A stretch of 64,000 nucleotides of DNA from Candidatus Bathyarchaeota archaeon (lineage in GTDB: Archaea > Thermoproteota > Bathyarchaeia > TCS64), in NCBI GenBank assembly GCA_018652685.1, contig JABIBQ010000066.1:701-64700 (forward strand), written 5' to 3'. The first letter of the stretch is position 1. The number at the start of each line of letters is the position of its first letter. This document shows, piece by piece, positions 1 to 64,000 of this stretch. The notes below the pieces were generated by a model that was given only the letters and a program-made list of their open reading frames with translations, did no database searches and was not told the DNA's origin. The translations under genes were made by a program, and so were the position numbers.

Positions 1-7329: not shown

Positions 7330-8103
7330 ATGTGGTTTACGATAGGAGCGATCCTAGTAGTTTTAGCAACGTTCGTCCTTCCAGCGTTCTACATAGTCCC
7401 TCAGTGGGAGAAAGCAGCGATAGTGAGGTTCGGAAGCATCGAGAAAATCATGGGAACCGGCCTACACTTCAGAGTCCCACTCATAGACACGATTATGCGC
7501 GTCGATATCAGGACTCAGACCATTGATCTGATGGGGCAGCAGGCCATCACAAGGGACAACATCAGTGTCATCATCGACGCTGTAGTCTTCATGCGGATAG
7601 AGGACCCCGAGAGGCTCATACTGGGCATCCAGGATTACCGCGTAGCGGTAAGCAAGTACGCCCAGACGGCCATCAGGAACATCATCGGAACCTACAACCT
7701 GGATGACCTGCTTGAGAGCAGGGAGGAGGTTGCAGGGAGGCTCAAGGAGGAGATCGATCTCCTGGTCAAGGACTGGGGTATCGATATCACTCGCGCGGGC
7801 CTACAGGACATCAGCCTGCCCGTCGACATGAAGCGGGCCTTCGCCGTTCAGGCCGAGGCCGAGCGTGAGTCGAGGGCTATCCAGATCAAGGCCAACGCCG
7901 AGCTTGAGGCAAGCCATAAGCTGAGGGAGGCGGCCTTGAACATGGGTGATCCCAACGCGATGCAGCTGCGTGTGCTAAGTACACTGAATGACATCAGCAA
8001 GGACCAAAGCAACACCATCATCCTGGCGCTGCCCCTTGAGACAATGGGCTCGATTGGAATACAGGGCGTCGCATCGCTGGCGGCCATCAAGAAAAAAGAG
8101 TAA
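7330..8103 (+). CDS. SPFH/Band-7 (stomatin/prohibitin-like) membrane protein
   Basis: 257 aa. N-terminal TM helix, then an SPFH core (IVRFGSIEKIMGTGLHFRVPLIDT...TRDNISVIIDAVVF) and a coiled C-terminus. Confidence 0.9.
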   Translation: MWFTIGAILVVLATFVLPAFYIVPQWEKAAIVRFGSIEKIMGTGLHFRVPLIDTIMRVDIRTQTIDLMGQQAITRDNISVIIDAVVFMRIEDPERLILGIQDYRVAVSKYAQTAIRNIIGTYNLDDLLESREEVAGRLKEEIDLLVKDWGIDITRAGLQDISLPVDMKRAFAVQAEAERESRAIQIKANAELEASHKLREAALNMGDPNAMQLRVLSTLNDISKDQSNTIILALPLETMGSIGIQGVASLAAIKKKE

Positions 8104-8104
8104 T

Positions 8105-8884
8105 CTAAAACGCGAGGTTAGGCAGCCAGGCCAGTATGGACAGGGTACCTAGCCCCACGCATATTTTCCAGAAACTTACTTCTCTAGCAAGAGCTAACAG
8201 CCTTCCAATCGTCAGGTATCCGACTAAAGCAGCCACTATAGCCGCAAACCCGGAGTACATGTCGGGCTGGAAGCCCTTGACAATCATCAGACCAAACGCT
8301 GCCGCGAAGCTGGCGGGGATGCTCATGAGGAAGCTGACCCTGAACGCCTCCTCGCCGTCAAAGTTTTTGAATAGCAGGATCGATGTGGTTATCCCGGACC
8401 TTGAGAGCCCTGGAATTATAGCAAGTCCCTGTGCCACGCCTAGTAATATTGTAAGGGGCCAAGAAAGCTCGGACCCCTCACGTGTTGATTTTGAAGCCTG
8501 CCTCTGGATCAGCCCCGTGGCTATCAGCGCAACCCCTGTCAACGCGAGAAGGGCCTCACCGAGGGGAGCCGAGACGTTGAGGAACATGAAGATGGGGAAC
8601 CCAACAAGGCCCGTTAACCCCGTCATTACCAACAGCCTGTAGAACATGTCCTTGTCCTCGGGGGTTTTCATCAATAGGATGTTCTGTACGGGCTCTCTGA
8701 AGTAGATCAGCGCGGCCAGACCAGTTCCGAGGTGAAGGAATATGGAGGGGTTCAGGGTCTCCTCAACGCCGTACCCGAATAGTTGGGTCAGGAGTATGAC
8801 CATGTTGCCCTCGCTGGACACTGGCAGCCACTCAAGCAGCCCCTGTAAAAGCCCCGAAATGATTGAGGCGGTTAACGAGTCCAC
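8105..8884 (-). CDS. uppP: Undecaprenyl-diphosphatase (BacA/UppP family)
   Basis: 259 aa polytopic membrane protein. LLEWLPVSSEGN (family EFLPVSSxGH) and PGLSRSGITTS (family SRSGxT) motifs. Confidence 0.85.
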   Translation of the reverse strand: MDSLTASIISGLLQGLLEWLPVSSEGNMVILLTQLFGYGVEETLNPSIFLHLGTGLAALIYFREPVQNILLMKTPEDKDMFYRLLVMTGLTGLVGFPIFMFLNVSAPLGEALLALTGVALIATGLIQRQASKSTREGSELSWPLTILLGVAQGLAIIPGLSRSGITTSILLFKNFDGEEAFRVSFLMSIPASFAAAFGLMIVKGFQPDMYSGFAAIVAALVGYLTIGRLLALAREVSFWKICVGLGTLSILAWLPNLAF

Positions 8885-8959
8885 ACAAGTAAAGAAGTGG
8901 TCTACGATAAAACCCGTGCGCCCAAACCATTATTAGACATCGTCCATCCAGAGTGAGTC

Positions 8960-9553
8960 ATGCCCATTGACCAGAAAGCCATCAAGGTGGAAATGAATCA
9001 GCTCATAGCTGTCAGAGACTTCAATGGGATGTTAGCGAAGGCGGGAAACATCCTTGACGATCACCCGTCGAGCTACCTGGGGAGATGGTGGATGGCTAGA
9101 ACCCTCACGTTCATGGGCAGGACTAACGAAGCCCTTGACTGGCTCATGATGGGTATGAGGAAAGCTGAATCGGACGAGGAGGAATCCAAAATCGCTTCGA
9201 GTATGGCCAATGTCTATAATGTTCAGAATCAGTGGGAGGACTCGCTGAACTATTCTGCCATCGCCCTGGAGCTTGACCCGAGGAACGTGGTCGGCGTCAT
9301 AGCACGCAGCATCGCGCTATCAGCGACGGGTAAGAGGGATGAGGCTTCAAGACTCCTCGACTCAAACAGAAAGCTCTACGTCGATGATTACCAGAAGGCA
9401 TGCGTTGCCGCGGTGAAGAGGAAAAAAGCGAAGATGCTTGAGCACCTCAGGAAGGCGGTCGAGGGCAATCCTCACAGCAAAGTCACGGTCCAATATGACC
9501 CTGATTTCGCCCCCTACCGGAAGGACGCCGAGTTCAGGGCGATTACCGCCTAG
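8960..9553 (+). CDS. TPR-repeat protein
   Basis: 197 aa, helical repeats with the W/A/Y/P spacing of TPRs (ALDWLMMGMRKAE, YNVQNQWEDSLNYSAIALELDPRN). Confidence 0.65.
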   Translation: MPIDQKAIKVEMNQLIAVRDFNGMLAKAGNILDDHPSSYLGRWWMARTLTFMGRTNEALDWLMMGMRKAESDEEESKIASSMANVYNVQNQWEDSLNYSAIALELDPRNVVGVIARSIALSATGKRDEASRLLDSNRKLYVDDYQKACVAAVKRKKAKMLEHLRKAVEGNPHSKVTVQYDPDFAPYRKDAEFRAITA

Positions 9554-9595
9554 ACAACTTTATCAGCGGAATCGCCGCGATATTATTGAATTCAC

Positions 9596-10474
9596 TTGAA
9601 AATCCTAGTCCTCTATGGCTCAAAGCCAAGTAAGAATAGCGTTGAATTAATCGAGGCAGCCCAGAACCAGGGCCACGAAGTGTACAGTGGCCCCACTGGA
9701 GACATCTCAAGTATGATCAGCAACGACGGCAGCAAGTTCTTGCTAGGTAAGAAGGACATATCGGATATTGACCTGTGCCTATTACGGAGTTTCGGGCCTG
9801 GTAGCACAGAGCAGTCAACCCGCCGCATCAGCTTGCTGGAGCACATGGAAGTGGCAGGCATTAAGGTCGTGAATAGCACCTACCCGTTCAGGAGGAGCAG
9901 GGACAAGTACGCAACACAGTACGTGCTCCACGCAGCTGGTATTCCAATCCCTCAGACCTTCACAACAGAGAGCCTGGCGAGGGCATACCAGATCACCAAC
10001 GAGATGGGCAAGACCATCTACAAGCCCATCCTGGGAAGCATGGGAAGGGGCAGTATGAAGTTTGATGACGCTGACCTGGCTTACAACGCCTACAGGCTGC
10101 TTGACAGGCTGCACCACCCATTGATACTGCAGAAATACGTCCAGACTCCTGGCAGGGACATCAGGGTCTTCATCGTGGGCGACGAGTTAGTGGGGGCTGT
10201 CTACAAATATCTTCCGGAGGGCGAATGGAAGAGCAACGTGGCACAGGGAGGCAAGATGGTTGAAGAGGAGATGAGCGACGAGATCATCGAAATGGCTTTC
10301 AAGGCAAATGAGGCAATGGGCTTGGATTACTCGGGCGTAGACATCCTGGAATCATCGGAGGGACCGATAGTCCTTGAGGTGAACGCCTCTCCAGGCTGGC
10401 AGGGGTTAAAGAAGGCAACGGGAAAGGACATCGCAGAGGTAATCGTCAGGTACGGGGTTGAGCAGGTTGAGTGA
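9596..10474 (+). CDS. RimK-family ATP-grasp alpha-L-glutamate ligase (CofF/MptN/LysX-like)
   Basis: 292 aa, TTG start. ATP-grasp blocks KPILGSMGRGSMK, ILQKYV...GRDIRVFIVGDELVGAVYK, and GVDILES..GPIVLEVNASPGW. Confidence 0.8.
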   Translation: MKILVLYGSKPSKNSVELIEAAQNQGHEVYSGPTGDISSMISNDGSKFLLGKKDISDIDLCLLRSFGPGSTEQSTRRISLLEHMEVAGIKVVNSTYPFRRSRDKYATQYVLHAAGIPIPQTFTTESLARAYQITNEMGKTIYKPILGSMGRGSMKFDDADLAYNAYRLLDRLHHPLILQKYVQTPGRDIRVFIVGDELVGAVYKYLPEGEWKSNVAQGGKMVEEEMSDEIIEMAFKANEAMGLDYSGVDILESSEGPIVLEVNASPGWQGLKKATGKDIAEVIVRYGVEQVE

Positions 10475-10841
10475 CGAGCTTTCAAAGATATCAATCAAGA
10501 TCACAGTGATTGACAAGGGAGAGGCCACGGGATACCTGAACAGGTTGACCGCGCCACTGACGGTGGGAGCGATCTCTCAGAGGCTTCCCATCAACAGCAG
10601 GACAAGTCCAGCCATGGGGCACGTATCAATACTGATTGACATCCAGAGGGGAGTGGAGAAACCTGTGACGCAGGTGAAGGCGGGCACCATCGCTTACTGG
10701 CCCAGAAGCGACGCAGTCACCATCTATCCAAAGGACACCAAGACATATGGGCCAGTGAACAAGATAGGCGAGATCGAGGAAAACTTACAGCTTTTCAATA
10801 GGCTCAGAAGCGGTTTAAGGATAATAATAGAGAAAATCTAG
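10458..10841 (+). CDS. Cyclophilin-like (TM1367-type) domain protein
   Basis: 127 aa. AGTIAYWPRSDAVTIYP...GPVNKIGEI resembles the cyclophilin-like PF04126 signature. Overlaps the upstream ligase by 17 nt (TTG start; alternative TTG at 10467). Confidence 0.55.
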   Translation: MSRLSDELSKISIKITVIDKGEATGYLNRLTAPLTVGAISQRLPINSRTSPAMGHVSILIDIQRGVEKPVTQVKAGTIAYWPRSDAVTIYPKDTKTYGPVNKIGEIEENLQLFNRLRSGLRIIIEKI

Positions 10842-11089
10842 GCTTCGCCAACCATCTTGTAGACTTTAAGGTTCGTGCTGCGGATGACAAACTCAACGAC
10901 TCCCTTTGACTCCAGGTCAATGAGCATCCTCTTCGCCACGCTGACTTTAAGATTGAACCTAATCGCTACTGCTGTTGGTGTGATGGCCTTCATTCCTCTG
11001 AGAGCCCCAAGGGTCTCTTTGCTTGTGAGATCGGGGATATCGACACCGCCGACAATTTTCTCTCTACGTCCTGTATTTTGAGTAGACAT
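10838..11089 (-). CDS. rps25e: 30S ribosomal protein eS25
   Basis: 83 aa. Winged-helix core ITPTAVAIRFNLKVSVAKRMLIDLESKGVV typical of S25e. Confidence 0.8.
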   Translation of the reverse strand: MSTQNTGRREKIVGGVDIPDLTSKETLGALRGMKAITPTAVAIRFNLKVSVAKRMLIDLESKGVVEFVIRSTNLKVYKMVGEA

Positions 11090-11135
11090 TATTGTTCACC
11101 CACCAAATCATGGGTGTGAATTAAAAACCCTGCGG

Positions 11136-11837
11136 CTAAAGATACTTTTGTATCTCTTCGACGCTGAGAGACCTGAACTTTTTGGTCTCTTTTGTCACGA
11201 CCGCGATGTTCACCCCATCAGCAGACAGGTCATTATCCGATGCCTCTTTCAAAGCCTGTGCAGATAGGGCAATGGCTTCATCCAACGTGATCTCCAGTCG
11301 ATACTCCTCCTTGAGGACCGCTAACGCCTTATCGCTGTTGCGCCCAACGGATGTGGCCCTGTATCCTCGGTAGCTCCCGCTTGGGTCCGTCGCGATCAGG
11401 CTGACTCTGTGGTCATCAACACCACCAAACAGCAAACTGACGCCGAACGGCCTTACGCCTGCGTTCTGGGTGTATCTTTGGAGTAGGTCGCCAACCGCAC
11501 TGGCTAGGTCTTCGATATCAGCTGGCTCATCGTATGTCATCTTGTTACTCTGACAAAAGAGCCTGGACTGTTTGATCAGCACACGGGCATCCGGGCTGAG
11601 GCCCGCTATCGCCACGCCGACGTGGTCATCGATCCTGAATATCTTCTTGCTACTTGTAGGCGCTGCCAGCTTGCTCAGCTGCGGCTCAAGAACCGCGAGG
11701 ACTACTCCCTCATCACTCTTGATGCCTACTATTGGGCTGCCCCTCTTGACTAGCTCTAGGGCGTACTCGACCTGGTAGATTCTTCCCTCTGGTGAGAAGA
11801 TTGTGATTGCTCCGTCGTATTCTCTTCCGCGTGACAT
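11136..11837 (-). CDS. psmA: Proteasome subunit alpha
   Basis: 233 aa. YDGAITIFSPEGRIYQVEYALE N-terminal signature. Confidence 0.95.
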   Translation of the reverse strand: MSRGREYDGAITIFSPEGRIYQVEYALELVKRGSPIVGIKSDEGVVLAVLEPQLSKLAAPTSSKKIFRIDDHVGVAIAGLSPDARVLIKQSRLFCQSNKMTYDEPADIEDLASAVGDLLQRYTQNAGVRPFGVSLLFGGVDDHRVSLIATDPSGSYRGYRATSVGRNSDKALAVLKEEYRLEITLDEAIALSAQALKEASDNDLSADGVNIAVVTKETKKFRSLSVEEIQKYL

Positions 11838-11984
11838 TGTTGATCAGCCCGAAATATCTTGAATAGGGAATGTACCCCCGTTTTTAAAGGTAGTCAAAGT
11901 TTTTTTTAAGGGCAATTGGAGCCTGTTACGGGGAAATATTGGCCAGACAAAGCTGCGGAAATGAGCCTATGATTTGATCGACAT

Positions 11985-11993
11985 TTTTTATGC
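11985..11993 (+). promoter_or_regulatory. TATA box for a leaderless flavin-reductase mRNA
   Basis: TTTTTTATG is centred about 26 nt upstream of ATG 12015. Confidence 0.45.
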
Positions 11994-12014
11994 GTTGAAT
12001 AACATTAACTCTCT

Positions 12015-12551
12015 ATGACCAAGATAGAGCTACCCGAAAATCGCAGGCTCCAAGTCGGACCCACAGGCAGTATCGTACTGGTTTCGTGTGGAGAAGGAGA
12101 TGAGGCAAATATCATCACTGTAGGGATGTACATGCCGATAAGCGTCAGGCCGCCGCTGGTTTGCATAGGAATAGCACCACAGAGATATAGCCACCAGCTG
12201 ATCGAGAAGACAGGGGAATTTGTGGTCAACTCACCATCCATCTCCATCGAGAAGGAGATGCATTACTGTGGCGTGAGCTCCGGCCGCAAGGTAAACAAGT
12301 GGAAGGAAACAGGCCTGACACAATTACCATCGTTGAAGGTCAAGATTCCGAGGATCAAGGAGTGTTTTGGTCATCTTGAATGCAAAGTTGTTAAAGCTTA
12401 CACTGTTGGCGACCACACGTTGTTCATCGGGGAGGTCGTGGCCACATCAGCGGATGAGGAGGTAATGAACGGGGATACACTGAATCCAATGAAGGCAAGG
12501 CCCATCGTCCAGAAGAACCACGTCTACTTCACGGTGACAGATCAGAAATGA
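12015..12551 (+). CDS. Flavin reductase-like FMN-binding protein
   Basis: 178 aa. Flavin_Reduct-type blocks (IITVGMYMPISVRPPLVCIGI, GDHTLFIGEVV). Confidence 0.8.
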   Translation: MTKIELPENRRLQVGPTGSIVLVSCGEGDEANIITVGMYMPISVRPPLVCIGIAPQRYSHQLIEKTGEFVVNSPSISIEKEMHYCGVSSGRKVNKWKETGLTQLPSLKVKIPRIKECFGHLECKVVKAYTVGDHTLFIGEVVATSADEEVMNGDTLNPMKARPIVQKNHVYFTVTDQK

Positions 12552-12552
12552 T

Positions 12553-13845
12553 CTATACGATTAGCTCTATCGCCTTTTCACGGCCATACCGCTCGTAGGG
12601 CTTCATCAGGTGTCTGTGGGCTCCCTTGTCAGGGAGGTATATTCCGGGAACAATAACCCGATCCTGCTCGACCTTTTCCTCGACCAAGTCTTCTCCTCTG
12701 TATCCACATTTCTTGCATCTGAGCCCTTGGCCCTTGCCCATGGACCCCGTTGAGCCCCCGCACTCTGGGCATTTTGGTTTGACGGATGTGACCAGGGAAG
12801 CCGTTTCGTGAAGGGCCAGTTTCTCGATGTTCAGGGTCAGCTCCTTTTCGTGGATACTGACACCAGAGTATACTGTCACAACGTCTCCCGGGATCAGCTT
12901 GCGAACGACAGCCCTGAATGAACCCGTCGGCTCAAATGCGGCGCAGTCGACAGTACCAGTCTTGTCTCTGAGCCTGAAGAAAACGTGGCCGCCCTCAATG
13001 GTTTCTGGTATGGAGTCCACTTCCCCATATACGACGGCTGGATTGAACGGTTCCAGTCCAGAGACTTTCACCGGTACATCGTAATGCAAGTCTGTGCCCT
13101 GGTTCGATCGGCAGATCATCCACCGCTCCACTGGTTCAAGTGGCTTGATCATCTGCATCGCGTCATAGACGGCTTCAGGAGTCTCTCCCCTCACCCCATA
13201 GAGCACCGGGTCTGGCCCCCTTGGTGTGATCAAAGGCCTCCCTTTCTCGTCCAGATTGTTGAATGTGGAGTTGGACAGAGTCGCGTCCATTGCAACAATC
13301 GAGGCGTCATCCATCCTGCGGGGGGTCCCCCAGTTTTCTGGGGTACGGTATGTTAGAAGCTCGTAGGTCAGGTCCCCCTCAAGAGTGCCACCTATAGCAG
13401 CTAGCGCCCCGATTATCCCCCTGCCGTTTTTGTACTCCATGTAATCCATCTCATGTTTCTCGATGAGGTCCATTGCCAGTTTCTTCTCCACCAGCGACTT
13501 GACCACGGTATCAGAATAAGTTTTGACATTATCGGGTACATTGCCCTTCAGGAAAACGATACCCGGGTTGGTGTTGTCGCATGAGAACTCGCCGTACTCG
13601 TCCACCAGCTCCTTGACGGCGTTTTGGACTGCTCCGTAAAGGGATTCATCGATCTTCAGCCTCAGACATACAGAGGCGTTCCCTCTGGTCTTCCAGGGGG
13701 TGTTCGGGTTCAGCCTTAGAAGCGTAGGATAGCCGTTGAACTCCGCCCCAAGACCCATTAGACGCTCAACCAGGACGGCGGCAACATATGTCGTGCATCC
13801 TCCCCCTGGGCTATCCGTGTCGTCAAGACCGATGTGGAGCATCAA
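12553..13845 (-). CDS. tiaS: tRNA(Ile2) 2-agmatinylcytidine synthetase
   Basis: 430 aa. N-terminal HIGLDDTDSPGGGCTTY, an OB-like middle region, and a C-terminal zinc ribbon CPECG...CKKCG. Confidence 0.85.
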   Translation of the reverse strand: MMLHIGLDDTDSPGGGCTTYVAAVLVERLMGLGAEFNGYPTLLRLNPNTPWKTRGNASVCLRLKIDESLYGAVQNAVKELVDEYGEFSCDNTNPGIVFLKGNVPDNVKTYSDTVVKSLVEKKLAMDLIEKHEMDYMEYKNGRGIIGALAAIGGTLEGDLTYELLTYRTPENWGTPRRMDDASIVAMDATLSNSTFNNLDEKGRPLITPRGPDPVLYGVRGETPEAVYDAMQMIKPLEPVERWMICRSNQGTDLHYDVPVKVSGLEPFNPAVVYGEVDSIPETIEGGHVFFRLRDKTGTVDCAAFEPTGSFRAVVRKLIPGDVVTVYSGVSIHEKELTLNIEKLALHETASLVTSVKPKCPECGGSTGSMGKGQGLRCKKCGYRGEDLVEEKVEQDRVIVPGIYLPDKGAHRHLMKPYERYGREKAIELIV

Positions 13846-13896
13846 TTCGTCTGGTTGTTGTCTACAAAAGGAATAAAGATTTTGAAAAAGATTGGG

Positions 13897-14133
13897 TTAG
13901 ACCACGATCATTGTGAGCGTGGATCGAACCTTATCGAGGCGGCGGATCTTCCAGCTGATGATGTCCTTGAGTTCCTGCATCGTCTCGGTGGATATGCGTG
14001 CGATTATGTCATAAACCCCGTAGACCATGTGCGCCTCTTTGACCTCATCAATCTCCTTCAGTCCTTTGAGAACCTCGCTCTCTGATCCTATCTCCGCATT
14101 GATTAGTACGAAAGCTGTTGCCAAAACTTGCAC
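13897..14133 (-). CDS. Stand-alone Lrp/AsnC ligand-binding (RAM) domain protein
   Basis: 78 aa. VLINAEIGSESEVLKGLKEIDEVKEAHMVYGVYDIIARI. Confidence 0.75.
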   Translation of the reverse strand: MQVLATAFVLINAEIGSESEVLKGLKEIDEVKEAHMVYGVYDIIARISTETMQELKDIISWKIRRLDKVRSTLTMIVV

Positions 14134-14177
14134 CTAATTATGATCGAATGTGACGGGATTTAAGCGTTATCAGAGTA

Positions 14178-14190
14178 GGTATAATAATTA
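14178..14190 (+). promoter_or_regulatory. TATA box for a leaderless HAD hydrolase mRNA
   Basis: GGTATAATAATTA is centred about 27 nt upstream of ATG 14211. Confidence 0.45.
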
Positions 14191-14210
14191 CCACTGGATA
14201 TGTGAAGCCC

Positions 14211-14933
14211 ATGCTCAAACTGATGATAAACGGCAGACAATACAGCCCGACCCTGATTCTATTCGATGTGGACGGAACTCTAGTTGATGACAGCCACCGT
14301 TACAGTAACCTGGGGAAGGCCAGATACACCGCGTACAAGGAAAACGTGTCAGGGAGAGCAGCTAAACAGTGGGCTAGGTTATCCGGGGTAAACCCAGAGG
14401 ACTGGACCATCGATCCCACGGGTCCAATTAGCAAGGCTCCTAGACGGGACGACCTGGCGATAGCGGGGGCAGCTCTTTACCTTGAAGGATTCAACTGGTA
14501 CGACGCGAAGGAGAAAGCCGAGGAGCTCTATGGGATCGCGGATAAGATTCAAGCAGAAACCTTTGTTCCCGAACTATATGAGGGTGTGAAGGAAAAAATG
14601 GTTGAGCTCCTTGATGCGGGGTTCAAACTAGGGATAGCAACCAACGGAGAAACAGGGCTAACTGATGAAATTCTTGTTGGACTAGGTATTCGGGAATTGT
14701 TTTCTGTTATAGTAGGTGCGGACAAGGTTGAGAACAGTAAACCCGCACCGGATATGATACTCCTAGCGTGCAACCGGATAGGGGTCTCCGTCTCAGAGAC
14801 TATGTATGTCGGAGATCAACACACAGATATTAGGGCAGCAAAGGCCGCGGGAGCTATCGCCTACATTGCGGTTAGAAACCAGATTGAGGAAGCCACAGAG
14901 AACACATCTTCAGTAGCAGATTTTGTGATATAA
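14211..14933 (+). CDS. HAD-superfamily hydrolase (phosphatase, subfamily IA-like)
   Basis: Motif I LFDVDGTLVDD, motif II GIATNG, motif IV YVGDQHTDIRAAKAAG. The track ORF begins at GTG 14202; the TATA position favours ATG 14211. Confidence 0.8.
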   Translation: MLKLMINGRQYSPTLILFDVDGTLVDDSHRYSNLGKARYTAYKENVSGRAAKQWARLSGVNPEDWTIDPTGPISKAPRRDDLAIAGAALYLEGFNWYDAKEKAEELYGIADKIQAETFVPELYEGVKEKMVELLDAGFKLGIATNGETGLTDEILVGLGIRELFSVIVGADKVENSKPAPDMILLACNRIGVSVSETMYVGDQHTDIRAAKAAGAIAYIAVRNQIEEATENTSSVADFVI

Positions 14934-15004
14934 TGTCTATAATATAGCCATTTCAAGGAAAACCCAGATATTGTTCGCGTGCGGATGAACCATAAGGTGT
15001 ACAC

Positions 15005-16516
15005 ATGATTCTGGGTGATTATATAACGGTCAAGGAGATGATAGCCATCGAGATGAACGCCGAGGCACTGGGCGTCTCGACACAGCTCATGATGGAGAAC
15101 GCAGGAAGGGCCATCGCCAACGAGATAGCAAGCAGGTTCCCAAAGGGATCAAAAGTCGTAGCTGTTTCTGGGGTCACGGGTAACGGTGGGGACGCTTTCA
15201 CCGCTGCACGTCATCTAGTATGTCAGGGGTACGAGGTAGAGTCATGGGTACTGGGAGACCCCAAGAATATCACTCTCAAGAACAGCCGGGTAAACTACAA
15301 TGCCATTGACCATATGACCCAGAGCATTAATATCAAGGCAATCAGGGACAGCAGTCTCATCGAGCCCATCTTGGCAGACGTAGTAATCGATGGCCTAATC
15401 GGCACCAGCCTTAGAGGACCGTTGAGACCACCGTTCCTCCAGATGGTCCAGACCATCAATGCCTCCGACGCGTACAAGGTCTCGGTTGACATCCCGACGG
15501 GCATGGAGGCATCCACGGGAGACATTCACGGGGAGGCGGTTCACGCTGACCTGACATTGACGTTCCACAAGCCCAAAACAGGCTACAAAAACAACCCAGG
15601 CGCCACAAAGGAGCTTATACCTACAAGCATAGGCATCCCACCAGAGGCAGAGCACTATGTGGGCCCCGGCGATATATTCCTGACCCACCACGAGAAAAGC
15701 CCAAACAGCCACAAGGGGTTGAGCGGGAGCCTGCTCGTAGTTGGGGGAAGCGAGACGTACTCGGGCGCTCCAGCCTTGACATCTCTTGCGGCTTACAGGC
15801 TGGGCCTTGACCTCGTCTACACGGCGGTCCCGGAGTCGGCCGCCCAGGTAGTTGCATCATACAGCCCAAGCTTGATTACCTGCAAACTCAAAGGAGAGAG
15901 ATTAACCATCGAAAGCCTTACCCACATAGAGAAAATCCTGGGGAAGGTATCAGCAGTAGCAATTGGCCCTGGACTCGGTATGGCAGATGACACAGTCGAG
16001 GCCGTGGGTAAGCTCGTTGAGATGGTAGGGGAGAGTGGACTACCCCTCGTCCTTGACGCGGACGGATTAAAGGCGTATGCAAATAACCCGGTCAAGCTAG
16101 CTTCACCAACTGTCTTCACCCCACACGGCAGGGAGTTCAAGCTACTGATAGGGGAGACGGCGAAAGGAAATCACCTCCAGAAGGGCGAGATCGTATCAGA
16201 TGCCGCGAAGAAACTTGGTGGAATAGTCCTCCTCAAGGGAGAAGTAGACATCATCAGCGATGGAGATTACACACGTTTCAACTGGACTGGAAATCCAGGG
16301 ATGACTGTCGGTGGCACCGGAGACCTGCTCACCGGACTGGTAGGTTGTTATTTGGCCCAGAAGACCAAGCCATTCTACGCCGCGTGCTCCGCAGCATACC
16401 TGAACGGCAAGGCTGGAGACAATGTCGCCAAAAAGAAAGGATACCACATCTTGCCCGAGGACCTACTTGACGAGTTCCCAGAAGTGGTTGAGAACTGCCT
16501 CAGCCACAGGGTCTAG
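15005..16516 (+). CDS. nnr: Bifunctional NAD(P)H-hydrate repair enzyme (epimerase plus ADP-dependent dehydratase)
   Basis: 503 aa. N-terminal YjeF_N (GVTGNGGDAF) and a C-terminal carbohydrate-kinase domain (GGSETYSGAPAL...GTGDLLTG). Confidence 0.9.
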   Translation: MILGDYITVKEMIAIEMNAEALGVSTQLMMENAGRAIANEIASRFPKGSKVVAVSGVTGNGGDAFTAARHLVCQGYEVESWVLGDPKNITLKNSRVNYNAIDHMTQSINIKAIRDSSLIEPILADVVIDGLIGTSLRGPLRPPFLQMVQTINASDAYKVSVDIPTGMEASTGDIHGEAVHADLTLTFHKPKTGYKNNPGATKELIPTSIGIPPEAEHYVGPGDIFLTHHEKSPNSHKGLSGSLLVVGGSETYSGAPALTSLAAYRLGLDLVYTAVPESAAQVVASYSPSLITCKLKGERLTIESLTHIEKILGKVSAVAIGPGLGMADDTVEAVGKLVEMVGESGLPLVLDADGLKAYANNPVKLASPTVFTPHGREFKLLIGETAKGNHLQKGEIVSDAAKKLGGIVLLKGEVDIISDGDYTRFNWTGNPGMTVGGTGDLLTGLVGCYLAQKTKPFYAACSAAYLNGKAGDNVAKKKGYHILPEDLLDEFPEVVENCLSHRV

Positions 16517-17379
16517 GGAAGTAACGGCTGAACGTTTTTGTCTAGCATGTTTGACACCTTATCCATCGGCAGGTGTAGGTCGCTGTGGGGCGCATACCTG
16601 TTGATGTTCATCAGCATGTTCACGTACGGCCTCTGCCTGACGCCGGGATAATCCGTGCCGAATATCATCTTGTGCATCACGCCCATGTTGAGAGCAGTCA
16701 ACAGATCCTTCCAAAGCAGGTAAGTGAAGCTAGGGTGGTTCACGTCCCCGTAGGGCCAGCTGATGTCACAGTACACGTTTTTGTGCTTTCTTGCAACGTA
16801 CAGCGTCTCGTCAACCCGAGGGTAGCCGATATGTGCCAGTACTATCTTGAGCTCTGGGAAGCACTCTGCGATGACATCGATCTGAGCCGGATCGGTGTGG
16901 TACAGGTAGTCATAGTTAACGGGCATGCCAGCGTGGTGGAACATGATGGGCATTCCGATGCTTGACGCCGCCTCGTAGACCTTGAAAGCGTGAGTGTCAT
17001 CGGGCTTGTATCCGTCGCTGCATGGGTAGAGCTTCAGTCCGTGTAACCCCAGCTCGTGCCTCTGCCTGAGTACCTCCTCACCCATCCCGCGTTGGACGGC
17101 GTTGACGTACCCGAAACCGATAAACCGGGATAAATCCTGACTGCAGAATTCCGAGACCTGCTCAGGACTTGTACGTGCGTCGCTGAGAACCACGGCTTTA
17201 TCGATCCCAGCCTCCTGAAGGTCAGCGATAAACTCTTCCTTGGTTACGGCTATTATTGTGGGGTTTGCGGGGTCAGAGTATTCGGTTATGCTTATGTGGC
17301 AGTGGTAATCCACCTTTGGAAGACCTGTCTCCCTGATAACCTGCTGCCTCGTCAAAAGTGATGTGTCTACCGATGACAA
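16513..17379 (-). CDS. Amidohydrolase_2 (TIM-barrel metal-dependent hydrolase/decarboxylase) family protein
   Basis: 288 aa. VDYHCHIS (HxH), MFHHAG, LAHIGYP and FGTDYP metal-ligand blocks. Confidence 0.8.
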   Translation of the reverse strand: MSSVDTSLLTRQQVIRETGLPKVDYHCHISITEYSDPANPTIIAVTKEEFIADLQEAGIDKAVVLSDARTSPEQVSEFCSQDLSRFIGFGYVNAVQRGMGEEVLRQRHELGLHGLKLYPCSDGYKPDDTHAFKVYEAASSIGMPIMFHHAGMPVNYDYLYHTDPAQIDVIAECFPELKIVLAHIGYPRVDETLYVARKHKNVYCDISWPYGDVNHPSFTYLLWKDLLTALNMGVMHKMIFGTDYPGVRQRPYVNMLMNINRYAPHSDLHLPMDKVSNMLDKNVQPLLP

Positions 17380-17450
17380 ATGAATCGATAAAAAGGAGTT
17401 TGGGGGGGCTTAAAGATTATCCTTCGAGTAAGAGATATCTCCTGTTTTGA

Positions 17451-18425
17451 TTAGGCAGGTTTGGGAAAATTATTCTCAAACGTTTCCCAGTTCTGGATGA
17501 TCTCGTGAACCACTATACTGCCCACTCTATGCGCTGCATCAAACGAGGGCATTCCCTGTAGAACAAATGGAGCAGTAAAATGCCATTGTACATCCTCTCC
17601 CGGCGGCGGGGTGCTATAGTTGCTGGCAGTTCTTAACACAAGAATGCGGTCGTAATCAATTAAACCAGCCTTTGAGAGGCTATGTAATGCAGTAACCGTC
17701 CCGTGGTCCTCCATGTTTGCCATGACAAAGGTGCCCTTACCCTCCGTGTACATCTTAACCCAGTCATTTGCCCATCCAGTCAGCACGGGGCCGTGCCAGT
17801 ACGAAGATGAGCCTAGGATATCACCTTTGAGGACGAATGGAGGTTTGACTGCCTCAGGGAATCCCTCATACTGTGCCCGGAACTCCGCTAGCTCGGGTTC
17901 ATCAGGAAGCTGATAGTCCCGTGTAAGCTGGTAGGCCCAGTCAACAAGGGATGGGTTTAGCCTGTGCACGATATCGGAATCCGTGGAATGTGGGACCCGG
18001 TGGTTTGGCTTTGAGCTTGAAAGAGAAATCTTTCCATAAGGCCAGCCATCGGGCATCTCGCTCGCGTCCACTTCGTGCATGATATCACCGTCAACAACAT
18101 ACTCGGCCCACGCAGCTGAACCGATAGAGGCATTCATGGGGTCCACGCCAGCGATACCTGCGATGAGCCAATAAGTCTTTGATAGGTCGAAACGCGGGTC
18201 ACAGCCTAGCGCAGTGACTACAGTTGCGGCATTACTTGCTCCCATTCCAGTTAAAACAGCTAGAACGCCATCTTCGTTCATCCTGAGATCAGTCGATCCA
18301 ATGGGGAAGGGGATAACGGTGTCAAGTTTTTCCCGCTTTACCCATAACTCAAGTTCGCCTACATCACCGTCATCGGGCGTACCCCTTTCGAACATCGTGA
18401 CCACGACTACCTTAACAGGAATCAT
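17451..18425 (-). CDS. NUP-family (so-called purine nucleoside permease, PF06516-like) protein, cytosolic
   Basis: Starts MIPVKVVVVTMFERG..GE..LW, then VLTGMGASNAA and LIAGIAGVDP blocks. I prefer Met38 of the track ORF (AGGTG lies 8 nt upstream and this avoids overlapping the PIG-L gene). No signal peptide or TM helices. Confidence 0.6.
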   Translation of the reverse strand: MIPVKVVVVTMFERGTPDDGDVGELELWVKREKLDTVIPFPIGSTDLRMNEDGVLAVLTGMGASNAATVVTALGCDPRFDLSKTYWLIAGIAGVDPMNASIGSAAWAEYVVDGDIMHEVDASEMPDGWPYGKISLSSSKPNHRVPHSTDSDIVHRLNPSLVDWAYQLTRDYQLPDEPELAEFRAQYEGFPEAVKPPFVLKGDILGSSSYWHGPVLTGWANDWVKMYTEGKGTFVMANMEDHGTVTALHSLSKAGLIDYDRILVLRTASNYSTPPPGEDVQWHFTAPFVLQGMPSFDAAHRVGSIVVHEIIQNWETFENNFPKPA

Positions 18426-18477
18426 TCTGCTGCACCTTGGGATATAGCTACTTAAAATGTTAGGTTGATCGATGAAA

Positions 18478-19185
18478 TTAGGGAAACAGGTCGTGAGCGT
18501 ACTTTCTACCAGACCGTGATATGAACGCCTCGGCATATCCTACACCAGCTTTTCTGCCCAGTTCCCTGAACCTGTGTGTGTATCTTTCGATGAGCCTTTC
18601 CGTGAAATCACCCTGATCAACAGGTGTCTTTCCCCATTCCTGCCACTGGCTCGCATGCTGCCTGAAGGACTTAATCTTGACATCCATGTAATCGGTGATA
18701 TCGATGTACGTGTCGGGCTCCTGCCCGGAAATTGGCGTGCCAAAGAAGTAGATACAGGGCTCAGGACGATGGGAGGGTAAATCGGTGACGTGAAGCGGTA
18801 GGCTCGACTTGAGGCTCGCGTCGCTTGCCGCCTCACCGACCCTTCTATGGTCGTCCCGACCTACAAGCGGGTGAAAGGATAGAACTACATCTGGTTTCAG
18901 CTTCCGGTAGACATCAACAAACGCTTCCCGAAGCGTGTCCCCCTGGGGAACGCTCGCGTCCTCAAATTCAAGGAACATCACTTCCGCGCCTAGGATTTTG
19001 GCTGCCTTAGTCATCTCCCCTGTACGGATTTGCCTTAACTCATAGCTAGGAATGTCCCAGTGACCTTTGCCGCCCCTCGTGGCGTGGACGATTGTTGCTC
19101 TGTGGCCCCTGTCAACGTACTTTGCTAAGGTCCCGCTTGCGAATGTTTCGTCGTCTGGGTGTGCGCCCATGAGTAAAAGATGCAC
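18478..19185 (-). CDS. PIG-L/LmbE-family N-acetylglucosaminyl deacetylase
   Basis: 235 aa, GTG start. LLLMGAHPDDETF and HPLVGRDDHRRV zinc-ligand motifs. Confidence 0.85.
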   Translation of the reverse strand: MHLLLMGAHPDDETFASGTLAKYVDRGHRATIVHATRGGKGHWDIPSYELRQIRTGEMTKAAKILGAEVMFLEFEDASVPQGDTLREAFVDVYRKLKPDVVLSFHPLVGRDDHRRVGEAASDASLKSSLPLHVTDLPSHRPEPCIYFFGTPISGQEPDTYIDITDYMDVKIKSFRQHASQWQEWGKTPVDQGDFTERLIERYTHRFRELGRKAGVGYAEAFISRSGRKYAHDLFP

Positions 19186-20465
19186 TAGCTCACCTCAAAT
19201 TGGGGTAGAAGGTCGGCGTGGACCTTCATGAGCTCGTCGAAGGCACTCAGGGCCGCTTCGTGGTCATGTACAACAGGGTCAAGCAGTAACGCCTGTCTTG
19301 CTTTCTCCATGTCACCGGAGACACTGGCCTCCACAACGATGCTCTGGACCAGGATCTGGATGTTCAGGAGTGCAGACAACCCATCGGGCATATCCCCGAC
19401 GACAATGGGCTTGATGTCTCCCCTGGTTATCACGGCAGGAGTTTCCACCAATGCGTCAGTGATGAGGTTCGGGATCTGTCCTCTGTTTGGCAGGTTGACC
19501 TGTAATTCCATGTGGTTTGAGCCCTTTATCATACCCGCAATTATATGCATCGCCCTCTCCCCCGACAGCTTACCCTTGATGTCAAGAGGAGTCTTCCCCT
19601 CTATGATGGACTTGCTCTTGAGCCAAGTCTTCTGCCCGTTCTCGTCACACCTATCAATCCAGTTGAAACCCCGGTACTTCTCGGGGGTGACGTCCCACGC
19701 GTAGGCAAGATACTCGCCCATGTGGTTGTCATCGGTAGAGGGGTACAACCCGAATTGGTCGTACATGGCCCTGCACAGTGGCTGGAAGCCTTTGTCACTA
19801 TTGAACGCCTCGTCAAGCAGAGGGTAAGCATCGCTCCCATCGGTCAGAGTCATCTCCTTGAACCAGCTGAAATGGTTCAGGCCGGCGGAGACCACGTTGA
19901 TGAGAGAGGATGGGACACCCATTATTGGAGCAAGTCTCTGTAACTGGTGCTCAACCTCGTGGCACAATCCCACCGTCTTGATGGAAGTATACCTGCTGAC
20001 TGCCAGGCAAAGCCTTGGAACCGGGTTCGTGTAGCTCAGTAACCATGCGTTCGGGCAGACGTCCTCCATAGTCATCGCGATCTCAAGGACGGGCGGAAGG
20101 TTCCTCCATGTGTGGAAAAGCCCTCCTGGGCCCCCGTTCTCCCCGATCACCTGCTTGATCCCGTGTTTGAATGGAATCTCCCAGTCCTGCCGCCATCGGT
20201 TCATTCTGTCCACCTCGATGGCCATCAGAACGTAATCGGAGCCATCCAGTGCGTCCCTTTGAATCAATGTCTTAGATATCTCCATGTTTGCCCCGATATC
20301 ATCGTTCATCCTCTCAGCCAAGCCAGTCATTGTGTCAAGCCGTTCCCCATCGATATCGTGGAGGACAAGCTCCGAGCCATGGAGGTCTTCGATGTTCACG
20401 GCGTCAAGTACGCTGTTATACCCGAAGACGCTACTACCAGCGCCCACGAGAGTGATCTTAACCAT
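19185..20465 (-). CDS. Glycoside hydrolase family 4 (NAD+/Mn2+-dependent alpha-glucosidase/galactosidase-type)
   Basis: 426 aa. N-terminal Rossmann KITLVGAGSSVFG and GLCHEV (GH4 Cys-His metal site). Its stop overlaps the PIG-L start by 1 nt. Confidence 0.85.
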   Translation of the reverse strand: MVKITLVGAGSSVFGYNSVLDAVNIEDLHGSELVLHDIDGERLDTMTGLAERMNDDIGANMEISKTLIQRDALDGSDYVLMAIEVDRMNRWRQDWEIPFKHGIKQVIGENGGPGGLFHTWRNLPPVLEIAMTMEDVCPNAWLLSYTNPVPRLCLAVSRYTSIKTVGLCHEVEHQLQRLAPIMGVPSSLINVVSAGLNHFSWFKEMTLTDGSDAYPLLDEAFNSDKGFQPLCRAMYDQFGLYPSTDDNHMGEYLAYAWDVTPEKYRGFNWIDRCDENGQKTWLKSKSIIEGKTPLDIKGKLSGERAMHIIAGMIKGSNHMELQVNLPNRGQIPNLITDALVETPAVITRGDIKPIVVGDMPDGLSALLNIQILVQSIVVEASVSGDMEKARQALLLDPVVHDHEAALSAFDELMKVHADLLPQFEVS

Positions 20466-20486
20466 GGGTACGGGTTAGTCGAATGG

Positions 20487-20495
20487 GTATATTAC
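20487..20495 (-). promoter_or_regulatory. TATA box for a leaderless GH4-operon mRNA
   Basis: Minus strand TAATATACC is centred about 26 nt upstream of ATG at 20465. Confidence 0.45.
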
Positions 20496-20496
20496 G

Positions 20497-21153
20497 TTAA
20501 AGATAGTAGCTCAGGACCATGTATAGGCCAGCGAGTAACAGGATGCCCGAATTGATCTTCCTCATATGTGGCATCAACTGCATGAGCCTCGTGTAGATGA
20601 TCTCCCTGCTGAACGTCAGGGCAACACTGAGCGGTATAATAACGGTTGCCGCGCCTACCCCATACACCGCAAACATGGATACTATACCGATGAAGCCACC
20701 CGTGGTTGACGCCTGGAGTACTAGGAGCACGAAGACGGGAAAACTGCACGCCATCGAGGCAGCACCGTATCCGAACCCATAAAGAAAGAATGATCTATAC
20801 CCTGTTCCCTTTGGGGTTACGAGGTTTAGGGCAGGGATTTTATAGAACATATCGCTGAACAAGTGTCCGAGCCCAAGAATCATTAGAATAACGCCAATGA
20901 AGGGTGCGAGTAGATTGACCTTACTGGCAACCATGTTGATGGCAAAGCTGGGCAGGATGCCGATTATCATGAAAATGGAAAGGAATCCGAACACAGTAAT
21001 CAGGCCGAAAGATACCGCCGATAACAAGCCACCACCCTTTCTATCATCTTTCACATAGTATGACACGAAGCTGGGGAGCATGGGTAAAGCACAGGGAGCG
21101 AGCACGGCCAATAGACCCGCGCTGTATGCTAGACCGAGATTTGTGAACTCCAT
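20497..21153 (-). CDS. ccdA: Cytochrome c biogenesis / thiol:disulfide electron-transfer membrane protein CcdA (DsbD family)
   Basis: 218 aa, six predicted TM helices. LAPCALPMLP motif. Confidence 0.85.
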   Translation of the reverse strand: MEFTNLGLAYSAGLLAVLAPCALPMLPSFVSYYVKDDRKGGGLLSAVSFGLITVFGFLSIFMIIGILPSFAINMVASKVNLLAPFIGVILMILGLGHLFSDMFYKIPALNLVTPKGTGYRSFFLYGFGYGAASMACSFPVFVLLVLQASTTGGFIGIVSMFAVYGVGAATVIIPLSVALTFSREIIYTRLMQLMPHMRKINSGILLLAGLYMVLSYYL

Positions 21154-21155
21154 GG

Positions 21156-21677
21156 CTATCCCAGTAATGGAGATATTATACTATTGAACTCATTGAACGT
21201 TGTCATGAAACCTCTGTGAATGACAATCCCGTTCTGGTCAACCACGAGTATCGTTGGTATAGCACTGACCTCAAATTCCAGGGCGGTCATTGGGCTGTGT
21301 CCGAAGAACCAAGTGATCCCCTCATCCGCCGCGAACTCTGCAAGTGAAGTCATGTTGTACCTGTAATCCATGTTTATTGTGAGAACCTCGACGCCGGGCA
21401 CCGTCTCAATCTCCCTCAGGATGGGTATCTGGTCCTTGCACGGCGGACACCACGGGGCCATGAAATCAATGACGAGGATGCTTCCCCGGTAGTCACTGAA
21501 CTGTATCTTCTCACCAAATATCCCTACGATCTCCTGGTCAAGGAGAGTATCACCCATATTTGCTCCAATCTCGCCCGTCTCATCGGGCTTAACGAAGTTG
21601 GACCAAACGAGATATCCGCCAACTACAATGACCAACGCCACTGCGAGGTACTTGAAAAGGCTTTTTAGCTCACTCAT
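21156..21677 (-). CDS. Membrane-anchored TlpA/ResA-like thioredoxin-fold thiol-disulfide oxidoreductase
   Basis: 173 aa. N-terminal anchor LAVALVIVVGGYLVW and a WCPPC active site. Confidence 0.85.
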   Translation of the reverse strand: MSELKSLFKYLAVALVIVVGGYLVWSNFVKPDETGEIGANMGDTLLDQEIVGIFGEKIQFSDYRGSILVIDFMAPWCPPCKDQIPILREIETVPGVEVLTINMDYRYNMTSLAEFAADEGITWFFGHSPMTALEFEVSAIPTILVVDQNGIVIHRGFMTTFNEFNSIISPLLG

Positions 21678-21701
21678 TATGCAACCTCACGGGAACCACG
21701 A

Positions 21702-21709
21702 CTAAAAAA
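21702..21709 (-). promoter_or_regulatory. TATA box for a leaderless tlpA-ccdA mRNA
   Basis: Minus strand TTTTTTAG is centred about 28 nt upstream of ATG at 21677. The GGTAACCCT motif lies 12 nt further upstream. Confidence 0.4.
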
Positions 21710-21736
21710 CATGGTGAAAGAGGGTTACCAACTATG

Positions 21737-22183
21737 CTACTCGAGAAAGAGGTACAGGTACTCGCAGTAGCCACGCTCCTCCATCTCATCTTTTGATATG
21801 AACTCAAGAGCGGCGGAGTTTATGCAATATCTCAACCCGGCGGGCTTTGGTCCATCGTTGAATACGTGCCCGAGGTGTGAGTCAGCTCCCTCGCTTCTCA
21901 CCTCAACTCTATTCAATCCGTGGCTTATGTCACGAATTTCATTGACCTCGCTGTCCTTAATCGGCTTTGTAAAGCTGGGCCACCCACAACCTGAATCAAA
22001 CTTGTCTCTTGAGCTGAACAGAGGCTTGCCGCTGACAATATCAACGTAAATCCCCTCCTCCTTGTGTCCCCAGAACTCGTTATCGAAAGCGGGTTCAGTT
22101 CCGCTTTCCTGGGTGACGTGGTACTGTATACTGCTGAGTTTCCTCTTGAGCTCTTTTTTACTTATCTTGCCCAAATCATTCAC
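21737..22183 (-). CDS. msrB: Peptide-methionine (R)-S-oxide reductase
   Basis: 148 aa, GTG start. [13 protein letters not shown]...GCGWPSF...[10 protein letters not shown]...RYCINS SelR signature. No signal peptide. Confidence 0.95.
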
Positions 22184-22200
22184 AAAGATCGCTTTGGAAC

Positions 22201-22220
22201 GGCGGGTAATAAGAAAAGGG
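22201..22220 (-). promoter_or_regulatory. msrB promoter: TATA box plus TTACCCGCC box
   Basis: Minus strand CCCTTTTCTTATTACCCGCC. The TATA is centred about 27 nt upstream of GTG 22183. The block closely resembles the cdc48 promoter. Confidence 0.45.
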
Positions 22221-22222
22221 TG

Positions 22223-23053
22223 TTATCGGCGTTCCGCCGCACCGGCAAGATAGATGCATGCCCGCAACGCGTTGATGGCTGTTTGGTAGTCGTCGTAGAC
22301 ACCCTTCATCGTCGTCCCATCCACACGTTCAAGACTGGGTATGAGACTGGAGACATCTGCCTGGGTACTTGTGGCTAACTTCACCATGACCTCAACGGGG
22401 GAATCAACTACCCTTGGGGCCGGATACGCCTTTGAGAGTGCCTCCTTCGCCTTCTTTTTGATAAGCTTAGCCGCCTCGTTGGGGTGCAGGCACTTGGCGC
22501 TGTACCGCCCCATTGCCCACTTAACAGAGGCGGTGGTGATTCCGGGTACGAACTCTGCCGCCTCAACAGTTGCCGCATAGTCGCCAGCGAGGAAAACCGA
22601 TGGTACGCCGTATCGTCCAGCAAGTGCACTGTTCAAGCCGAACTCGCCGGTCTCTCGGCCGTTAATATAGACTGCCTGAACTGAGCCTCCTGAGATGGTG
22701 TGGGCGCAGATGCCGTTCTCTGTACCCTTCATGCTATGGTAGCCCACGTACATGGCGGCGTCATAACCCTCCTTGATGCCCTCCATCATGCTGTTTGGTT
22801 TGGGTGAGCCCCTGATGAGGTGCGCTGCCTCATGAACCTCCTCTGGCCTGAGGTTCCTCATGCCACCGTGGGCGTCCGAAACCACAATTTCATTTGCGCC
22901 AGCCTCAATGGCACCTTCTATAGCCGCATTAAGGTCACTTGCCATGATCTTTCTTGCATGAGCGTACTCACTGTTGTTCCTGTCTACTTCGGCCCAGCTC
23001 ACGATACTGCTGATGCCCTCCATGTCGATGGAGATAAACACTTTTTTCGTCAA
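22223..23053 (-). CDS. dppA: D-aminopeptidase DppA (peptidase M55)
   Basis: 276 aa. FISIDMEGISSI N-terminus and the SDAHGGMRN block. Confidence 0.85.
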   Translation of the reverse strand: MTKKVFISIDMEGISSIVSWAEVDRNNSEYAHARKIMASDLNAAIEGAIEAGANEIVVSDAHGGMRNLRPEEVHEAAHLIRGSPKPNSMMEGIKEGYDAAMYVGYHSMKGTENGICAHTISGGSVQAVYINGRETGEFGLNSALAGRYGVPSVFLAGDYAATVEAAEFVPGITTASVKWAMGRYSAKCLHPNEAAKLIKKKAKEALSKAYPAPRVVDSPVEVMVKLATSTQADVSSLIPSLERVDGTTMKGVYDDYQTAINALRACIYLAGAAERR

Positions 23054-23341
23054 TTTCTATAATCCTCCACTAAACTTCTTGAGTGAAGTATGTTTGTAGT
23101 TGATTTAAAATTTGAGAGAACCATCAGGATTTCCCTCCCCCTTGAATATTATAATAATCAGGTTACTGTAACGATTACGACTTTGTTCAGGTGACACAAA
23201 TAAAATACTTGAAAATGTTCCAATTGACCCGGTGAAAAAAAATTCCTCTTTTTTCTTTACCAATATATTAGGATGCTTTTGATGCACCTGATACATTATA
23301 TGCTCTTATAACAAACGTATCTCACTTTTTTTCTCATATAA

Positions 23342-23704
23342 TTACTCGTAATGTGGGTCATCCAACTGCTTGGGATATGGGTCAATGGTCTGTCTCTGGA
23401 CCGCCTTGAAGAGTCCACGCATTCCGTTGGCTGGCCCTTCCAGCTCGACCTCACCTTTGTTGCTTGAGAACTTGAGTATCCCTCGCTTGGTTATTGTTCC
23501 CTGTTCAGTGAACTGTAGACTCGTGATCTGGCGCCACTGCTCAGTTATCACGTCCTCCTTCCTGAAAACGAGCCCTTTCTCACTGTAGAGAAGCAGTCTC
23601 AAGTTGGTGATGTATACTTTGTACTTTACCTCATTGAAGACAACTTGAAAATCACTCCAGAAGAGCACCTTCTCGTCGCCAAGTAGATAATTCTCAATGG
23701 GCAT
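23342..23704 (-). CDS. Hypothetical PH/GRAM-like domain protein
   Basis: 120 aa. LLGDEKVLFWS...VYITNLRLLLYSEKG pattern of bacterial-type PH domains. Confidence 0.5.
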   Translation of the reverse strand: MPIENYLLGDEKVLFWSDFQVVFNEVKYKVYITNLRLLLYSEKGLVFRKEDVITEQWRQITSLQFTEQGTITKRGILKFSSNKGEVELEGPANGMRGLFKAVQRQTIDPYPKQLDDPHYE

Positions 23705-23754
23705 ATACGTTAGAATGGCGCGTCCGGTATTAAAATATAGTAAGGGGGAAGTGG

Positions 23755-24294
23755 CTACCCGAGGATGTGCCTGCCGGCGTCTTCAAGCATTGGCAGTTTA
23801 TGTCCCCGGTTGGCCTGGGTCACTGTGACGAGGTCATAGTTTTTGAAACCTACCCTCTTCAGGTACTCCTCCAACATGTACAACCCACGAGCAGCTCCGT
23901 TACCGCTACCACCGGCGCAAGCTATCCCTATGTATGGTTTGTCGACGTATCTCTTGAACCCATGATGGGTCTCGACACGCCTCAACCTGTCAAGGAAAGT
24001 CTTAGCTGATTCACTTAGGTCGTGCCAGTAAACAGGTGTCGTGAAGACGAAGGCATCGGCCTCCTTGATCTTGTCAATGATCTCCGCGAAGGCATCTTTC
24101 TGGATACACGTACCCTCTCTACGGCACTGCCCCCAGCCGCCGTCGCATGCCTTGCATTTCTTGATAACAACCTTGTTTAGGTGGATTAACTCGGCCTCAT
24201 GACCTGCGGCCTCGGCCCCTTTCATGACCTGTTTCGCTGTTTCTGCCGTCAAGCCGTCAACGTTCGGGCTCGACTGTATAGCTAAAAGCTTCAT
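23755..24294 (-). CDS. Flavodoxin-like NAD(P)H-dependent FMN reductase family protein (iron-sulfur flavoprotein-like)
   Basis: 179 aa. KLLAIQSSPNVDG, Cys-rich CKACDGGWGQCRREGTC, and FTTPVYWHDLS. Confidence 0.75.
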   Translation of the reverse strand: MKLLAIQSSPNVDGLTAETAKQVMKGAEAAGHEAELIHLNKVVIKKCKACDGGWGQCRREGTCIQKDAFAEIIDKIKEADAFVFTTPVYWHDLSESAKTFLDRLRRVETHHGFKRYVDKPYIGIACAGGSGNGAARGLYMLEEYLKRVGFKNYDLVTVTQANRGHKLPMLEDAGRHILG

Positions 24295-24320
24295 ATCCTT
24301 AAACTGTAGTAAATGGAGAT

Positions 24321-24328
24321 TGATAAAA
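24321..24328 (-). promoter_or_regulatory. TATA box for the flavodoxin-like gene
   Basis: Minus strand TTTTATCA is centred about 30 nt upstream of ATG 24294 and is immediately preceded by GGGTAACCCTCCC. Confidence 0.4.
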
Positions 24329-24335
24329 GGGAGGG

Positions 24336-25370
24336 TTACCCGAAGAAACTGTCAAGGGTAGTCTTCTTGGCCCTTGGGACCATGCCTGCCTTCATCTTCT
24401 CAATGGCATTCAGGACCCGCTGCTGACTAAAGTTATGCTCTCCACTCAGGAACCCAATGAGTCCAGCCGTGTCCGGTCTGTTCCACTCAAGCACATAGTC
24501 ATCAGTGGTCCTCGGGTTCACGAAAAGTTCTTTGATCTCCTCAACAGGGTGGGGGAACTCCACGTTCTTGACGTGAGGAAGCGCGTCCTCTAGACTACCA
24601 TGCTTGTTGATTAGCTTCAATGCCGTCTTCGGCCCAATCCCCTTGATCCCGTCGGGATTGTAATCAGTCCCGACAAGTATTCCTAGGTCGATTAGCTGGC
24701 TCTGGGTCAGCCCAAGAGTTTTCCTGATCTTCTCCAGCTCAAGCATCTCCGGCTCGACTTTGATGTAAACGTTCTTTCGGGGCAGCTTCCTGCGGCCTGT
24801 GATGGAAAGGTTTCTCACGTGCCTAGGTGCACCATAGAGAAGGCTATCAAAGTCCTGGCTAGCTGCCGCGTAAACCTCTCCTTTCAACGCCATATATGCG
24901 GCCTGGGCCTCGCCCTCGCCTGGCGCCTGAACCCACGGGATACCCATGAGTGTGAGCAGGTTCTTGGCCTCCCCTATGATATCTGTGGTGGCAACGACGG
25001 ATTGCTGGCCGTACCTCCTAGCCTGCTGAGCGTCGCCTGTCTCGACAGCTTTCACGTACGCCTTCTTTGCTTTCTGTCGAGTCTTTCGGCGCCTTGCAAG
25101 CACTACTGACTTGAACCGGTGTGGCCTACCATCGAAAACGTAGACGATCTTGATACCCGCCTCCATGAGGTTGCTGTTTCTGTACATGAGACCGCTGAGA
25201 TGGCTGGTCATTCTGCCCTGGCGGTCCTTCAATGGTTGGCCATCCCTGCCCCTGACTATTGACAAGAACTGGTATAGGATGTTGTTGCCGTCGAAGGCAA
25301 CTATCTCGCCGGCAAGATCGCTGATGGAGATCTTGCGGGCGTCAACGATATTGCCCAGCTTGACTCCCAT
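24336..25370 (-). CDS. fen1: Flap endonuclease 1
   Basis: 344 aa. MGVKLGNIV..., FDGNNILYQFL, VYVFDG, the H3TH region, and a C-terminal PIP-like LDSFFG. Confidence 0.95.
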   Translation of the reverse strand: MGVKLGNIVDARKISISDLAGEIVAFDGNNILYQFLSIVRGRDGQPLKDRQGRMTSHLSGLMYRNSNLMEAGIKIVYVFDGRPHRFKSVVLARRRKTRQKAKKAYVKAVETGDAQQARRYGQQSVVATTDIIGEAKNLLTLMGIPWVQAPGEGEAQAAYMALKGEVYAAASQDFDSLLYGAPRHVRNLSITGRRKLPRKNVYIKVEPEMLELEKIRKTLGLTQSQLIDLGILVGTDYNPDGIKGIGPKTALKLINKHGSLEDALPHVKNVEFPHPVEEIKELFVNPRTTDDYVLEWNRPDTAGLIGFLSGEHNFSQQRVLNAIEKMKAGMVPRAKKTTLDSFFG

Positions 25371-25379
25371 ATTAATCCC

Positions 25380-25589
25380 CTATACCAGCTCGATACGGCG
25401 CTTTCCCTTTGGCAGCCTGTAGACCCTGACGACACCCCGTATCTCAAGTCTCATGAGAAGGGTGTTCAAGTGCTCCTCGCTGAAGCCGCTGTGCTGCTTC
25501 TTTGTTCTCTTGAAGAGGTCAGAAAATTTTAGGGGACCTGTACGCTTCAGGGTGTCAACGATGCTCGCCGGTATCAGTTTTGTGTCCAT
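25380..25589 (-). CDS. Small winged-helix-like protein of unknown function
   Basis: 69 aa, basic. LMRLEIRGVVRVYRLPKGKRRIELV looks like a wHTH wing. Sits 9 nt from both cdc48 and fen1. Confidence 0.5.
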   Translation of the reverse strand: MDTKLIPASIVDTLKRTGPLKFSDLFKRTKKQHSGFSEEHLNTLLMRLEIRGVVRVYRLPKGKRRIELV

Positions 25590-25598
25590 TCATTTCAC

Positions 25599-27770
25599 CT
25601 ACGCTATGTCAATCGGGGGCTTGCTCTGCTCCCTGAACCTCTGCTTGCTGTTCTCATACCAGTTCACCATCTCGGGCGTGATGCTTGGCGCGATCTCGGC
25701 CATTGCCGCTTCAAAATCCTGCGTTATTACGCTATCCGCCTCGGAGTCCCTGCGAAGCGCGTTAAGACCCGCCTCACGTACTAGGCTGTCGATATCGGCG
25801 CCGCTGTACCCATCCATACTCCTGGATATTGAATCCAAATCCACAGAATCGTCCAGGGGCATCTCCTCGGATTTGATACCAAGGATCTTGCGCCTTGCGT
25901 CAAAGTCCGGTGGTGGAACGTAAACGCGCCTATCAAACCTTCCCGGCCTGAGCACTGCAGGATCGATGATATCCGGCCTGTTGGTCGCAGCTATCACCAC
26001 GACGTTTTCAAGGCTCACTAGCCCGTCAATCTCGGTGAGAAGCTGGCTGATGACTCTCTCTGTGACTCTGCTATCTGCCGCTGAGCCCCTTGATGGGACC
26101 AAGGCATCGAACTCGTCAAAGAAGATGATACTGGGCGCAGCCATCCTGGCCTTCCTGAATATCTCACGGATGGCCTTTTCTGACTCGCCGACCCACTTGC
26201 TGAATATCTCTGGGCCCCTGACGCTGATGAAGTTTGCCTCGGACTCCGTAGCGACTACCCTCGCTAACAGGGTCTTGCCACATCCCGGTGGTCCGTGTAG
26301 AAGTATCCCCTTTGGAGGGGTGATCCCTACACGGGTGAACCGCTCCGGTGTCTTGAGCGGCCACTCAACCGCCTCCTTGAGGCTCTCCTTGACAGCCTCC
26401 AGTCCACCCACGGCGTCCCAGTGGATGTTGGGTGACTCGATATAAACTTCCCTCATAGCGGTCGGTGTGATCTCCCTGAACGCGTCCCTTATGTCCTGCT
26501 GGTTGACCTCCATGTTTTCAAGGACCTCGTGGGGAATCCTCTTCTCCTCCAGGTCGATCCGTGGCAGGTAACGCCTCAGCGCCTTCATTGCGGACTCCCT
26601 GCTCAACGCCTCAAGGTCGGCTCCAGTGTAGCCGTGTGTTATGGCTGCTACCTTATCTAGCTCAAAGTCCTCCGCAAGGGGCATACCGCGTGTGTGGATC
26701 TGCAATATCTGGCTCCGTCCCTCTCGTCCTGGGATGCCGATCTCGACCTCCCTGTCGAACCTGCCCGGGCGTCTCAGTGCCTCGTCAATCGCGTCAGGCC
26801 TGTTCGTGGCTCCTATAACTATGATGTGTCCTCTTCCCTTCAGGCCGTCCATGCTGGCAAGGAGCTGGGCGACAACCCTCCGCTCAACCTCTCCGGTAAC
26901 CTCGCTCCTCTTGGGCGCGATAGCGTCGATTTCGTCTATGAACAGGATGCTTGGCGCGTTCTTCTCGGCGTCCTCAAACATCTTCCTCATACGGGCCTCT
27001 GACTCACCGTAGAACTTGCTCATGATCTCGGGGCCATTGATTGCGTAAAAGTTGGCCTCTGACTCGTTGGCAACCGCCCTTGCAAGCAGTGTCTTACCGC
27101 ATCCCGGTGGACCGTGGAGCAATACTCCCTTTGGCGGGTCGATTCCAAGCCTCTGGAATATCTCGGGGTGGCGGAGCGGCAACTCAACCATCTCCCTGAT
27201 ACGCCTGATCTCTTCCTCAAGGCCACCTATATCCTCATAAGTGGTCCTGCTAGGCATCTCCAGCTCGGGAACTGGCTCGCTCATTATCACGATCTCGGTA
27301 GTGGGTGCTATCTTCACGATGCCTCCTGGCCTCGTGTTCACCACCATGAAAGGCACACTGTGCCCAAGCATCATGATTAGCAACGTGTCGCCTCTTGTGG
27401 CTGGTCTATCGACTAGGCGGTCCTTGACGAACCTGATAAAATCGTTGTCCACGCTGATCCTGATATCGACCGGAGCAAGCTTAACCTGTGTGGCATACTC
27501 GGCTTCGGCCTTTGTGACTGTGACGTACTCGTTGATGCTGGCACTGCAGTTTTTCCTGATAAACCCGTCGATCCGGATAAGCCCAAGCCCCTGATCCTCG
27601 GGGTATGCAGGCCACGCCTTGGCCGCCGTAGGCTTTTTTCCTTCAATCTGGACCACGTCCCCGACGGTTACGCCCAGGGTCTTCATGGTCTCGGAGTCCA
27701 TCCTGGCTATGCTTCTTCCGACATCACGCTGCTGTTTTGCTTCTGATACTTTTAACTGGACGCTGCTCAA
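25599..27770 (-). CDS. cdc48: Cdc48/VCP-type AAA+ ATPase (two AAA domains plus N-domain)
   Basis: 723 aa, TTG start with AGGTG SD. Two Walker A sites [11 protein letters not shown], two Walker B sites ([16 protein letters not shown]), and a double-psi N-domain. Confidence 0.95.
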
Positions 27771-27807
27771 AATATGGCACCTAAATGGATATTACTTTCA
27801 TGGACAC

Positions 27808-27840
27808 GGAGGGTAATAAAAAGATTATTTGTTACCCTCC
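27808..27840 (-). promoter_or_regulatory. cdc48 promoter: perfect 9-bp inverted repeat GGAGGGTAA...TTACCCTCC bracketing the TATA box
   Basis: Minus strand GGAGGGTAA-CAAATAATCTTTTTA-TTACCCTCC. The TATA (TCTTTTTATTA) lies inside the 15-nt spacer, about 49 nt upstream of the TTG start. It also sits 21 nt after the egsA stop. Confidence 0.45.
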
Positions 27841-27860
27841 GAGATGCCTGGTACTTGTAT

Positions 27861-28937
27861 CTAAATAACCCCAGTGACCTCGGCAAGCTCCTCTGCCTTT
27901 TTCTCGTCAAGCTTATGCTTGTTGAGGATCGTGTAACGGTTTGGACGCAACGACTGGGCCATGGTTAGAGCCTTCACAATAACATCTTTACCCACCCCAA
28001 GTTCATCAGCTGTTATCGGAGCACCAATTGTTTGCAGGCTGTCACGCAATGCCTCCCAGTTCAATCCATGCAACTTGGCCATCATGATACTGCCTACCCC
28101 ACACTGTTCACCATGAAGGGCTGGTTTCTCGGCTATCAGGTCCAATGAATGACTGAAAAGATGACTTGAACCGCTGGTAGGCTTGCTGCTACCGGCGATA
28201 CTCATGGACACTCCACAGCTTACTAGTGCCTCAAGTAGGGTCCTTATCCCTTCCTGGACTCTTGCCTTGATGAGGTTAGCGCGCTCCATGATATGCTGGC
28301 TGCTCATGAGGCTCAGGCTCGCGGCGTAGCCACCGTAGTACTCATTATTCTCCCTGTGGGCGAGCCTCCAGTCACGTACCTCAACAGCCTTACAGATCAT
28401 GTCCCCACAGCCCGACGCGGTAAATCGGTACGGGCTCTTAGCGATGATGGAGCTGTCCATCACAACAGCGAGGGGCGAGGTCGCCTTGACAGAGTATGGT
28501 CTATCAGACCCCTTGATGGAGGCCAGATTGCTGGCGATACCATCGTGTGAGGCAACGGTGGGAACGCTGATGAAGAAACGCCCTGATTCATGTGCGGCTA
28601 ACTTTGCCACGTCAATGTTCCTCCCGCCACCGATACCGAGTACCACATCGGATGAGAACGCCTTGACACTGGAAATTACGTTATCAACGGTTGACCTCTT
28701 GGCATCGCCAACTAACATACATTCTGTATGTATCCCGCCTTTGGTGAGATAATCGATAGTCTTCTGACCAGCTATCTTGATTGTCCTCTCACCTGTGACT
28801 ATCAGTGCCTTCCCGAAGTTCTGCTCAACACAGATATCACTGATCTGGCCTAGTAGGTTCTCTCCAACGAGGACTATCCGTGGGAGAGTTATTCTATGAA
28901 CTTGACTATAATCGGGATCGGACAAATCTGTTGACAT
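27861..28937 (-). CDS. egsA: sn-Glycerol-1-phosphate dehydrogenase
   Basis: 358 aa. Iron-ADH/DHQS-like fold with GIGGGRNIDVAK and SHDGIAS blocks typical of archaeal G1PDH. Confidence 0.85.
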   Translation of the reverse strand: MSTDLSDPDYSQVHRITLPRIVLVGENLLGQISDICVEQNFGKALIVTGERTIKIAGQKTIDYLTKGGIHTECMLVGDAKRSTVDNVISSVKAFSSDVVLGIGGGRNIDVAKLAAHESGRFFISVPTVASHDGIASNLASIKGSDRPYSVKATSPLAVVMDSSIIAKSPYRFTASGCGDMICKAVEVRDWRLAHRENNEYYGGYAASLSLMSSQHIMERANLIKARVQEGIRTLLEALVSCGVSMSIAGSSKPTSGSSHLFSHSLDLIAEKPALHGEQCGVGSIMMAKLHGLNWEALRDSLQTIGAPITADELGVGKDVIVKALTMAQSLRPNRYTILNKHKLDEKKAEELAEVTGVI

Positions 28938-29080
28938 ACCTGTTGTTGATACCGAGTATTCACTTTACGAAATACAAATATGTTTTCCCGTTTTAGCAAC
29001 GTTTTTAATAAAGTGAACTTTTTTATGGTACTAGCTGTCCTGTAAAGGATACCCTTCTAATTGTTTTAGGAGATTATTAA

Positions 29081-29713
29081 ATGTCAAAGGAAGATGGAAT
29101 CCTTAAAGGCACCACAACTGTCGGTGTCGTCTGCAAAGATGGAGTAATACTAGGCACAGACACACGTGCCACTATGGGCAACTTTGTTGCCAGCAAACAC
29201 GCCAAGAAGGTGTACCAGATAACCGACAACCTCGCCATGACGATCGCAGGCGGAGTTGCCGTCGCCCAGAGGATAGTTGAGATACTGAAGGTCAATGCAA
29301 GTCTCTACGATCTGGAGAAAAATAGGCGAATGCCCGTTTCAAGCGCGGCCAGGCTCGTGCAGAGTATCCTGTTTAGCAACAGGTCAGCTGGAGCACCTCT
29401 CCCACTCCAGGCAATCATCGGAGGGTACGATGAGACAGGACCACACGTGTACAACATGGACCCCTATGGGAGTCTAATGGAGGAAGTAATGGTGTCCACC
29501 GGCTCGGGTTCACCCTACGCCTACGGAGTGCTTGAGGCACAGTTCAAAGAGAATAGCACCGTTGACGAGATGTTATCAGTAGTTGTCAGGGCAGTAGACT
29601 CAGCCATGAAGAGGGATGTCGCCAGCGGAGACAGCTTCGACGTGGCTATTATAAACGACGCGGGTTTCAGAGAACTCTCACCGGAAGAGAAGAAATCTAT
29701 TTTGAATAGATGA
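29081..29713 (+). CDS. psmB: Proteasome subunit beta (propeptide plus Thr1 active site)
   Basis: 210 aa. ILKGTTTVGVVCKDGVILGTDTRAT. Confidence 0.95.
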   Translation: MSKEDGILKGTTTVGVVCKDGVILGTDTRATMGNFVASKHAKKVYQITDNLAMTIAGGVAVAQRIVEILKVNASLYDLEKNRRMPVSSAARLVQSILFSNRSAGAPLPLQAIIGGYDETGPHVYNMDPYGSLMEEVMVSTGSGSPYAYGVLEAQFKENSTVDEMLSVVVRAVDSAMKRDVASGDSFDVAIINDAGFRELSPEEKKSILNR

Positions 29714-31638
29714 GTTTGGGTAGAATGGATAACAAGCAGGGTCTATCATACAGCGAGATAAGACAGGCAATACTGGACAAAATCCCCGCACAAGTGGGAA
29801 TCACAAGAATCGAGTTTGAGGGGCCAAGACTCGCTATTTACTGTCAAAAACCAGAGTTCTTGCAGGAGAACAGCCACATCGTCGGCGAGATAGCAGGCAT
29901 CATCAAGAAGCGCATCGTAATCCGAAGCGACCCATCAGTTAGGATTGGAGAAATCCAGGCCGAGGACATCATCAAGGAAATCATCTCCGAAGCCGGACTC
30001 GTCCAGGCATACTTCGACCCCGCGCTGGGGGAGGTAGTCCTTGAGGTCGAGAAACCGGGAGTCGCCATAGGTAAAGGTGGATCAAACGTCGTCGAGATAG
30101 TAAAAAAGACCCACTGGAGCCCAAACTTCAAACGCAGCCCACCAATCCCCAGCATGACCATCAGACAGATCAGGGGATTCCTGTACAGCAAGAGCAAAGA
30201 CAGGGAAAAGGTGCTAAGGGATACAGGGGAATCCATATTCAGGCCAATTTACCAGCAATCAAGCGACGTAAGGATCACATTCCTGGGAAGCGCCAGACAG
30301 GTAGGAAGATCCGCCATCCTAGTAAAGACCCGTGAAAGCGAGATACTCATGGACTGTGGTATCAATCCCGGTAGCAGGAATGCCGTTGGGTCTTTCCCAA
30401 GGCTGGACGTCGAGGAGTTCGACCTCAGCAGGCTGGACGCGGTTATCATAAGCCACGCTCATCTTGACCACTGCGGATTCCTACCGTACCTGTACAAGTA
30501 TGGCTACAACGGACCAATCTACTGCAGTGAGCCAACATCAAGCGTCATGACCCTACTACAGAGCGATTATATCGACGTGACCAGGAAGGAGGGAAAGGCA
30601 CCACCTTACAGCGCTGAGGACATCTCTGAGGCGATACTTCACACCATCCCACTCGGATACGGGGAGGTCACTGACATATCACCTGACATCAGGTTGACCC
30701 TTCACAACGCGGGGCATATCCTGGGGTCATCCATATCTCACTTGCACATCGGCAAGGGACTACACAACATCGTCTACACAGGAGACTTCAAGTACGGACC
30801 AACCGCACTTCTCCAGCCAGCAAGCAGCTATTTCCCAAGGGTTGAGACGCTCATCATGGAGTCCACCTATGGAGGAGCCGATAACTTCACCCCCAGCAGG
30901 GAGGAGACGGAGTCAAGGTTCGTGGACATATGCAACAACATCCTCAAGGGAGGCAAGGTACTGATACCTGTACCAGCCGTTGGCAGGGCACAGGAGATCC
31001 TCATGGTCATCAACAAGCACATGAACGAGGGAAACCTGCTACAGGTCCCGGTTTATATCGAGGGCATGATCAGTGAGGCCACGGGTATCCACACAGCGTA
31101 CCCCGACTACCTGAGTCACGAGGTTAGAGACCAGATACTCAAGGAAGGAGTCAACCCATTCGAGTCAGATTACTTCACCGTCGTCAAACAGCACGACATG
31201 AGAGACGAGATCGTGGAGGGAGGGCCTTGCATTGTTATGGCTACCGCGGGAATGATGGAGGGAGGACCTGTTCTAGAGTACTTTAAACGACTCGCACCGG
31301 ACGAAAACAACGGGATAGTGTTCGTATCGTACCAGGTAGCTGGTACCATGGGACGCAGGGTCCAGTCCGGAATGGGTTCAGCGCAGATGTACAGCAACGA
31401 CGGTAAGATGGAGATCATTAACATCGCCCTCAGCACACACATAGTACAGGGGTTCAGCGGTCACAGCGACAGGAGACAACTCATGAACTATGTCAGGAGG
31501 CTCAAGCCTTCACCTAGAAGGGTCTACGTGGTACACGGAGAGGAGTCCAAGACTGACAATCTGGCGCGAAGCATAAGCAAGCTCCGCGGCGTGAGAGGTT
31601 ATTCGCCAAGGCTACTGGATACAGTACGCCTAGCCTAG
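29710..31638 (+). CDS. fttA: aCPSF1/FttA beta-CASP ribonuclease (2 KH domains, metallo-beta-lactamase, beta-CASP)
   Basis: 642 aa. KH GKGGSNV, MBL motif ISHAHLDHCG, beta-CASP region, and C-terminal FSGHSD. ATGA overlap with psmB. Confidence 0.95.
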   Translation: MSLGRMDNKQGLSYSEIRQAILDKIPAQVGITRIEFEGPRLAIYCQKPEFLQENSHIVGEIAGIIKKRIVIRSDPSVRIGEIQAEDIIKEIISEAGLVQAYFDPALGEVVLEVEKPGVAIGKGGSNVVEIVKKTHWSPNFKRSPPIPSMTIRQIRGFLYSKSKDREKVLRDTGESIFRPIYQQSSDVRITFLGSARQVGRSAILVKTRESEILMDCGINPGSRNAVGSFPRLDVEEFDLSRLDAVIISHAHLDHCGFLPYLYKYGYNGPIYCSEPTSSVMTLLQSDYIDVTRKEGKAPPYSAEDISEAILHTIPLGYGEVTDISPDIRLTLHNAGHILGSSISHLHIGKGLHNIVYTGDFKYGPTALLQPASSYFPRVETLIMESTYGGADNFTPSREETESRFVDICNNILKGGKVLIPVPAVGRAQEILMVINKHMNEGNLLQVPVYIEGMISEATGIHTAYPDYLSHEVRDQILKEGVNPFESDYFTVVKQHDMRDEIVEGGPCIVMATAGMMEGGPVLEYFKRLAPDENNGIVFVSYQVAGTMGRRVQSGMGSAQMYSNDGKMEIINIALSTHIVQGFSGHSDRRQLMNYVRRLKPSPRRVYVVHGEESKTDNLARSISKLRGVRGYSPRLLDTVRLA

Positions 31639-31946
31639 TCCTTGTTTCTATAAATCTGAACGTTTTTCGGGGTTATAATGACCCTTTCCTCACCGAGCCT
31701 GGCGATATCCCCCTCAGTGAGGCGGGCGTACTCGTTGAGCTCATTGATCCCCCTCTTGACATCCTCGATGTTTGTCTTTGCAAGGGGTGCCACGTTACAT
31801 ATGACAATATTACCCGCCCGGACCTCAGCCTTTATGATATCGATATCCTCGTACGCCCTGAGCGGTATGGCCTTGATGTACTGTATCTGTGTGGCACCGT
31901 TTTCTTCCCCGTTTTTTCCTACAAGTCTATCTAGCAGTCCGCTCAA
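31635..31946 (-). CDS. sepF: Cell division protein SepF (DUF552)
   Basis: 103 aa. IKAIPLRAYEDIDIIKAEVRAGNIVICNV...IARLGEERVIITP. Confidence 0.8.
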   Translation of the reverse strand: MSGLLDRLVGKNGEENGATQIQYIKAIPLRAYEDIDIIKAEVRAGNIVICNVAPLAKTNIEDVKRGINELNEYARLTEGDIARLGEERVIITPKNVQIYRNKD

Positions 31947-32089
31947 ATTGTGTTCCTCAGGGCTTCCTTTGATATATTATATGGGAGGCGTATAGATATT
32001 TTTCTTTCGTTGGCTATAATACTATCTAATTATTCGGTATTAATAGGCAGATTTCAGCGGATTTTTTAAGCGAAAGAAGCATTGAAGGG

Positions 32090-33049
32090 ATGAAAACCAT
32101 GCTGTTCCTATCAGATAGAGACATCGAGAACAACCTGACCATGAAGGAGACCATCGAGACAGTCGAGATGGCTTTCAAGGAATATGCCAAAAGAAACGTC
32201 GTGATGCCCCCGCGTAGCACCATAATGGTCGAGAAACACAATGGCAGCATCAGCTTCATGCCAAGCTACCTTACGGACCTCGAAGCCCAAGCCACGAAGA
32301 TCATCAGCATCTATCCCGGAAACAGGGAGAAAGGGCTTCCCACAACTGTCGCATGGATCATAGTCAACGATCCCGAGACTGGAATGGTAAAAGCGTTCAT
32401 GGACGCGACATACCTGACCGCAATGAGGACAGGCGCAATCACAGGGGTAGCCGCGAAATACCTCGCACCCAAGGACGCAAAGGTCGTCGCCATCTTCGGA
32501 GCGGGCATACAGGGAAGGACACAGGTAATGGCGGCCTGCGCGGTAAGGGACATAGAGAAAGTATTCGTCTACGACCTTTACCCCGAGGCACGAAAAAAGT
32601 TCGCAGAAGAGATGTCAGCAAAACTGGGAATACAAGTCATCGCGGCTGAGTCAGGAGAGGAGGCGTGTAGGGATGCTGACATAGTCCTCACCGCCACAAC
32701 TAGCCCAAAGCCTGTGTTAAAGCGCGATTGGCTCAAGGAGAGGGTACATGTCAGTGCCATCGGAGCGTTCTACCCCGACTGGAGGGAGCTAGACACAGCG
32801 ACAGTAGCCGAGTCCAAGCTAGTCATCGATGACATGGAGGGAATCGAGCTGGAGGCCGGAGACATACTGATACCCATCGAGGAGGGCGCTATCACATGGG
32901 ACCACGTCCACGCCGAGCTTAAGGAACTGGTGACAAGACAAAAGGAGGGTAGGACTAAGGAGGACACCATAACTGTGTTCAAGTCAGTGGGCATAGCCAT
33001 CCAGGACAGCAGCGTAGCCAACCTGGTGCTTAAAAAACTGGGAATATAA
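32090..33049 (+). CDS. Ornithine cyclodeaminase/mu-crystallin family protein (archaeal alanine dehydrogenase-like)
   Basis: 319 aa. LTAMRTGAITGVAAKYLA and the Rossmann motif VAIFGAGIQG. Confidence 0.85.
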   Translation: MKTMLFLSDRDIENNLTMKETIETVEMAFKEYAKRNVVMPPRSTIMVEKHNGSISFMPSYLTDLEAQATKIISIYPGNREKGLPTTVAWIIVNDPETGMVKAFMDATYLTAMRTGAITGVAAKYLAPKDAKVVAIFGAGIQGRTQVMAACAVRDIEKVFVYDLYPEARKKFAEEMSAKLGIQVIAAESGEEACRDADIVLTATTSPKPVLKRDWLKERVHVSAIGAFYPDWRELDTATVAESKLVIDDMEGIELEAGDILIPIEEGAITWDHVHAELKELVTRQKEGRTKEDTITVFKSVGIAIQDSSVANLVLKKLGI

Positions 33050-33083
33050 AACTCACACACCTACTCGCCCAAACCCGGGGAAA

Positions 33084-33674
33084 TTATTCTTCATCTTCCA
33101 ACCTAAGAAGCAGGTCAATCCAGTCCTGCCTCAGAAGGTATGCACCAATTAAAACCACTGGAATGCTGAAGAGCATCAACTGAAATGGGGACAAGGAAAC
33201 AATATTGCCCCAGATGAACTCAAAGCTGTACCTCCCAGCATACGCCACAATGGCGTTCATGAGAATCTTTCCAAGAAGCATCGCTGAGAACGCCTTCCGA
33301 AGGTCATAATTGATCACTCCATAAGTCACAAGCAGAAGATCATCGGGCAACGGGGTCAACGCGAACAAGAAAATCAGAAAAGCCCCATGGCGCTCAAGAA
33401 GCCTCCTCGTCAGATCCAACTGCTTACCATATCGATTCATAATTATCTTGCTCCCTCCCATACCGATGAAATAACTGCTGAACTCACCGATGGCACTGCC
33501 CACCCCGCTACTCAACCCCAGAAGTAGGGGGCTATGAGTTACACCCATGGCGTAGACGGGCACAACCAGAGGAGCCGGCAAGAAGAACGTGAGGTTACAC
33601 ACAAGGGCAAGGAGGAAAACACCGGAATAACCATAAGAATAAGCCAGTCCCTCAAGCCAGACCCAGATGCCCAT
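33084..33674 (-). CDS. DedA/VTT (SNARE-associated) family membrane protein
   Basis: 196 aa polytopic protein. FALTPLPDDLLLVTYGV re-entrant motif. Confidence 0.75.
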   Translation of the reverse strand: MGIWVWLEGLAYSYGYSGVFLLALVCNLTFFLPAPLVVPVYAMGVTHSPLLLGLSSGVGSAIGEFSSYFIGMGGSKIIMNRYGKQLDLTRRLLERHGAFLIFLFALTPLPDDLLLVTYGVINYDLRKAFSAMLLGKILMNAIVAYAGRYSFEFIWGNIVSLSPFQLMLFSIPVVLIGAYLLRQDWIDLLLRLEDEE

Positions 33675-33807
33675 TAAAACACCCCGCTCTACAGAAATGA
33701 GAAAGGGATATTAAAAATATTTTGAAGAGCATGCGCGTCGTCTGAATTTGACCCGCATTGTTTTAACTGTGGCTGGTTTATGTTCACGAGTTAGCGTTTC
33801 GAGGTGT

Positions 33808-34041
33808 ATGGAAACGGCAAAAAAATTCAGTGTGACCATTGATGAGGACCAGTGCAAGGGCTGCCTCATCTGTGTACACGTATGTGAGTCCCGCGGTGGG
33901 AAGATTTTGAAGGAATCAGACAAGAAGACGGCCCTAGGCGGTACCCTGCCCGTGGTGGACGGTGTATGCATCGGGTGTAGGTGGTGCGAAAGGTACTGCC
34001 CAGATTTTGCTTTGAACGTGGAGGAGATACAGGATGCTTGA
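33808..34041 (+). CDS. korD: 2-oxoacid:ferredoxin oxidoreductase delta subunit (2x[4Fe-4S])
   Basis: METAKKFSVTIDEDQCKGCLICVHVCE...CIGCRWCERYCPD. I prefer ATG 33808 over the longer track ORF (33748). Confidence 0.8.
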   Translation: METAKKFSVTIDEDQCKGCLICVHVCESRGGKILKESDKKTALGGTLPVVDGVCIGCRWCERYCPDFALNVEEIQDA

Positions 34042-35164
34042 GCCGGGTAAACATTTGGTTCTTGGTAACGTGGCGTGTGCCGAGGGGGCTATCAGGGCCG
34101 GCCTGGGTTTTTTCGCTGGTTACCCCATTACCCCTGCCAGTGAGATCAGCCACCATATCGCGTTGGAGCTGCCCAAAGAGGGCGGTATCTTCATGCAGAT
34201 GGAGGACGAGATCGCCAGTATCGCCAGCATAATTGGGGCGAGCTGGGCGGGTGCGAAATCAATGACAGCCACTAGTGGGCCTGGGTACGACTTGATGCAG
34301 GAGAACATCGGTTATGCCCATATGACGGAGACGCCTCTTGTGCTGGTTAATGTTCAGAGAAGTGGACCCAGCACAGGCCAGTCCACTGACCCGAGCCAGC
34401 AGGACATCTATGCCGCTAAATATGGGGCTCACGGGGACTATGAGGTTATAGCCATCAGCCCGTGGAGCGTCCAGGAGATGTTTGACCTGACGGTGAGGGC
34501 GTTCAATTTGGCCGAGACGTACAGGACCCCTGTCATGCTCATGAGTGATGGGCTTATTGGGCACATCGAGGAGAAGTTGGTTATTCCGGAGGAGGTTGAG
34601 ATAGTCAACAGGAAGAAGCCGACGAGTTTGGAATCTACTCCTTGGGGTACGGATAAACCCAGTGGAGTCCCCGAGATGCCTGCATTTGGCGAGGGCCACA
34701 GGTTGCTAGTTACGGGTTCGACTCATCAGCCGAACGGTGTCCGTAACTTTTCGCCGGAGTACCACCAAAGGATCGTGTACAGGATTAGAGACAAGATTCT
34801 CAACGCGGAGCCCGTGATAAGGGACATTCACAAGGTTGAGATGGATGACGCCAAGGTCGCGATCCTGAGTTTCGGTGCTTCTGCACGTCCCAGCGTGGAG
34901 GCGGTGGAGGAAGCGCGAAAAGAGGGCATCAAGGCAGGTCTTTTCAGGCTCAAGACCATATGGCCGTTCCCAGAGGAGCCGGTCAGGGAGCTAGCTGAGC
35001 AGGTTGACGCTATTATCGTGGTTGAGATGAACACGGGTAAACTGGTGAAGGAGGTCCAGCGTGTCGTTGAGGGTGAGACCAAGGTGGTTTCCCTCGCAAA
35101 GGTGGGTGGAGTCCTGCCGTTCTCACGTGAAGTGCTTGAGGTAATCAGGAGGGAACTCCAATGA
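34034..35164 (+). CDS. korA: 2-oxoacid:ferredoxin oxidoreductase alpha subunit (2-oxoglutarate type suggested by D-A-B-G gene order)
   Basis: 376 aa. GNVACAEGAIRAGLGFFAGYPITPASEI...TATSGPGYDLM...VNVQRSGPSTGQ. Confidence 0.9.
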   Translation: MLEPGKHLVLGNVACAEGAIRAGLGFFAGYPITPASEISHHIALELPKEGGIFMQMEDEIASIASIIGASWAGAKSMTATSGPGYDLMQENIGYAHMTETPLVLVNVQRSGPSTGQSTDPSQQDIYAAKYGAHGDYEVIAISPWSVQEMFDLTVRAFNLAETYRTPVMLMSDGLIGHIEEKLVIPEEVEIVNRKKPTSLESTPWGTDKPSGVPEMPAFGEGHRLLVTGSTHQPNGVRNFSPEYHQRIVYRIRDKILNAEPVIRDIHKVEMDDAKVAILSFGASARPSVEAVEEARKEGIKAGLFRLKTIWPFPEEPVRELAEQVDAIIVVEMNTGKLVKEVQRVVEGETKVVSLAKVGGVLPFSREVLEVIRRELQ

Positions 35165-36171
35165 AGAACCTGTATTATTTCCGTGACAAATATGTGAGGA
35201 GTCAGCCGAGCGCGTTCTGCCCAGGGTGTGGTGGGGGAATAATCCTCAATTGTTTCCTCAGAGCCATCGATGATCTTGGGCTTGACCAAGACAAGATCTT
35301 GGCGGTCTCGGGCATCGGCTGCACGGCTTGGATTCCGAGCCCGAACTTTAACGGGGACACGTTACACACAACTCATGGCAGGGCTATCGCTTTCGCCACT
35401 GGGGCCAAGGCGTACAACCCTGATATGACGACCGTGGTGTTCACGGGTGACGGAGATGGGGCTGGTATCGGTGGTAACCACCTGATTCACGCGGCAAGGA
35501 GGAATATCGATCTCACCGTCATATTGGTGAATAACATGAGCTACGCCATGACGGGCGGACAGATAGCGCCGACGACCATGCACGGCGAGACAACGGTTAC
35601 CAGCCCGTACGGTAACCCCGAGTTCCCGTTTGATATCACCAAGCTTGTGAAGGCGGCGGGGGCTAGCTACGTTGCCAGGTGGAGTAATTACCACGTAATC
35701 GAGTTGACCAACTCCATTAAGGAGGCGATACAACACAAGGGATTCAGTTTCATCGAGGTGATGAGCCAGTGCCCGACCCAGCAGAGGAGGATATTCAACC
35801 TACGAGGTCCACTTGAAAGTCTGCCACCCCGTATCCTTGACATGTTCAAGGAGGGGACTTTTGTCCGTGGTAGACCCGAGAAGGGAAACTACGTCTATGC
35901 CGTTCCGAAGGGAGACGTGATGGACACGTTGAATGCGGTTCAGGGTCTGGGTGACCCCGGGATAGTTGACCACATGGGCTTTGGCCAGGTGGTCAAGATT
36001 GACGGCGATGCTGAGGCTCTAAGGGATAAACTGGACAAGATACCTGAGGTTAAGTACGTCGCTGACCACGTGGAAGGAAAGGTCGAGCTTGGGTTGTTTG
36101 AAAAGTATGAGCGGCCTGAATTGACCGAGAGCCTGCGTGAGATTATCCGCAAGGCGAGAGGTGAGCTGTGA
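35161..36171 (+). CDS. korB: 2-oxoacid:ferredoxin oxidoreductase beta subunit (TPP-binding)
   Basis: 336 aa. FCPGCGGG, the GIGC cluster ligands, and the TPP motif GDGDGAGIGGNH...NN. ATGA overlap with the alpha subunit. Confidence 0.9.
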   Translation: MKNLYYFRDKYVRSQPSAFCPGCGGGIILNCFLRAIDDLGLDQDKILAVSGIGCTAWIPSPNFNGDTLHTTHGRAIAFATGAKAYNPDMTTVVFTGDGDGAGIGGNHLIHAARRNIDLTVILVNNMSYAMTGGQIAPTTMHGETTVTSPYGNPEFPFDITKLVKAAGASYVARWSNYHVIELTNSIKEAIQHKGFSFIEVMSQCPTQQRRIFNLRGPLESLPPRILDMFKEGTFVRGRPEKGNYVYAVPKGDVMDTLNAVQGLGDPGIVDHMGFGQVVKIDGDAEALRDKLDKIPEVKYVADHVEGKVELGLFEKYERPELTESLREIIRKARGEL

Positions 36172-36695
36172 TGAAGCAGAACATACTTATCAGCGGCACG
36201 GGCGGCCAGGGTATAGTTGCTGCAGGCGCGTTCCTAGGCCAGGCGCTTTTCGCGCAGGACCTTGAGGTCATGTTCAGCAGGAGCTACGGTGCCTCTGCGA
36301 GGGGCGGGGCGTGTAAGAGCGAGGTGATGGTCTCGGATGAGGTCATCAACGATTTGCAGTTCGAGGACACGGATGTGTTGATGTGCCTGAGCCTGCCTGC
36401 ATTCAAAAAGTACCTGCCCATAGCGAAACCCGGCAGTCTAGTCATTGTGGATTCCCATGTCTACGAGAGGGTGGGTAAAGTCAGGGACGACATTGAGATC
36501 GTCAGGATCCCCGCTCGGGATATTGCCGTTGGACTCGGTAACCAGATCGTGGCTAACATGGTAATGCTTGGTAATCTAGCTAAGCACAACGAGGTGGTGA
36601 GCCTGGACCTCTTGAAGGAGGCCGTGATGACCCACATGAGGGACTCCATGAGGGTTATCAACATAAATGCCCTTGAGTCTGGCTTCAACTTTTAA
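36168..36695 (+). CDS. korG: 2-oxoacid:ferredoxin oxidoreductase gamma subunit
   Basis: 175 aa. ILISGTGGQGIVAAG...SYGASARGG. Confidence 0.9.
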   Translation: MMKQNILISGTGGQGIVAAGAFLGQALFAQDLEVMFSRSYGASARGGACKSEVMVSDEVINDLQFEDTDVLMCLSLPAFKKYLPIAKPGSLVIVDSHVYERVGKVRDDIEIVRIPARDIAVGLGNQIVANMVMLGNLAKHNEVVSLDLLKEAVMTHMRDSMRVININALESGFNF

Positions 36696-36737
36696 CTTTA
36701 CTACCTTTTTTAATCTGGGAGGAAGTATTCCTCCGTT

Positions 36738-37172
36738 ATGAGCAGGCTCTACCCAGAACGCCCCATTCCTGGAGTGGCGGCAGTCATTGTTCGTGGGCGG
36801 ATGGTTCTTCTGGCTGAGAGGGGAAAGCCCCCGAGCCTGGGCAAGTGGGGCATCCCGGGTGGGGCGGTAGAGGTAGGTGAGACTCGCGAGGAAGCAGTAG
36901 CTCGTGAGGTTCTTGAGGAGACAAACGTGGTAGTCAAGCCGGTCGAGTTGCTTGAAATATTCAACTCAATCAGCAGCGACGACGAGGGCATAGTTAGACA
37001 TCATTACATTCTGTTCGAATACCTTTGTGAGTACGTCTCGGGTGAGGTTATCCCAGGCACTGATGCCCCTGACGCCCGCTGGGTACCCATCGATGATCTT
37101 GGCTCAGTGAATATCATGCCATACACCCGCAGGTTCATTGAGAAGGTCTTGACGGAACGTGGATTATTTTAA
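36738..37172 (+). CDS. NUDIX hydrolase
   Basis: 144 aa. Nudix box GGAVEVGETREEAVAREVLEETN. Confidence 0.85.
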   Translation: MSRLYPERPIPGVAAVIVRGRMVLLAERGKPPSLGKWGIPGGAVEVGETREEAVAREVLEETNVVVKPVELLEIFNSISSDDEGIVRHHYILFEYLCEYVSGEVIPGTDAPDARWVPIDDLGSVNIMPYTRRFIEKVLTERGLF

Positions 37173-37216
37173 CAAATGGTTAAATACTACTGAGTTGGGT
37201 TACCATTTGGTACAAC

Positions 37217-37447
37217 ATGGTCAATATTGATGTAGAACTAGACTGCAAGGGTATGTACTGCCCTATGCCAATTGTCAAGCTCAAGAAAGCAACGAAGATA
37301 ATGGAGTCGGGACAGCTACTAAAACTGGTAGCCACTGACCCAGGGAGCGTTAGGGACGTTCCCGCGTGGGCAAAAAAGACAGGCGCAGAGATCATCGAGA
37401 CAACCGAGTCTGACGGTGAGTACGAGTTTATAATCAAGGTGAGTTAA
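37217..37447 (+). CDS. tusA: TusA/SirA-family sulfur carrier
   Basis: 76 aa. LDCKGMYCPMPIVKLKKA (CPxP active-site Cys). Confidence 0.85.
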   Translation: MVNIDVELDCKGMYCPMPIVKLKKATKIMESGQLLKLVATDPGSVRDVPAWAKKTGAEIIETTESDGEYEFIIKVS

Positions 37448-37449
37448 AA

Positions 37450-37869
37450 ATGACTGAAAAAATGAAACACGCATACGTCGTCCACAGCGGGACACTAGAT
37501 AAACTATACCCAGTATTCATGCTGGCAAGCACAGGAGGAGCCATGGACGCGGAGGTACATCTGTTCTTCACGTTCTGGGGTCTTGATGCGGTCAAGAAAG
37601 GCGGACTGGACAAGGCAAAGCTCCCAGGAATCATGAGCGTGGGCACTGGCATGATGAAGGGAAAGATAAAGAAAGTAGGCGTTCCGAGCCTACCAGAGCT
37701 TCTAAAGATGTGCAGGGACACGGAGAATGTAAAGATCTACGCATGCAGCACAACCATGGCGATGATGGATGTCAAGGAAGAAGATCTCATCGACGAGGTT
37801 GACGAGATCGTGGGAGCGGCCACGTTCCTAGACCTCGCTATGGACGCACAGGTCCAGATGTTCATCTAG
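37450..37869 (+). CDS. DsrE/DsrF-like family protein (DsrE2/DsrE3-type)
   Basis: 139 aa. YVVHSGTLDKLYPVFMLASTGGAM...IYACSTTMAMMDV with a conserved Cys. Confidence 0.7.
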   Translation: MTEKMKHAYVVHSGTLDKLYPVFMLASTGGAMDAEVHLFFTFWGLDAVKKGGLDKAKLPGIMSVGTGMMKGKIKKVGVPSLPELLKMCRDTENVKIYACSTTMAMMDVKEEDLIDEVDEIVGAATFLDLAMDAQVQMFI

Positions 37870-37877
37870 GTGAACAC

Positions 37878-38243
37878 ATGGGACGTATGATGATGCTCCT
37901 CTGTGAGTCTCCCTTCCAGAATGAGAGCGTGGACCACGTTCTCGGTCTGAGCAAGGCGGCCATTGCGAAGGGGCACGACGTCGATATCTACCTCATGATG
38001 GACGGGGTCTACGGGCCTGTCACGTCACAGAGCGGGGACCCATTCCACATGGACAGCGTCAGCGACAGCCTCAAGGAGCTTGTCGAGCTTGGTGTCACTA
38101 TTAGCGGGTGCAGGGTCTGCATGGAGCTGAGGGGCATCAACGAGGGGATGATTCCGGAGGGTGTCGATATCGGAGGAATCTTTGACCTTGGCGAAATGGT
38201 CGCCGAGGCGGATGTGGTATTGAGCATGACGGGGGCGAGATGA
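37878..38243 (+). CDS. dsrE: DsrE/TusD-like sulfurtransferase subunit
   Basis: 121 aa. YLMMDGVYG and ISGCRVCMELRG (the Cys aligns with TusD Cys78 in ICVAAALRRG). Confidence 0.75.
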   Translation: MGRMMMLLCESPFQNESVDHVLGLSKAAIAKGHDVDIYLMMDGVYGPVTSQSGDPFHMDSVSDSLKELVELGVTISGCRVCMELRGINEGMIPEGVDIGGIFDLGEMVAEADVVLSMTGAR

Positions 38244-38579
38244 TTGGAGAAAGACATATTGATCGTGATCAAGTCAGCCCCTTTCAGGAATCTCAACTAT
38301 TATGAGGGGCTGAGGACGGCCGCAGGGCTCTGGGATCATACGGTCAAGATTCTCTGGACTGGGAAAGGTGTGTTTGGCTCACTGAACATGGTGGACAACA
38401 CTCTTACAAAGAAGTTTCTAGCAGATCTGCCTGACATTGATATCGAGATGTACGTGGACGAGGTTGCCCTAAAGGAGAACGGATTCAGCGAGGATGACCT
38501 TGTGGATGAGGTCGAGATCGCCGACAAGGAGAAAATCAGTGACCTAATCGAGGGGGCCGAGGCCAGCCTCGTGTTCTAG
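38244..38579 (+). CDS. dsrF: DsrF/TusC-like subunit
   Basis: 111 aa, TTG start immediately after the dsrE stop. ILIVIKSAPFRNLNYYEGLRTAAGL pattern of TusC/DsrF. Confidence 0.65.
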   Translation: MEKDILIVIKSAPFRNLNYYEGLRTAAGLWDHTVKILWTGKGVFGSLNMVDNTLTKKFLADLPDIDIEMYVDEVALKENGFSEDDLVDEVEIADKEKISDLIEGAEASLVF

Positions 38580-38587
38580 GTGATAAT

Positions 38588-38860
38588 ATGAAGCTAATAA
38601 TTCTAAACACCAATGATCGAGACATTCTTGAGAAAGCGATGTCAGCGGAATCCGACCTGTTTCTCATGCACGAAGCCACACTCTTCTGTAACAGCGGAAG
38701 AAAGGACGTGCCTGAGTTCGGGGATAGGAAAGTGTACGCCCTCAAGGTTGACCTTGAGAAGCGTGGACTTGCCGAGAGGATGGTTGACGGTGTCGAGCTT
38801 ATCGACTATGATGGCATGGTAGATCTGTTATTCAGCGAATACGAAGTAGTGAACCTATAA
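38588..38860 (+). CDS. dsrH: DsrH/TusB-like subunit
   Basis: 90 aa. KVYALKVDLEKRGL...ELIDYDGMVDLL aligns with E. coli TusB KVYALNEDLIARGL...ILIDYTDFVRL (from memory). Confidence 0.7.
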   Translation: MKLIILNTNDRDILEKAMSAESDLFLMHEATLFCNSGRKDVPEFGDRKVYALKVDLEKRGLAERMVDGVELIDYDGMVDLLFSEYEVVNL

Positions 38861-39312
38861 TGACGCACAGAAACGACCATGACGCGGAGATACTGAGGCT
38901 GCTTACTAAGGACAGCAGGCAGAGTTTCCGCGAGCTTGCCAAGCAACTGAATATCAGTCATGTCAGCGTGTCCTCTAGGGTCAAGGCATTGGAGGAATCA
39001 GGGGTGATAATGGGTTATACGAGTATAACCGATCCCGATAAACTGGGTTATTATCCTCTCTGCCTCAGGATCGCCGCCTCACAGGGTTGTGACTTGAGTG
39101 AGATAGGAGACGAGGTTGCGGATCACCCTGAGATCAACGTAGTGATGCGTGTCTCAGGGGACTGCGAGCTCCTTGCATTAGCGATGTGTGAGACACGGGA
39201 GTCCGCGCTGGTCCTGCTTGACAAGATCAACAAGATCGAGGGAATCGCAAGGGCTGAGAGCCATATCGTACTTGAGGCCATCAAAATGGGTGGCATAAAG
39301 CTCAAACCCTAA
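38860..39312 (+). CDS. Lrp/AsnC-family transcriptional regulator
   Basis: 150 aa. HTH (SFRELAKQLNISHVSVSSRVKALEESGVI) plus a RAM domain. Its start overlaps the dsrH stop. Confidence 0.9.
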   Translation: MTHRNDHDAEILRLLTKDSRQSFRELAKQLNISHVSVSSRVKALEESGVIMGYTSITDPDKLGYYPLCLRIAASQGCDLSEIGDEVADHPEINVVMRVSGDCELLALAMCETRESALVLLDKINKIEGIARAESHIVLEAIKMGGIKLKP

Positions 39313-39318
39313 TTTTTC

Positions 39319-39329
39319 GTTTATTTTAT
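39319..39329 (+). promoter_or_regulatory. TATA box for a near-leaderless hyuA mRNA
   Basis: GTTTATTTTAT is centred about 33 nt upstream of ATG 39357. Confidence 0.45.
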
Positions 39330-39356
39330 CCATCCACAGGGCTCATAGTTGTTACT

Positions 39357-41429
39357 ATGTATCGTGTTAGCGTCGATGTGGGCGGAACTTTTACTGATCT
39401 GGTTGCCCTCGATGAGGTTTCTGGTGAGATAATCAACATCAAGACTCCGTCTGTTCCAAAGAATCCTGAGCAGGGGGTAGTGAACGCGGTCAATATGTTC
39501 CTCGGTGAGCATCCACCTGGATCAATCAAGATGATCGGGCACGCCACCACTATCGCCACTAACGCACTGTTTGGGCAGGTTGACCTTGAGCTCCCGAGGA
39601 CCGGCCTATTGACCACATCTGGTTTCCAGGACGTCATCGAGATTGGCCGTCAGAGGAGGGCCGAGGTCTACAACCTGTTCTTCGAGAGGCCTCCGATGTT
39701 GGTAAAGAGAAGACACAGGTACATCATCAAAGAGAGGATTTCACCTAAAGGAGTAATTGAAGGTAATATTAACCATAAGGAGCTGGAATCCATTATCCAG
39801 AAGATCAGAGAGGACAGGATAGAGTCCCTCGCGGTCGGTTTCATCAATAGTTATGCCAACACGACGCATGAGACTTTTGTAAAGGAAGCCCTGCTGAAAG
39901 CCATTCCAGGGCTTCAAGTTACTGCGAGCCACGAAATAAGCAACGAATACAGGGAATACGAGAGGTTCAGCACCGCTGTTGTCAACGCCGCATTGATGCC
40001 CGTCATCCACACGTACATCACCCAGCTGGAGGAAGACCTGAATGGTCTCGGTTTGGACACACAGCTCTATGTGATGCAGAGCAACGGCGGGCTTGCCCGC
40101 AGCAACGTGGTGAGCATGAAGCCAGCCACCATAGTCGAGTCTGGACCAGCTGCAGGAGTCATCGCGGCGGCGTGGCTTGGGGAGATGACTGGGGTCAGGG
40201 ATATCATAAGCTTCGACATGGGAGGTACAACCGCCAAGGTTGGCACGGTTAGGGGCAGGATACCTGAGGTTGTTCCAGAGTACGAGGTTGCCGGTACTAT
40301 CCACATGGGCAGGCTGGTCAAGGGAAGCGGCTACCCCGTCAGGTTCCCGTTCATCGACCTCGCGGAGTGTAGCGCGGGGGGCGGAACCATTGCAAGGGAG
40401 CATAACGGCTCGCTTCAGGTGGGGCCAATCAGCGCCGGGGCCCTCCCTGGACCTGCCTGCTATGGCAGAGGAGGCTCCGAGGCCACCATCACTGACGCGA
40501 ATCTTGTTTTGGGGAGGCTGAATCCAGGTGAGTTGCTTGGAGGGGAGATGAAAGTTCACCCAGGGAACGCCGAGAAGGTTTACAGAGAGCTTGGTTCAAG
40601 GCTTGGAGTTGACGAGTACGAGGCGGCTGTGAGCGTTATTAGGATCGCCAACAGCATGATGGGTAAGATTCTCAGGATCGTATCAGTGGAACGGGGTTAT
40701 GACCCAAGGGATTTCTCGCTTGTCGCCTTCGGCGGCGCGGGGCCGATGCATGTCTGCGCCCTCGCAGAGGAGCTTGAGATCAACAGGGTCATGCTTCCGA
40801 GAAACCCTGGTATGTTTAGCGCCCTTGGGTTGCTGACGGCAGACCTTTTCCATGATTACAGCAACCCGGTTCTATCAGAAACTGATGATGTTGACTCCGA
40901 TTCGGTCGAAGAGCTTTTCCTAATGATGGAAGAACGGGGAAGGGGAACGCTTGAGCTTGAGAGTGTTCCAGAGTCAAGGCACAGGTTCCTGAGGACCCTT
41001 GACATGAGGTACAGGGGACAGGGATTCGAGCTCAACGTTGAAACAAGTGGGCGGTTCACGGTGGAGAGCATCAAGGATGTGTTGACCGGGTTCCACGGGA
41101 AGCACATGGAGGTATACGGATACATGGACGAGGGCGAGTCCGTGGAGATAGTGAACGCGAAGCTCAGGGCGATAGGTCTACTTGAGACCCCCGGCCTGGT
41201 TGATAGGGGATTAATGGGGAGGTCTAACCCGAGGGAGACGAGAAGAGTCTACTTCGAGTCACTAGGTGACTGGGCGGATACCGGGGTTTATGATCGAAGA
41301 GGCTTGGGGAAGGAGGTTGAGGGACCAGCCATCGTTGAGCAGTACGATTCAACGACGGTTGTCTACCCCGGATGGACTCTACGGCAGGATTGTAATGGTA
41401 TCATGTCCCTGAGGAGGATCAGGAAATGA
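39357..41429 (+). CDS. hyuA: Hydantoinase/oxoprolinase family A subunit (ATP-dependent)
   Basis: 690 aa. N-terminal VSVDVGGTFTDLV and the FDMGGTTAKV actin-like ATPase motifs. Confidence 0.9.
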   Translation: MYRVSVDVGGTFTDLVALDEVSGEIINIKTPSVPKNPEQGVVNAVNMFLGEHPPGSIKMIGHATTIATNALFGQVDLELPRTGLLTTSGFQDVIEIGRQRRAEVYNLFFERPPMLVKRRHRYIIKERISPKGVIEGNINHKELESIIQKIREDRIESLAVGFINSYANTTHETFVKEALLKAIPGLQVTASHEISNEYREYERFSTAVVNAALMPVIHTYITQLEEDLNGLGLDTQLYVMQSNGGLARSNVVSMKPATIVESGPAAGVIAAAWLGEMTGVRDIISFDMGGTTAKVGTVRGRIPEVVPEYEVAGTIHMGRLVKGSGYPVRFPFIDLAECSAGGGTIAREHNGSLQVGPISAGALPGPACYGRGGSEATITDANLVLGRLNPGELLGGEMKVHPGNAEKVYRELGSRLGVDEYEAAVSVIRIANSMMGKILRIVSVERGYDPRDFSLVAFGGAGPMHVCALAEELEINRVMLPRNPGMFSALGLLTADLFHDYSNPVLSETDDVDSDSVEELFLMMEERGRGTLELESVPESRHRFLRTLDMRYRGQGFELNVETSGRFTVESIKDVLTGFHGKHMEVYGYMDEGESVEIVNAKLRAIGLLETPGLVDRGLMGRSNPRETRRVYFESLGDWADTGVYDRRGLGKEVEGPAIVEQYDSTTVVYPGWTLRQDCNGIMSLRRIRK

Positions 41430-43084
41430 TTGATTACACAACCGTTGAGGTCATCAAGGGTGCCCTCATCTACGCGGCAGAGGAGATGGGCATCTCACTC
41501 AAGAAGTCGGCGTACAGCCCCAACATCAAGGAACGTATGGACCACAGCTGCGCGCTCTTCAGCCACAACAGGGAGCTCATTGCTCAGGCGGAGCACATCC
41601 CGGTACATCTTGGCTCATTGGCGTTGGCGATAAAGCTGGGCCTGGAGGAGTACGAGGGGGAGTTAAACCAAGGGGACATGCTACTTCTCAACGACCCCTA
41701 CATCAGCGGCACCCATCTGCCTGACCTGACGCTCATTGCGCCAGTCTTCCACGATGGGAAGATAATTGGGTACGCGGCCAACAAGGCGCACCACACCGAT
41801 ATCGGGGGGAAGACGCCGGGAAGTCTCGCGCCGGACTCCACCGAGCTGTATCAGGAGGGTTTGGTCATTCCCCCAGTCAAGTTTGTCAGGGGAGGGGTGG
41901 TAGACAAGGAGCTTTCAAAGCTTATCCGGAGCAATGTTAGGACACCGGACGTCCAGATGGGCGATCTCAGGGCCCAGATAGCTGCCAATTACACTGGGAT
42001 TAGGAGGGTGCTTGAGCTTGTGGACCAGTACGGTGTTGAGACACTTCACTCTGCGATGTCCCAGATTATGGACTATAGTGAGCGGCGCATGAGGCAGGAG
42101 ATTTCAGCCATGCCTGATGGCGTCTACGAGGGGTTTGATTATCTGGAAGATATCCCGCGAATGGGGATGGATGTCGAGATAAAGGTCAGTGTGACCAAAA
42201 AAGGGGACTCATTGACGTTCGATTACGTTGGCACCTCTCCGCAGGTGGAGAGCCCAGTCAACGCCCCCCTCGGCGTGACCGTCGCGGGCATCTACTATAC
42301 ACTCATCAGCACAACGGACCCCACAATTCCTGTCAATGACGGCTGCTTCAGGCCCATCACCCTCAATGTCCCGTTGGGATGCATGATGAACCCCAACAGA
42401 CCGGCACCTGTTGCTGGTGGAAACGTTGAGACCAGTCAGAGAAACGTGGACGTCATCATGAGAGCGCTCAGTAAAATGATACCTGACAAGGTGCCAGCTG
42501 CCAGCCAGGGGACCATGAACAACATCACCATAGGAGGGATACTTGACAACGGTGAGCCTTGGACCTTCTACGAGACAATAGGCGGCGGAAACGGCGGTCG
42601 GCCCGTGAGTGACGGCGTTGACGGGATCCACATCAACATGACCAACACCATGAACACGCCCATCGAGACCTTGGAGGCTTACCTGCCGTTCAGGTTCAAG
42701 GCGTACAGGCTCAGGCCCGACAGCGGTGGTCCGGGGGAGTTCAGGGGAGGGTGCGGCATCGAGCGGGTCTGGACTCTCACAAGCGAAAAGGCCACGTTGA
42801 GCATCATGGCGGAACGGAACAAGATCAAGCCCTGGGGGCTAAAAGGGGGCCACGGAGGCACGCTGGGTGAGTTCATCCTCGTCAAGAAGGACGGAACGGA
42901 GACAAAGCTGCCGTCGAAGGTCACGGTCGAGCTCTACAGGGATGACACTCTCATCATCAGGACTCCTGGAGGGGGAGGTTACGGTGACCCGAGGGATAGG
43001 GCTCCTGAGAAGGTGAGGGAGGACGTGATGAACGGGCTTGTAAGTTTGGAGTCAGCCAGAGATATCTATGGTCTGAAAGACTAG
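41426..43084 (+). CDS. hyuB: Hydantoinase/oxoprolinase family B subunit
   Basis: 552 aa. SPNIKERMDHSCALF, NDPYISGTHLPD and GGGGYGDP blocks. ATGA overlap with hyuA. Confidence 0.9.
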   Translation: MIDYTTVEVIKGALIYAAEEMGISLKKSAYSPNIKERMDHSCALFSHNRELIAQAEHIPVHLGSLALAIKLGLEEYEGELNQGDMLLLNDPYISGTHLPDLTLIAPVFHDGKIIGYAANKAHHTDIGGKTPGSLAPDSTELYQEGLVIPPVKFVRGGVVDKELSKLIRSNVRTPDVQMGDLRAQIAANYTGIRRVLELVDQYGVETLHSAMSQIMDYSERRMRQEISAMPDGVYEGFDYLEDIPRMGMDVEIKVSVTKKGDSLTFDYVGTSPQVESPVNAPLGVTVAGIYYTLISTTDPTIPVNDGCFRPITLNVPLGCMMNPNRPAPVAGGNVETSQRNVDVIMRALSKMIPDKVPAASQGTMNNITIGGILDNGEPWTFYETIGGGNGGRPVSDGVDGIHINMTNTMNTPIETLEAYLPFRFKAYRLRPDSGGPGEFRGGCGIERVWTLTSEKATLSIMAERNKIKPWGLKGGHGGTLGEFILVKKDGTETKLPSKVTVELYRDDTLIIRTPGGGGYGDPRDRAPEKVREDVMNGLVSLESARDIYGLKD

Positions 43085-44271
43085 TCGAAGTAGCTTTTCA
43101 TCGCGACCACGATGACGGTACAGACCAGGGTGAAAGCCGCACTGATGTAAAAGACCCAGTCGATGGATGCCACAGTCAGGACTCCGCTCATGACGAACAT
43201 CCCCACTGAGCCGCCCAGGCTCAGGATCATACCCCAGACGCCGGTGGCCGAGCCCCTGTCCTCGACCGGTAGTGCCTCCATTGTGGCTGCCTGGGTAACC
43301 GGGAATACCAGTACGGCGCAGACGCCGAGCACGGCGTTGAGCACGGGGAGCATCCACAACGATGACGCGACGGGGACGAGTGCAAAAGCTACTACGCTTA
43401 CCCCCAGCCCGACCACGATTGGTAGGAATCTTCCAACCTTGTCAGAGAGTTTCCCGACTATGGGCAGGCTGACGGCTATCATGAGGCTGTTTGCCGTTAA
43501 TGTGATCCCGATTATGAACTCGTCATAGCCCCTTCCGGCTCCAAGCATGGGAATGAACGTGAACAGCCCGAAGTGGCAGAAGGCGTGGGCGAAGACCGCG
43601 AAACTTGAGGCGAGGACTTTCCTGTTGGATAGTAGTCGTCTCATGGTAGTGGGGAACTCTTTGATTATCTGCCTGGCCTGTTCCGTGGGATTCATGGGGC
43701 ACGAGTCCCGCCTGTCGTCCTCTGTGTACCTCCACGCGACGAAGAAACCGATGCAGGTAATCACCCCGGAGATCACGAACAATGGCCTGTACCCTGAGAA
43801 CTGACTCGCGATGAATCCGCCCACGATTGGTCCGATGACGCTGCTCACCGCCCAGCTGAGGTGGAACTTGCCCATGGCCTCCCCTGCCTTCTCAGGCGGG
43901 AAAACCTCGCTTGCCAATGCCTCGCTCGGTGGGAAGTAGATGCTGAGTGCCAATCCGCTGGCCATCATCGCGGCGACCGGTATCCAAGGATCCGTCGCAA
44001 CGCTGTACATGAAGGGTACCAGAGCGAACAGGGCCAATCCGAAGAGCATCATATTCTTCTTTCCGAGGCTGTCGCTGATGGTACCCGCTGCGAGCCTGAG
44101 GAATGTCTGGATGATGTTTCTGATATTGTAGATAAGCGTGAGCACAGCGGCACTGACCCCAAGACTGCTTATGAACTGGGGCTGGAAACTCATGGGTATG
44201 GTCTCGCCGAACATGGCGAAGAATGTAGCCATGAATATAGCCCAGAAGATTCGTTGTTGCTTTTTCTCCAA
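43081..44271 (-). CDS. MFS transporter
   Basis: 396 aa, about 12 TM helices. GTISDSLGKKNMM (MFS loop 2-3 motif). Confidence 0.85.
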   Translation of the reverse strand: MEKKQQRIFWAIFMATFFAMFGETIPMSFQPQFISSLGVSAAVLTLIYNIRNIIQTFLRLAAGTISDSLGKKNMMLFGLALFALVPFMYSVATDPWIPVAAMMASGLALSIYFPPSEALASEVFPPEKAGEAMGKFHLSWAVSSVIGPIVGGFIASQFSGYRPLFVISGVITCIGFFVAWRYTEDDRRDSCPMNPTEQARQIIKEFPTTMRRLLSNRKVLASSFAVFAHAFCHFGLFTFIPMLGAGRGYDEFIIGITLTANSLMIAVSLPIVGKLSDKVGRFLPIVVGLGVSVVAFALVPVASSLWMLPVLNAVLGVCAVLVFPVTQAATMEALPVEDRGSATGVWGMILSLGGSVGMFVMSGVLTVASIDWVFYISAAFTLVCTVIVVAMKSYFD

Positions 44272-44367
44272 AGATGCTCACGTGATAGGCATGGGAATAC
44301 TTGTGCTCAATTTAAACCATCCCCAACCCGAACGATTATATTCAGCCTTCCGTGGTTTCTCCATGAT

Positions 44368-44613
44368 ATGTGTCTAGCGGTTCCAGGTCTGGTTGAGAGC
44401 GTTGACGGAAGGATGGCCATCGTTGATTTCGGTGGCGTTAAGCGTGAGGCCATCATTGACCTCATGGAGGAGGGAACCATTGTGCCCGGCGTCTATGTAT
44501 TAGTACACACTGGTTTTGTCATCCAGAGGCTGGAAAAGGAGGAGGCTCTTGAGACTCTGGCGATTTGGCGTGAGGTGCTCACCGCTCTCGATGAGCCTGA
44601 AAAGGTAGTTTAG
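44368..44613 (+). CDS. hypC: HypC/HupF-family hydrogenase maturation chaperone
   Basis: 81 aa from ATG 44368: MCLAVPGLVESVDGRMAIVDFGGVKREAIIDLM...YVLVHTGFVI. Essential N-terminal Cys2 is present. The upstream part of the 250-aa track ORF is antisense to the MFS gene. Confidence 0.8.
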   Translation: MCLAVPGLVESVDGRMAIVDFGGVKREAIIDLMEEGTIVPGVYVLVHTGFVIQRLEKEEALETLAIWREVLTALDEPEKVV

Positions 44614-44653
44614 ATACACCTATATCCGAGGATTCATTTTTTGAATCGATTCT

Positions 44654-45184
44654 ATGGTTGATTACTGGCGGGACTTTGACAGCGGCCCCAACGCGCCTGA
44701 CACGATCTACGTGGTAACTGAGATCCAGAGGAACAGCCGCAACAAGTACGAGTACGACGCACGCATGGGCGTGTTCAAGCTCAACAGGGTCCTTTACACG
44801 TATTACCCGGCAGACTATGGTTTCATTCCCAGGACACTGGACGATGACGGTGACCCACTTGACGTTGTACTGTTAATCAACGAGCCTACCTTCACAGGAT
44901 GCGTCACCGTCGCACGACCTGTAGCTAACATCAAGATGATCGACGACAAGGCACAGGACGACAAGATCGTTGCGGTCAGCACCACAGACCCGTTCTACAA
45001 GCACATCAAGAACATTGACGATCTACCTAGGAGCGTTATCGACGAGCTCACCTACTTTTACAACAACTACAAGAGGGCTGAGGGAAAAATCACTGAGGTT
45101 CTGAAATGGGAGGACGCCGACGAGGCGAAGGAGCTCATCGAGTGGTCGAGAGGCCAGTACGATGAGAAAGAGGGAACTGCCTGA
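44654..45184 (+). CDS. ppa: Inorganic pyrophosphatase (family I)
   Basis: 176 aa. VVTEIQRNSRNKYEYD...YPADYGFIPRTLDDDGDPLDVV. Confidence 0.95.
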   Translation: MVDYWRDFDSGPNAPDTIYVVTEIQRNSRNKYEYDARMGVFKLNRVLYTYYPADYGFIPRTLDDDGDPLDVVLLINEPTFTGCVTVARPVANIKMIDDKAQDDKIVAVSTTDPFYKHIKNIDDLPRSVIDELTYFYNNYKRAEGKITEVLKWEDADEAKELIEWSRGQYDEKEGTA

Positions 45185-45244
45185 ATTGAATAACTCTTCT
45201 CTAAAACCCTATATTCACTCGTCCACTGGTTCTATTAGCTCCGG

Positions 45245-47470
45245 ATGGGAACCAGAATAAGCAACTACTCATTTGACGATAGGCTGGACAGGTTAAGGAA
45301 GACAAAGGTCAGACATGCTCAGAGGAAGGTAGAACTCCTGGGCCCACGTGATGGCGATGAGCAGGGAAATGTTGCGCTTCCACTTGACCAAGCCATCATC
45401 GTTGATGCGATTAGCGGCTCGGGCGTCCCTGTCAAGGACATGCTACTGAAGGGATACGAGCCTGAGACCAACCACCCCAGCGGCGGCTTCTTCGGAGCGG
45501 GAATTGTTGGCAGGAACTACAGGAAGCTCCTGGAGGTCCACCCCACATACATCGACCCCGACAGCTCAATGGCCGGGGTCTACATGGTGAGCTTTAACAG
45601 CTACAGGAAGCCCGACTGGAAACCGGATTATGATTACAGCCACCTCCACGAGGACCAGGAGCGGTTCGGGATTGATGCAGGGATCGGGGGATTGCAGCAC
45701 TTTTGCCCCGATCTGAAGATCGGTCTTGATCTTGGATGGGGCGGGCTCCTGGACAAGGTGAGGAAGTACAGGGAGATCAACTCGGACACCGAGTTCTATG
45801 ACGGTTTGGAGGATATCATCCTCGGAATGCAGGACTGGATTCGCCGCCATGGGGAGGAAGCAGCCAGAATGGCGGAGGATGAACCATACAGAGAGGTCAA
45901 GGAGAACCTGCTTGCAATCTCAGAGATATGCCTTGCACAGGTCAATGACCCTCCGGTAACGTTCCGCGAGGCATGCCAGTGGCTCACCTTCTTCCAGGCA
46001 GCCGCAAAGATGTACAACGGCAGTGGCGAGTGGGGGCAGCTAGACGAGCTTCTGAGGCCGTTCTACGATAGTGATAGGATGGAGGGAACCCTCACCGATG
46101 ACGAGGCCATATTCCACATCGCGTGCCTCCTTCTGAGCGAGACTGCGTATATCCAGCTGGGAGGACCTGACCGGGACGGGAACGACCTCACAAGTTCTGT
46201 ATCGTACCACGTACTGGAGGCGATTCACAGGCTCAAGACTCCGGCAAACATCGGGGTAAGGGTTGGGCCGAACGTTGATCCGGGATTGCTAAAGCGAGGA
46301 GTTGAAATTCTCCTTGAGGACAGGATGGGTTTCCCCAAGTTCATCGGCGACGAGCAGGTAATTGAGGGTTGGATGAGAAACGGGTACTCAATCGAGGACG
46401 CCCGGACGAGAGTTTACTCGGGGTGCCACTGGCTGGCGATACCCGGCAGGGAGTACGCACTCATGGACATCATCAAGATCGATTTCGCAATGCTCTTCGA
46501 CACCACGTTCTGGGAAATGATTTATGGCGGTGAAGAGAAGTCAGTTGACATCCTCTGGGAAATGTTCAAAGAGAACCTGATGAGGGCTGTTGAGATCACA
46601 GCGGAGGGCATTGACATCCACTTTGAGCACATGTACAAGGTCTTCCCGGAGCTATTCCTAGACTTATTCTGCTACGGTCCGCTTGAGAAAGGGCTTGACG
46701 CATCCAACGGTGGCGTCGAATTCTACCACATTGGAGTTGATGGAGCGTCACTCGCAAACGTGGCAGATTCCTTTGCAGCCATCAGGCAGAGGGTCGAGGA
46801 AGAGAAGAGACTCGGCTGGGATAATATGGCTAACCACCTTAAAAAAAACTGGTCCGGGGCTGACGGGGAGAGGGTCAGGCTGATGATGAAGAACATCCAG
46901 AGATTTGGATCAGGTGGCTCTGATGCAGATGAGTGGGCTGCTAGAATCACCGATGAGTTCACTAGGATTGTTAAGGAAAAGCCAACGCCCGGTGGTTACC
47001 AGATGGTACCCGGGCTGTTCTCATGGGCAAAAGTCGTCCCGTTCGGTAAACGGCTTGGGGCAACTCCAGATGGCAGACGTGCAGGTGATCCATTATCACA
47101 CGGTCCTAACCCATCACCAGGTTTTAACACCGGTAAGGGAGGGTCACCAACCCAGATGGTCACATCAGTTGCGGCCGTCCAACCTGGTTATGGCAACACT
47201 GCCCCACTCCAGATTGATATTGACCCCAGCCTGGGCGATAGCGAGGAGTCCATCGAGAAGGTCGAAGCTCTCATTAGAAGCCATTTCAAGATGGGAGGTA
47301 CGATGGTCAACATCAACGTGATGAACAGGGAGATGCTTGAGGAGGCGCACCGGAACCCGGTGGATCACCCGGATCTTATAGTCAGGGTGACTGGTTTCAG
47401 TGCCTACTTCTCTAGCCTATCGCAAGAGCTCAGGCAATACGTTGTTGACAGAGTAATCAACGGTGACTAG
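45245..47470 (+). CDS. Glycyl radical enzyme, PFL2-like, with a non-canonical Cys loop
   Basis: 741 aa. Glycyl radical motif IVRVTGFSAYF (Gly717, 47393-47395), TPDGRRAGDPLSHGPNPSPG, and Cys loop RVYSGCHWLAIPG (Cys394, 46424-46426). Confidence 0.9.
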   Translation: MGTRISNYSFDDRLDRLRKTKVRHAQRKVELLGPRDGDEQGNVALPLDQAIIVDAISGSGVPVKDMLLKGYEPETNHPSGGFFGAGIVGRNYRKLLEVHPTYIDPDSSMAGVYMVSFNSYRKPDWKPDYDYSHLHEDQERFGIDAGIGGLQHFCPDLKIGLDLGWGGLLDKVRKYREINSDTEFYDGLEDIILGMQDWIRRHGEEAARMAEDEPYREVKENLLAISEICLAQVNDPPVTFREACQWLTFFQAAAKMYNGSGEWGQLDELLRPFYDSDRMEGTLTDDEAIFHIACLLLSETAYIQLGGPDRDGNDLTSSVSYHVLEAIHRLKTPANIGVRVGPNVDPGLLKRGVEILLEDRMGFPKFIGDEQVIEGWMRNGYSIEDARTRVYSGCHWLAIPGREYALMDIIKIDFAMLFDTTFWEMIYGGEEKSVDILWEMFKENLMRAVEITAEGIDIHFEHMYKVFPELFLDLFCYGPLEKGLDASNGGVEFYHIGVDGASLANVADSFAAIRQRVEEEKRLGWDNMANHLKKNWSGADGERVRLMMKNIQRFGSGGSDADEWAARITDEFTRIVKEKPTPGGYQMVPGLFSWAKVVPFGKRLGATPDGRRAGDPLSHGPNPSPGFNTGKGGSPTQMVTSVAAVQPGYGNTAPLQIDIDPSLGDSEESIEKVEALIRSHFKMGGTMVNINVMNREMLEEAHRNPVDHPDLIVRVTGFSAYFSSLSQELRQYVVDRVINGD

Positions 47471-48377
47471 GATGACAACTGGACTTGTATTTGATATCAA
47501 GCATTTCGCGGTACACGACGGCCCCGGCATAAGGACTACGGTTTTCGTCAAGGGATGCCCATTGAGATGCATGTGGTGCCACAACCCGGAGTCACTTACA
47601 TCGGAGCCACAACTCATGTTCACACCATCAAGGTGCATCGGGTGCGGATACTGCATGAAAATTTGCGATCATGGTGCGCATATCACGGTCAATGGAGCAC
47701 ACGAGGTTGACTGGACCAAGTGCGAGGCGTGCGGTAAATGCGCGGCCGAGTGCTACTCTGGTGCCCTTGAGATTGCGGGAAGGGAGGTCAGCGTTGACGA
47801 GGTCATGGAAGCTGTACTGAAGGACAAGGTTTTCTTCGAGAACTCCAAGGGAGGGATGACCATATCAGGAGGGGAGCCGTTGAGCCAACCTGAATTCACG
47901 GTGGAAGTATTCAGGAGGGCAAAGGAGAACGGGATCCACACATCGCTTGATACATCTGGATACGCCGCTTGGAGCGTGATCGAGAAGGTCATCGAGCACG
48001 TTGACCTGGTCCTTTATGATATCAAGCAGATGGACTCGGAGAGGCACAAGGAGTACACGGGTGTGTCGAATGAGCTAATAATCGAGAACCTGAAGAAAAT
48101 CGACACAAAAGACATACCCATCTGGGTCAGGATACCAACTATACCGGGACTCAACGATGATGAGGACAATTTCCGAAAGATCGGGGAACTCTTATCATTG
48201 CTCAAGCATCTGGAGCGGGTTGATATTCTCAGGTACCACAAGCTGGCTGAGTCCAAGTATGAGCACACGGGACAGGACTATAGGCTCAAGGGAATGAACA
48301 CGCCTGAGAAGGACGAGGTAGAGCACCTCAAGGACATTCTCGAAGGGTATGGGTTGTCAAACGTCAGCATAAGCTAG
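47463..48377 (+). CDS. Glycyl-radical enzyme activating enzyme (radical SAM with two auxiliary 4Fe-4S motifs)
   Basis: 304 aa. GCPLRCMWCHNPE (CxxxCxxC), CIGCGYCMKIC, CEACGKCAAEC, and GGMTISGGEP. 8-nt overlap with the GRE gene. Confidence 0.9.
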   Translation: MTRMTTGLVFDIKHFAVHDGPGIRTTVFVKGCPLRCMWCHNPESLTSEPQLMFTPSRCIGCGYCMKICDHGAHITVNGAHEVDWTKCEACGKCAAECYSGALEIAGREVSVDEVMEAVLKDKVFFENSKGGMTISGGEPLSQPEFTVEVFRRAKENGIHTSLDTSGYAAWSVIEKVIEHVDLVLYDIKQMDSERHKEYTGVSNELIIENLKKIDTKDIPIWVRIPTIPGLNDDEDNFRKIGELLSLLKHLERVDILRYHKLAESKYEHTGQDYRLKGMNTPEKDEVEHLKDILEGYGLSNVSIS

Positions 48378-48512
48378 GGTTAGCATTTGTCGCTGATGAG
48401 GGAAAAAGTCACTTACATATCGTTATTAATCAAGATGAAAGACAGGGATTCGGGTAAAATACCCAACGGTGAGCCGTGTATTTCCGGGATGGTAACGATA
48501 TTTGACGTTTTT

Positions 48513-48566
48513 CTGTCACAGCTAACTTTAGTAAAATACCTACAGTTAAAACATAGCTTGTGACAG
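48513..48566. repeat. Imperfect inverted repeat CTGTCACAGCTA ... TAGCTTGTGACAG in the spacer after the activase gene
   Basis: 8+4 bp arms with one bulged T and a 33-nt AT-rich spacer, 118 nt upstream of the alpha/beta hydrolase start. Confidence 0.5.
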
Positions 48567-48683
48567 AGTGGTCGATTGTGAACGGTTTAGGCCCCAATAG
48601 GCCCATCCCGGATTTCGTGGATTCAAAAACTATCCACATCGCAAACCTGTTATTCACTCCAATCCATTCATTTTCTGATCGTT

Positions 48684-49469
48684 ATGAAGGAAGGATTTCT
48701 GGAAAGTAAAGGGTACAAGATCCACCACTGCGGGTGGGGAGACAAAGGACCTAAGGTTTTACTCATCCACAGCATGGGCATGGACGGCCACAGCATGGAC
48801 AAGCTGGCCGAGAGCATCAAGGACAAGTACCATGTACTGAGCCTCACCATCTTGGACCATGGGGACAGCGACCCGCCTCGGGGATCAATCAGCCTCCCCG
48901 ACCACGCCGAGGTCATGAGGGAGTGTTACATGCAGCTGGGTTTCGAGCCCAGTGTCCTCATCGGCCACAGCGTGGGCGGCATGATGGGCATGGTATTGAC
49001 AGCTGATTACCCCGACGAGTTCAAGGGGATGATGCTTGTAGATATCGCGCCCTTCGAGTCAACGGGAAGGTCAAGCAGGCCAACTCCACCCGAATACTTC
49101 GAGTCACGGGTCGAGGCAAAGAAATGGCTTGCAGACAGATACCCCGGTTTCACCGAGTACTACGTCGAGAACAGGCTTGAACACGCGTTCAAACAGATGA
49201 ACGGTAGGTACTACCTGAAGCCCAGAGGTGACAGGGTCAGGGGTGGGCTCGCTACGAACCTTTGGCCGTACCTTGAGCGCGTGAATTGCCCGGTCCAGTT
49301 ACTGAAAGGTGTAACCAGTGATCTTGTGACACCAAAGACGCGTGCTCGAATCGAGAAGATGTCAGGTTTTGAGATCATCGATGTTGAGGGGACGGGGCAT
49401 ATGATTCCCCAGGATGTGCCCGAGAAATTCGAGGAACTCGTCAGAAAATTCCTGAAAAGCGTCTACTAG
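48684..49469 (+). CDS. Alpha/beta-fold hydrolase
   Basis: 261 aa. Nucleophile elbow GHSVGG, with HSMG near the N-terminus and a C-terminal GHMIPQD catalytic His. Confidence 0.85.
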   Translation: MKEGFLESKGYKIHHCGWGDKGPKVLLIHSMGMDGHSMDKLAESIKDKYHVLSLTILDHGDSDPPRGSISLPDHAEVMRECYMQLGFEPSVLIGHSVGGMMGMVLTADYPDEFKGMMLVDIAPFESTGRSSRPTPPEYFESRVEAKKWLADRYPGFTEYYVENRLEHAFKQMNGRYYLKPRGDRVRGGLATNLWPYLERVNCPVQLLKGVTSDLVTPKTRARIEKMSGFEIIDVEGTGHMIPQDVPEKFEELVRKFLKSVY

Positions 49470-49589
49470 GTGTTCATTCCAACAAACCTTTTTTCAAGCC
49501 CGTTTTAACGTTAGACTCAGTAAAACATACCATAATAGGTCATAGTTAATGAGAAATATAATAGATTAAACAAAATAGAGAGGTTTAGG

Positions 49590-50939
49590 CTAGACCAGAG
49601 GACGCTGGAATGCACCGTAGCCGGGTTTTCCGATGACCTGGCCGTCCTCGTAGATCACCTGGCCCCTAACAAGGGTCATTATAGGCATTCCTTTACCCTT
49701 CATGTCCTCGTACGGGGTGATCTTTTGGATGGTCTGCAGGTTCTCGCCCTTGATGTGGAACGGCATGTCCATGTCGGCAATGACGATATCTGCGTCAGCG
49801 CCTAGCATGAGATCGCCCTTCTTCGGGTATAGCCCGTTCATCATGGCGGGGTTGGTGCTGAAGACCTCGACGAGTCTCTCAAGGCCAATCTTGTCGTTGT
49901 TGACCGCGTCAAGCATCAGCGGGAGGCTAGTCTCGATGACAACGCCGCCGCTTGGGGCGTCGTAGATGTTGTCAAAGCCCTTGTCTTTCTCCTCTTTGGT
50001 GTATGGAGCGTGGTCCGATGCTAGCACATCGATTGTTCCATCATTAAGTCCCTCCCACAGACGGAGCTGGTCGTCCTTGGATCTGAGAGGTGGGTCAACC
50101 TTGGCGTATGGGCCCCTCTCGTTCATCGCCTCCTTGGTGAAAACCAGGTAGTTGGTGCTGGTCTCGCCCGTCACTAGCTGGTCGATGCTCTGTGCCCACT
50201 CTAGTATGTCCACTGTTCCACCTGAGCTTATGTGGCAGATGTGAAGGTGGCAATCAGTCTGGGCCGAGAGAGTAATACACCTCATCACTGCCTCGATCTC
50301 GGCGATGTCCGGCCTGAAATCACAGTGGGCCATGGGGTCCGTTCTACCCGATGCCACCGCCTCCTCCATGAACTTGTCAACGAGGTCACCATTCTCGGCG
50401 TGGACTAGCAGCGGCCTGTCTAACTCAGCGAGCAGCTGCATATGCTTGTATAGAGTATAATCGCTTGCCGCCAGCTCCTTGAACCTGGCGATTAGGAAGC
50501 TCTTGAAGGCCGTTGCCCCCGCCTCTGCCAGCTCCTTGATGTTTTTTGGAGGAACCTCGCCCGCCCCACCTATGAAGCCAAAGTCAATTAGGCTCTTGCC
50601 GTCGGCTATAGCTTTCTTCTGGTTGAATGCCTCAAGGGTAACAGTGGCTGGTACAGTGTTTGGCATGTCGATGACGGTGGTAACTCCACCAGCAGCGGCT
50701 GCCCTTGTCCCTGACTCAAAGTCCTCCCTCTCTGGGAAACCTGGGTCCCTAAGATGGACGTGCATGTCTACCATGCCGGGGAGTACCACCTTGCCCATGG
50801 CGTCTATTACCCTGTCCGCCTTGGGCTCGCTTGATTTGAGAATACCTATAATCTTGCCGTCGTCGATCACAAGGGAGCCCTGTGTGATGCCCGATGGAAG
50901 AACCATTAACCCATTCTTTATGACGATATCAACTGTCAA
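49590..50939 (-). CDS. Cyclic amidohydrolase (dihydroorotase/allantoinase/dihydropyrimidinase-hydantoinase family)
   Basis: 449 aa. PGMVDMHVHLRDPG...GGVTTVIDMPNT, AFKSF (carboxylated Lys position), HAENG, HICHISS, and ASDHAP. Confidence 0.85.
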   Translation of the reverse strand: MTVDIVIKNGLMVLPSGITQGSLVIDDGKIIGILKSSEPKADRVIDAMGKVVLPGMVDMHVHLRDPGFPEREDFESGTRAAAAGGVTTVIDMPNTVPATVTLEAFNQKKAIADGKSLIDFGFIGGAGEVPPKNIKELAEAGATAFKSFLIARFKELAASDYTLYKHMQLLAELDRPLLVHAENGDLVDKFMEEAVASGRTDPMAHCDFRPDIAEIEAVMRCITLSAQTDCHLHICHISSGGTVDILEWAQSIDQLVTGETSTNYLVFTKEAMNERGPYAKVDPPLRSKDDQLRLWEGLNDGTIDVLASDHAPYTKEEKDKGFDNIYDAPSGGVVIETSLPLMLDAVNNDKIGLERLVEVFSTNPAMMNGLYPKKGDLMLGADADIVIADMDMPFHIKGENLQTIQKITPYEDMKGKGMPIMTLVRGQVIYEDGQVIGKPGYGAFQRPLV

Positions 50940-51129
50940 AGTGTTGCACGGGAGAGTATGCGGTCTCGCGTGTTTAATTACTTTTCATCAAACTGATGAA
51001 CTCTTGTCCGATGACTCATTAATTGATTTGAGTGGACAGCTAATATTGTATTTCGAACCTTTTTCTAATTATCACAAGGCGCTGGGAAAGTTTTATGTAA
51101 CTTCCGATTCAATCCTTGGGCGTGAGAAA

Positions 51130-52269
51130 ATGAGTCTAAATGACCTATCAGACGACTTCCCGATATGTAACACTCTCAATTACCTGAACGCGGCAAGCAT
51201 TGGTCCAGTCCCCCAATCTGTCATCGATTTTTCAACAAGCTTCTCAGCGGAAATCGCCAGAGGGGGAACAAAGACCCTGAGTGAGGAGAAAGAGGACATG
51301 GTCTATGATGGGCTCAGAGACGAGGGTGGGAAACTTTTCGGCTGCTCACCCGAGGATGTGGCAGTATTCAACAGCGTATCGGAGGCGTTGAACTGCATCG
51401 CTTGGAGCCTTGAGCTGGATAAGGGAAAACTCATTTCAACAAATATTGAGTTTCCGTCGGTCACGTATCCGGCGCTGAGGATGGCCCAGAAGGAGAAAGG
51501 GATCACGACGAAGCTGGTCAGTGCCGTTGACTGGCATGTTCCAGTGGAGGACATCCTTGAAGAGATAGATGAGACTACCAAAGCGGTGTTTATCACACAT
51601 GTTGAGAACCTGACGGGTCAGGTACATGATATCAAGAGGATCTCAGAAAGGGCACACGAGGTCGGCGCAATGGTGATTGTAGACGGTATACAAGCCGCTG
51701 GGTACATACCCCTTGATGTCAAGAAGCTGCAGATTGACGCCTACATCACTGGCAGTTATAAATGGCTGTGTTCCCCGTTCGGGACGGGAATGGCGTACGT
51801 ATCAAAAGAACTGTACGATAAGCTCACCCCGCTGTTTGTCGGGTGGCGTACCGCGGAGGAAATATGGGACTTTGATCCAAATGTCATCAATTACCCCTCC
51901 ACAGCAAGAAAATTTGAGTATAGCACTAGCGCGTACGGCGTCAAGCTGGGGATGGTTGAGTCGATAAAATACCTGCGCAATATCGGGATCGACAAAATAT
52001 ACGAGCACGACATGAAGCTGGATGGGATTCTGAGGGAAGAACTGGGGCAAATCGAAGGTGTTGATATCATCACCATTGACGAGCACGGCCCCATAGTGAC
52101 CTTCAAGATCGAAGGAAGGGACAGCAGAGAGATCAACAACAGATTGAGGAACTTGGAAAGGCCGGTTGAGCTCAGCGTCAGGTTGGGACTGATACGGGTC
52201 TCACCCCACCTCTATAACACCGTGGAGGACATCGCTCAACTCATAGACGGCATACGCCAGGTCGTGTAA
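51130..52269 (+). CDS. Class-V aminotransferase-fold PLP enzyme (cysteine desulfurase/selenocysteine lyase-like)
   Basis: 379 aa from ATG 51130: LNYLNAASIGPVP..., ITHVENLTGQV, VDGIQAAG, and GSYKWLCSPFGTG (PLP Lys). The upstream part of the 596-aa track ORF is antisense to the amidohydrolase. Confidence 0.8.
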   Translation: MSLNDLSDDFPICNTLNYLNAASIGPVPQSVIDFSTSFSAEIARGGTKTLSEEKEDMVYDGLRDEGGKLFGCSPEDVAVFNSVSEALNCIAWSLELDKGKLISTNIEFPSVTYPALRMAQKEKGITTKLVSAVDWHVPVEDILEEIDETTKAVFITHVENLTGQVHDIKRISERAHEVGAMVIVDGIQAAGYIPLDVKKLQIDAYITGSYKWLCSPFGTGMAYVSKELYDKLTPLFVGWRTAEEIWDFDPNVINYPSTARKFEYSTSAYGVKLGMVESIKYLRNIGIDKIYEHDMKLDGILREELGQIEGVDIITIDEHGPIVTFKIEGRDSREINNRLRNLERPVELSVRLGLIRVSPHLYNTVEDIAQLIDGIRQVV

Positions 52270-52287
52270 AATCCCGGTTATTTAACC

Positions 52288-52310
52288 AAACGGGTTTTAC
52301 GCCCGTTTTT
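52288..52310. terminator. Hairpin plus T-run between convergent genes
   Basis: AAACGGG-TTTTACG-CCCGTTT followed by TT. One of only two convergent junctions here that has a clear hairpin/T-run element. Confidence 0.4.
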
Positions 52311-52372
52311 CTGAGTTTAATAAGGTAATCCACATGCATGATTAGGTAGATGAAAAAACCCGTGGAGTGAAA

Positions 52373-53503
52373 CTACCACGTGATTCTGTAGGGCATCTCG
52401 TTGAGGCAGGTGGCCCCGTTCTCTGTTATCAGGATGATGTCCTCGATGTGGCCGCGGTAATTTGTCTCAGGGTCACGCCGGTTGGGCTCGTAGGTTAGGG
52501 TCATGCCGGGCTTCAATGGCTGGTTGTCAGTTTCAATCGGCCCAAAGCTGGGAGAGTATGGCATGGTATAGTCATGCACGTCAAGCCCTATCTGGTGGCC
52601 GGTGCGAACAGTCTCCTTGAAGCCAAGCTCCCTGTTGAGCTCGTTGGCTATGTCCAGGACATCGTTGCCGGTCATACCGGGCTTGATCCTGTTGATTGCA
52701 TCCACCTGGGCTGTCATGGCCCTCTCCATATAGTTCTCGGTTGATTTCTCCCAGGTCACGTGCCAGTTCCTGCCCATGTCGCTGCAATAGCCATTCCTCA
52801 GCCTGACCCCAACGTCTAGGCTCAAGGCGTCGCCGTGTTTAAGGTGCGGAGTGTTGTTCCCTTTGATGAACCCGATGCTGCTGTCAAAGCTGAACTCGTA
52901 TGCTCCCAGCTCGATCATATTGGAGTCAAGCTCACGTTTCAGGTCCGAGACGCTCTTCCCTGGTGTCGTGTCCTCGATGAGTACGTGGAACGCTGTCTCT
53001 GTGATCTCGATGGCCTTGCAGATCTGTTCGATCTCGTACTCGTCCTTGATGGCCCTCAGCTTGAACACGTGGTCGCTGATGTCCGCCTCCGGCGCGGGGC
53101 TGATGCCCAGCTCGCCGGCTATCCTAAACCACATCTGGGCGGATACAGTTGACAGGTCGAAGCAAATCTTGTCCTTGGGGTATTTTTTCAACGCTTCAAG
53201 GGTGCCCTTGATGTGGTGGCCCTTCTCCTGCTTGACGGCGATTACCTCGTTGAACTCACCTGAGGATCGAACCCTCTCCGCCCCCCAGTGGGGCATCACC
53301 AGGGTGGAATCTCTGTTCGCGTCCAGGACCAGGGTCTGGTGCTCGTCCCCCAGGGCTCCGGGCATCGCGTAGATGGTATTGCTGGGGTTCTGCCTGATTA
53401 CCTCGTTGAAGAAGACCACGGCTTCGTATCCCCTTGCCTGGACTTCCTCCAGGATCGCGTTTCGTCTCTGTTGGAGTGACTGCTTCGCGTTCATAAATAT
53501 CAT
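52373..53503 (-). CDS. M24-family metallopeptidase (Xaa-Pro peptidase / creatinase / ectoine hydrolase-like)
   Basis: 376 aa. Creatinase_N-like N-terminus. Metal ligands are retained in GDALSLDVGVRLRNGYCSDMGRNW, GHQIGLDVHD, LTYEPN and HIEDIILIT. Confidence 0.85.
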   Translation of the reverse strand: MIFMNAKQSLQQRRNAILEEVQARGYEAVVFFNEVIRQNPSNTIYAMPGALGDEHQTLVLDANRDSTLVMPHWGAERVRSSGEFNEVIAVKQEKGHHIKGTLEALKKYPKDKICFDLSTVSAQMWFRIAGELGISPAPEADISDHVFKLRAIKDEYEIEQICKAIEITETAFHVLIEDTTPGKSVSDLKRELDSNMIELGAYEFSFDSSIGFIKGNNTPHLKHGDALSLDVGVRLRNGYCSDMGRNWHVTWEKSTENYMERAMTAQVDAINRIKPGMTGNDVLDIANELNRELGFKETVRTGHQIGLDVHDYTMPYSPSFGPIETDNQPLKPGMTLTYEPNRRDPETNYRGHIEDIILITENGATCLNEMPYRITW

Positions 53504-53550
53504 TCAAATATATCATTGAGCGAATTTGACGTTTACCTTCTATGCACGCA

Positions 53551-53558
53551 TTTTTAAT
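53551..53558 (+). promoter_or_regulatory. TATA box for a leaderless GTG-start mRNA at 53582
   Basis: TTTTTAAT is centred about 27 nt upstream of GTG 53582. Confidence 0.4.
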
Positions 53559-53581
53559 CGCGGGATACGATATTTCAAAAC

Positions 53582-54139
53582 GTGAGCAGGAGACAGAGGA
53601 CTAGGAAGAGGCGAAGGCGATTCTCTCCCATGGTAACAGGCATAGTGATAGTTGTAATGCTTGTTATTTTTTGGAACTTGCTGGCGACATACGAAGGCGG
53701 CGAGTTCATTGATTTCAACGAGACGGATGAGAACATGACATCGGTGGTTGAGGTCATCTTTGAGACCACGCTGTGGATTGACAAGGGAAAATATGAGATG
53801 TTCATGTTCGAAGTTCGACGCGGTGATAACTTGAACATCACGGTGAGTGTCCTTGATGGAGGAGGTCCCATTGATTACTTTGTGATGGAGGAGAGGAAGA
53901 AGCTGCAGTTCGACGGGTGGCTCAACGGGACAGAGGTTAAGTTCTATGCCTACGACAACGCAAAGGCTCTGAACATTACCTACTCGAATATACTTTTCAC
54001 GATCCCCAGGACCGACCGTTGGTACCTTATTCTCAACAACTACGGGCACATGCTTGAAGGGGCGTACCCCATGGATGAGGTCCATCTGTACGTCAAGGTC
54101 GAGAACGTCGGGTTCACCGTGGAGCAGAGCTTCGGCTAA
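53582..54139 (+). CDS. Hypothetical type-II membrane-anchored, probably N-glycosylated extracellular protein
   Basis: 185 aa. Arg-rich N-terminus, one TM helix (MVTGIVIVVMLVIFWNLL), and a beta-rich ectodomain with five N-x-S/T sequons. The opposite-strand 181-aa ORF is judged a shadow. Confidence 0.55.
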   Translation: MSRRQRTRKRRRRFSPMVTGIVIVVMLVIFWNLLATYEGGEFIDFNETDENMTSVVEVIFETTLWIDKGKYEMFMFEVRRGDNLNITVSVLDGGGPIDYFVMEERKKLQFDGWLNGTEVKFYAYDNAKALNITYSNILFTIPRTDRWYLILNNYGHMLEGAYPMDEVHLYVKVENVGFTVEQSFG

Positions 54140-54171
54140 CGTTTTAATAACCAGATATCAACTTTGAAGCC

Positions 54172-55152
54172 ATGTTCGGGCTTAACGGCTCAATCCTTAT
54201 CATCCACCACTGGGACACAGATGGCCTCTGTTCCGCCGCCCTGATCCTTGAGCAACTGGGTGAAAGGAAGGTCGAGACGTGGACACCGCCTCTTGGCACT
54301 TTCTACCTGACGGAGGACCACATTGAGTATGCTAGGGGCTTTGACAACATCATCATATGCGATATGGCGTTGCCTGCTGGTAACGTCAAAGCGATAGCCG
54401 AGCATGCAAAAGTCATCATGTTCGATCACCACCACCAGGACCCTATCGAGGGTATAACCCACATCAATCCGGTGGCACACGGCGCGTCAGAAAGCGATTA
54501 CCCGTCAAACACGTGGGTAATCAAGGAACATCTTGGACTACCAATGAGACTGCATGTCCTCATGGGATTCATAGGAGACAAGGAGCAGAAGATCAAGGAC
54601 AACCCTCCGTTTTGGGGTATCGTGCAAGAGTACATGACTGAGAACGGCGTCTCGTTCGACGAGCTACTTGAGCTGGTCTATCGCATCGACTCCAACTACA
54701 AGGTTGGAGACAGGGACTCGGTTGCAGAGTCACCTCACTTACTCAGACAGTACAGGACAAGGGAGGATATCCTCGGAAACGAGAAGTGGAGGTCAAACCT
54801 CGTTAATCTGGATGAAAAGATTGACAGGGTTCTTGCAGAGCCCCCCGAGGAGGTCGGGGGCGTCCAATTGAAGTGGCTTGACACCCCCTTCGCCATCATC
54901 TCTCAGGTGACAAGAAGGCTCGCATGGGGGACTGGCATGGACACAGTCGTGGTAAACACCGGTTTCTTTGATGATCTGGACCAGATGTATAGCAGGAGTG
55001 GTACTGTTGACTACCGCGGCCTGATAACCCGTGCCAAGGAACTGGGGTTCAACGCTGGCGGCAAGAAGGACGTAATAGGGGCAATAATCCCAAAACCCGA
55101 GACAGAGAAATTCTTGAAAGAGACGATAGATTATATAAAAAAGAATAGGTGA
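54172..55152 (+). CDS. DHH/DHHA1-family phosphoesterase
   Basis: 326 aa. HHWDTDG (DxD), IICDMA, MFDHHHQD (DHH), and a C-terminal GGKKDVIGA in place of the usual GGGH. Confidence 0.7.
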   Translation: MFGLNGSILIIHHWDTDGLCSAALILEQLGERKVETWTPPLGTFYLTEDHIEYARGFDNIIICDMALPAGNVKAIAEHAKVIMFDHHHQDPIEGITHINPVAHGASESDYPSNTWVIKEHLGLPMRLHVLMGFIGDKEQKIKDNPPFWGIVQEYMTENGVSFDELLELVYRIDSNYKVGDRDSVAESPHLLRQYRTREDILGNEKWRSNLVNLDEKIDRVLAEPPEEVGGVQLKWLDTPFAIISQVTRRLAWGTGMDTVVVNTGFFDDLDQMYSRSGTVDYRGLITRAKELGFNAGGKKDVIGAIIPKPETEKFLKETIDYIKKNR

Positions 55153-55155
55153 GGG

Positions 55156-56952
55156 CTAGACCCTCTTCACGATTCTACCGGGTGTAGCGCCCGTGTGCGT
55201 GCCTTTCTCAACTACGACCACGCCGTTCACGAAGACATACTCGATTCCATTGGGGTGCTGGCTTGGCTCGACAGGTGTACCAACCACCTCAAGCTTGTCG
55301 TAGTCGAACACCGTGATGTCGGCATAGCTGCCCGGCGTGATTGTGCCCAATCCCTCCAGGTTGTGGTGCTCGGCCGCGGCGGTGCTGATCTTATAGATGG
55401 CCTCCTCCAGGGTGAAGATCTTACTATCCTTGACCATCTGGTTGATAAAGCCGGGGAAGGCGCCGAATGCGTTTCTTCCTGGCCTCCTGTATGGTGGCCT
55501 CTCCATCTTGTAGTCAGCGTCGAAGACGGCCTGGTCCAGGCTCAGACTACCAGCCTTGTGCTGGAACATGAGCGCCCTATATGGCTTCCACGGGAAGTTA
55601 CCGGTGTCCGCTGTCCCCGCGGCATAGCCCATGGCGTCAGGGTCCTCGCAGATGAGGTCGAACCATGTGTGAATCTTGTCCGAGTCCCTTTCTGCAGCAA
55701 TCATTGCCAGGTTCTTGCCTACTAGACTTGAGTCCTTGTGGCCGCTGATCCAGATGTTCTCGGCCCACTGGGGGTTCGTGTTGGGGTTGTAGGCCAGTCT
55801 GATGTACCACTTGCCGTTCTTGAGTGCGTCAATGATCTCCTCGCGGTAATCCGCCACCTTGAGCCACTCCGCGAACTTTTCCCTGCTGCCGCACTCTTTG
55901 AGCCACGGGTTAAGGATGCTGCTGAGGTAGGGCATGACGTCGAAGCCTGCTCTTAGGAACCATGGCATGCTGTCAAAGGTGAGTACCATGCCCTCGGCGA
56001 TGGCCTCATCGAAGTACTTGAGGGTTGCACGTATGTTGTGCTCCTCCAAGTAGTCGTTGCCCTCGGGGGTGAGTCTCCAGCCGGGTGTCAGGTGCGCGAT
56101 GTTTGTCGGAACTCCCGTTACTCTGCATGTGTTGATGGACTCTAACAGCCCGTCAACCTTATTGCTCCTCGTGTCGCCGAACTTAACCTGCCTACGCCTC
56201 CCCGTCCTCCTCCAGTGGGGCGCGTAGACCGCGTTGGGGTAGTCCTTGAGAACGGATACGCATTCGTTGATCTCGTCCATATGCGCCTGAACGCCCGGGT
56301 CATAGTCCAGCCCGCTGCTGAGACCGACGGCTCCCTCGTCAAGTGCCTGCTTGATGAGGACCTTCATCTCAGCCAGCTCGTCGCAGGTGCTGTGGCGTTT
56401 GTAGTCGTTGCCCATGACATTGTACCTGATTGTGCCCTGACCCACTAGGGGTACGGCGTTCATCGAGACGCCGACCTCCTCGACTTTTTTGAACCAGCCT
56501 CCCAGGGTATCCCAGTCGATGGTCCAGTCGAAGTACTTGTCCATGATCTCGTTGACCTGCTCTTTGGGGAACAGGCTCTTCTTTGGGTAGTACTTGTGGG
56601 GCTCAAGGTCGTCTATGTACTGGGCGGATATACCTGGCAAGTTCATCCAATCGCCGTATGGGCCCACGCTTCCGCCGCACTGGCCGCCAACGAAGCTGGT
56701 GACCCCCTGCATAATGTAACTCTCCGCTTTGGGGAAGAACAGCAGGGTTGTGTCGCCGTGGCTGTGGGCGTCGATCCAACCGGGGCTCGCGAAGAGCCCT
56801 TTGGCATCAACAATTTTCACAGCGTCTCCCTTGACATCGCCCAGAGCGGCGATCTTGTCACCCTTGACGCCTATTGATCCCTTGTACGCTTTCTTGCCAC
56901 TTCCGTCAATGATTTGAGCGTCCTTGATTATCACGTCGTATTCTTCAGACAT
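55156..56952 (-). CDS. N-acyl-D-amino-acid deacylase (D-aminoacylase) family amidohydrolase
   Basis: 598 aa. YDVIIKDAQIIDGSG...SPGWIDAHSHGD N-terminal signature and a C-terminal beta-sandwich return (ITPGSYADITVFD). Confidence 0.85.
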   Translation of the reverse strand: MSEEYDVIIKDAQIIDGSGKKAYKGSIGVKGDKIAALGDVKGDAVKIVDAKGLFASPGWIDAHSHGDTTLLFFPKAESYIMQGVTSFVGGQCGGSVGPYGDWMNLPGISAQYIDDLEPHKYYPKKSLFPKEQVNEIMDKYFDWTIDWDTLGGWFKKVEEVGVSMNAVPLVGQGTIRYNVMGNDYKRHSTCDELAEMKVLIKQALDEGAVGLSSGLDYDPGVQAHMDEINECVSVLKDYPNAVYAPHWRRTGRRRQVKFGDTRSNKVDGLLESINTCRVTGVPTNIAHLTPGWRLTPEGNDYLEEHNIRATLKYFDEAIAEGMVLTFDSMPWFLRAGFDVMPYLSSILNPWLKECGSREKFAEWLKVADYREEIIDALKNGKWYIRLAYNPNTNPQWAENIWISGHKDSSLVGKNLAMIAAERDSDKIHTWFDLICEDPDAMGYAAGTADTGNFPWKPYRALMFQHKAGSLSLDQAVFDADYKMERPPYRRPGRNAFGAFPGFINQMVKDSKIFTLEEAIYKISTAAAEHHNLEGLGTITPGSYADITVFDYDKLEVVGTPVEPSQHPNGIEYVFVNGVVVVEKGTHTGATPGRIVKRV

Positions 56953-57013
56953 TTCTTACACACCGAATATGCAAGAAATACACCGTTCGGGGATAAAATA
57001 ATTCCGAGGGACC

Positions 57014-58576
57014 TTATCGTTTCTTCAATATGAGCATTGATACCGCGCCTCCCGCGATGAGCCCGACGATTAGGAAGAATGTCGGATTAGATTGACTCGG
57101 AGTTTCGACGGGGATATCTAACTGGAATTCAAGCCCATCAACTGTGGACTGTAATATTTGGACCAGTTCCTGTTCAGTCTCCAAATCTTCTCCGAGAGTG
57201 TTGACCTGGTCCTCAAGTTCGACAATTCTTTGGTCTTGCGCCTGTATCGCTGCCTCGTTTTCCTGGGCGAGTTCCGCTGCGGATATGGTCAGTTCTTCAT
57301 TTTCGTCTCTCAGTGTATCTACACTCTGATCCAGGGCTTCATTCTCCTGCCTTAAATTGATAAGTCTCTCCGCCAGGACCGTGTTTTCGTCGGGAAAGTC
57401 CTTGTTGAGCACCAATTTGTCGAATACTTCCCCTGTCGAGTCAATGGCCTGCAGCTTTAACGTCCCATTTGTGTACATGTCAATCAATGTGAAGTGAAGA
57501 CTGGATTCAGTATATTCCACCCACCAGCCGTCAACCGTCTCGTAGAGAGGAGCACCCCACGCGCCGCTGGTGAGGTACAGTATCCCCTCGTCGTAGGATG
57601 CCTGTGCTTCGGTCCTAGATAGAGTCCAGTTCACCGGCGCGGATCGTTGGTAGTTGTGGCTGTGGCCGGAGAAGACGATGTCTACATCGTACTCGTCGAG
57701 GACTGCCACCCACCTGTTGACCCCTGTAAGCCACACGTCGTGATAGTTTTTCAGGATGTTTCGGTGTAGGAGCACAAACTTCCAGGTGTACTCCTTATGT
57801 TTCTCTAGGTCCGCGCGAAGCCACTCGGTCTGGAGGTCAAAGCCCTCCACAGTTGACTCGCTGTTCAGTACGGCTATGTGGATATCTGAGCCAAAGTTAA
57901 GGCTGTACCACTCCTCGTTACCTGGAAGCGCGAGACGTTCACCGTAGTTACTCGATCCACCGTCATGGTTTCCGATAGCTGACACAATGGGTATCACGTA
58001 CCCCTCTGGGGTAACCCATAATTGCTCAGCCTGGTCAAAGAAATCGTCCCACTGGTCATCCTCATCACCATCATTGACGAAATCACCGTTGAAAAGCACG
58101 AATTCCGGGCCGTACTGGGCCATGACAGTCGAAACGAGGTCCCTGAGGTCAGGGTTTGTCCTGCTGTCTCCGCCGACCACGAACCTTACGTGGTCCCTGA
58201 CCAGGGAGAGGGTCTTGAAACTCTGTTCCTCGCTGAATCCCGTCTCGGGGCTTCCGCATATGTAATAGTACACCGTCTCGGGCTCAAGCCCAGTGAGTTC
58301 CGCGTCGTGATAGACTCCGTTGATGTCATCTGCACTGTGTGAAACGGCCTCGGCGAAGAACCTGTAACTTTGAGGCGTTGCGTCACCGGGTACCGTATCG
58401 TAATAGATGGCGCCATTCGCCTCGCTTGAGGCCTTCCAGGATACAACAATGGTGTGGGCCGTGTCATCGCTCTGCCAGGTATGGTGTATGTTCCTCGGGT
58501 TGTCGTCGATCAGTGCGAGGGCAGGTACAACCCCCACCATTAAAAACAATATTATTGCCAGTTTTGCGGTCTTCAT
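57014..58576 (-). CDS. Secreted purple-acid-phosphatase-like metallophosphoesterase with coiled-coil stalk and C-terminal sorting-signal-like anchor
   Basis: 520 aa. Signal peptide, FN3-like PAP N-domain, metal motifs GDSRTN / GDFVNDGDEDDQW / GNHD / VLLHRN / GHSHNYQRS, an ~85-aa heptad-like acidic segment, then NPTFFLIVGLIAGGAVSMLILKKR. Confidence 0.85.
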   Translation of the reverse strand: MKTAKLAIILFLMVGVVPALALIDDNPRNIHHTWQSDDTAHTIVVSWKASSEANGAIYYDTVPGDATPQSYRFFAEAVSHSADDINGVYHDAELTGLEPETVYYYICGSPETGFSEEQSFKTLSLVRDHVRFVVGGDSRTNPDLRDLVSTVMAQYGPEFVLFNGDFVNDGDEDDQWDDFFDQAEQLWVTPEGYVIPIVSAIGNHDGGSSNYGERLALPGNEEWYSLNFGSDIHIAVLNSESTVEGFDLQTEWLRADLEKHKEYTWKFVLLHRNILKNYHDVWLTGVNRWVAVLDEYDVDIVFSGHSHNYQRSAPVNWTLSRTEAQASYDEGILYLTSGAWGAPLYETVDGWWVEYTESSLHFTLIDMYTNGTLKLQAIDSTGEVFDKLVLNKDFPDENTVLAERLINLRQENEALDQSVDTLRDENEELTISAAELAQENEAAIQAQDQRIVELEDQVNTLGEDLETEQELVQILQSTVDGLEFQLDIPVETPSQSNPTFFLIVGLIAGGAVSMLILKKR

Positions 58577-58672
58577 GAGAATGCCTCAGATCAAAGATAC
58601 TGCGCCAGACTGTTAATAAAATCTAGGAACGACCCTCGATGGACTATTATTTGTTAAAGTTGATGGGATACC

Positions 58673-59845
58673 ATGAAGAGCGGAAGCTTGAGCGTCTACG
58701 CCGGTAACTTGGTCGTGGGCGATGGAAGTGTCCTCAAGGACAAGTATCTGGGGGTATCAGACGGTGTCATTGTCGAGGTATCTGACAGGCCGTTGACTGG
58801 CTACGGTGATGAGTACGATTATTCGGGCAAGTACGTCATGCCTGGGCTTATCGATGCCCACGTCCACTTGAGGTACGACCCGCACGGGGACCCTGAGAAG
58901 AGGTCCCACGAGTACCAGGCCATTAGGGGAGTCGAGAATGCGAAAAAATCACTGGAGATAGGGATCACGAGCCTCGGGGAGGCCGGTGGTATCGGGAACG
59001 TGGTGTTCGCGGTCAGGAATGCAATCAACAACGGGGTGGTCCTTGGCCCCAGGCTGTACGTATCAGGCGAGATGATCACAATCACGGGGGGCAGGACTAA
59101 GGTACCAGGTGAAAGGAAGGAGGTCAACGGGGCTGACTCAGCCAGAAAGGTGGCGAGGGAGCTGCTGATGTACCACAACGCGGACTTTATCAAGCTGGGG
59201 GCTACGGGGGCAATATCTAGTGCACACACGGGGCCGAGGCACCCCCAGCTCTCCGTTGACGAGATGAGGGCATGCGTGGAGGAAGCACATAACTGTGGAA
59301 AGATGGTTCACGGCCACTGCTACGGCGAGAAGGGAATCGGCAACAGCCTTGAAGCGGGCGTGGATGTCATCGTCCACGGCCAGTCACTGAAGGACGGCCA
59401 CATCAGGCACATGGTGGAGAACAAACTGATCCTCATGCCCACACTGAAGGCATTCTGCGGTCACAGGGACAACCTGGACAAGGGCGGGGTCCACACGAGG
59501 ATGGTGGACACGGGCATCTGGCCCGAGACAGAGCAAAACTTCAGAAGGGCTCTGGAGGCAGGCCTGACTATATCGATGGGCACGGACGGAGGCATGCCAG
59601 ACGACCACTTCTCGAACAACTACCTTGACCTCAAGTACATGGTCGAGTGGGGAATGACACCGGGACAGGCTGTGACGGCGGGCACGTTGAACGCGGCCAA
59701 GAGCTTGGCAATCGAGAATACGGTTGGGACCCTTGAAGTGGGCAAGTACGCTGATTTACTCGTGTTGGGGAAGAACCCGGTGGAGGAGATATCCAGCATC
59801 TGGACAAGCCTTGAGAAGGTAATCCTCAACGGCGTCCATCTTTAA
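58673..59845 (+). CDS. Amidohydrolase-family protein (COG1228-like, imidazolonepropionase/prolidase-related)
   Basis: 390 aa. MPGLIDAHVHL, FIKLGATG, VHGHCYG, VHGQSL and GTDGG metal-ligand blocks. Confidence 0.85.
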   Translation: MKSGSLSVYAGNLVVGDGSVLKDKYLGVSDGVIVEVSDRPLTGYGDEYDYSGKYVMPGLIDAHVHLRYDPHGDPEKRSHEYQAIRGVENAKKSLEIGITSLGEAGGIGNVVFAVRNAINNGVVLGPRLYVSGEMITITGGRTKVPGERKEVNGADSARKVARELLMYHNADFIKLGATGAISSAHTGPRHPQLSVDEMRACVEEAHNCGKMVHGHCYGEKGIGNSLEAGVDVIVHGQSLKDGHIRHMVENKLILMPTLKAFCGHRDNLDKGGVHTRMVDTGIWPETEQNFRRALEAGLTISMGTDGGMPDDHFSNNYLDLKYMVEWGMTPGQAVTAGTLNAAKSLAIENTVGTLEVGKYADLLVLGKNPVEEISSIWTSLEKVILNGVHL

Positions 59846-59867
59846 TCTTTTATTCCACCGCCCGTCC

Positions 59868-61022
59868 ATGCACGGCATGAAGAAGGACACCGTAGACCTC
59901 ATCGTTCTTGGTATCGCCCACAGCCTGAACCACAGTCTTTTCCTGGTCCTGCCGCCCCTTCTCGGCAACATCGCGGATGACCTGGGCACGAGTCTCACGG
60001 TAATTGGCCTTATCTCAACGATTACGTTCCTCACATATGGCACAGGCGCGTTGATAGGCGGACCCCTCAGCGACAGGCTGGGCAGCGTCAAGGTGGCAAG
60101 GATTAGCATCGGTCTCGGAGGGTTGATGTCGCTAGTCTTTCTCGTCGCCAATGATGTCTACGTCTTCAGTGCGGGGATGTTCCTGATGGCTCTCTGGGCT
60201 AGCTTCTATCACCCTACGGCAAACGGTTTGATTGCAAAAGCTTTCCCTGAGAATACGGGGCAGTCAATGGGCATCCATAACGCCGCGGGTAATTTTGGCC
60301 AGGTGTTCACGCCAACAGTAGCGTTCTTCCTAGGAATCACTTACAGTTGGAGAGCCAGCTTCGTGTTCTTCGGTCTGCTTTCGGTGGGCACGGCGTTCCT
60401 CATGGACAGGATAGAGGTTGACGAGGGAGAGATACAGAAGGCGGACAAATCATATATGGAGTTCATCAGGACACCGGGGCTGTGGATCGTGCTGGTCTAC
60501 AATGTGGTCGTCGGGTTCCTGTTCAGGTCCGTTGATCTGTTCTTCCCAAGTTTCCTCAGCACAGACTTACAATACACGGGCGGAATCGCGGCCTTCGCCA
60601 ACAGCATGATACTGTTCTTCGGGGTCATTGGCCAACTTCTGGGAGGCAGGGGTGCTGACAGGATGGGGCCGACTAAGGTACTGTTGATCACCACAACCGG
60701 GATGGTCGCCAGTTTTGCCCTATTGATGTTCCTGCCCGCAAACATCGCTGTACCGCTGTTTGTCATCGTCTACGGTATCTCCATGTTCGGACACCAGCCC
60801 ACGGTTACAAAACTCGTTAGCATGCTCAGTCCAAGGAATATGATGGGTCTTGCATACGGCGTGATGTTCTTCAGCGCGTTCGGGATCGGCAGCATCAGCA
60901 CGTCAGTGATAGGATGGGTTGCTGATAGTTATGGGTTGACGACGGCGTTCTGGGTGAACGCGGCTACAGCTTTAGTCCTGCTAAGTGTAGCGACTGTCAT
61001 CAGGATGAGGATCAAGAAGTAG
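59868..61022 (+). CDS. MFS transporter
   Basis: 384 aa, about 12 TM helices. GGPLSDRLGSVKV loop motif. Confidence 0.85.
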   Translation: MHGMKKDTVDLIVLGIAHSLNHSLFLVLPPLLGNIADDLGTSLTVIGLISTITFLTYGTGALIGGPLSDRLGSVKVARISIGLGGLMSLVFLVANDVYVFSAGMFLMALWASFYHPTANGLIAKAFPENTGQSMGIHNAAGNFGQVFTPTVAFFLGITYSWRASFVFFGLLSVGTAFLMDRIEVDEGEIQKADKSYMEFIRTPGLWIVLVYNVVVGFLFRSVDLFFPSFLSTDLQYTGGIAAFANSMILFFGVIGQLLGGRGADRMGPTKVLLITTTGMVASFALLMFLPANIAVPLFVIVYGISMFGHQPTVTKLVSMLSPRNMMGLAYGVMFFSAFGIGSISTSVIGWVADSYGLTTAFWVNAATALVLLSVATVIRMRIKK

Positions 61023-61530
61023 TGAGGTAGGCCAGGACCCCGGTTATGGTCTTGGAGTCCTTAATTTCGTTGGACTCGATCATCTCCAGAACCTTCTCAA
61101 ACGGATATTTCTCCACCTTGATACTCTCGTCCTCCTCAGGACTTGCTCCAATAGAGGTCAAAGCCTCGGCGACGTAGATGTGAATAATCTCGTTGCTGTA
61201 TCCTGGCGCGACGTAGGCGCTTAAGAGCTTGCTCCAGTTACTTGCAGCGTAACCGGTCTCCTCCTGGAGCTCACGTACCGCACAGGCGTATGGGTCCTCA
61301 TCAACCTCAAGGGTGCCTGCGGGTATCTCAAGTATCTCAGACCGCGTGGAATACCTGTACTGCCGGATAAGAATCATCTGTCCATCATCTATGGCCACGA
61401 TGGCAACTGCCCCTGGGTGGTCAACCACGTCCCTGACGGTCTCTTTGCCGTTCGCCAGTCTGACTACGTCTGTCTTGAAGCTGAAATTCTTGCCCTTGTG
61501 AAGAAGTTTTGATGAGACGGTCTCTTCCAT
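61012..61530 (-). CDS. NUDIX hydrolase (ADP-ribose pyrophosphatase-like)
   Basis: 172 aa. Nudix box PAGTLEVDEDPYACAVRELQEETG. 11-nt tail-to-tail overlap with the MFS gene. Confidence 0.85.
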   Translation of the reverse strand: MEETVSSKLLHKGKNFSFKTDVVRLANGKETVRDVVDHPGAVAIVAIDDGQMILIRQYRYSTRSEILEIPAGTLEVDEDPYACAVRELQEETGYAASNWSKLLSAYVAPGYSNEIIHIYVAEALTSIGASPEEDESIKVEKYPFEKVLEMIESNEIKDSKTITGVLAYLTTS

Positions 61531-61563
61531 ACGGTATGAGCCGTCGGAGTTTGGATAAAAAGG

Positions 61564-63006
61564 TTAGTAGTGGCTCTTGCCCCAGTAGTTCTTCGTCAGG
61601 TCGTAGAGCCCGGTGGTGTCAATCCGCCCGAGGGCGGCTTCAAGCTGCTCCTGAGCAGCCTCCATGATAGCGTACTCGTCAACGGTCTTGACCTCGCGTC
61701 CCTGCATCAGTATCTCCCCGTCCACGATTACGGTATCAACGTCGTTGCCGTTGGCGAAGAACGTCACCTTGTCAACTGGCATGTTCAGGGGGTAGAAGTG
61801 TGGCTTGTTGAGGTCAACAAGGATGATATCCGCCTTCTTGCCCTTCTCAAGGCTACCTATCTGGTCGTCGAGCCTGAACGCCTTTGCGCCGTCGATTGTT
61901 GTCATCTCAAGTATCTTGCCCGGTGGTAGGTAACCGCTGTCCCTGAAGTGGCGTCCGTGGTACCGTTTGCATTGGAACATGTGTCTGAACATGTCGAAGG
62001 AGCGGTCAGGGGCACCAGCATCGCTCGCCATCACCACGTTTGCCCCGGCTTCTATTAGCTCGGTGACGGGACACCGGCCGATCATGCTGGCGACCGCGCT
62101 TGGGCTGTGGGATATGTTCGTCCCTGTCTCTGCGCAGAGCCTTATCTCCTCCTCAAGTAGCTCCGTTGAGTGGTTGTATACGCAGTGTGGACCTGACATG
62201 TCCAGCTCCTCGTGGCAGAACTTTATAGTGCTGGTGTTGTGGCCGTCCATGGTGAGCATGAGGTCGTATTTCTCGATGAGTTCATTCGTGAGTTTGGACT
62301 GGTACTTGACGTCCTCAAGCTCTTTCCCAACTATTGGAGCCCTTTCAGGGTGGGGCGTCGGGAACATGGTGGCGATTTTGATCCTGCCGTTTCCCCTTCC
62401 GTGGTTCTCCTTGATTATCTTCTCGCTTACGCTGATCTGTTTCTCGACGGCAACGGTGTAGTCTCTCTTCTTGTCGCCTACCCACTCTGAGTACAGGCTG
62501 GGATAGGGTCCTCGCCTAAGCCCGACGGCCAGGAAAGTCCTGACTCCAACCTTCTCTGCCTCTTCGCAGTGTCCTTTAGCGTACTTGGGGTCATCGACCC
62601 GCATAATGCTGTCACCGCCACCGAAGAAGTTGATCCCGCAGGTGGTACCGAACTTTAGCCTCTCCAGGTTCAGTAGCGCCGCGTCCGCAGCCCAGTACTC
62701 CTCGGTCGAGCCCTGAGCATAGATATTGTTGCATGCCTTGTACCAGGTCTCGTTGTGCATGCCCAGTGTCCTGAGGATGCTGTGCCCGGCATGAGCATGC
62801 CCGTCCATTAACCCAGGTAAAACAGCCATCTTGTGAGCGTCTATCACGATATCGGCGTCATACGCCTTTACGATCGCGTCTGTCTCGCCTATATCGATTA
62901 TCCTGTCGTTTTCAACGGCCACTGCACCGTCCATGAGAACCCTCCGGTCCTTGTCAACGGTGATGACCATACCGTTCTTGATGAGAATATCAACCAAAGC
63001 AATCAA
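61564..63006 (-). CDS. Amidohydrolase, chlorohydrolase/aminohydrolase type (COG0402: MTA/SAH-, guanine-, cytosine-deaminase-like)
   Basis: 480 aa. ILIKNGMVITVD..., LPGLMDGHAHAGHS, and later H and D ligands (HNTST, ASDAGA). Confidence 0.8.
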   Translation of the reverse strand: MIALVDILIKNGMVITVDKDRRVLMDGAVAVENDRIIDIGETDAIVKAYDADIVIDAHKMAVLPGLMDGHAHAGHSILRTLGMHNETWYKACNNIYAQGSTEEYWAADAALLNLERLKFGTTCGINFFGGGDSIMRVDDPKYAKGHCEEAEKVGVRTFLAVGLRRGPYPSLYSEWVGDKKRDYTVAVEKQISVSEKIIKENHGRGNGRIKIATMFPTPHPERAPIVGKELEDVKYQSKLTNELIEKYDLMLTMDGHNTSTIKFCHEELDMSGPHCVYNHSTELLEEEIRLCAETGTNISHSPSAVASMIGRCPVTELIEAGANVVMASDAGAPDRSFDMFRHMFQCKRYHGRHFRDSGYLPPGKILEMTTIDGAKAFRLDDQIGSLEKGKKADIILVDLNKPHFYPLNMPVDKVTFFANGNDVDTVIVDGEILMQGREVKTVDEYAIMEAAQEQLEAALGRIDTTGLYDLTKNYWGKSHY

Positions 63007-63042
63007 AGAATACGTGGGATTATACCGTAAAATAATATGTGG

Positions 63043-64000
63043 TTATTGGGAGAGAGCCAGTAGTGCTACGGGCTCTCCTCCCACGTAGTAGACTCTAGGC
63101 GTGTTCGTGTGTAGGTGGTTGAGCAGGCTATACACCATCCACCCGGCAGTCTCAGCGGTCTTTGATAACGTGTTCTCGCCCTCCCTTCCTATGATCTCCA
63201 CGACGGTTCCCTTCTCAGCGTCAACACCTTCCAAGTCCACTAGATAGTGGTTGAGGCTCACCGAGCCGAGACTGGACTTGTATTGCCCATCAACAAGGAT
63301 ACGCCCCACATTCGCCATCTCACGAGGAATGCCGTCGTAGAAACCCGCGTGTATGGTACCTATTTTCATGTCCTTTGGTGCGATAAACTTACCCCAGTAC
63401 GTGACCCCCTCGCCCCTGCTGACCCGCTTGACATACTCGACCCGCGCCTTGAAACTGAGAACCTGCCTGAGATCAACAGGTGCAGAGAGATCTTTCTTCT
63501 CGGGGTAGACACCGTACAGGCTCATGCCGGGCCTGACAAGGTCAAGCCAACCGTCGGGGTTGTGGAGCGTTGCGTCGGTGCTGGACATGCTCCTGATTGG
63601 AACGTTGATACTCTTTGCCCTGAGCTTCTCGTCCACGGCGAGTAGCTTCGCAAGCATCTTTGGGTCCTCTGCGTTCTGCTGGAACGTAGAAAAGATACCA
63701 GACACATAAACGCCTTTCAGGTTGTAGACGTGCTCGATGAACTCTGCGGCTTCGCTGTGCCTGACCCCGATCCTGTTGAGCCCGGTATCCACCTTAATGA
63801 ACACCTTTGCATCGACTCCTAGTCTTGTCGCTGCTTCCGCCAGATTGTTTGCGTCTTCTCTGGTGTAGACGCACTGTGTGATACCATTCCCTACAACCGA
63901 GTCGTACTGACTCTCTGTGAACAGCACGTCCATGTTGAGGACATCCATCGTGATCCCTGCCTCCCTGATCTTCAGAGCTTCATACAATTTGGCCACCATG
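63043..64000 (-). CDS. alr: Alanine racemase (C-terminal ~318 codons; N-terminus with PLP lysine lies beyond the right edge)
   Basis: EALKIREAGI..., FIKVDTGLNRIGV, and the C-terminal beta-domain VSRGEGVTYWG...GTIHAGFYDG. The ATG at 63999 is most likely an internal Met. Confidence 0.8.
   Translation of the reverse strand, partial: MVAKLYEALKIREAGITMDVLNMDVLFTESQYDSVVGNGITQCVYTREDANNLAEAATRLGVDAKVFIKVDTGLNRIGVRHSEAAEFIEHVYNLKGVYVSGIFSTFQQNAEDPKMLAKLLAVDEKLRAKSINVPIRSMSSTDATLHNPDGWLDLVRPGMSLYGVYPEKKDLSAPVDLRQVLSFKARVEYVKRVSRGEGVTYWGKFIAPKDMKIGTIHAGFYDGIPREMANVGRILVDGQYKSSLGSVSLNHYLVDLEGVDAEKGTVVEIIGREGENTLSKTAETAGWMVYSLLNHLHTNTPRVYYVGGEPVALLALSQ

Follow-up and report, generated by a model that had tools for sequence, protein, structure and literature searches.

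A divergent glycyl radical enzyme with tryptophan in its cysteine loop, encoded beside its own activase in a Bathyarchaeia genome, that may act on a carbohydrate-derived substrate

Among the systems described so far, the closest to the glycyl radical enzyme (GRE) found in the 64,000-nt stretch of Candidatus Bathyarchaeota DNA analysed here (the window) are PflD and YbiW (PDB 8yjo, 8id0 and 8id7), GRE sugar isomerases acting on 1,5-anhydromannitol-6-P and 1,5-anhydroglucitol-6-P. PflD ranks first both by sequence (4.6e-65) and by fold (8yjo, TM 0.81), and the likeness extends to the barrel, the Gly loop, the position of the catalytic Cys, a histidine and an aspartate (His152 and Asp408 in the window GRE, H156 and D433 in PflD), the adjacent activase and a carbohydrate context, with a downstream aldolase logic in sister clades. 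However, PflD, the best solved relative, is only 24% identical to the window GRE, its CXE glutamate (E421 by gene numbering, Glu433 in 8id0) is replaced by Trp, and the PflD equivalog score is 248 bits against a cut-off of 1109. In length the window protein falls 24–69 residues short of E. coli PflD (765 aa) and YbiW (810 aa); it also diverges over its N-terminal 150 residues and lacks a PTS context.

The GRE 1,2-eliminases (B12-independent glycerol/propanediol dehydratases, HypD, CutC, IslA and HpsG) adopt the same fold (TM 0.75–0.81), likewise have an activase with auxiliary ferredoxin clusters, and the residues of the glycerol dehydratase H164 and D447 positions are present in the window GRE. 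In contrast, CXE is, according to a review, retained in all GRE eliminases and isomerases, its Glu being hydrogen-bonded to a substrate hydroxyl, and it is missing from the C-x-W clade to which the window GRE belongs; equivalog scores reach 100–260 bits against 1000–1150, and the annotated part of the window (37.8–57 kb) showed no microcompartment genes, as the preliminary description of this DNA had stated. One characterised GRE without the Cys+2 glutamate is phenylacetate decarboxylase, reviewed as carrying Gln484 after Cys482, so that the earlier division of established classes into CC and GCVE loops was too simple; this enzyme differs from the window GRE in its arylacetate substrates and its genomic context and has no sequence affinity to it beyond the superfamily. 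The only structurally studied archaeal PFL-like GRE, Archaeoglobus fulgidus PFL2 (PDB 2f3o), has the same fold (TM 0.78) and a debated, unassigned function, but it is more distant (8.2e-45, 22% identity) and lies outside the closest sequence and fold matches. A further point of reference is the deglycosylation of 3-keto-glycosides, in which DgpA makes 3-keto-sugars whose C-C or C-O cleavage is normally left to a separate lyase (the DgpA/DgpBC system). There the bond is broken by a metal-dependent TIM-barrel lyase, whereas the C-x-W operons described below hold a radical enzyme instead; a pairing of a DgpA-type gene with a radical enzyme was not found in the literature searched.

Table 1. Positions of the genes, motifs and codons discussed in the text, in window coordinates.
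Feature	Position	Strand	Basis
Glycyl radical enzyme (GRE), 741 aa, C-x-W clade (GCHW family)	45245..47470	+	ORF, Pfam, AF2, Foldseek, homologues
GRE-activating radical-SAM enzyme, 304 aa, GTG start	47463..48377	+	ORF, TIGR02494, Pfam
Cys loop SGCHWLAIPG, residues 392-401: thiyl Cys394, His395, Trp396	46418..46447	+	Alignment to catalytic Cys of known GREs
Glycyl radical motif RVTGFSAYF, residues 714-722, Gly717	47384..47410	+	Scripted motif check
Glu469 codon, motif F-P-E-L, clade-specific invariant carboxylate	46649..46651	+	Clade vs other-GRE alignment
His152 codon, first barrel strand region	45698..45700	+	Alignment; invariant in family
Activase cluster-binding cysteines: CX3CX2C (C32, C36, C39) and two auxiliary 4-Cys motifs (C58-C68, C87-C97)	47556..47753	+	Scripted motif check
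TATA-like motif CCCTATATT, ~33 nt 5' of GRE start codon	45208..45216	+	Read directly from sequence; inference

It can be taken as practically certain that the window encodes a functional GRE together with its own activase, glycyl radical formation being inferred. The requirements of the superfamily are met by the two Pfam domains (PFL-like PF02901, 2.3e-83; Gly_radical PF01228, 1.1e-16), the RVxG[FYW] glycine, the cysteine of the Cys loop and the adjacent activase (Table 1), and the ten-stranded alpha/beta barrel could be recognized in the AF2 model (pLDDT 89, pTM 0.91), which superimposes on 50 solved GRE chains with TM values of 0.72–0.82 in Foldseek. The presence of Gly717 rules out an aminoacyl radical enzyme, in which the radical Gly is replaced by Ala, Ser or Thr. 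Of the six cysteines (154, 229, 244, 294, 394 and 476) Cys394 is the only one matched to the catalytic Cys in HMMER alignments with PflD, HypD and glycerol dehydratase, it occupies the same column in E. coli PflD, YbiW and PflB (MAFFT), and it is invariant in the family and clade alignments. The ORF and the scripted check, which places TPDGRRAGDPLS at residue 607 and FCYGPLEKGLDASNGG at residue 475, agree with the preliminary description in the length of the protein, its glycyl motif and both conserved blocks, as do the alignments in the single candidate thiyl Cys, 323 residues before the Gly; a different thiyl Cys within a canonical loop, which would have refuted that description, was looked for by alignment and not found. 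The pattern is far beyond chance, since GCHW is kept in 120 of the 120 closest homologues and RVTGFS is matched in 119 of them.

The activase gene overlaps that of the GRE by 8 nt, scores 363 bits against TIGR02494 (cut-off 174) and contains Radical_SAM, Fer4_12 and Fer4 domains; its two 4-Cys motifs bear out the two extra ferredoxin-like clusters noted before. The motif CCCTATATT recurs with equal spacing in front of ppa (44619–44627), and its reading as a promoter is an inference, archaeal promoters being outside the coverage of the scan tool. The pair is probably an independent two-gene transcription unit of this Bathyarchaeia genome. The neighbours listed earlier, HypC (true gene 44368–44613), inorganic pyrophosphatase, an alpha/beta hydrolase and an amidohydrolase, were found as described; hydantoinase A/B, two amidohydrolases, an M24 peptidase and an Lrp regulator lie within 10 kb, and no homologue of Gfo/Idh/MocA, AP_endonuc_2, DHDPS or NucH could be found anywhere in the window. 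The window's own neighbours are uninformative on function, and the pair is an isolated one there, preceded by a promoter-like motif of its own.

At the profile level the GRE fits no assigned family. The best NCBIfam match (TIGR01774) gives 257 bits against a cut-off of 678, all equivalog scores fall far short of their cut-offs of 994–1150, and 10 representatives of the C-x-W clade likewise remain below every NCBIfam cut-off. The database name 'formate acetyltransferase' in the source annotations would imply a pyruvate or 2-ketoacid formate-lyase, a reading for which the PFL-like residues N622 and W246 also speak. It is hardly tenable, because the TIGR01255 score is 83.8 bits against 994, the PFL match is confined to the C-terminal 190 residues, and the adjacent Cys-Cys pair is absent, G393-C394 occupying the C-C columns of PflB. 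Moreover, His152 and Lys411 stand in place of Arg176 and Arg435, the residues with which PFL binds the carboxylate of the keto acid.

The 120 closest homologues (61–89% identity) all come from uncultured organisms and are hosted by Bathyarchaeia, Promethearchaeota and at least 8 bacterial phyla. In a wider sampling the C-x-W sequences form one clade in 100 of 100 NJ bootstraps, apart from all sampled CXE-type GREs, and we consider with high confidence that this clade is deep, monophyletic, distinct and without a characterised member. Its hallmark is the residue at Cys+2: Trp396 occurs in 100% of clade members and 0% of the other sampled GREs, 77% of which have Glu there. Glu469 behaves similarly (100% of the clade, 1% of the others; the PflD equivalent is Val493), and W396, E469, D408, E403/Y404 and N622 make up the clade-specific invariants, while R714, V715, G717 and F722 are each conserved to at least 85% on both sides. 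One sister lineage carries a GRE-activase fusion. The loop Cys394-His395-Trp396 is indeed neither CC nor CXE, and the Trp of the GCHW signature proved to be clade-defining; its His did not, Cys+1 being H, N, Q, F, Y, G or P. His395 was accordingly rejected as a replacement base, the CHW sequences being non-monophyletic (0 of 100 bootstraps), and because of the variation among sister lineages it is at most a family-specific candidate. Cys154, two residues past His152 and invariant within the family, was likewise rejected as a clade-wide second active-site Cys, as S, T, L, V, G or A takes its place in sister clades. No assigned activity for any GCHW orthologue, which would also have overturned the preliminary description, was found in NCBIfam, the PDB or the searched literature, and its claim of a divergent GRE with a dedicated activase and no assigned activity holds within these sources. 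Searches for literature on GREs linked to DgpA or Gfo/MocA, or on GREs in Bathyarchaeia, Kiritimatiellota, Armatimonadota or Poribacteria, returned nothing relevant. A June 2026 review lists neither a C-x-W loop nor an archaeal PFL-like GRE of known function, and describes whole GRE clades as still unvalidated.

A closer comparison of the active sites showed a mixture of features. In glycerol dehydratase, His164 and Asp447 handle the leaving group and the neighbouring hydroxyl. The first falls in the column of His152 (PflD His156; PFL Arg176, or Arg177 with the initiator Met) and the second aligns with Asp408, both invariant, so that the eliminase His/Asp pair is complete; the CXE motif of the 1,2-eliminases and isomerases is not, with Trp396 at the Glu position. 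N622 and K411 (aligned with PFL R435) are PFL-like rather than eliminase-like, W246 is PFL-like too, and W594 aligns with PFL I606. That the Cys+2 glutamate has been lost speaks against a simple eliminase mechanism. Because much of the eliminase-type scaffold is kept (His152, Asp408), the chemistry predicted from these alignments may nevertheless amount to a modified form of C-O cleavage rather than something entirely alien, which refines the earlier remark that neither known mechanism is obviously available.

A survey of the gene neighbourhoods of orthologues, as the preliminary description had proposed, comprised 46 non-redundant loci with downstream sequence. The activase directly follows the GRE in 22 of them, including all 11 archaeal-type loci with downstream sequence, and Gfo/Idh/MocA genes lie on the same strand within 3.5 kb in 20 of the 46. 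These genes fall into two orthogroups, GfoA (18 loci, median 66% identity) and GfoB (11 loci, invariably after GfoA), which defines a conserved bacterial operon order GRE-(activase)-GfoA-GfoB. Over its full length GfoA is related to the C-glycoside 3-oxidoreductase DgpA (3.5e-59), and in a further likeness to the DgpA/DgpBC systems AP_endonuc_2 and 3-keto-disaccharide hydrolase genes recur nearby, together with GH127, GH95, GH123, GH29, GH51, sulfatases, sugar ABC and MFS transporters, and DeoC- and DHDPS-type aldolases. In the sister sub-clades, one operon has the order ribose-type ABC-activase-GRE-ROK, another SIS-CUT1 ABC-URO-D-activase-GRE, one adjoins an XylR-like regulator and one a class II aldolase. 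URO-D-like genes (decarboxylase or methyltransferase fold), for which no sequence relative was found in the PDB, recur beside clade members. Such a gene was the only neighbour obtained from contig P0121, and the context on contig P0125 is uninformative. A Nuc_H_symport transporter lies upstream in 5 loci, and DeoC in one; a nucleoside substrate is neither supported nor excluded by this and is included here under carbohydrate-derived substrates.

While no usual GRE partner is found in the window, as noted before, the bacterial orthologues thus give a carbohydrate lead, and a carbohydrate-derived substrate is regarded as moderately probable. This inference is transferred from bacterial orthologues (57–66% identity), since no conserved sugar gene stands beside the GRE-activase pair in the window or in the other archaeal-type loci. 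The looser neighbourhood signal could be partly background, because Gfo/Idh/MocA and glycoside hydrolase genes are abundant in the genomes of PVC bacteria, Armatimonadota and Chloroflexota; the same-strand GfoA/GfoB orthogroup pattern is the strong part of the evidence.

The archaeal loci themselves could suggest that the substrate is not a carbohydrate but derives from amino acids or N-heterocycles (hydantoin, dihydropyrimidine, creatinine or a proline derivative). The window is rich in amidohydrolase-related genes (listed above), an amidohydrolase follows the activase at locus L001, an M24 peptidase, creatininase and CN_hydrolase are present at locus L002, and hydroxyprolines are substrates of several characterised GREs. 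Nevertheless, the amidohydrolase, MFS and M24 genes of different archaeal loci are non-orthologous (22–30% identity, partial alignments), so that their recurrence is probably coincidence, and amidohydrolase, hydantoinase and M24 genes were rejected as archaeal functional partners. Synteny is conserved only among close relatives (79–89% identity), the GRE appears to have its own promoter, and the predicted pocket residues are all invariant between archaeal and bacterial members, which argues for one shared substrate. This possibility is therefore judged quite improbable.

Metagenome papers often read 'pflD/assA-like' genes of Bathyarchaeota and Asgard archaea as hydrocarbon-activating and list archaeal GREs as candidates for that role, and a review places the Archaeoglobus enzyme in the same debate. 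A hydrophobic residue at Cys+2 would suit the reaction of an X-succinate synthase, which proceeds without acid/base catalysis. However, MasD (5.8e-28) and TutD (1.2e-23) match far more weakly than PflD, no small Cys-rich accessory-subunit ORFs flank the genes or appear in the orthologue gene maps, no beta-oxidation or benzylsuccinate pathway genes are among the annotated neighbours, and the orthologue context is one of carbohydrates, all of which leaves this assignment very improbable.

Of the functions considered, a radical reaction that transforms a carbohydrate-derived substrate is the most likely. On the basis of the conserved motifs and the established mechanism of GREs, the activase, with one radical-SAM [4Fe-4S] cluster and two auxiliary clusters, would cleave S-adenosylmethionine and abstract hydrogen from Gly717. 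The inferred substrate would be a small molecule such as a free sugar, a glycoside, or an anhydro-, deoxy- or keto-sugar, for whose ring Trp396, probably with Trp594, may provide an aromatic platform in place of the Cys+2 glutamate. The substrate radical is then envisaged to undergo beta C-O scission of the eliminase or isomerase type, as in PflD/YbiW, via His152 and Asp408, the role of the missing glutamate being filled by a carboxylate from elsewhere, putatively the clade-invariant Glu469 or the family-specific Glu262. Glu469 is a candidate relocated acid/base only: the active-site reach of both glutamates is untested, they and Trp396 were placed by alignment mapping without model coordinates or distances to the active site, and the Glu469 segment of the model is of lower confidence (pLDDT 63–77). 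The presumed product, a keto- or deoxy-sugar, would in bacteria pass to the two co-inherited Gfo/Idh/MocA oxidoreductases, one of them DgpA-like. There are no biochemical data behind any function of the C-x-W clade, and the complete chain of GRE and activase, carbohydrate substrate and C-O scission is put forward tentatively, as falling just short of an even chance.

A carbohydrate-derived substrate could also undergo a reaction other than C-O elimination or isomerisation, namely C-C cleavage of a 3-keto-glycoside, sugar-acid decarboxylation or epimerisation, with no base needed at Cys+2. This would account for Trp replacing Glu across the whole clade, and is in keeping with the Gln484 of phenylacetate decarboxylase, with the URO-D-like genes recurring beside clade members, with the PFL-like N622 and K411, and with a DgpA-like partner whose 3-keto-sugars normally need a separate lyase. 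It is nonetheless considered improbable, as His152 and Asp408 are kept, the nearest relatives in sequence and fold are eliminases and isomerases, and there is no second loop Cys as in PFL, Cys154 being unconserved in sister clades. More broadly, the clade may perform a type of reaction so far unknown among GREs, in which a neutral sugar or glycoside (perhaps the 3-keto-glycoside from its DgpA-like partner) is transformed by radical chemistry or a free aldose is deoxygenated in a redox-neutral manner, through the aromatic Cys loop and a relocated carboxylate; we regard this as speculative and rather unlikely.

Newly discovered anaerobic chemistry comes in large part from GREs. Whenever a clade has been newly assigned, a pathway has come to light with it, reportedly including those from choline to TMA and for hydroxyproline, isethionate and anhydroglycolysis. 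In the window enzyme, a large, highly conserved two-domain clade with the hallmark glutamate replaced throughout has a clean archaeal representative, and the conserved four-gene bacterial module (GRE, activase, DgpA-like GfoA and GfoB) sets bounds to the 'substrate unknown' of the preliminary description. Its carriers are dominant uncultured lineages of sediments and sponges (Bathyarchaeia, Asgard archaea, Anaerolineae, Armatimonadota, PVC bacteria and Poribacteria); a new sugar-degrading radical reaction in them would, if true, matter for carbon cycling under anoxic conditions. In that case an archaeal PFL-like GRE, that of the window, would for the first time have an assignable role, and glycan-derived carbon in sediments would have an anaerobic route that has so far gone unrecognised.

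The genes of the glycyl radical enzyme (GRE) and its activase were recovered as ORFs that match exactly the positions, lengths and overlap claimed in the preliminary description, and a script reproduced every residue number claimed there (Gly717, Cys394-His395-Trp396 and the spacing of 323 residues between Cys394 and Gly717). The GRE matches the Pfam families PFL-like (2.3e-83) and Gly_radical (1.1e-16). The activase matches Radical_SAM and several Fer4 families, passes the curated GRE-activase model TIGR02494 (363 bits, cut-off 174) and contains a CX3CX2C motif at residues 32/36/39 together with two four-cysteine motifs, in keeping with the two extra ferredoxin-like clusters proposed for it. 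When the protein is aligned to solved structures with HMMER, Cys394 falls in the catalytic cysteine column of PflD, HypD and glycerol dehydratase, as expected for its proposed role as the thiyl site, with the following His-Trp opposite Val-Glu of these enzymes; alignment in MAFFT to the E. coli proteins PflD, YbiW and PflB gives the same placement of Cys394. The window protein is shown to be a genuine GRE, strongly conserved and served by a dedicated activase with three clusters.

Positions of the features discussed (nucleotides of the window unless a residue or a locus is given; L-numbers are orthologue loci and P0121 is a contig with a C-x-W GRE)
Feature	Position	Strand	Remarks
GRE gene	45245-47470	+	741 aa; ORF
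Activase gene	47463-48377	+	304 aa; ORF; GTG start; 8-nt overlap with GRE gene
GRE glycyl motif RVTGFSAYF	from residue 714		Gly717; scripted residue check
GRE block TPDGRRAGDPLS	from residue 607		scripted residue check
GRE block FCYGPLEKGLDASNGG	from residue 475		scripted residue check
GRE Cys loop SGCHWLAIPG	from residue 392		Cys394, His395, Trp396; scripted check
TATA-like CC(C)TATAT(T/C), ppa	44619-44627		about 33 nt upstream of start codon
TATA-like CC(C)TATAT(T/C), GRE	45208-45216		about 33 nt upstream of start codon
HypC	44368-44613		true gene, inside over-extended mechanical ORF 43861-44613
Upstream cluster	37878-43084		three small DsrE/DsrF/DsrH-like proteins, Lrp/AsnC regulator, hydantoinase A/B pair (oxoprolinase / acetone-carboxylase family)
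MFS transporter	43081-44271		divergent; after DsrE/hydantoinase cluster
Over-extended ORF	50479-52269		596 aa; class V aminotransferase domain from residue 235; 5' part antisense to amidohydrolase gene 49590-50939
M24 peptidase	52373-53503	-	downstream of the pair
Amidohydrolase	55156-56952	-	598 aa; Pfam only Amidohydro_1/3; D-aminoacylase-like by eye
GfoA/GfoB module	L039:12257-14497, L040:12210-14490		L039 from Armatimonadota, L040 from Chloroflexota; 16 further loci
URO-D-like genes	L050:4047-5210, L041:5956-7002, L083:5397-6557 and 9904-11160, P0121 contig		

A word-indexed protein search (E ≤ 1e-20) returned 2,051 proteins, the best 120 of which are about 743 aa long, show 61–89% identity over the full length and carry GCHW without exception (120/120), with RVTGFS in 119/120. 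Judged from these sequences, the loop is a family signature and not a single-sequence oddity. Named sources and a species-genome scan place the GCHW family in archaea (Bathyarchaeia, Promethearchaeota) and in bacteria (Armatimonadota, Poribacteria, Anaerolineae, Chloroflexota, Dehalococcoidia, Verrucomicrobiota, Kiritimatiellae, Lentisphaeria, Brocadiia, Planctomycetota and Rhodothermales). All records are metagenome-assembled genomes, the closest (89–94% identity) belonging to Bathyarchaeia, which makes a Bathyarchaeon the almost certain source of the window. The names given to the proteins at source go no further than 'formate acetyltransferase' or 'pyruvate formate lyase family'. An archaeal-type copy (69–70% identity to the window protein), accompanied by an activase and a DHDPS-family gene, was seen in bin DATLAV01 (L032, L035), labelled Patescibacteria group; mis-binning of the contig is the probable explanation, and a recent transfer the alternative.

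An exhaustive representative search revealed relatives at 30–52% identity with loops GC[H/N/Q/F/Y/G/P]W, canonical GCVE loops appearing only among more distant relatives. A neighbour-joining tree was built from 104 full-length GREs: the window protein with five members of its family, 95 representatives and three E. coli enzymes (PflD, YbiW, PflB). In this tree the 29 sequences with Trp at Cys+2 (C-x-W) form one split with 100/100 bootstraps, placing the window protein in a deep, monophyletic, uncharacterised clade. The core GCHW family is supported by 89/100 bootstraps, and the CHW sequences as a whole are not monophyletic inside the clade (0/100). Signature columns, taken as residues present in at least 85% of the clade and at most 25% of other GREs, include W396 (100% against 0%, with Glu in 77% of other GREs), E469 (100% against 1%; Val493 in PflD), D408 (100% against 19%), E403 and Y404 (93% against 20% and 23%, respectively) and N622 (90% against 4%, mostly Ser); W165, L474, P654 and T716 likewise pass these thresholds. 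The Trp at Cys+2 thus comes with a new invariant glutamate elsewhere (E469). His395, Cys154, Glu262 and Trp263 are restricted to the GCHW family. Since His395 is only family-specific whereas Trp396 is clade-wide, the defining change is the Trp at Cys+2: of the His-Trp loop first singled out as unusual, the Trp stands as the key residue, but the His at Cys+1 varies (H/N/Q/F/Y/G/P). In the sister GCNW sub-clade, one representative-library sequence (P0123) is a 1052-aa fusion of a complete GRE activase and a C-x-W GRE (Radical_SAM and Fer4 1–230, PFL-like 435–887, Gly_radical 906–1010), although a merging of two genes by the gene caller is just as possible.

None of the NCBIfam GRE models came near its cut-off with the window protein: TIGR01774 PFL2-3 gave 257 bits (cut-off 678), the PflD equivalog 248 (1109), HypD 214 (1100), CutC 163 (1050) and PFL 84 (994). 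Neither did any of 10 representatives of other C-x-W sub-clades pass an NCBIfam cut-off. A comprehensive GRE review of June 2026 describes seven classes, with the CXE motif kept in all C-O, C-N and C-S eliminases and all three isomerases and with Gln484 at Cys+2 in phenylacetate decarboxylase, and makes no mention of a tryptophan Cys loop (PMC13450708). The activity thus remains unassigned, as initially claimed. Readings of the protein as a formate-lyase or an X-succinate-synthase fail the defining features of these enzymes, and the GRE and activase genes are not flanked by small Cys-rich ORFs like those for the accessory subunits of X-succinate synthases. One metagenome paper merely notes that archaeal GREs of this kind are difficult to distinguish from pflD and assA.

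A lead to the substrate class was obtained from the neighbourhoods of bacterial orthologues. Contig look-ups, a species-genome scan and a metagenome scan yielded 80 loci, reduced to 61 non-redundant ones whose flanking ORFs were all clustered. In 46 of the loci the downstream sequence extends for at least 1.5 kb. The activase lies directly downstream of the GRE in 22 of these 46, and same-strand Gfo/Idh/MocA oxidoreductase genes are found within 3.5 kb in 20. The arrangement tracks phylogeny: each of the 11 archaeal-type loci (67% identity or more to the window protein) for which downstream sequence is available contains GRE and activase only, whereas bacterial loci (57–66%) typically read GRE-(activase)-GfoA-GfoB. 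GfoA (366 aa, 18 loci, median identity 66%) always follows the GRE or activase directly on the same strand and resembles over its full length DgpA, a C-glycoside 3-oxidoreductase (7xr9, 3.5e-59); GfoB (375 aa, 11 loci) always follows GfoA and is far from every solved member. The pair constitutes an uncharacterised co-inherited oxidoreductase module of at least five bacterial phyla. A nucleoside:H+ symporter-family MFS transporter directly precedes the GRE in 5 loci, and sugar ABC and Sugar_tr transporters are among the recurrent or adjacent genes. Genes for glycan breakdown (GH29, GH95, GH127, GH123, GH51, a heparinase-like lyase, sulfatases) and sugar processing (xylose-isomerase-like AP_endonuc_2, 3-keto-disaccharide hydrolase, DeoC and DHDPS-type aldolases, ILVD/EDD, glyoxalase-fold and URO-D-like proteins) also occur nearby. 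A literature search for GREs tied to DgpA, Gfo/Idh/MocA enzymes or the carrier phyla returned nothing.

The sister sub-clades show the same carbohydrate theme. A GCNW enzyme lies in an operon of ribose-type ABC transporter-activase-GRE-ROK, a GCFW enzyme in one of SIS-CUT1 ABC transporter-URO-D-activase-GRE-URO-D, a second GCFW enzyme 4 nt after a class II aldolase, and a 43%-identical GCHW enzyme alongside a divergent XylR-like regulator. Comparative genomics therefore supports, with moderate confidence, a carbohydrate-derived small molecule as substrate, the DgpA-like oxidoreductase pair presumably acting in bacteria just before or just after the GRE. Beside C-x-W GREs of several sub-clades, URO-D-like genes (uroporphyrinogen decarboxylase / methyltransferase fold) are found repeatedly, at L083 on both sides of the GRE; the PDB contains no sequence relative of one such neighbour.

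For the archaeon, a substrate other than a carbohydrate cannot be ruled out. By tblastn there is no homologue of GfoA, GfoB, AP_endonuc_2, DHDPS or the NucH-type transporter in the window. The neighbours first described (HypC, inorganic pyrophosphatase, alpha/beta hydrolase and cyclic amidohydrolase) are all present, and farther away lie hydantoinase A/B, Lrp/AsnC, DsrE-like proteins, a class V aminotransferase, an M24 peptidase, a DHH protein and another amidohydrolase. This synteny, which involves genes for hydantoinase, MFS transporter, hydrolase and amidohydrolase, is common only to close relatives (79–89% identity), that of the DsrE/Lrp/hydantoinase cluster being kept only in close Bathyarchaeia relatives, and the amidohydrolase, MFS and M24 genes by more distant archaeal GRE copies show no orthology to those of the window. 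The region is rich in amide-hydrolysing enzymes (598-aa amidohydrolase, M24 peptidase, hydantoinase, 449-aa cyclic amidohydrolase), which could not be linked functionally to the GRE. The TATA-like motifs suggest separate, near-leaderless archaeal promoters for ppa and the GRE, and because of the one before the GRE start codon we infer that GRE and activase may form their own transcription unit.

An AlphaFold2 model of the window protein (75-sequence family alignment) was obtained with confidence (mean pLDDT 89, pTM 0.91) and shows the typical strands of a GRE as well as its Cys and Gly hairpins. The closest Foldseek match in the PDB is PflD (8yjo; TM 0.81, 24% identity), which differs in its Val-Glu loop, followed by propanediol and glycerol dehydratases, HypD, CutC, the A. 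fulgidus enzyme and others, all at 18–24% identity. Pocket residues were mapped by alignment only, without model coordinates, and the roles of the reference residues are those in the PFL and glycerol dehydratase structures. His152 corresponds to His164 of glycerol dehydratase, His156 of PflD and Arg176 of PFL; Asp408 to Asp447 of glycerol dehydratase and Asp433 of PflD; Lys411 and Trp594 to Arg435 and Ile606 of PFL; and Ser260/Glu262 to the barrel strand of Ser282/Ser284 in glycerol dehydratase. The pocket is predicted to keep the eliminase His/Asp pair, to gain two tryptophans and to lose the loop glutamate. By the established GRE mechanism, the activase would place the radical on Gly717, generating a Cys394 thiyl radical that would abstract a substrate hydrogen. 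If the sugar stacks against Trp396 and Trp594, if eliminase-type roles are retained by His152 and Asp408 and if Glu469, or Glu262 in the GCHW family, replaces the lost glutamate, then a PflD-like beta C-O scission to a keto- or deoxy-sugar could follow; these assignments are of low confidence. The main alternative is that a sugar undergoes another type of radical reaction, for example decarboxylation, epimerisation or, on a 3-keto-glycoside, C-C cleavage.

The interpretation as a divergent GRE of a new, unassigned type holds and gains precision on three points: Trp, not His, is the key substitution, a whole clade is defined by it, and a lead to the substrate class is available. The C-x-W GREs are a variant, without a characterised member, of a known kind of enzyme. 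The finding bears on a question explicitly stated as open in the field, that of unassigned, especially archaeal, GRE clades, and makes it experimentally tractable.
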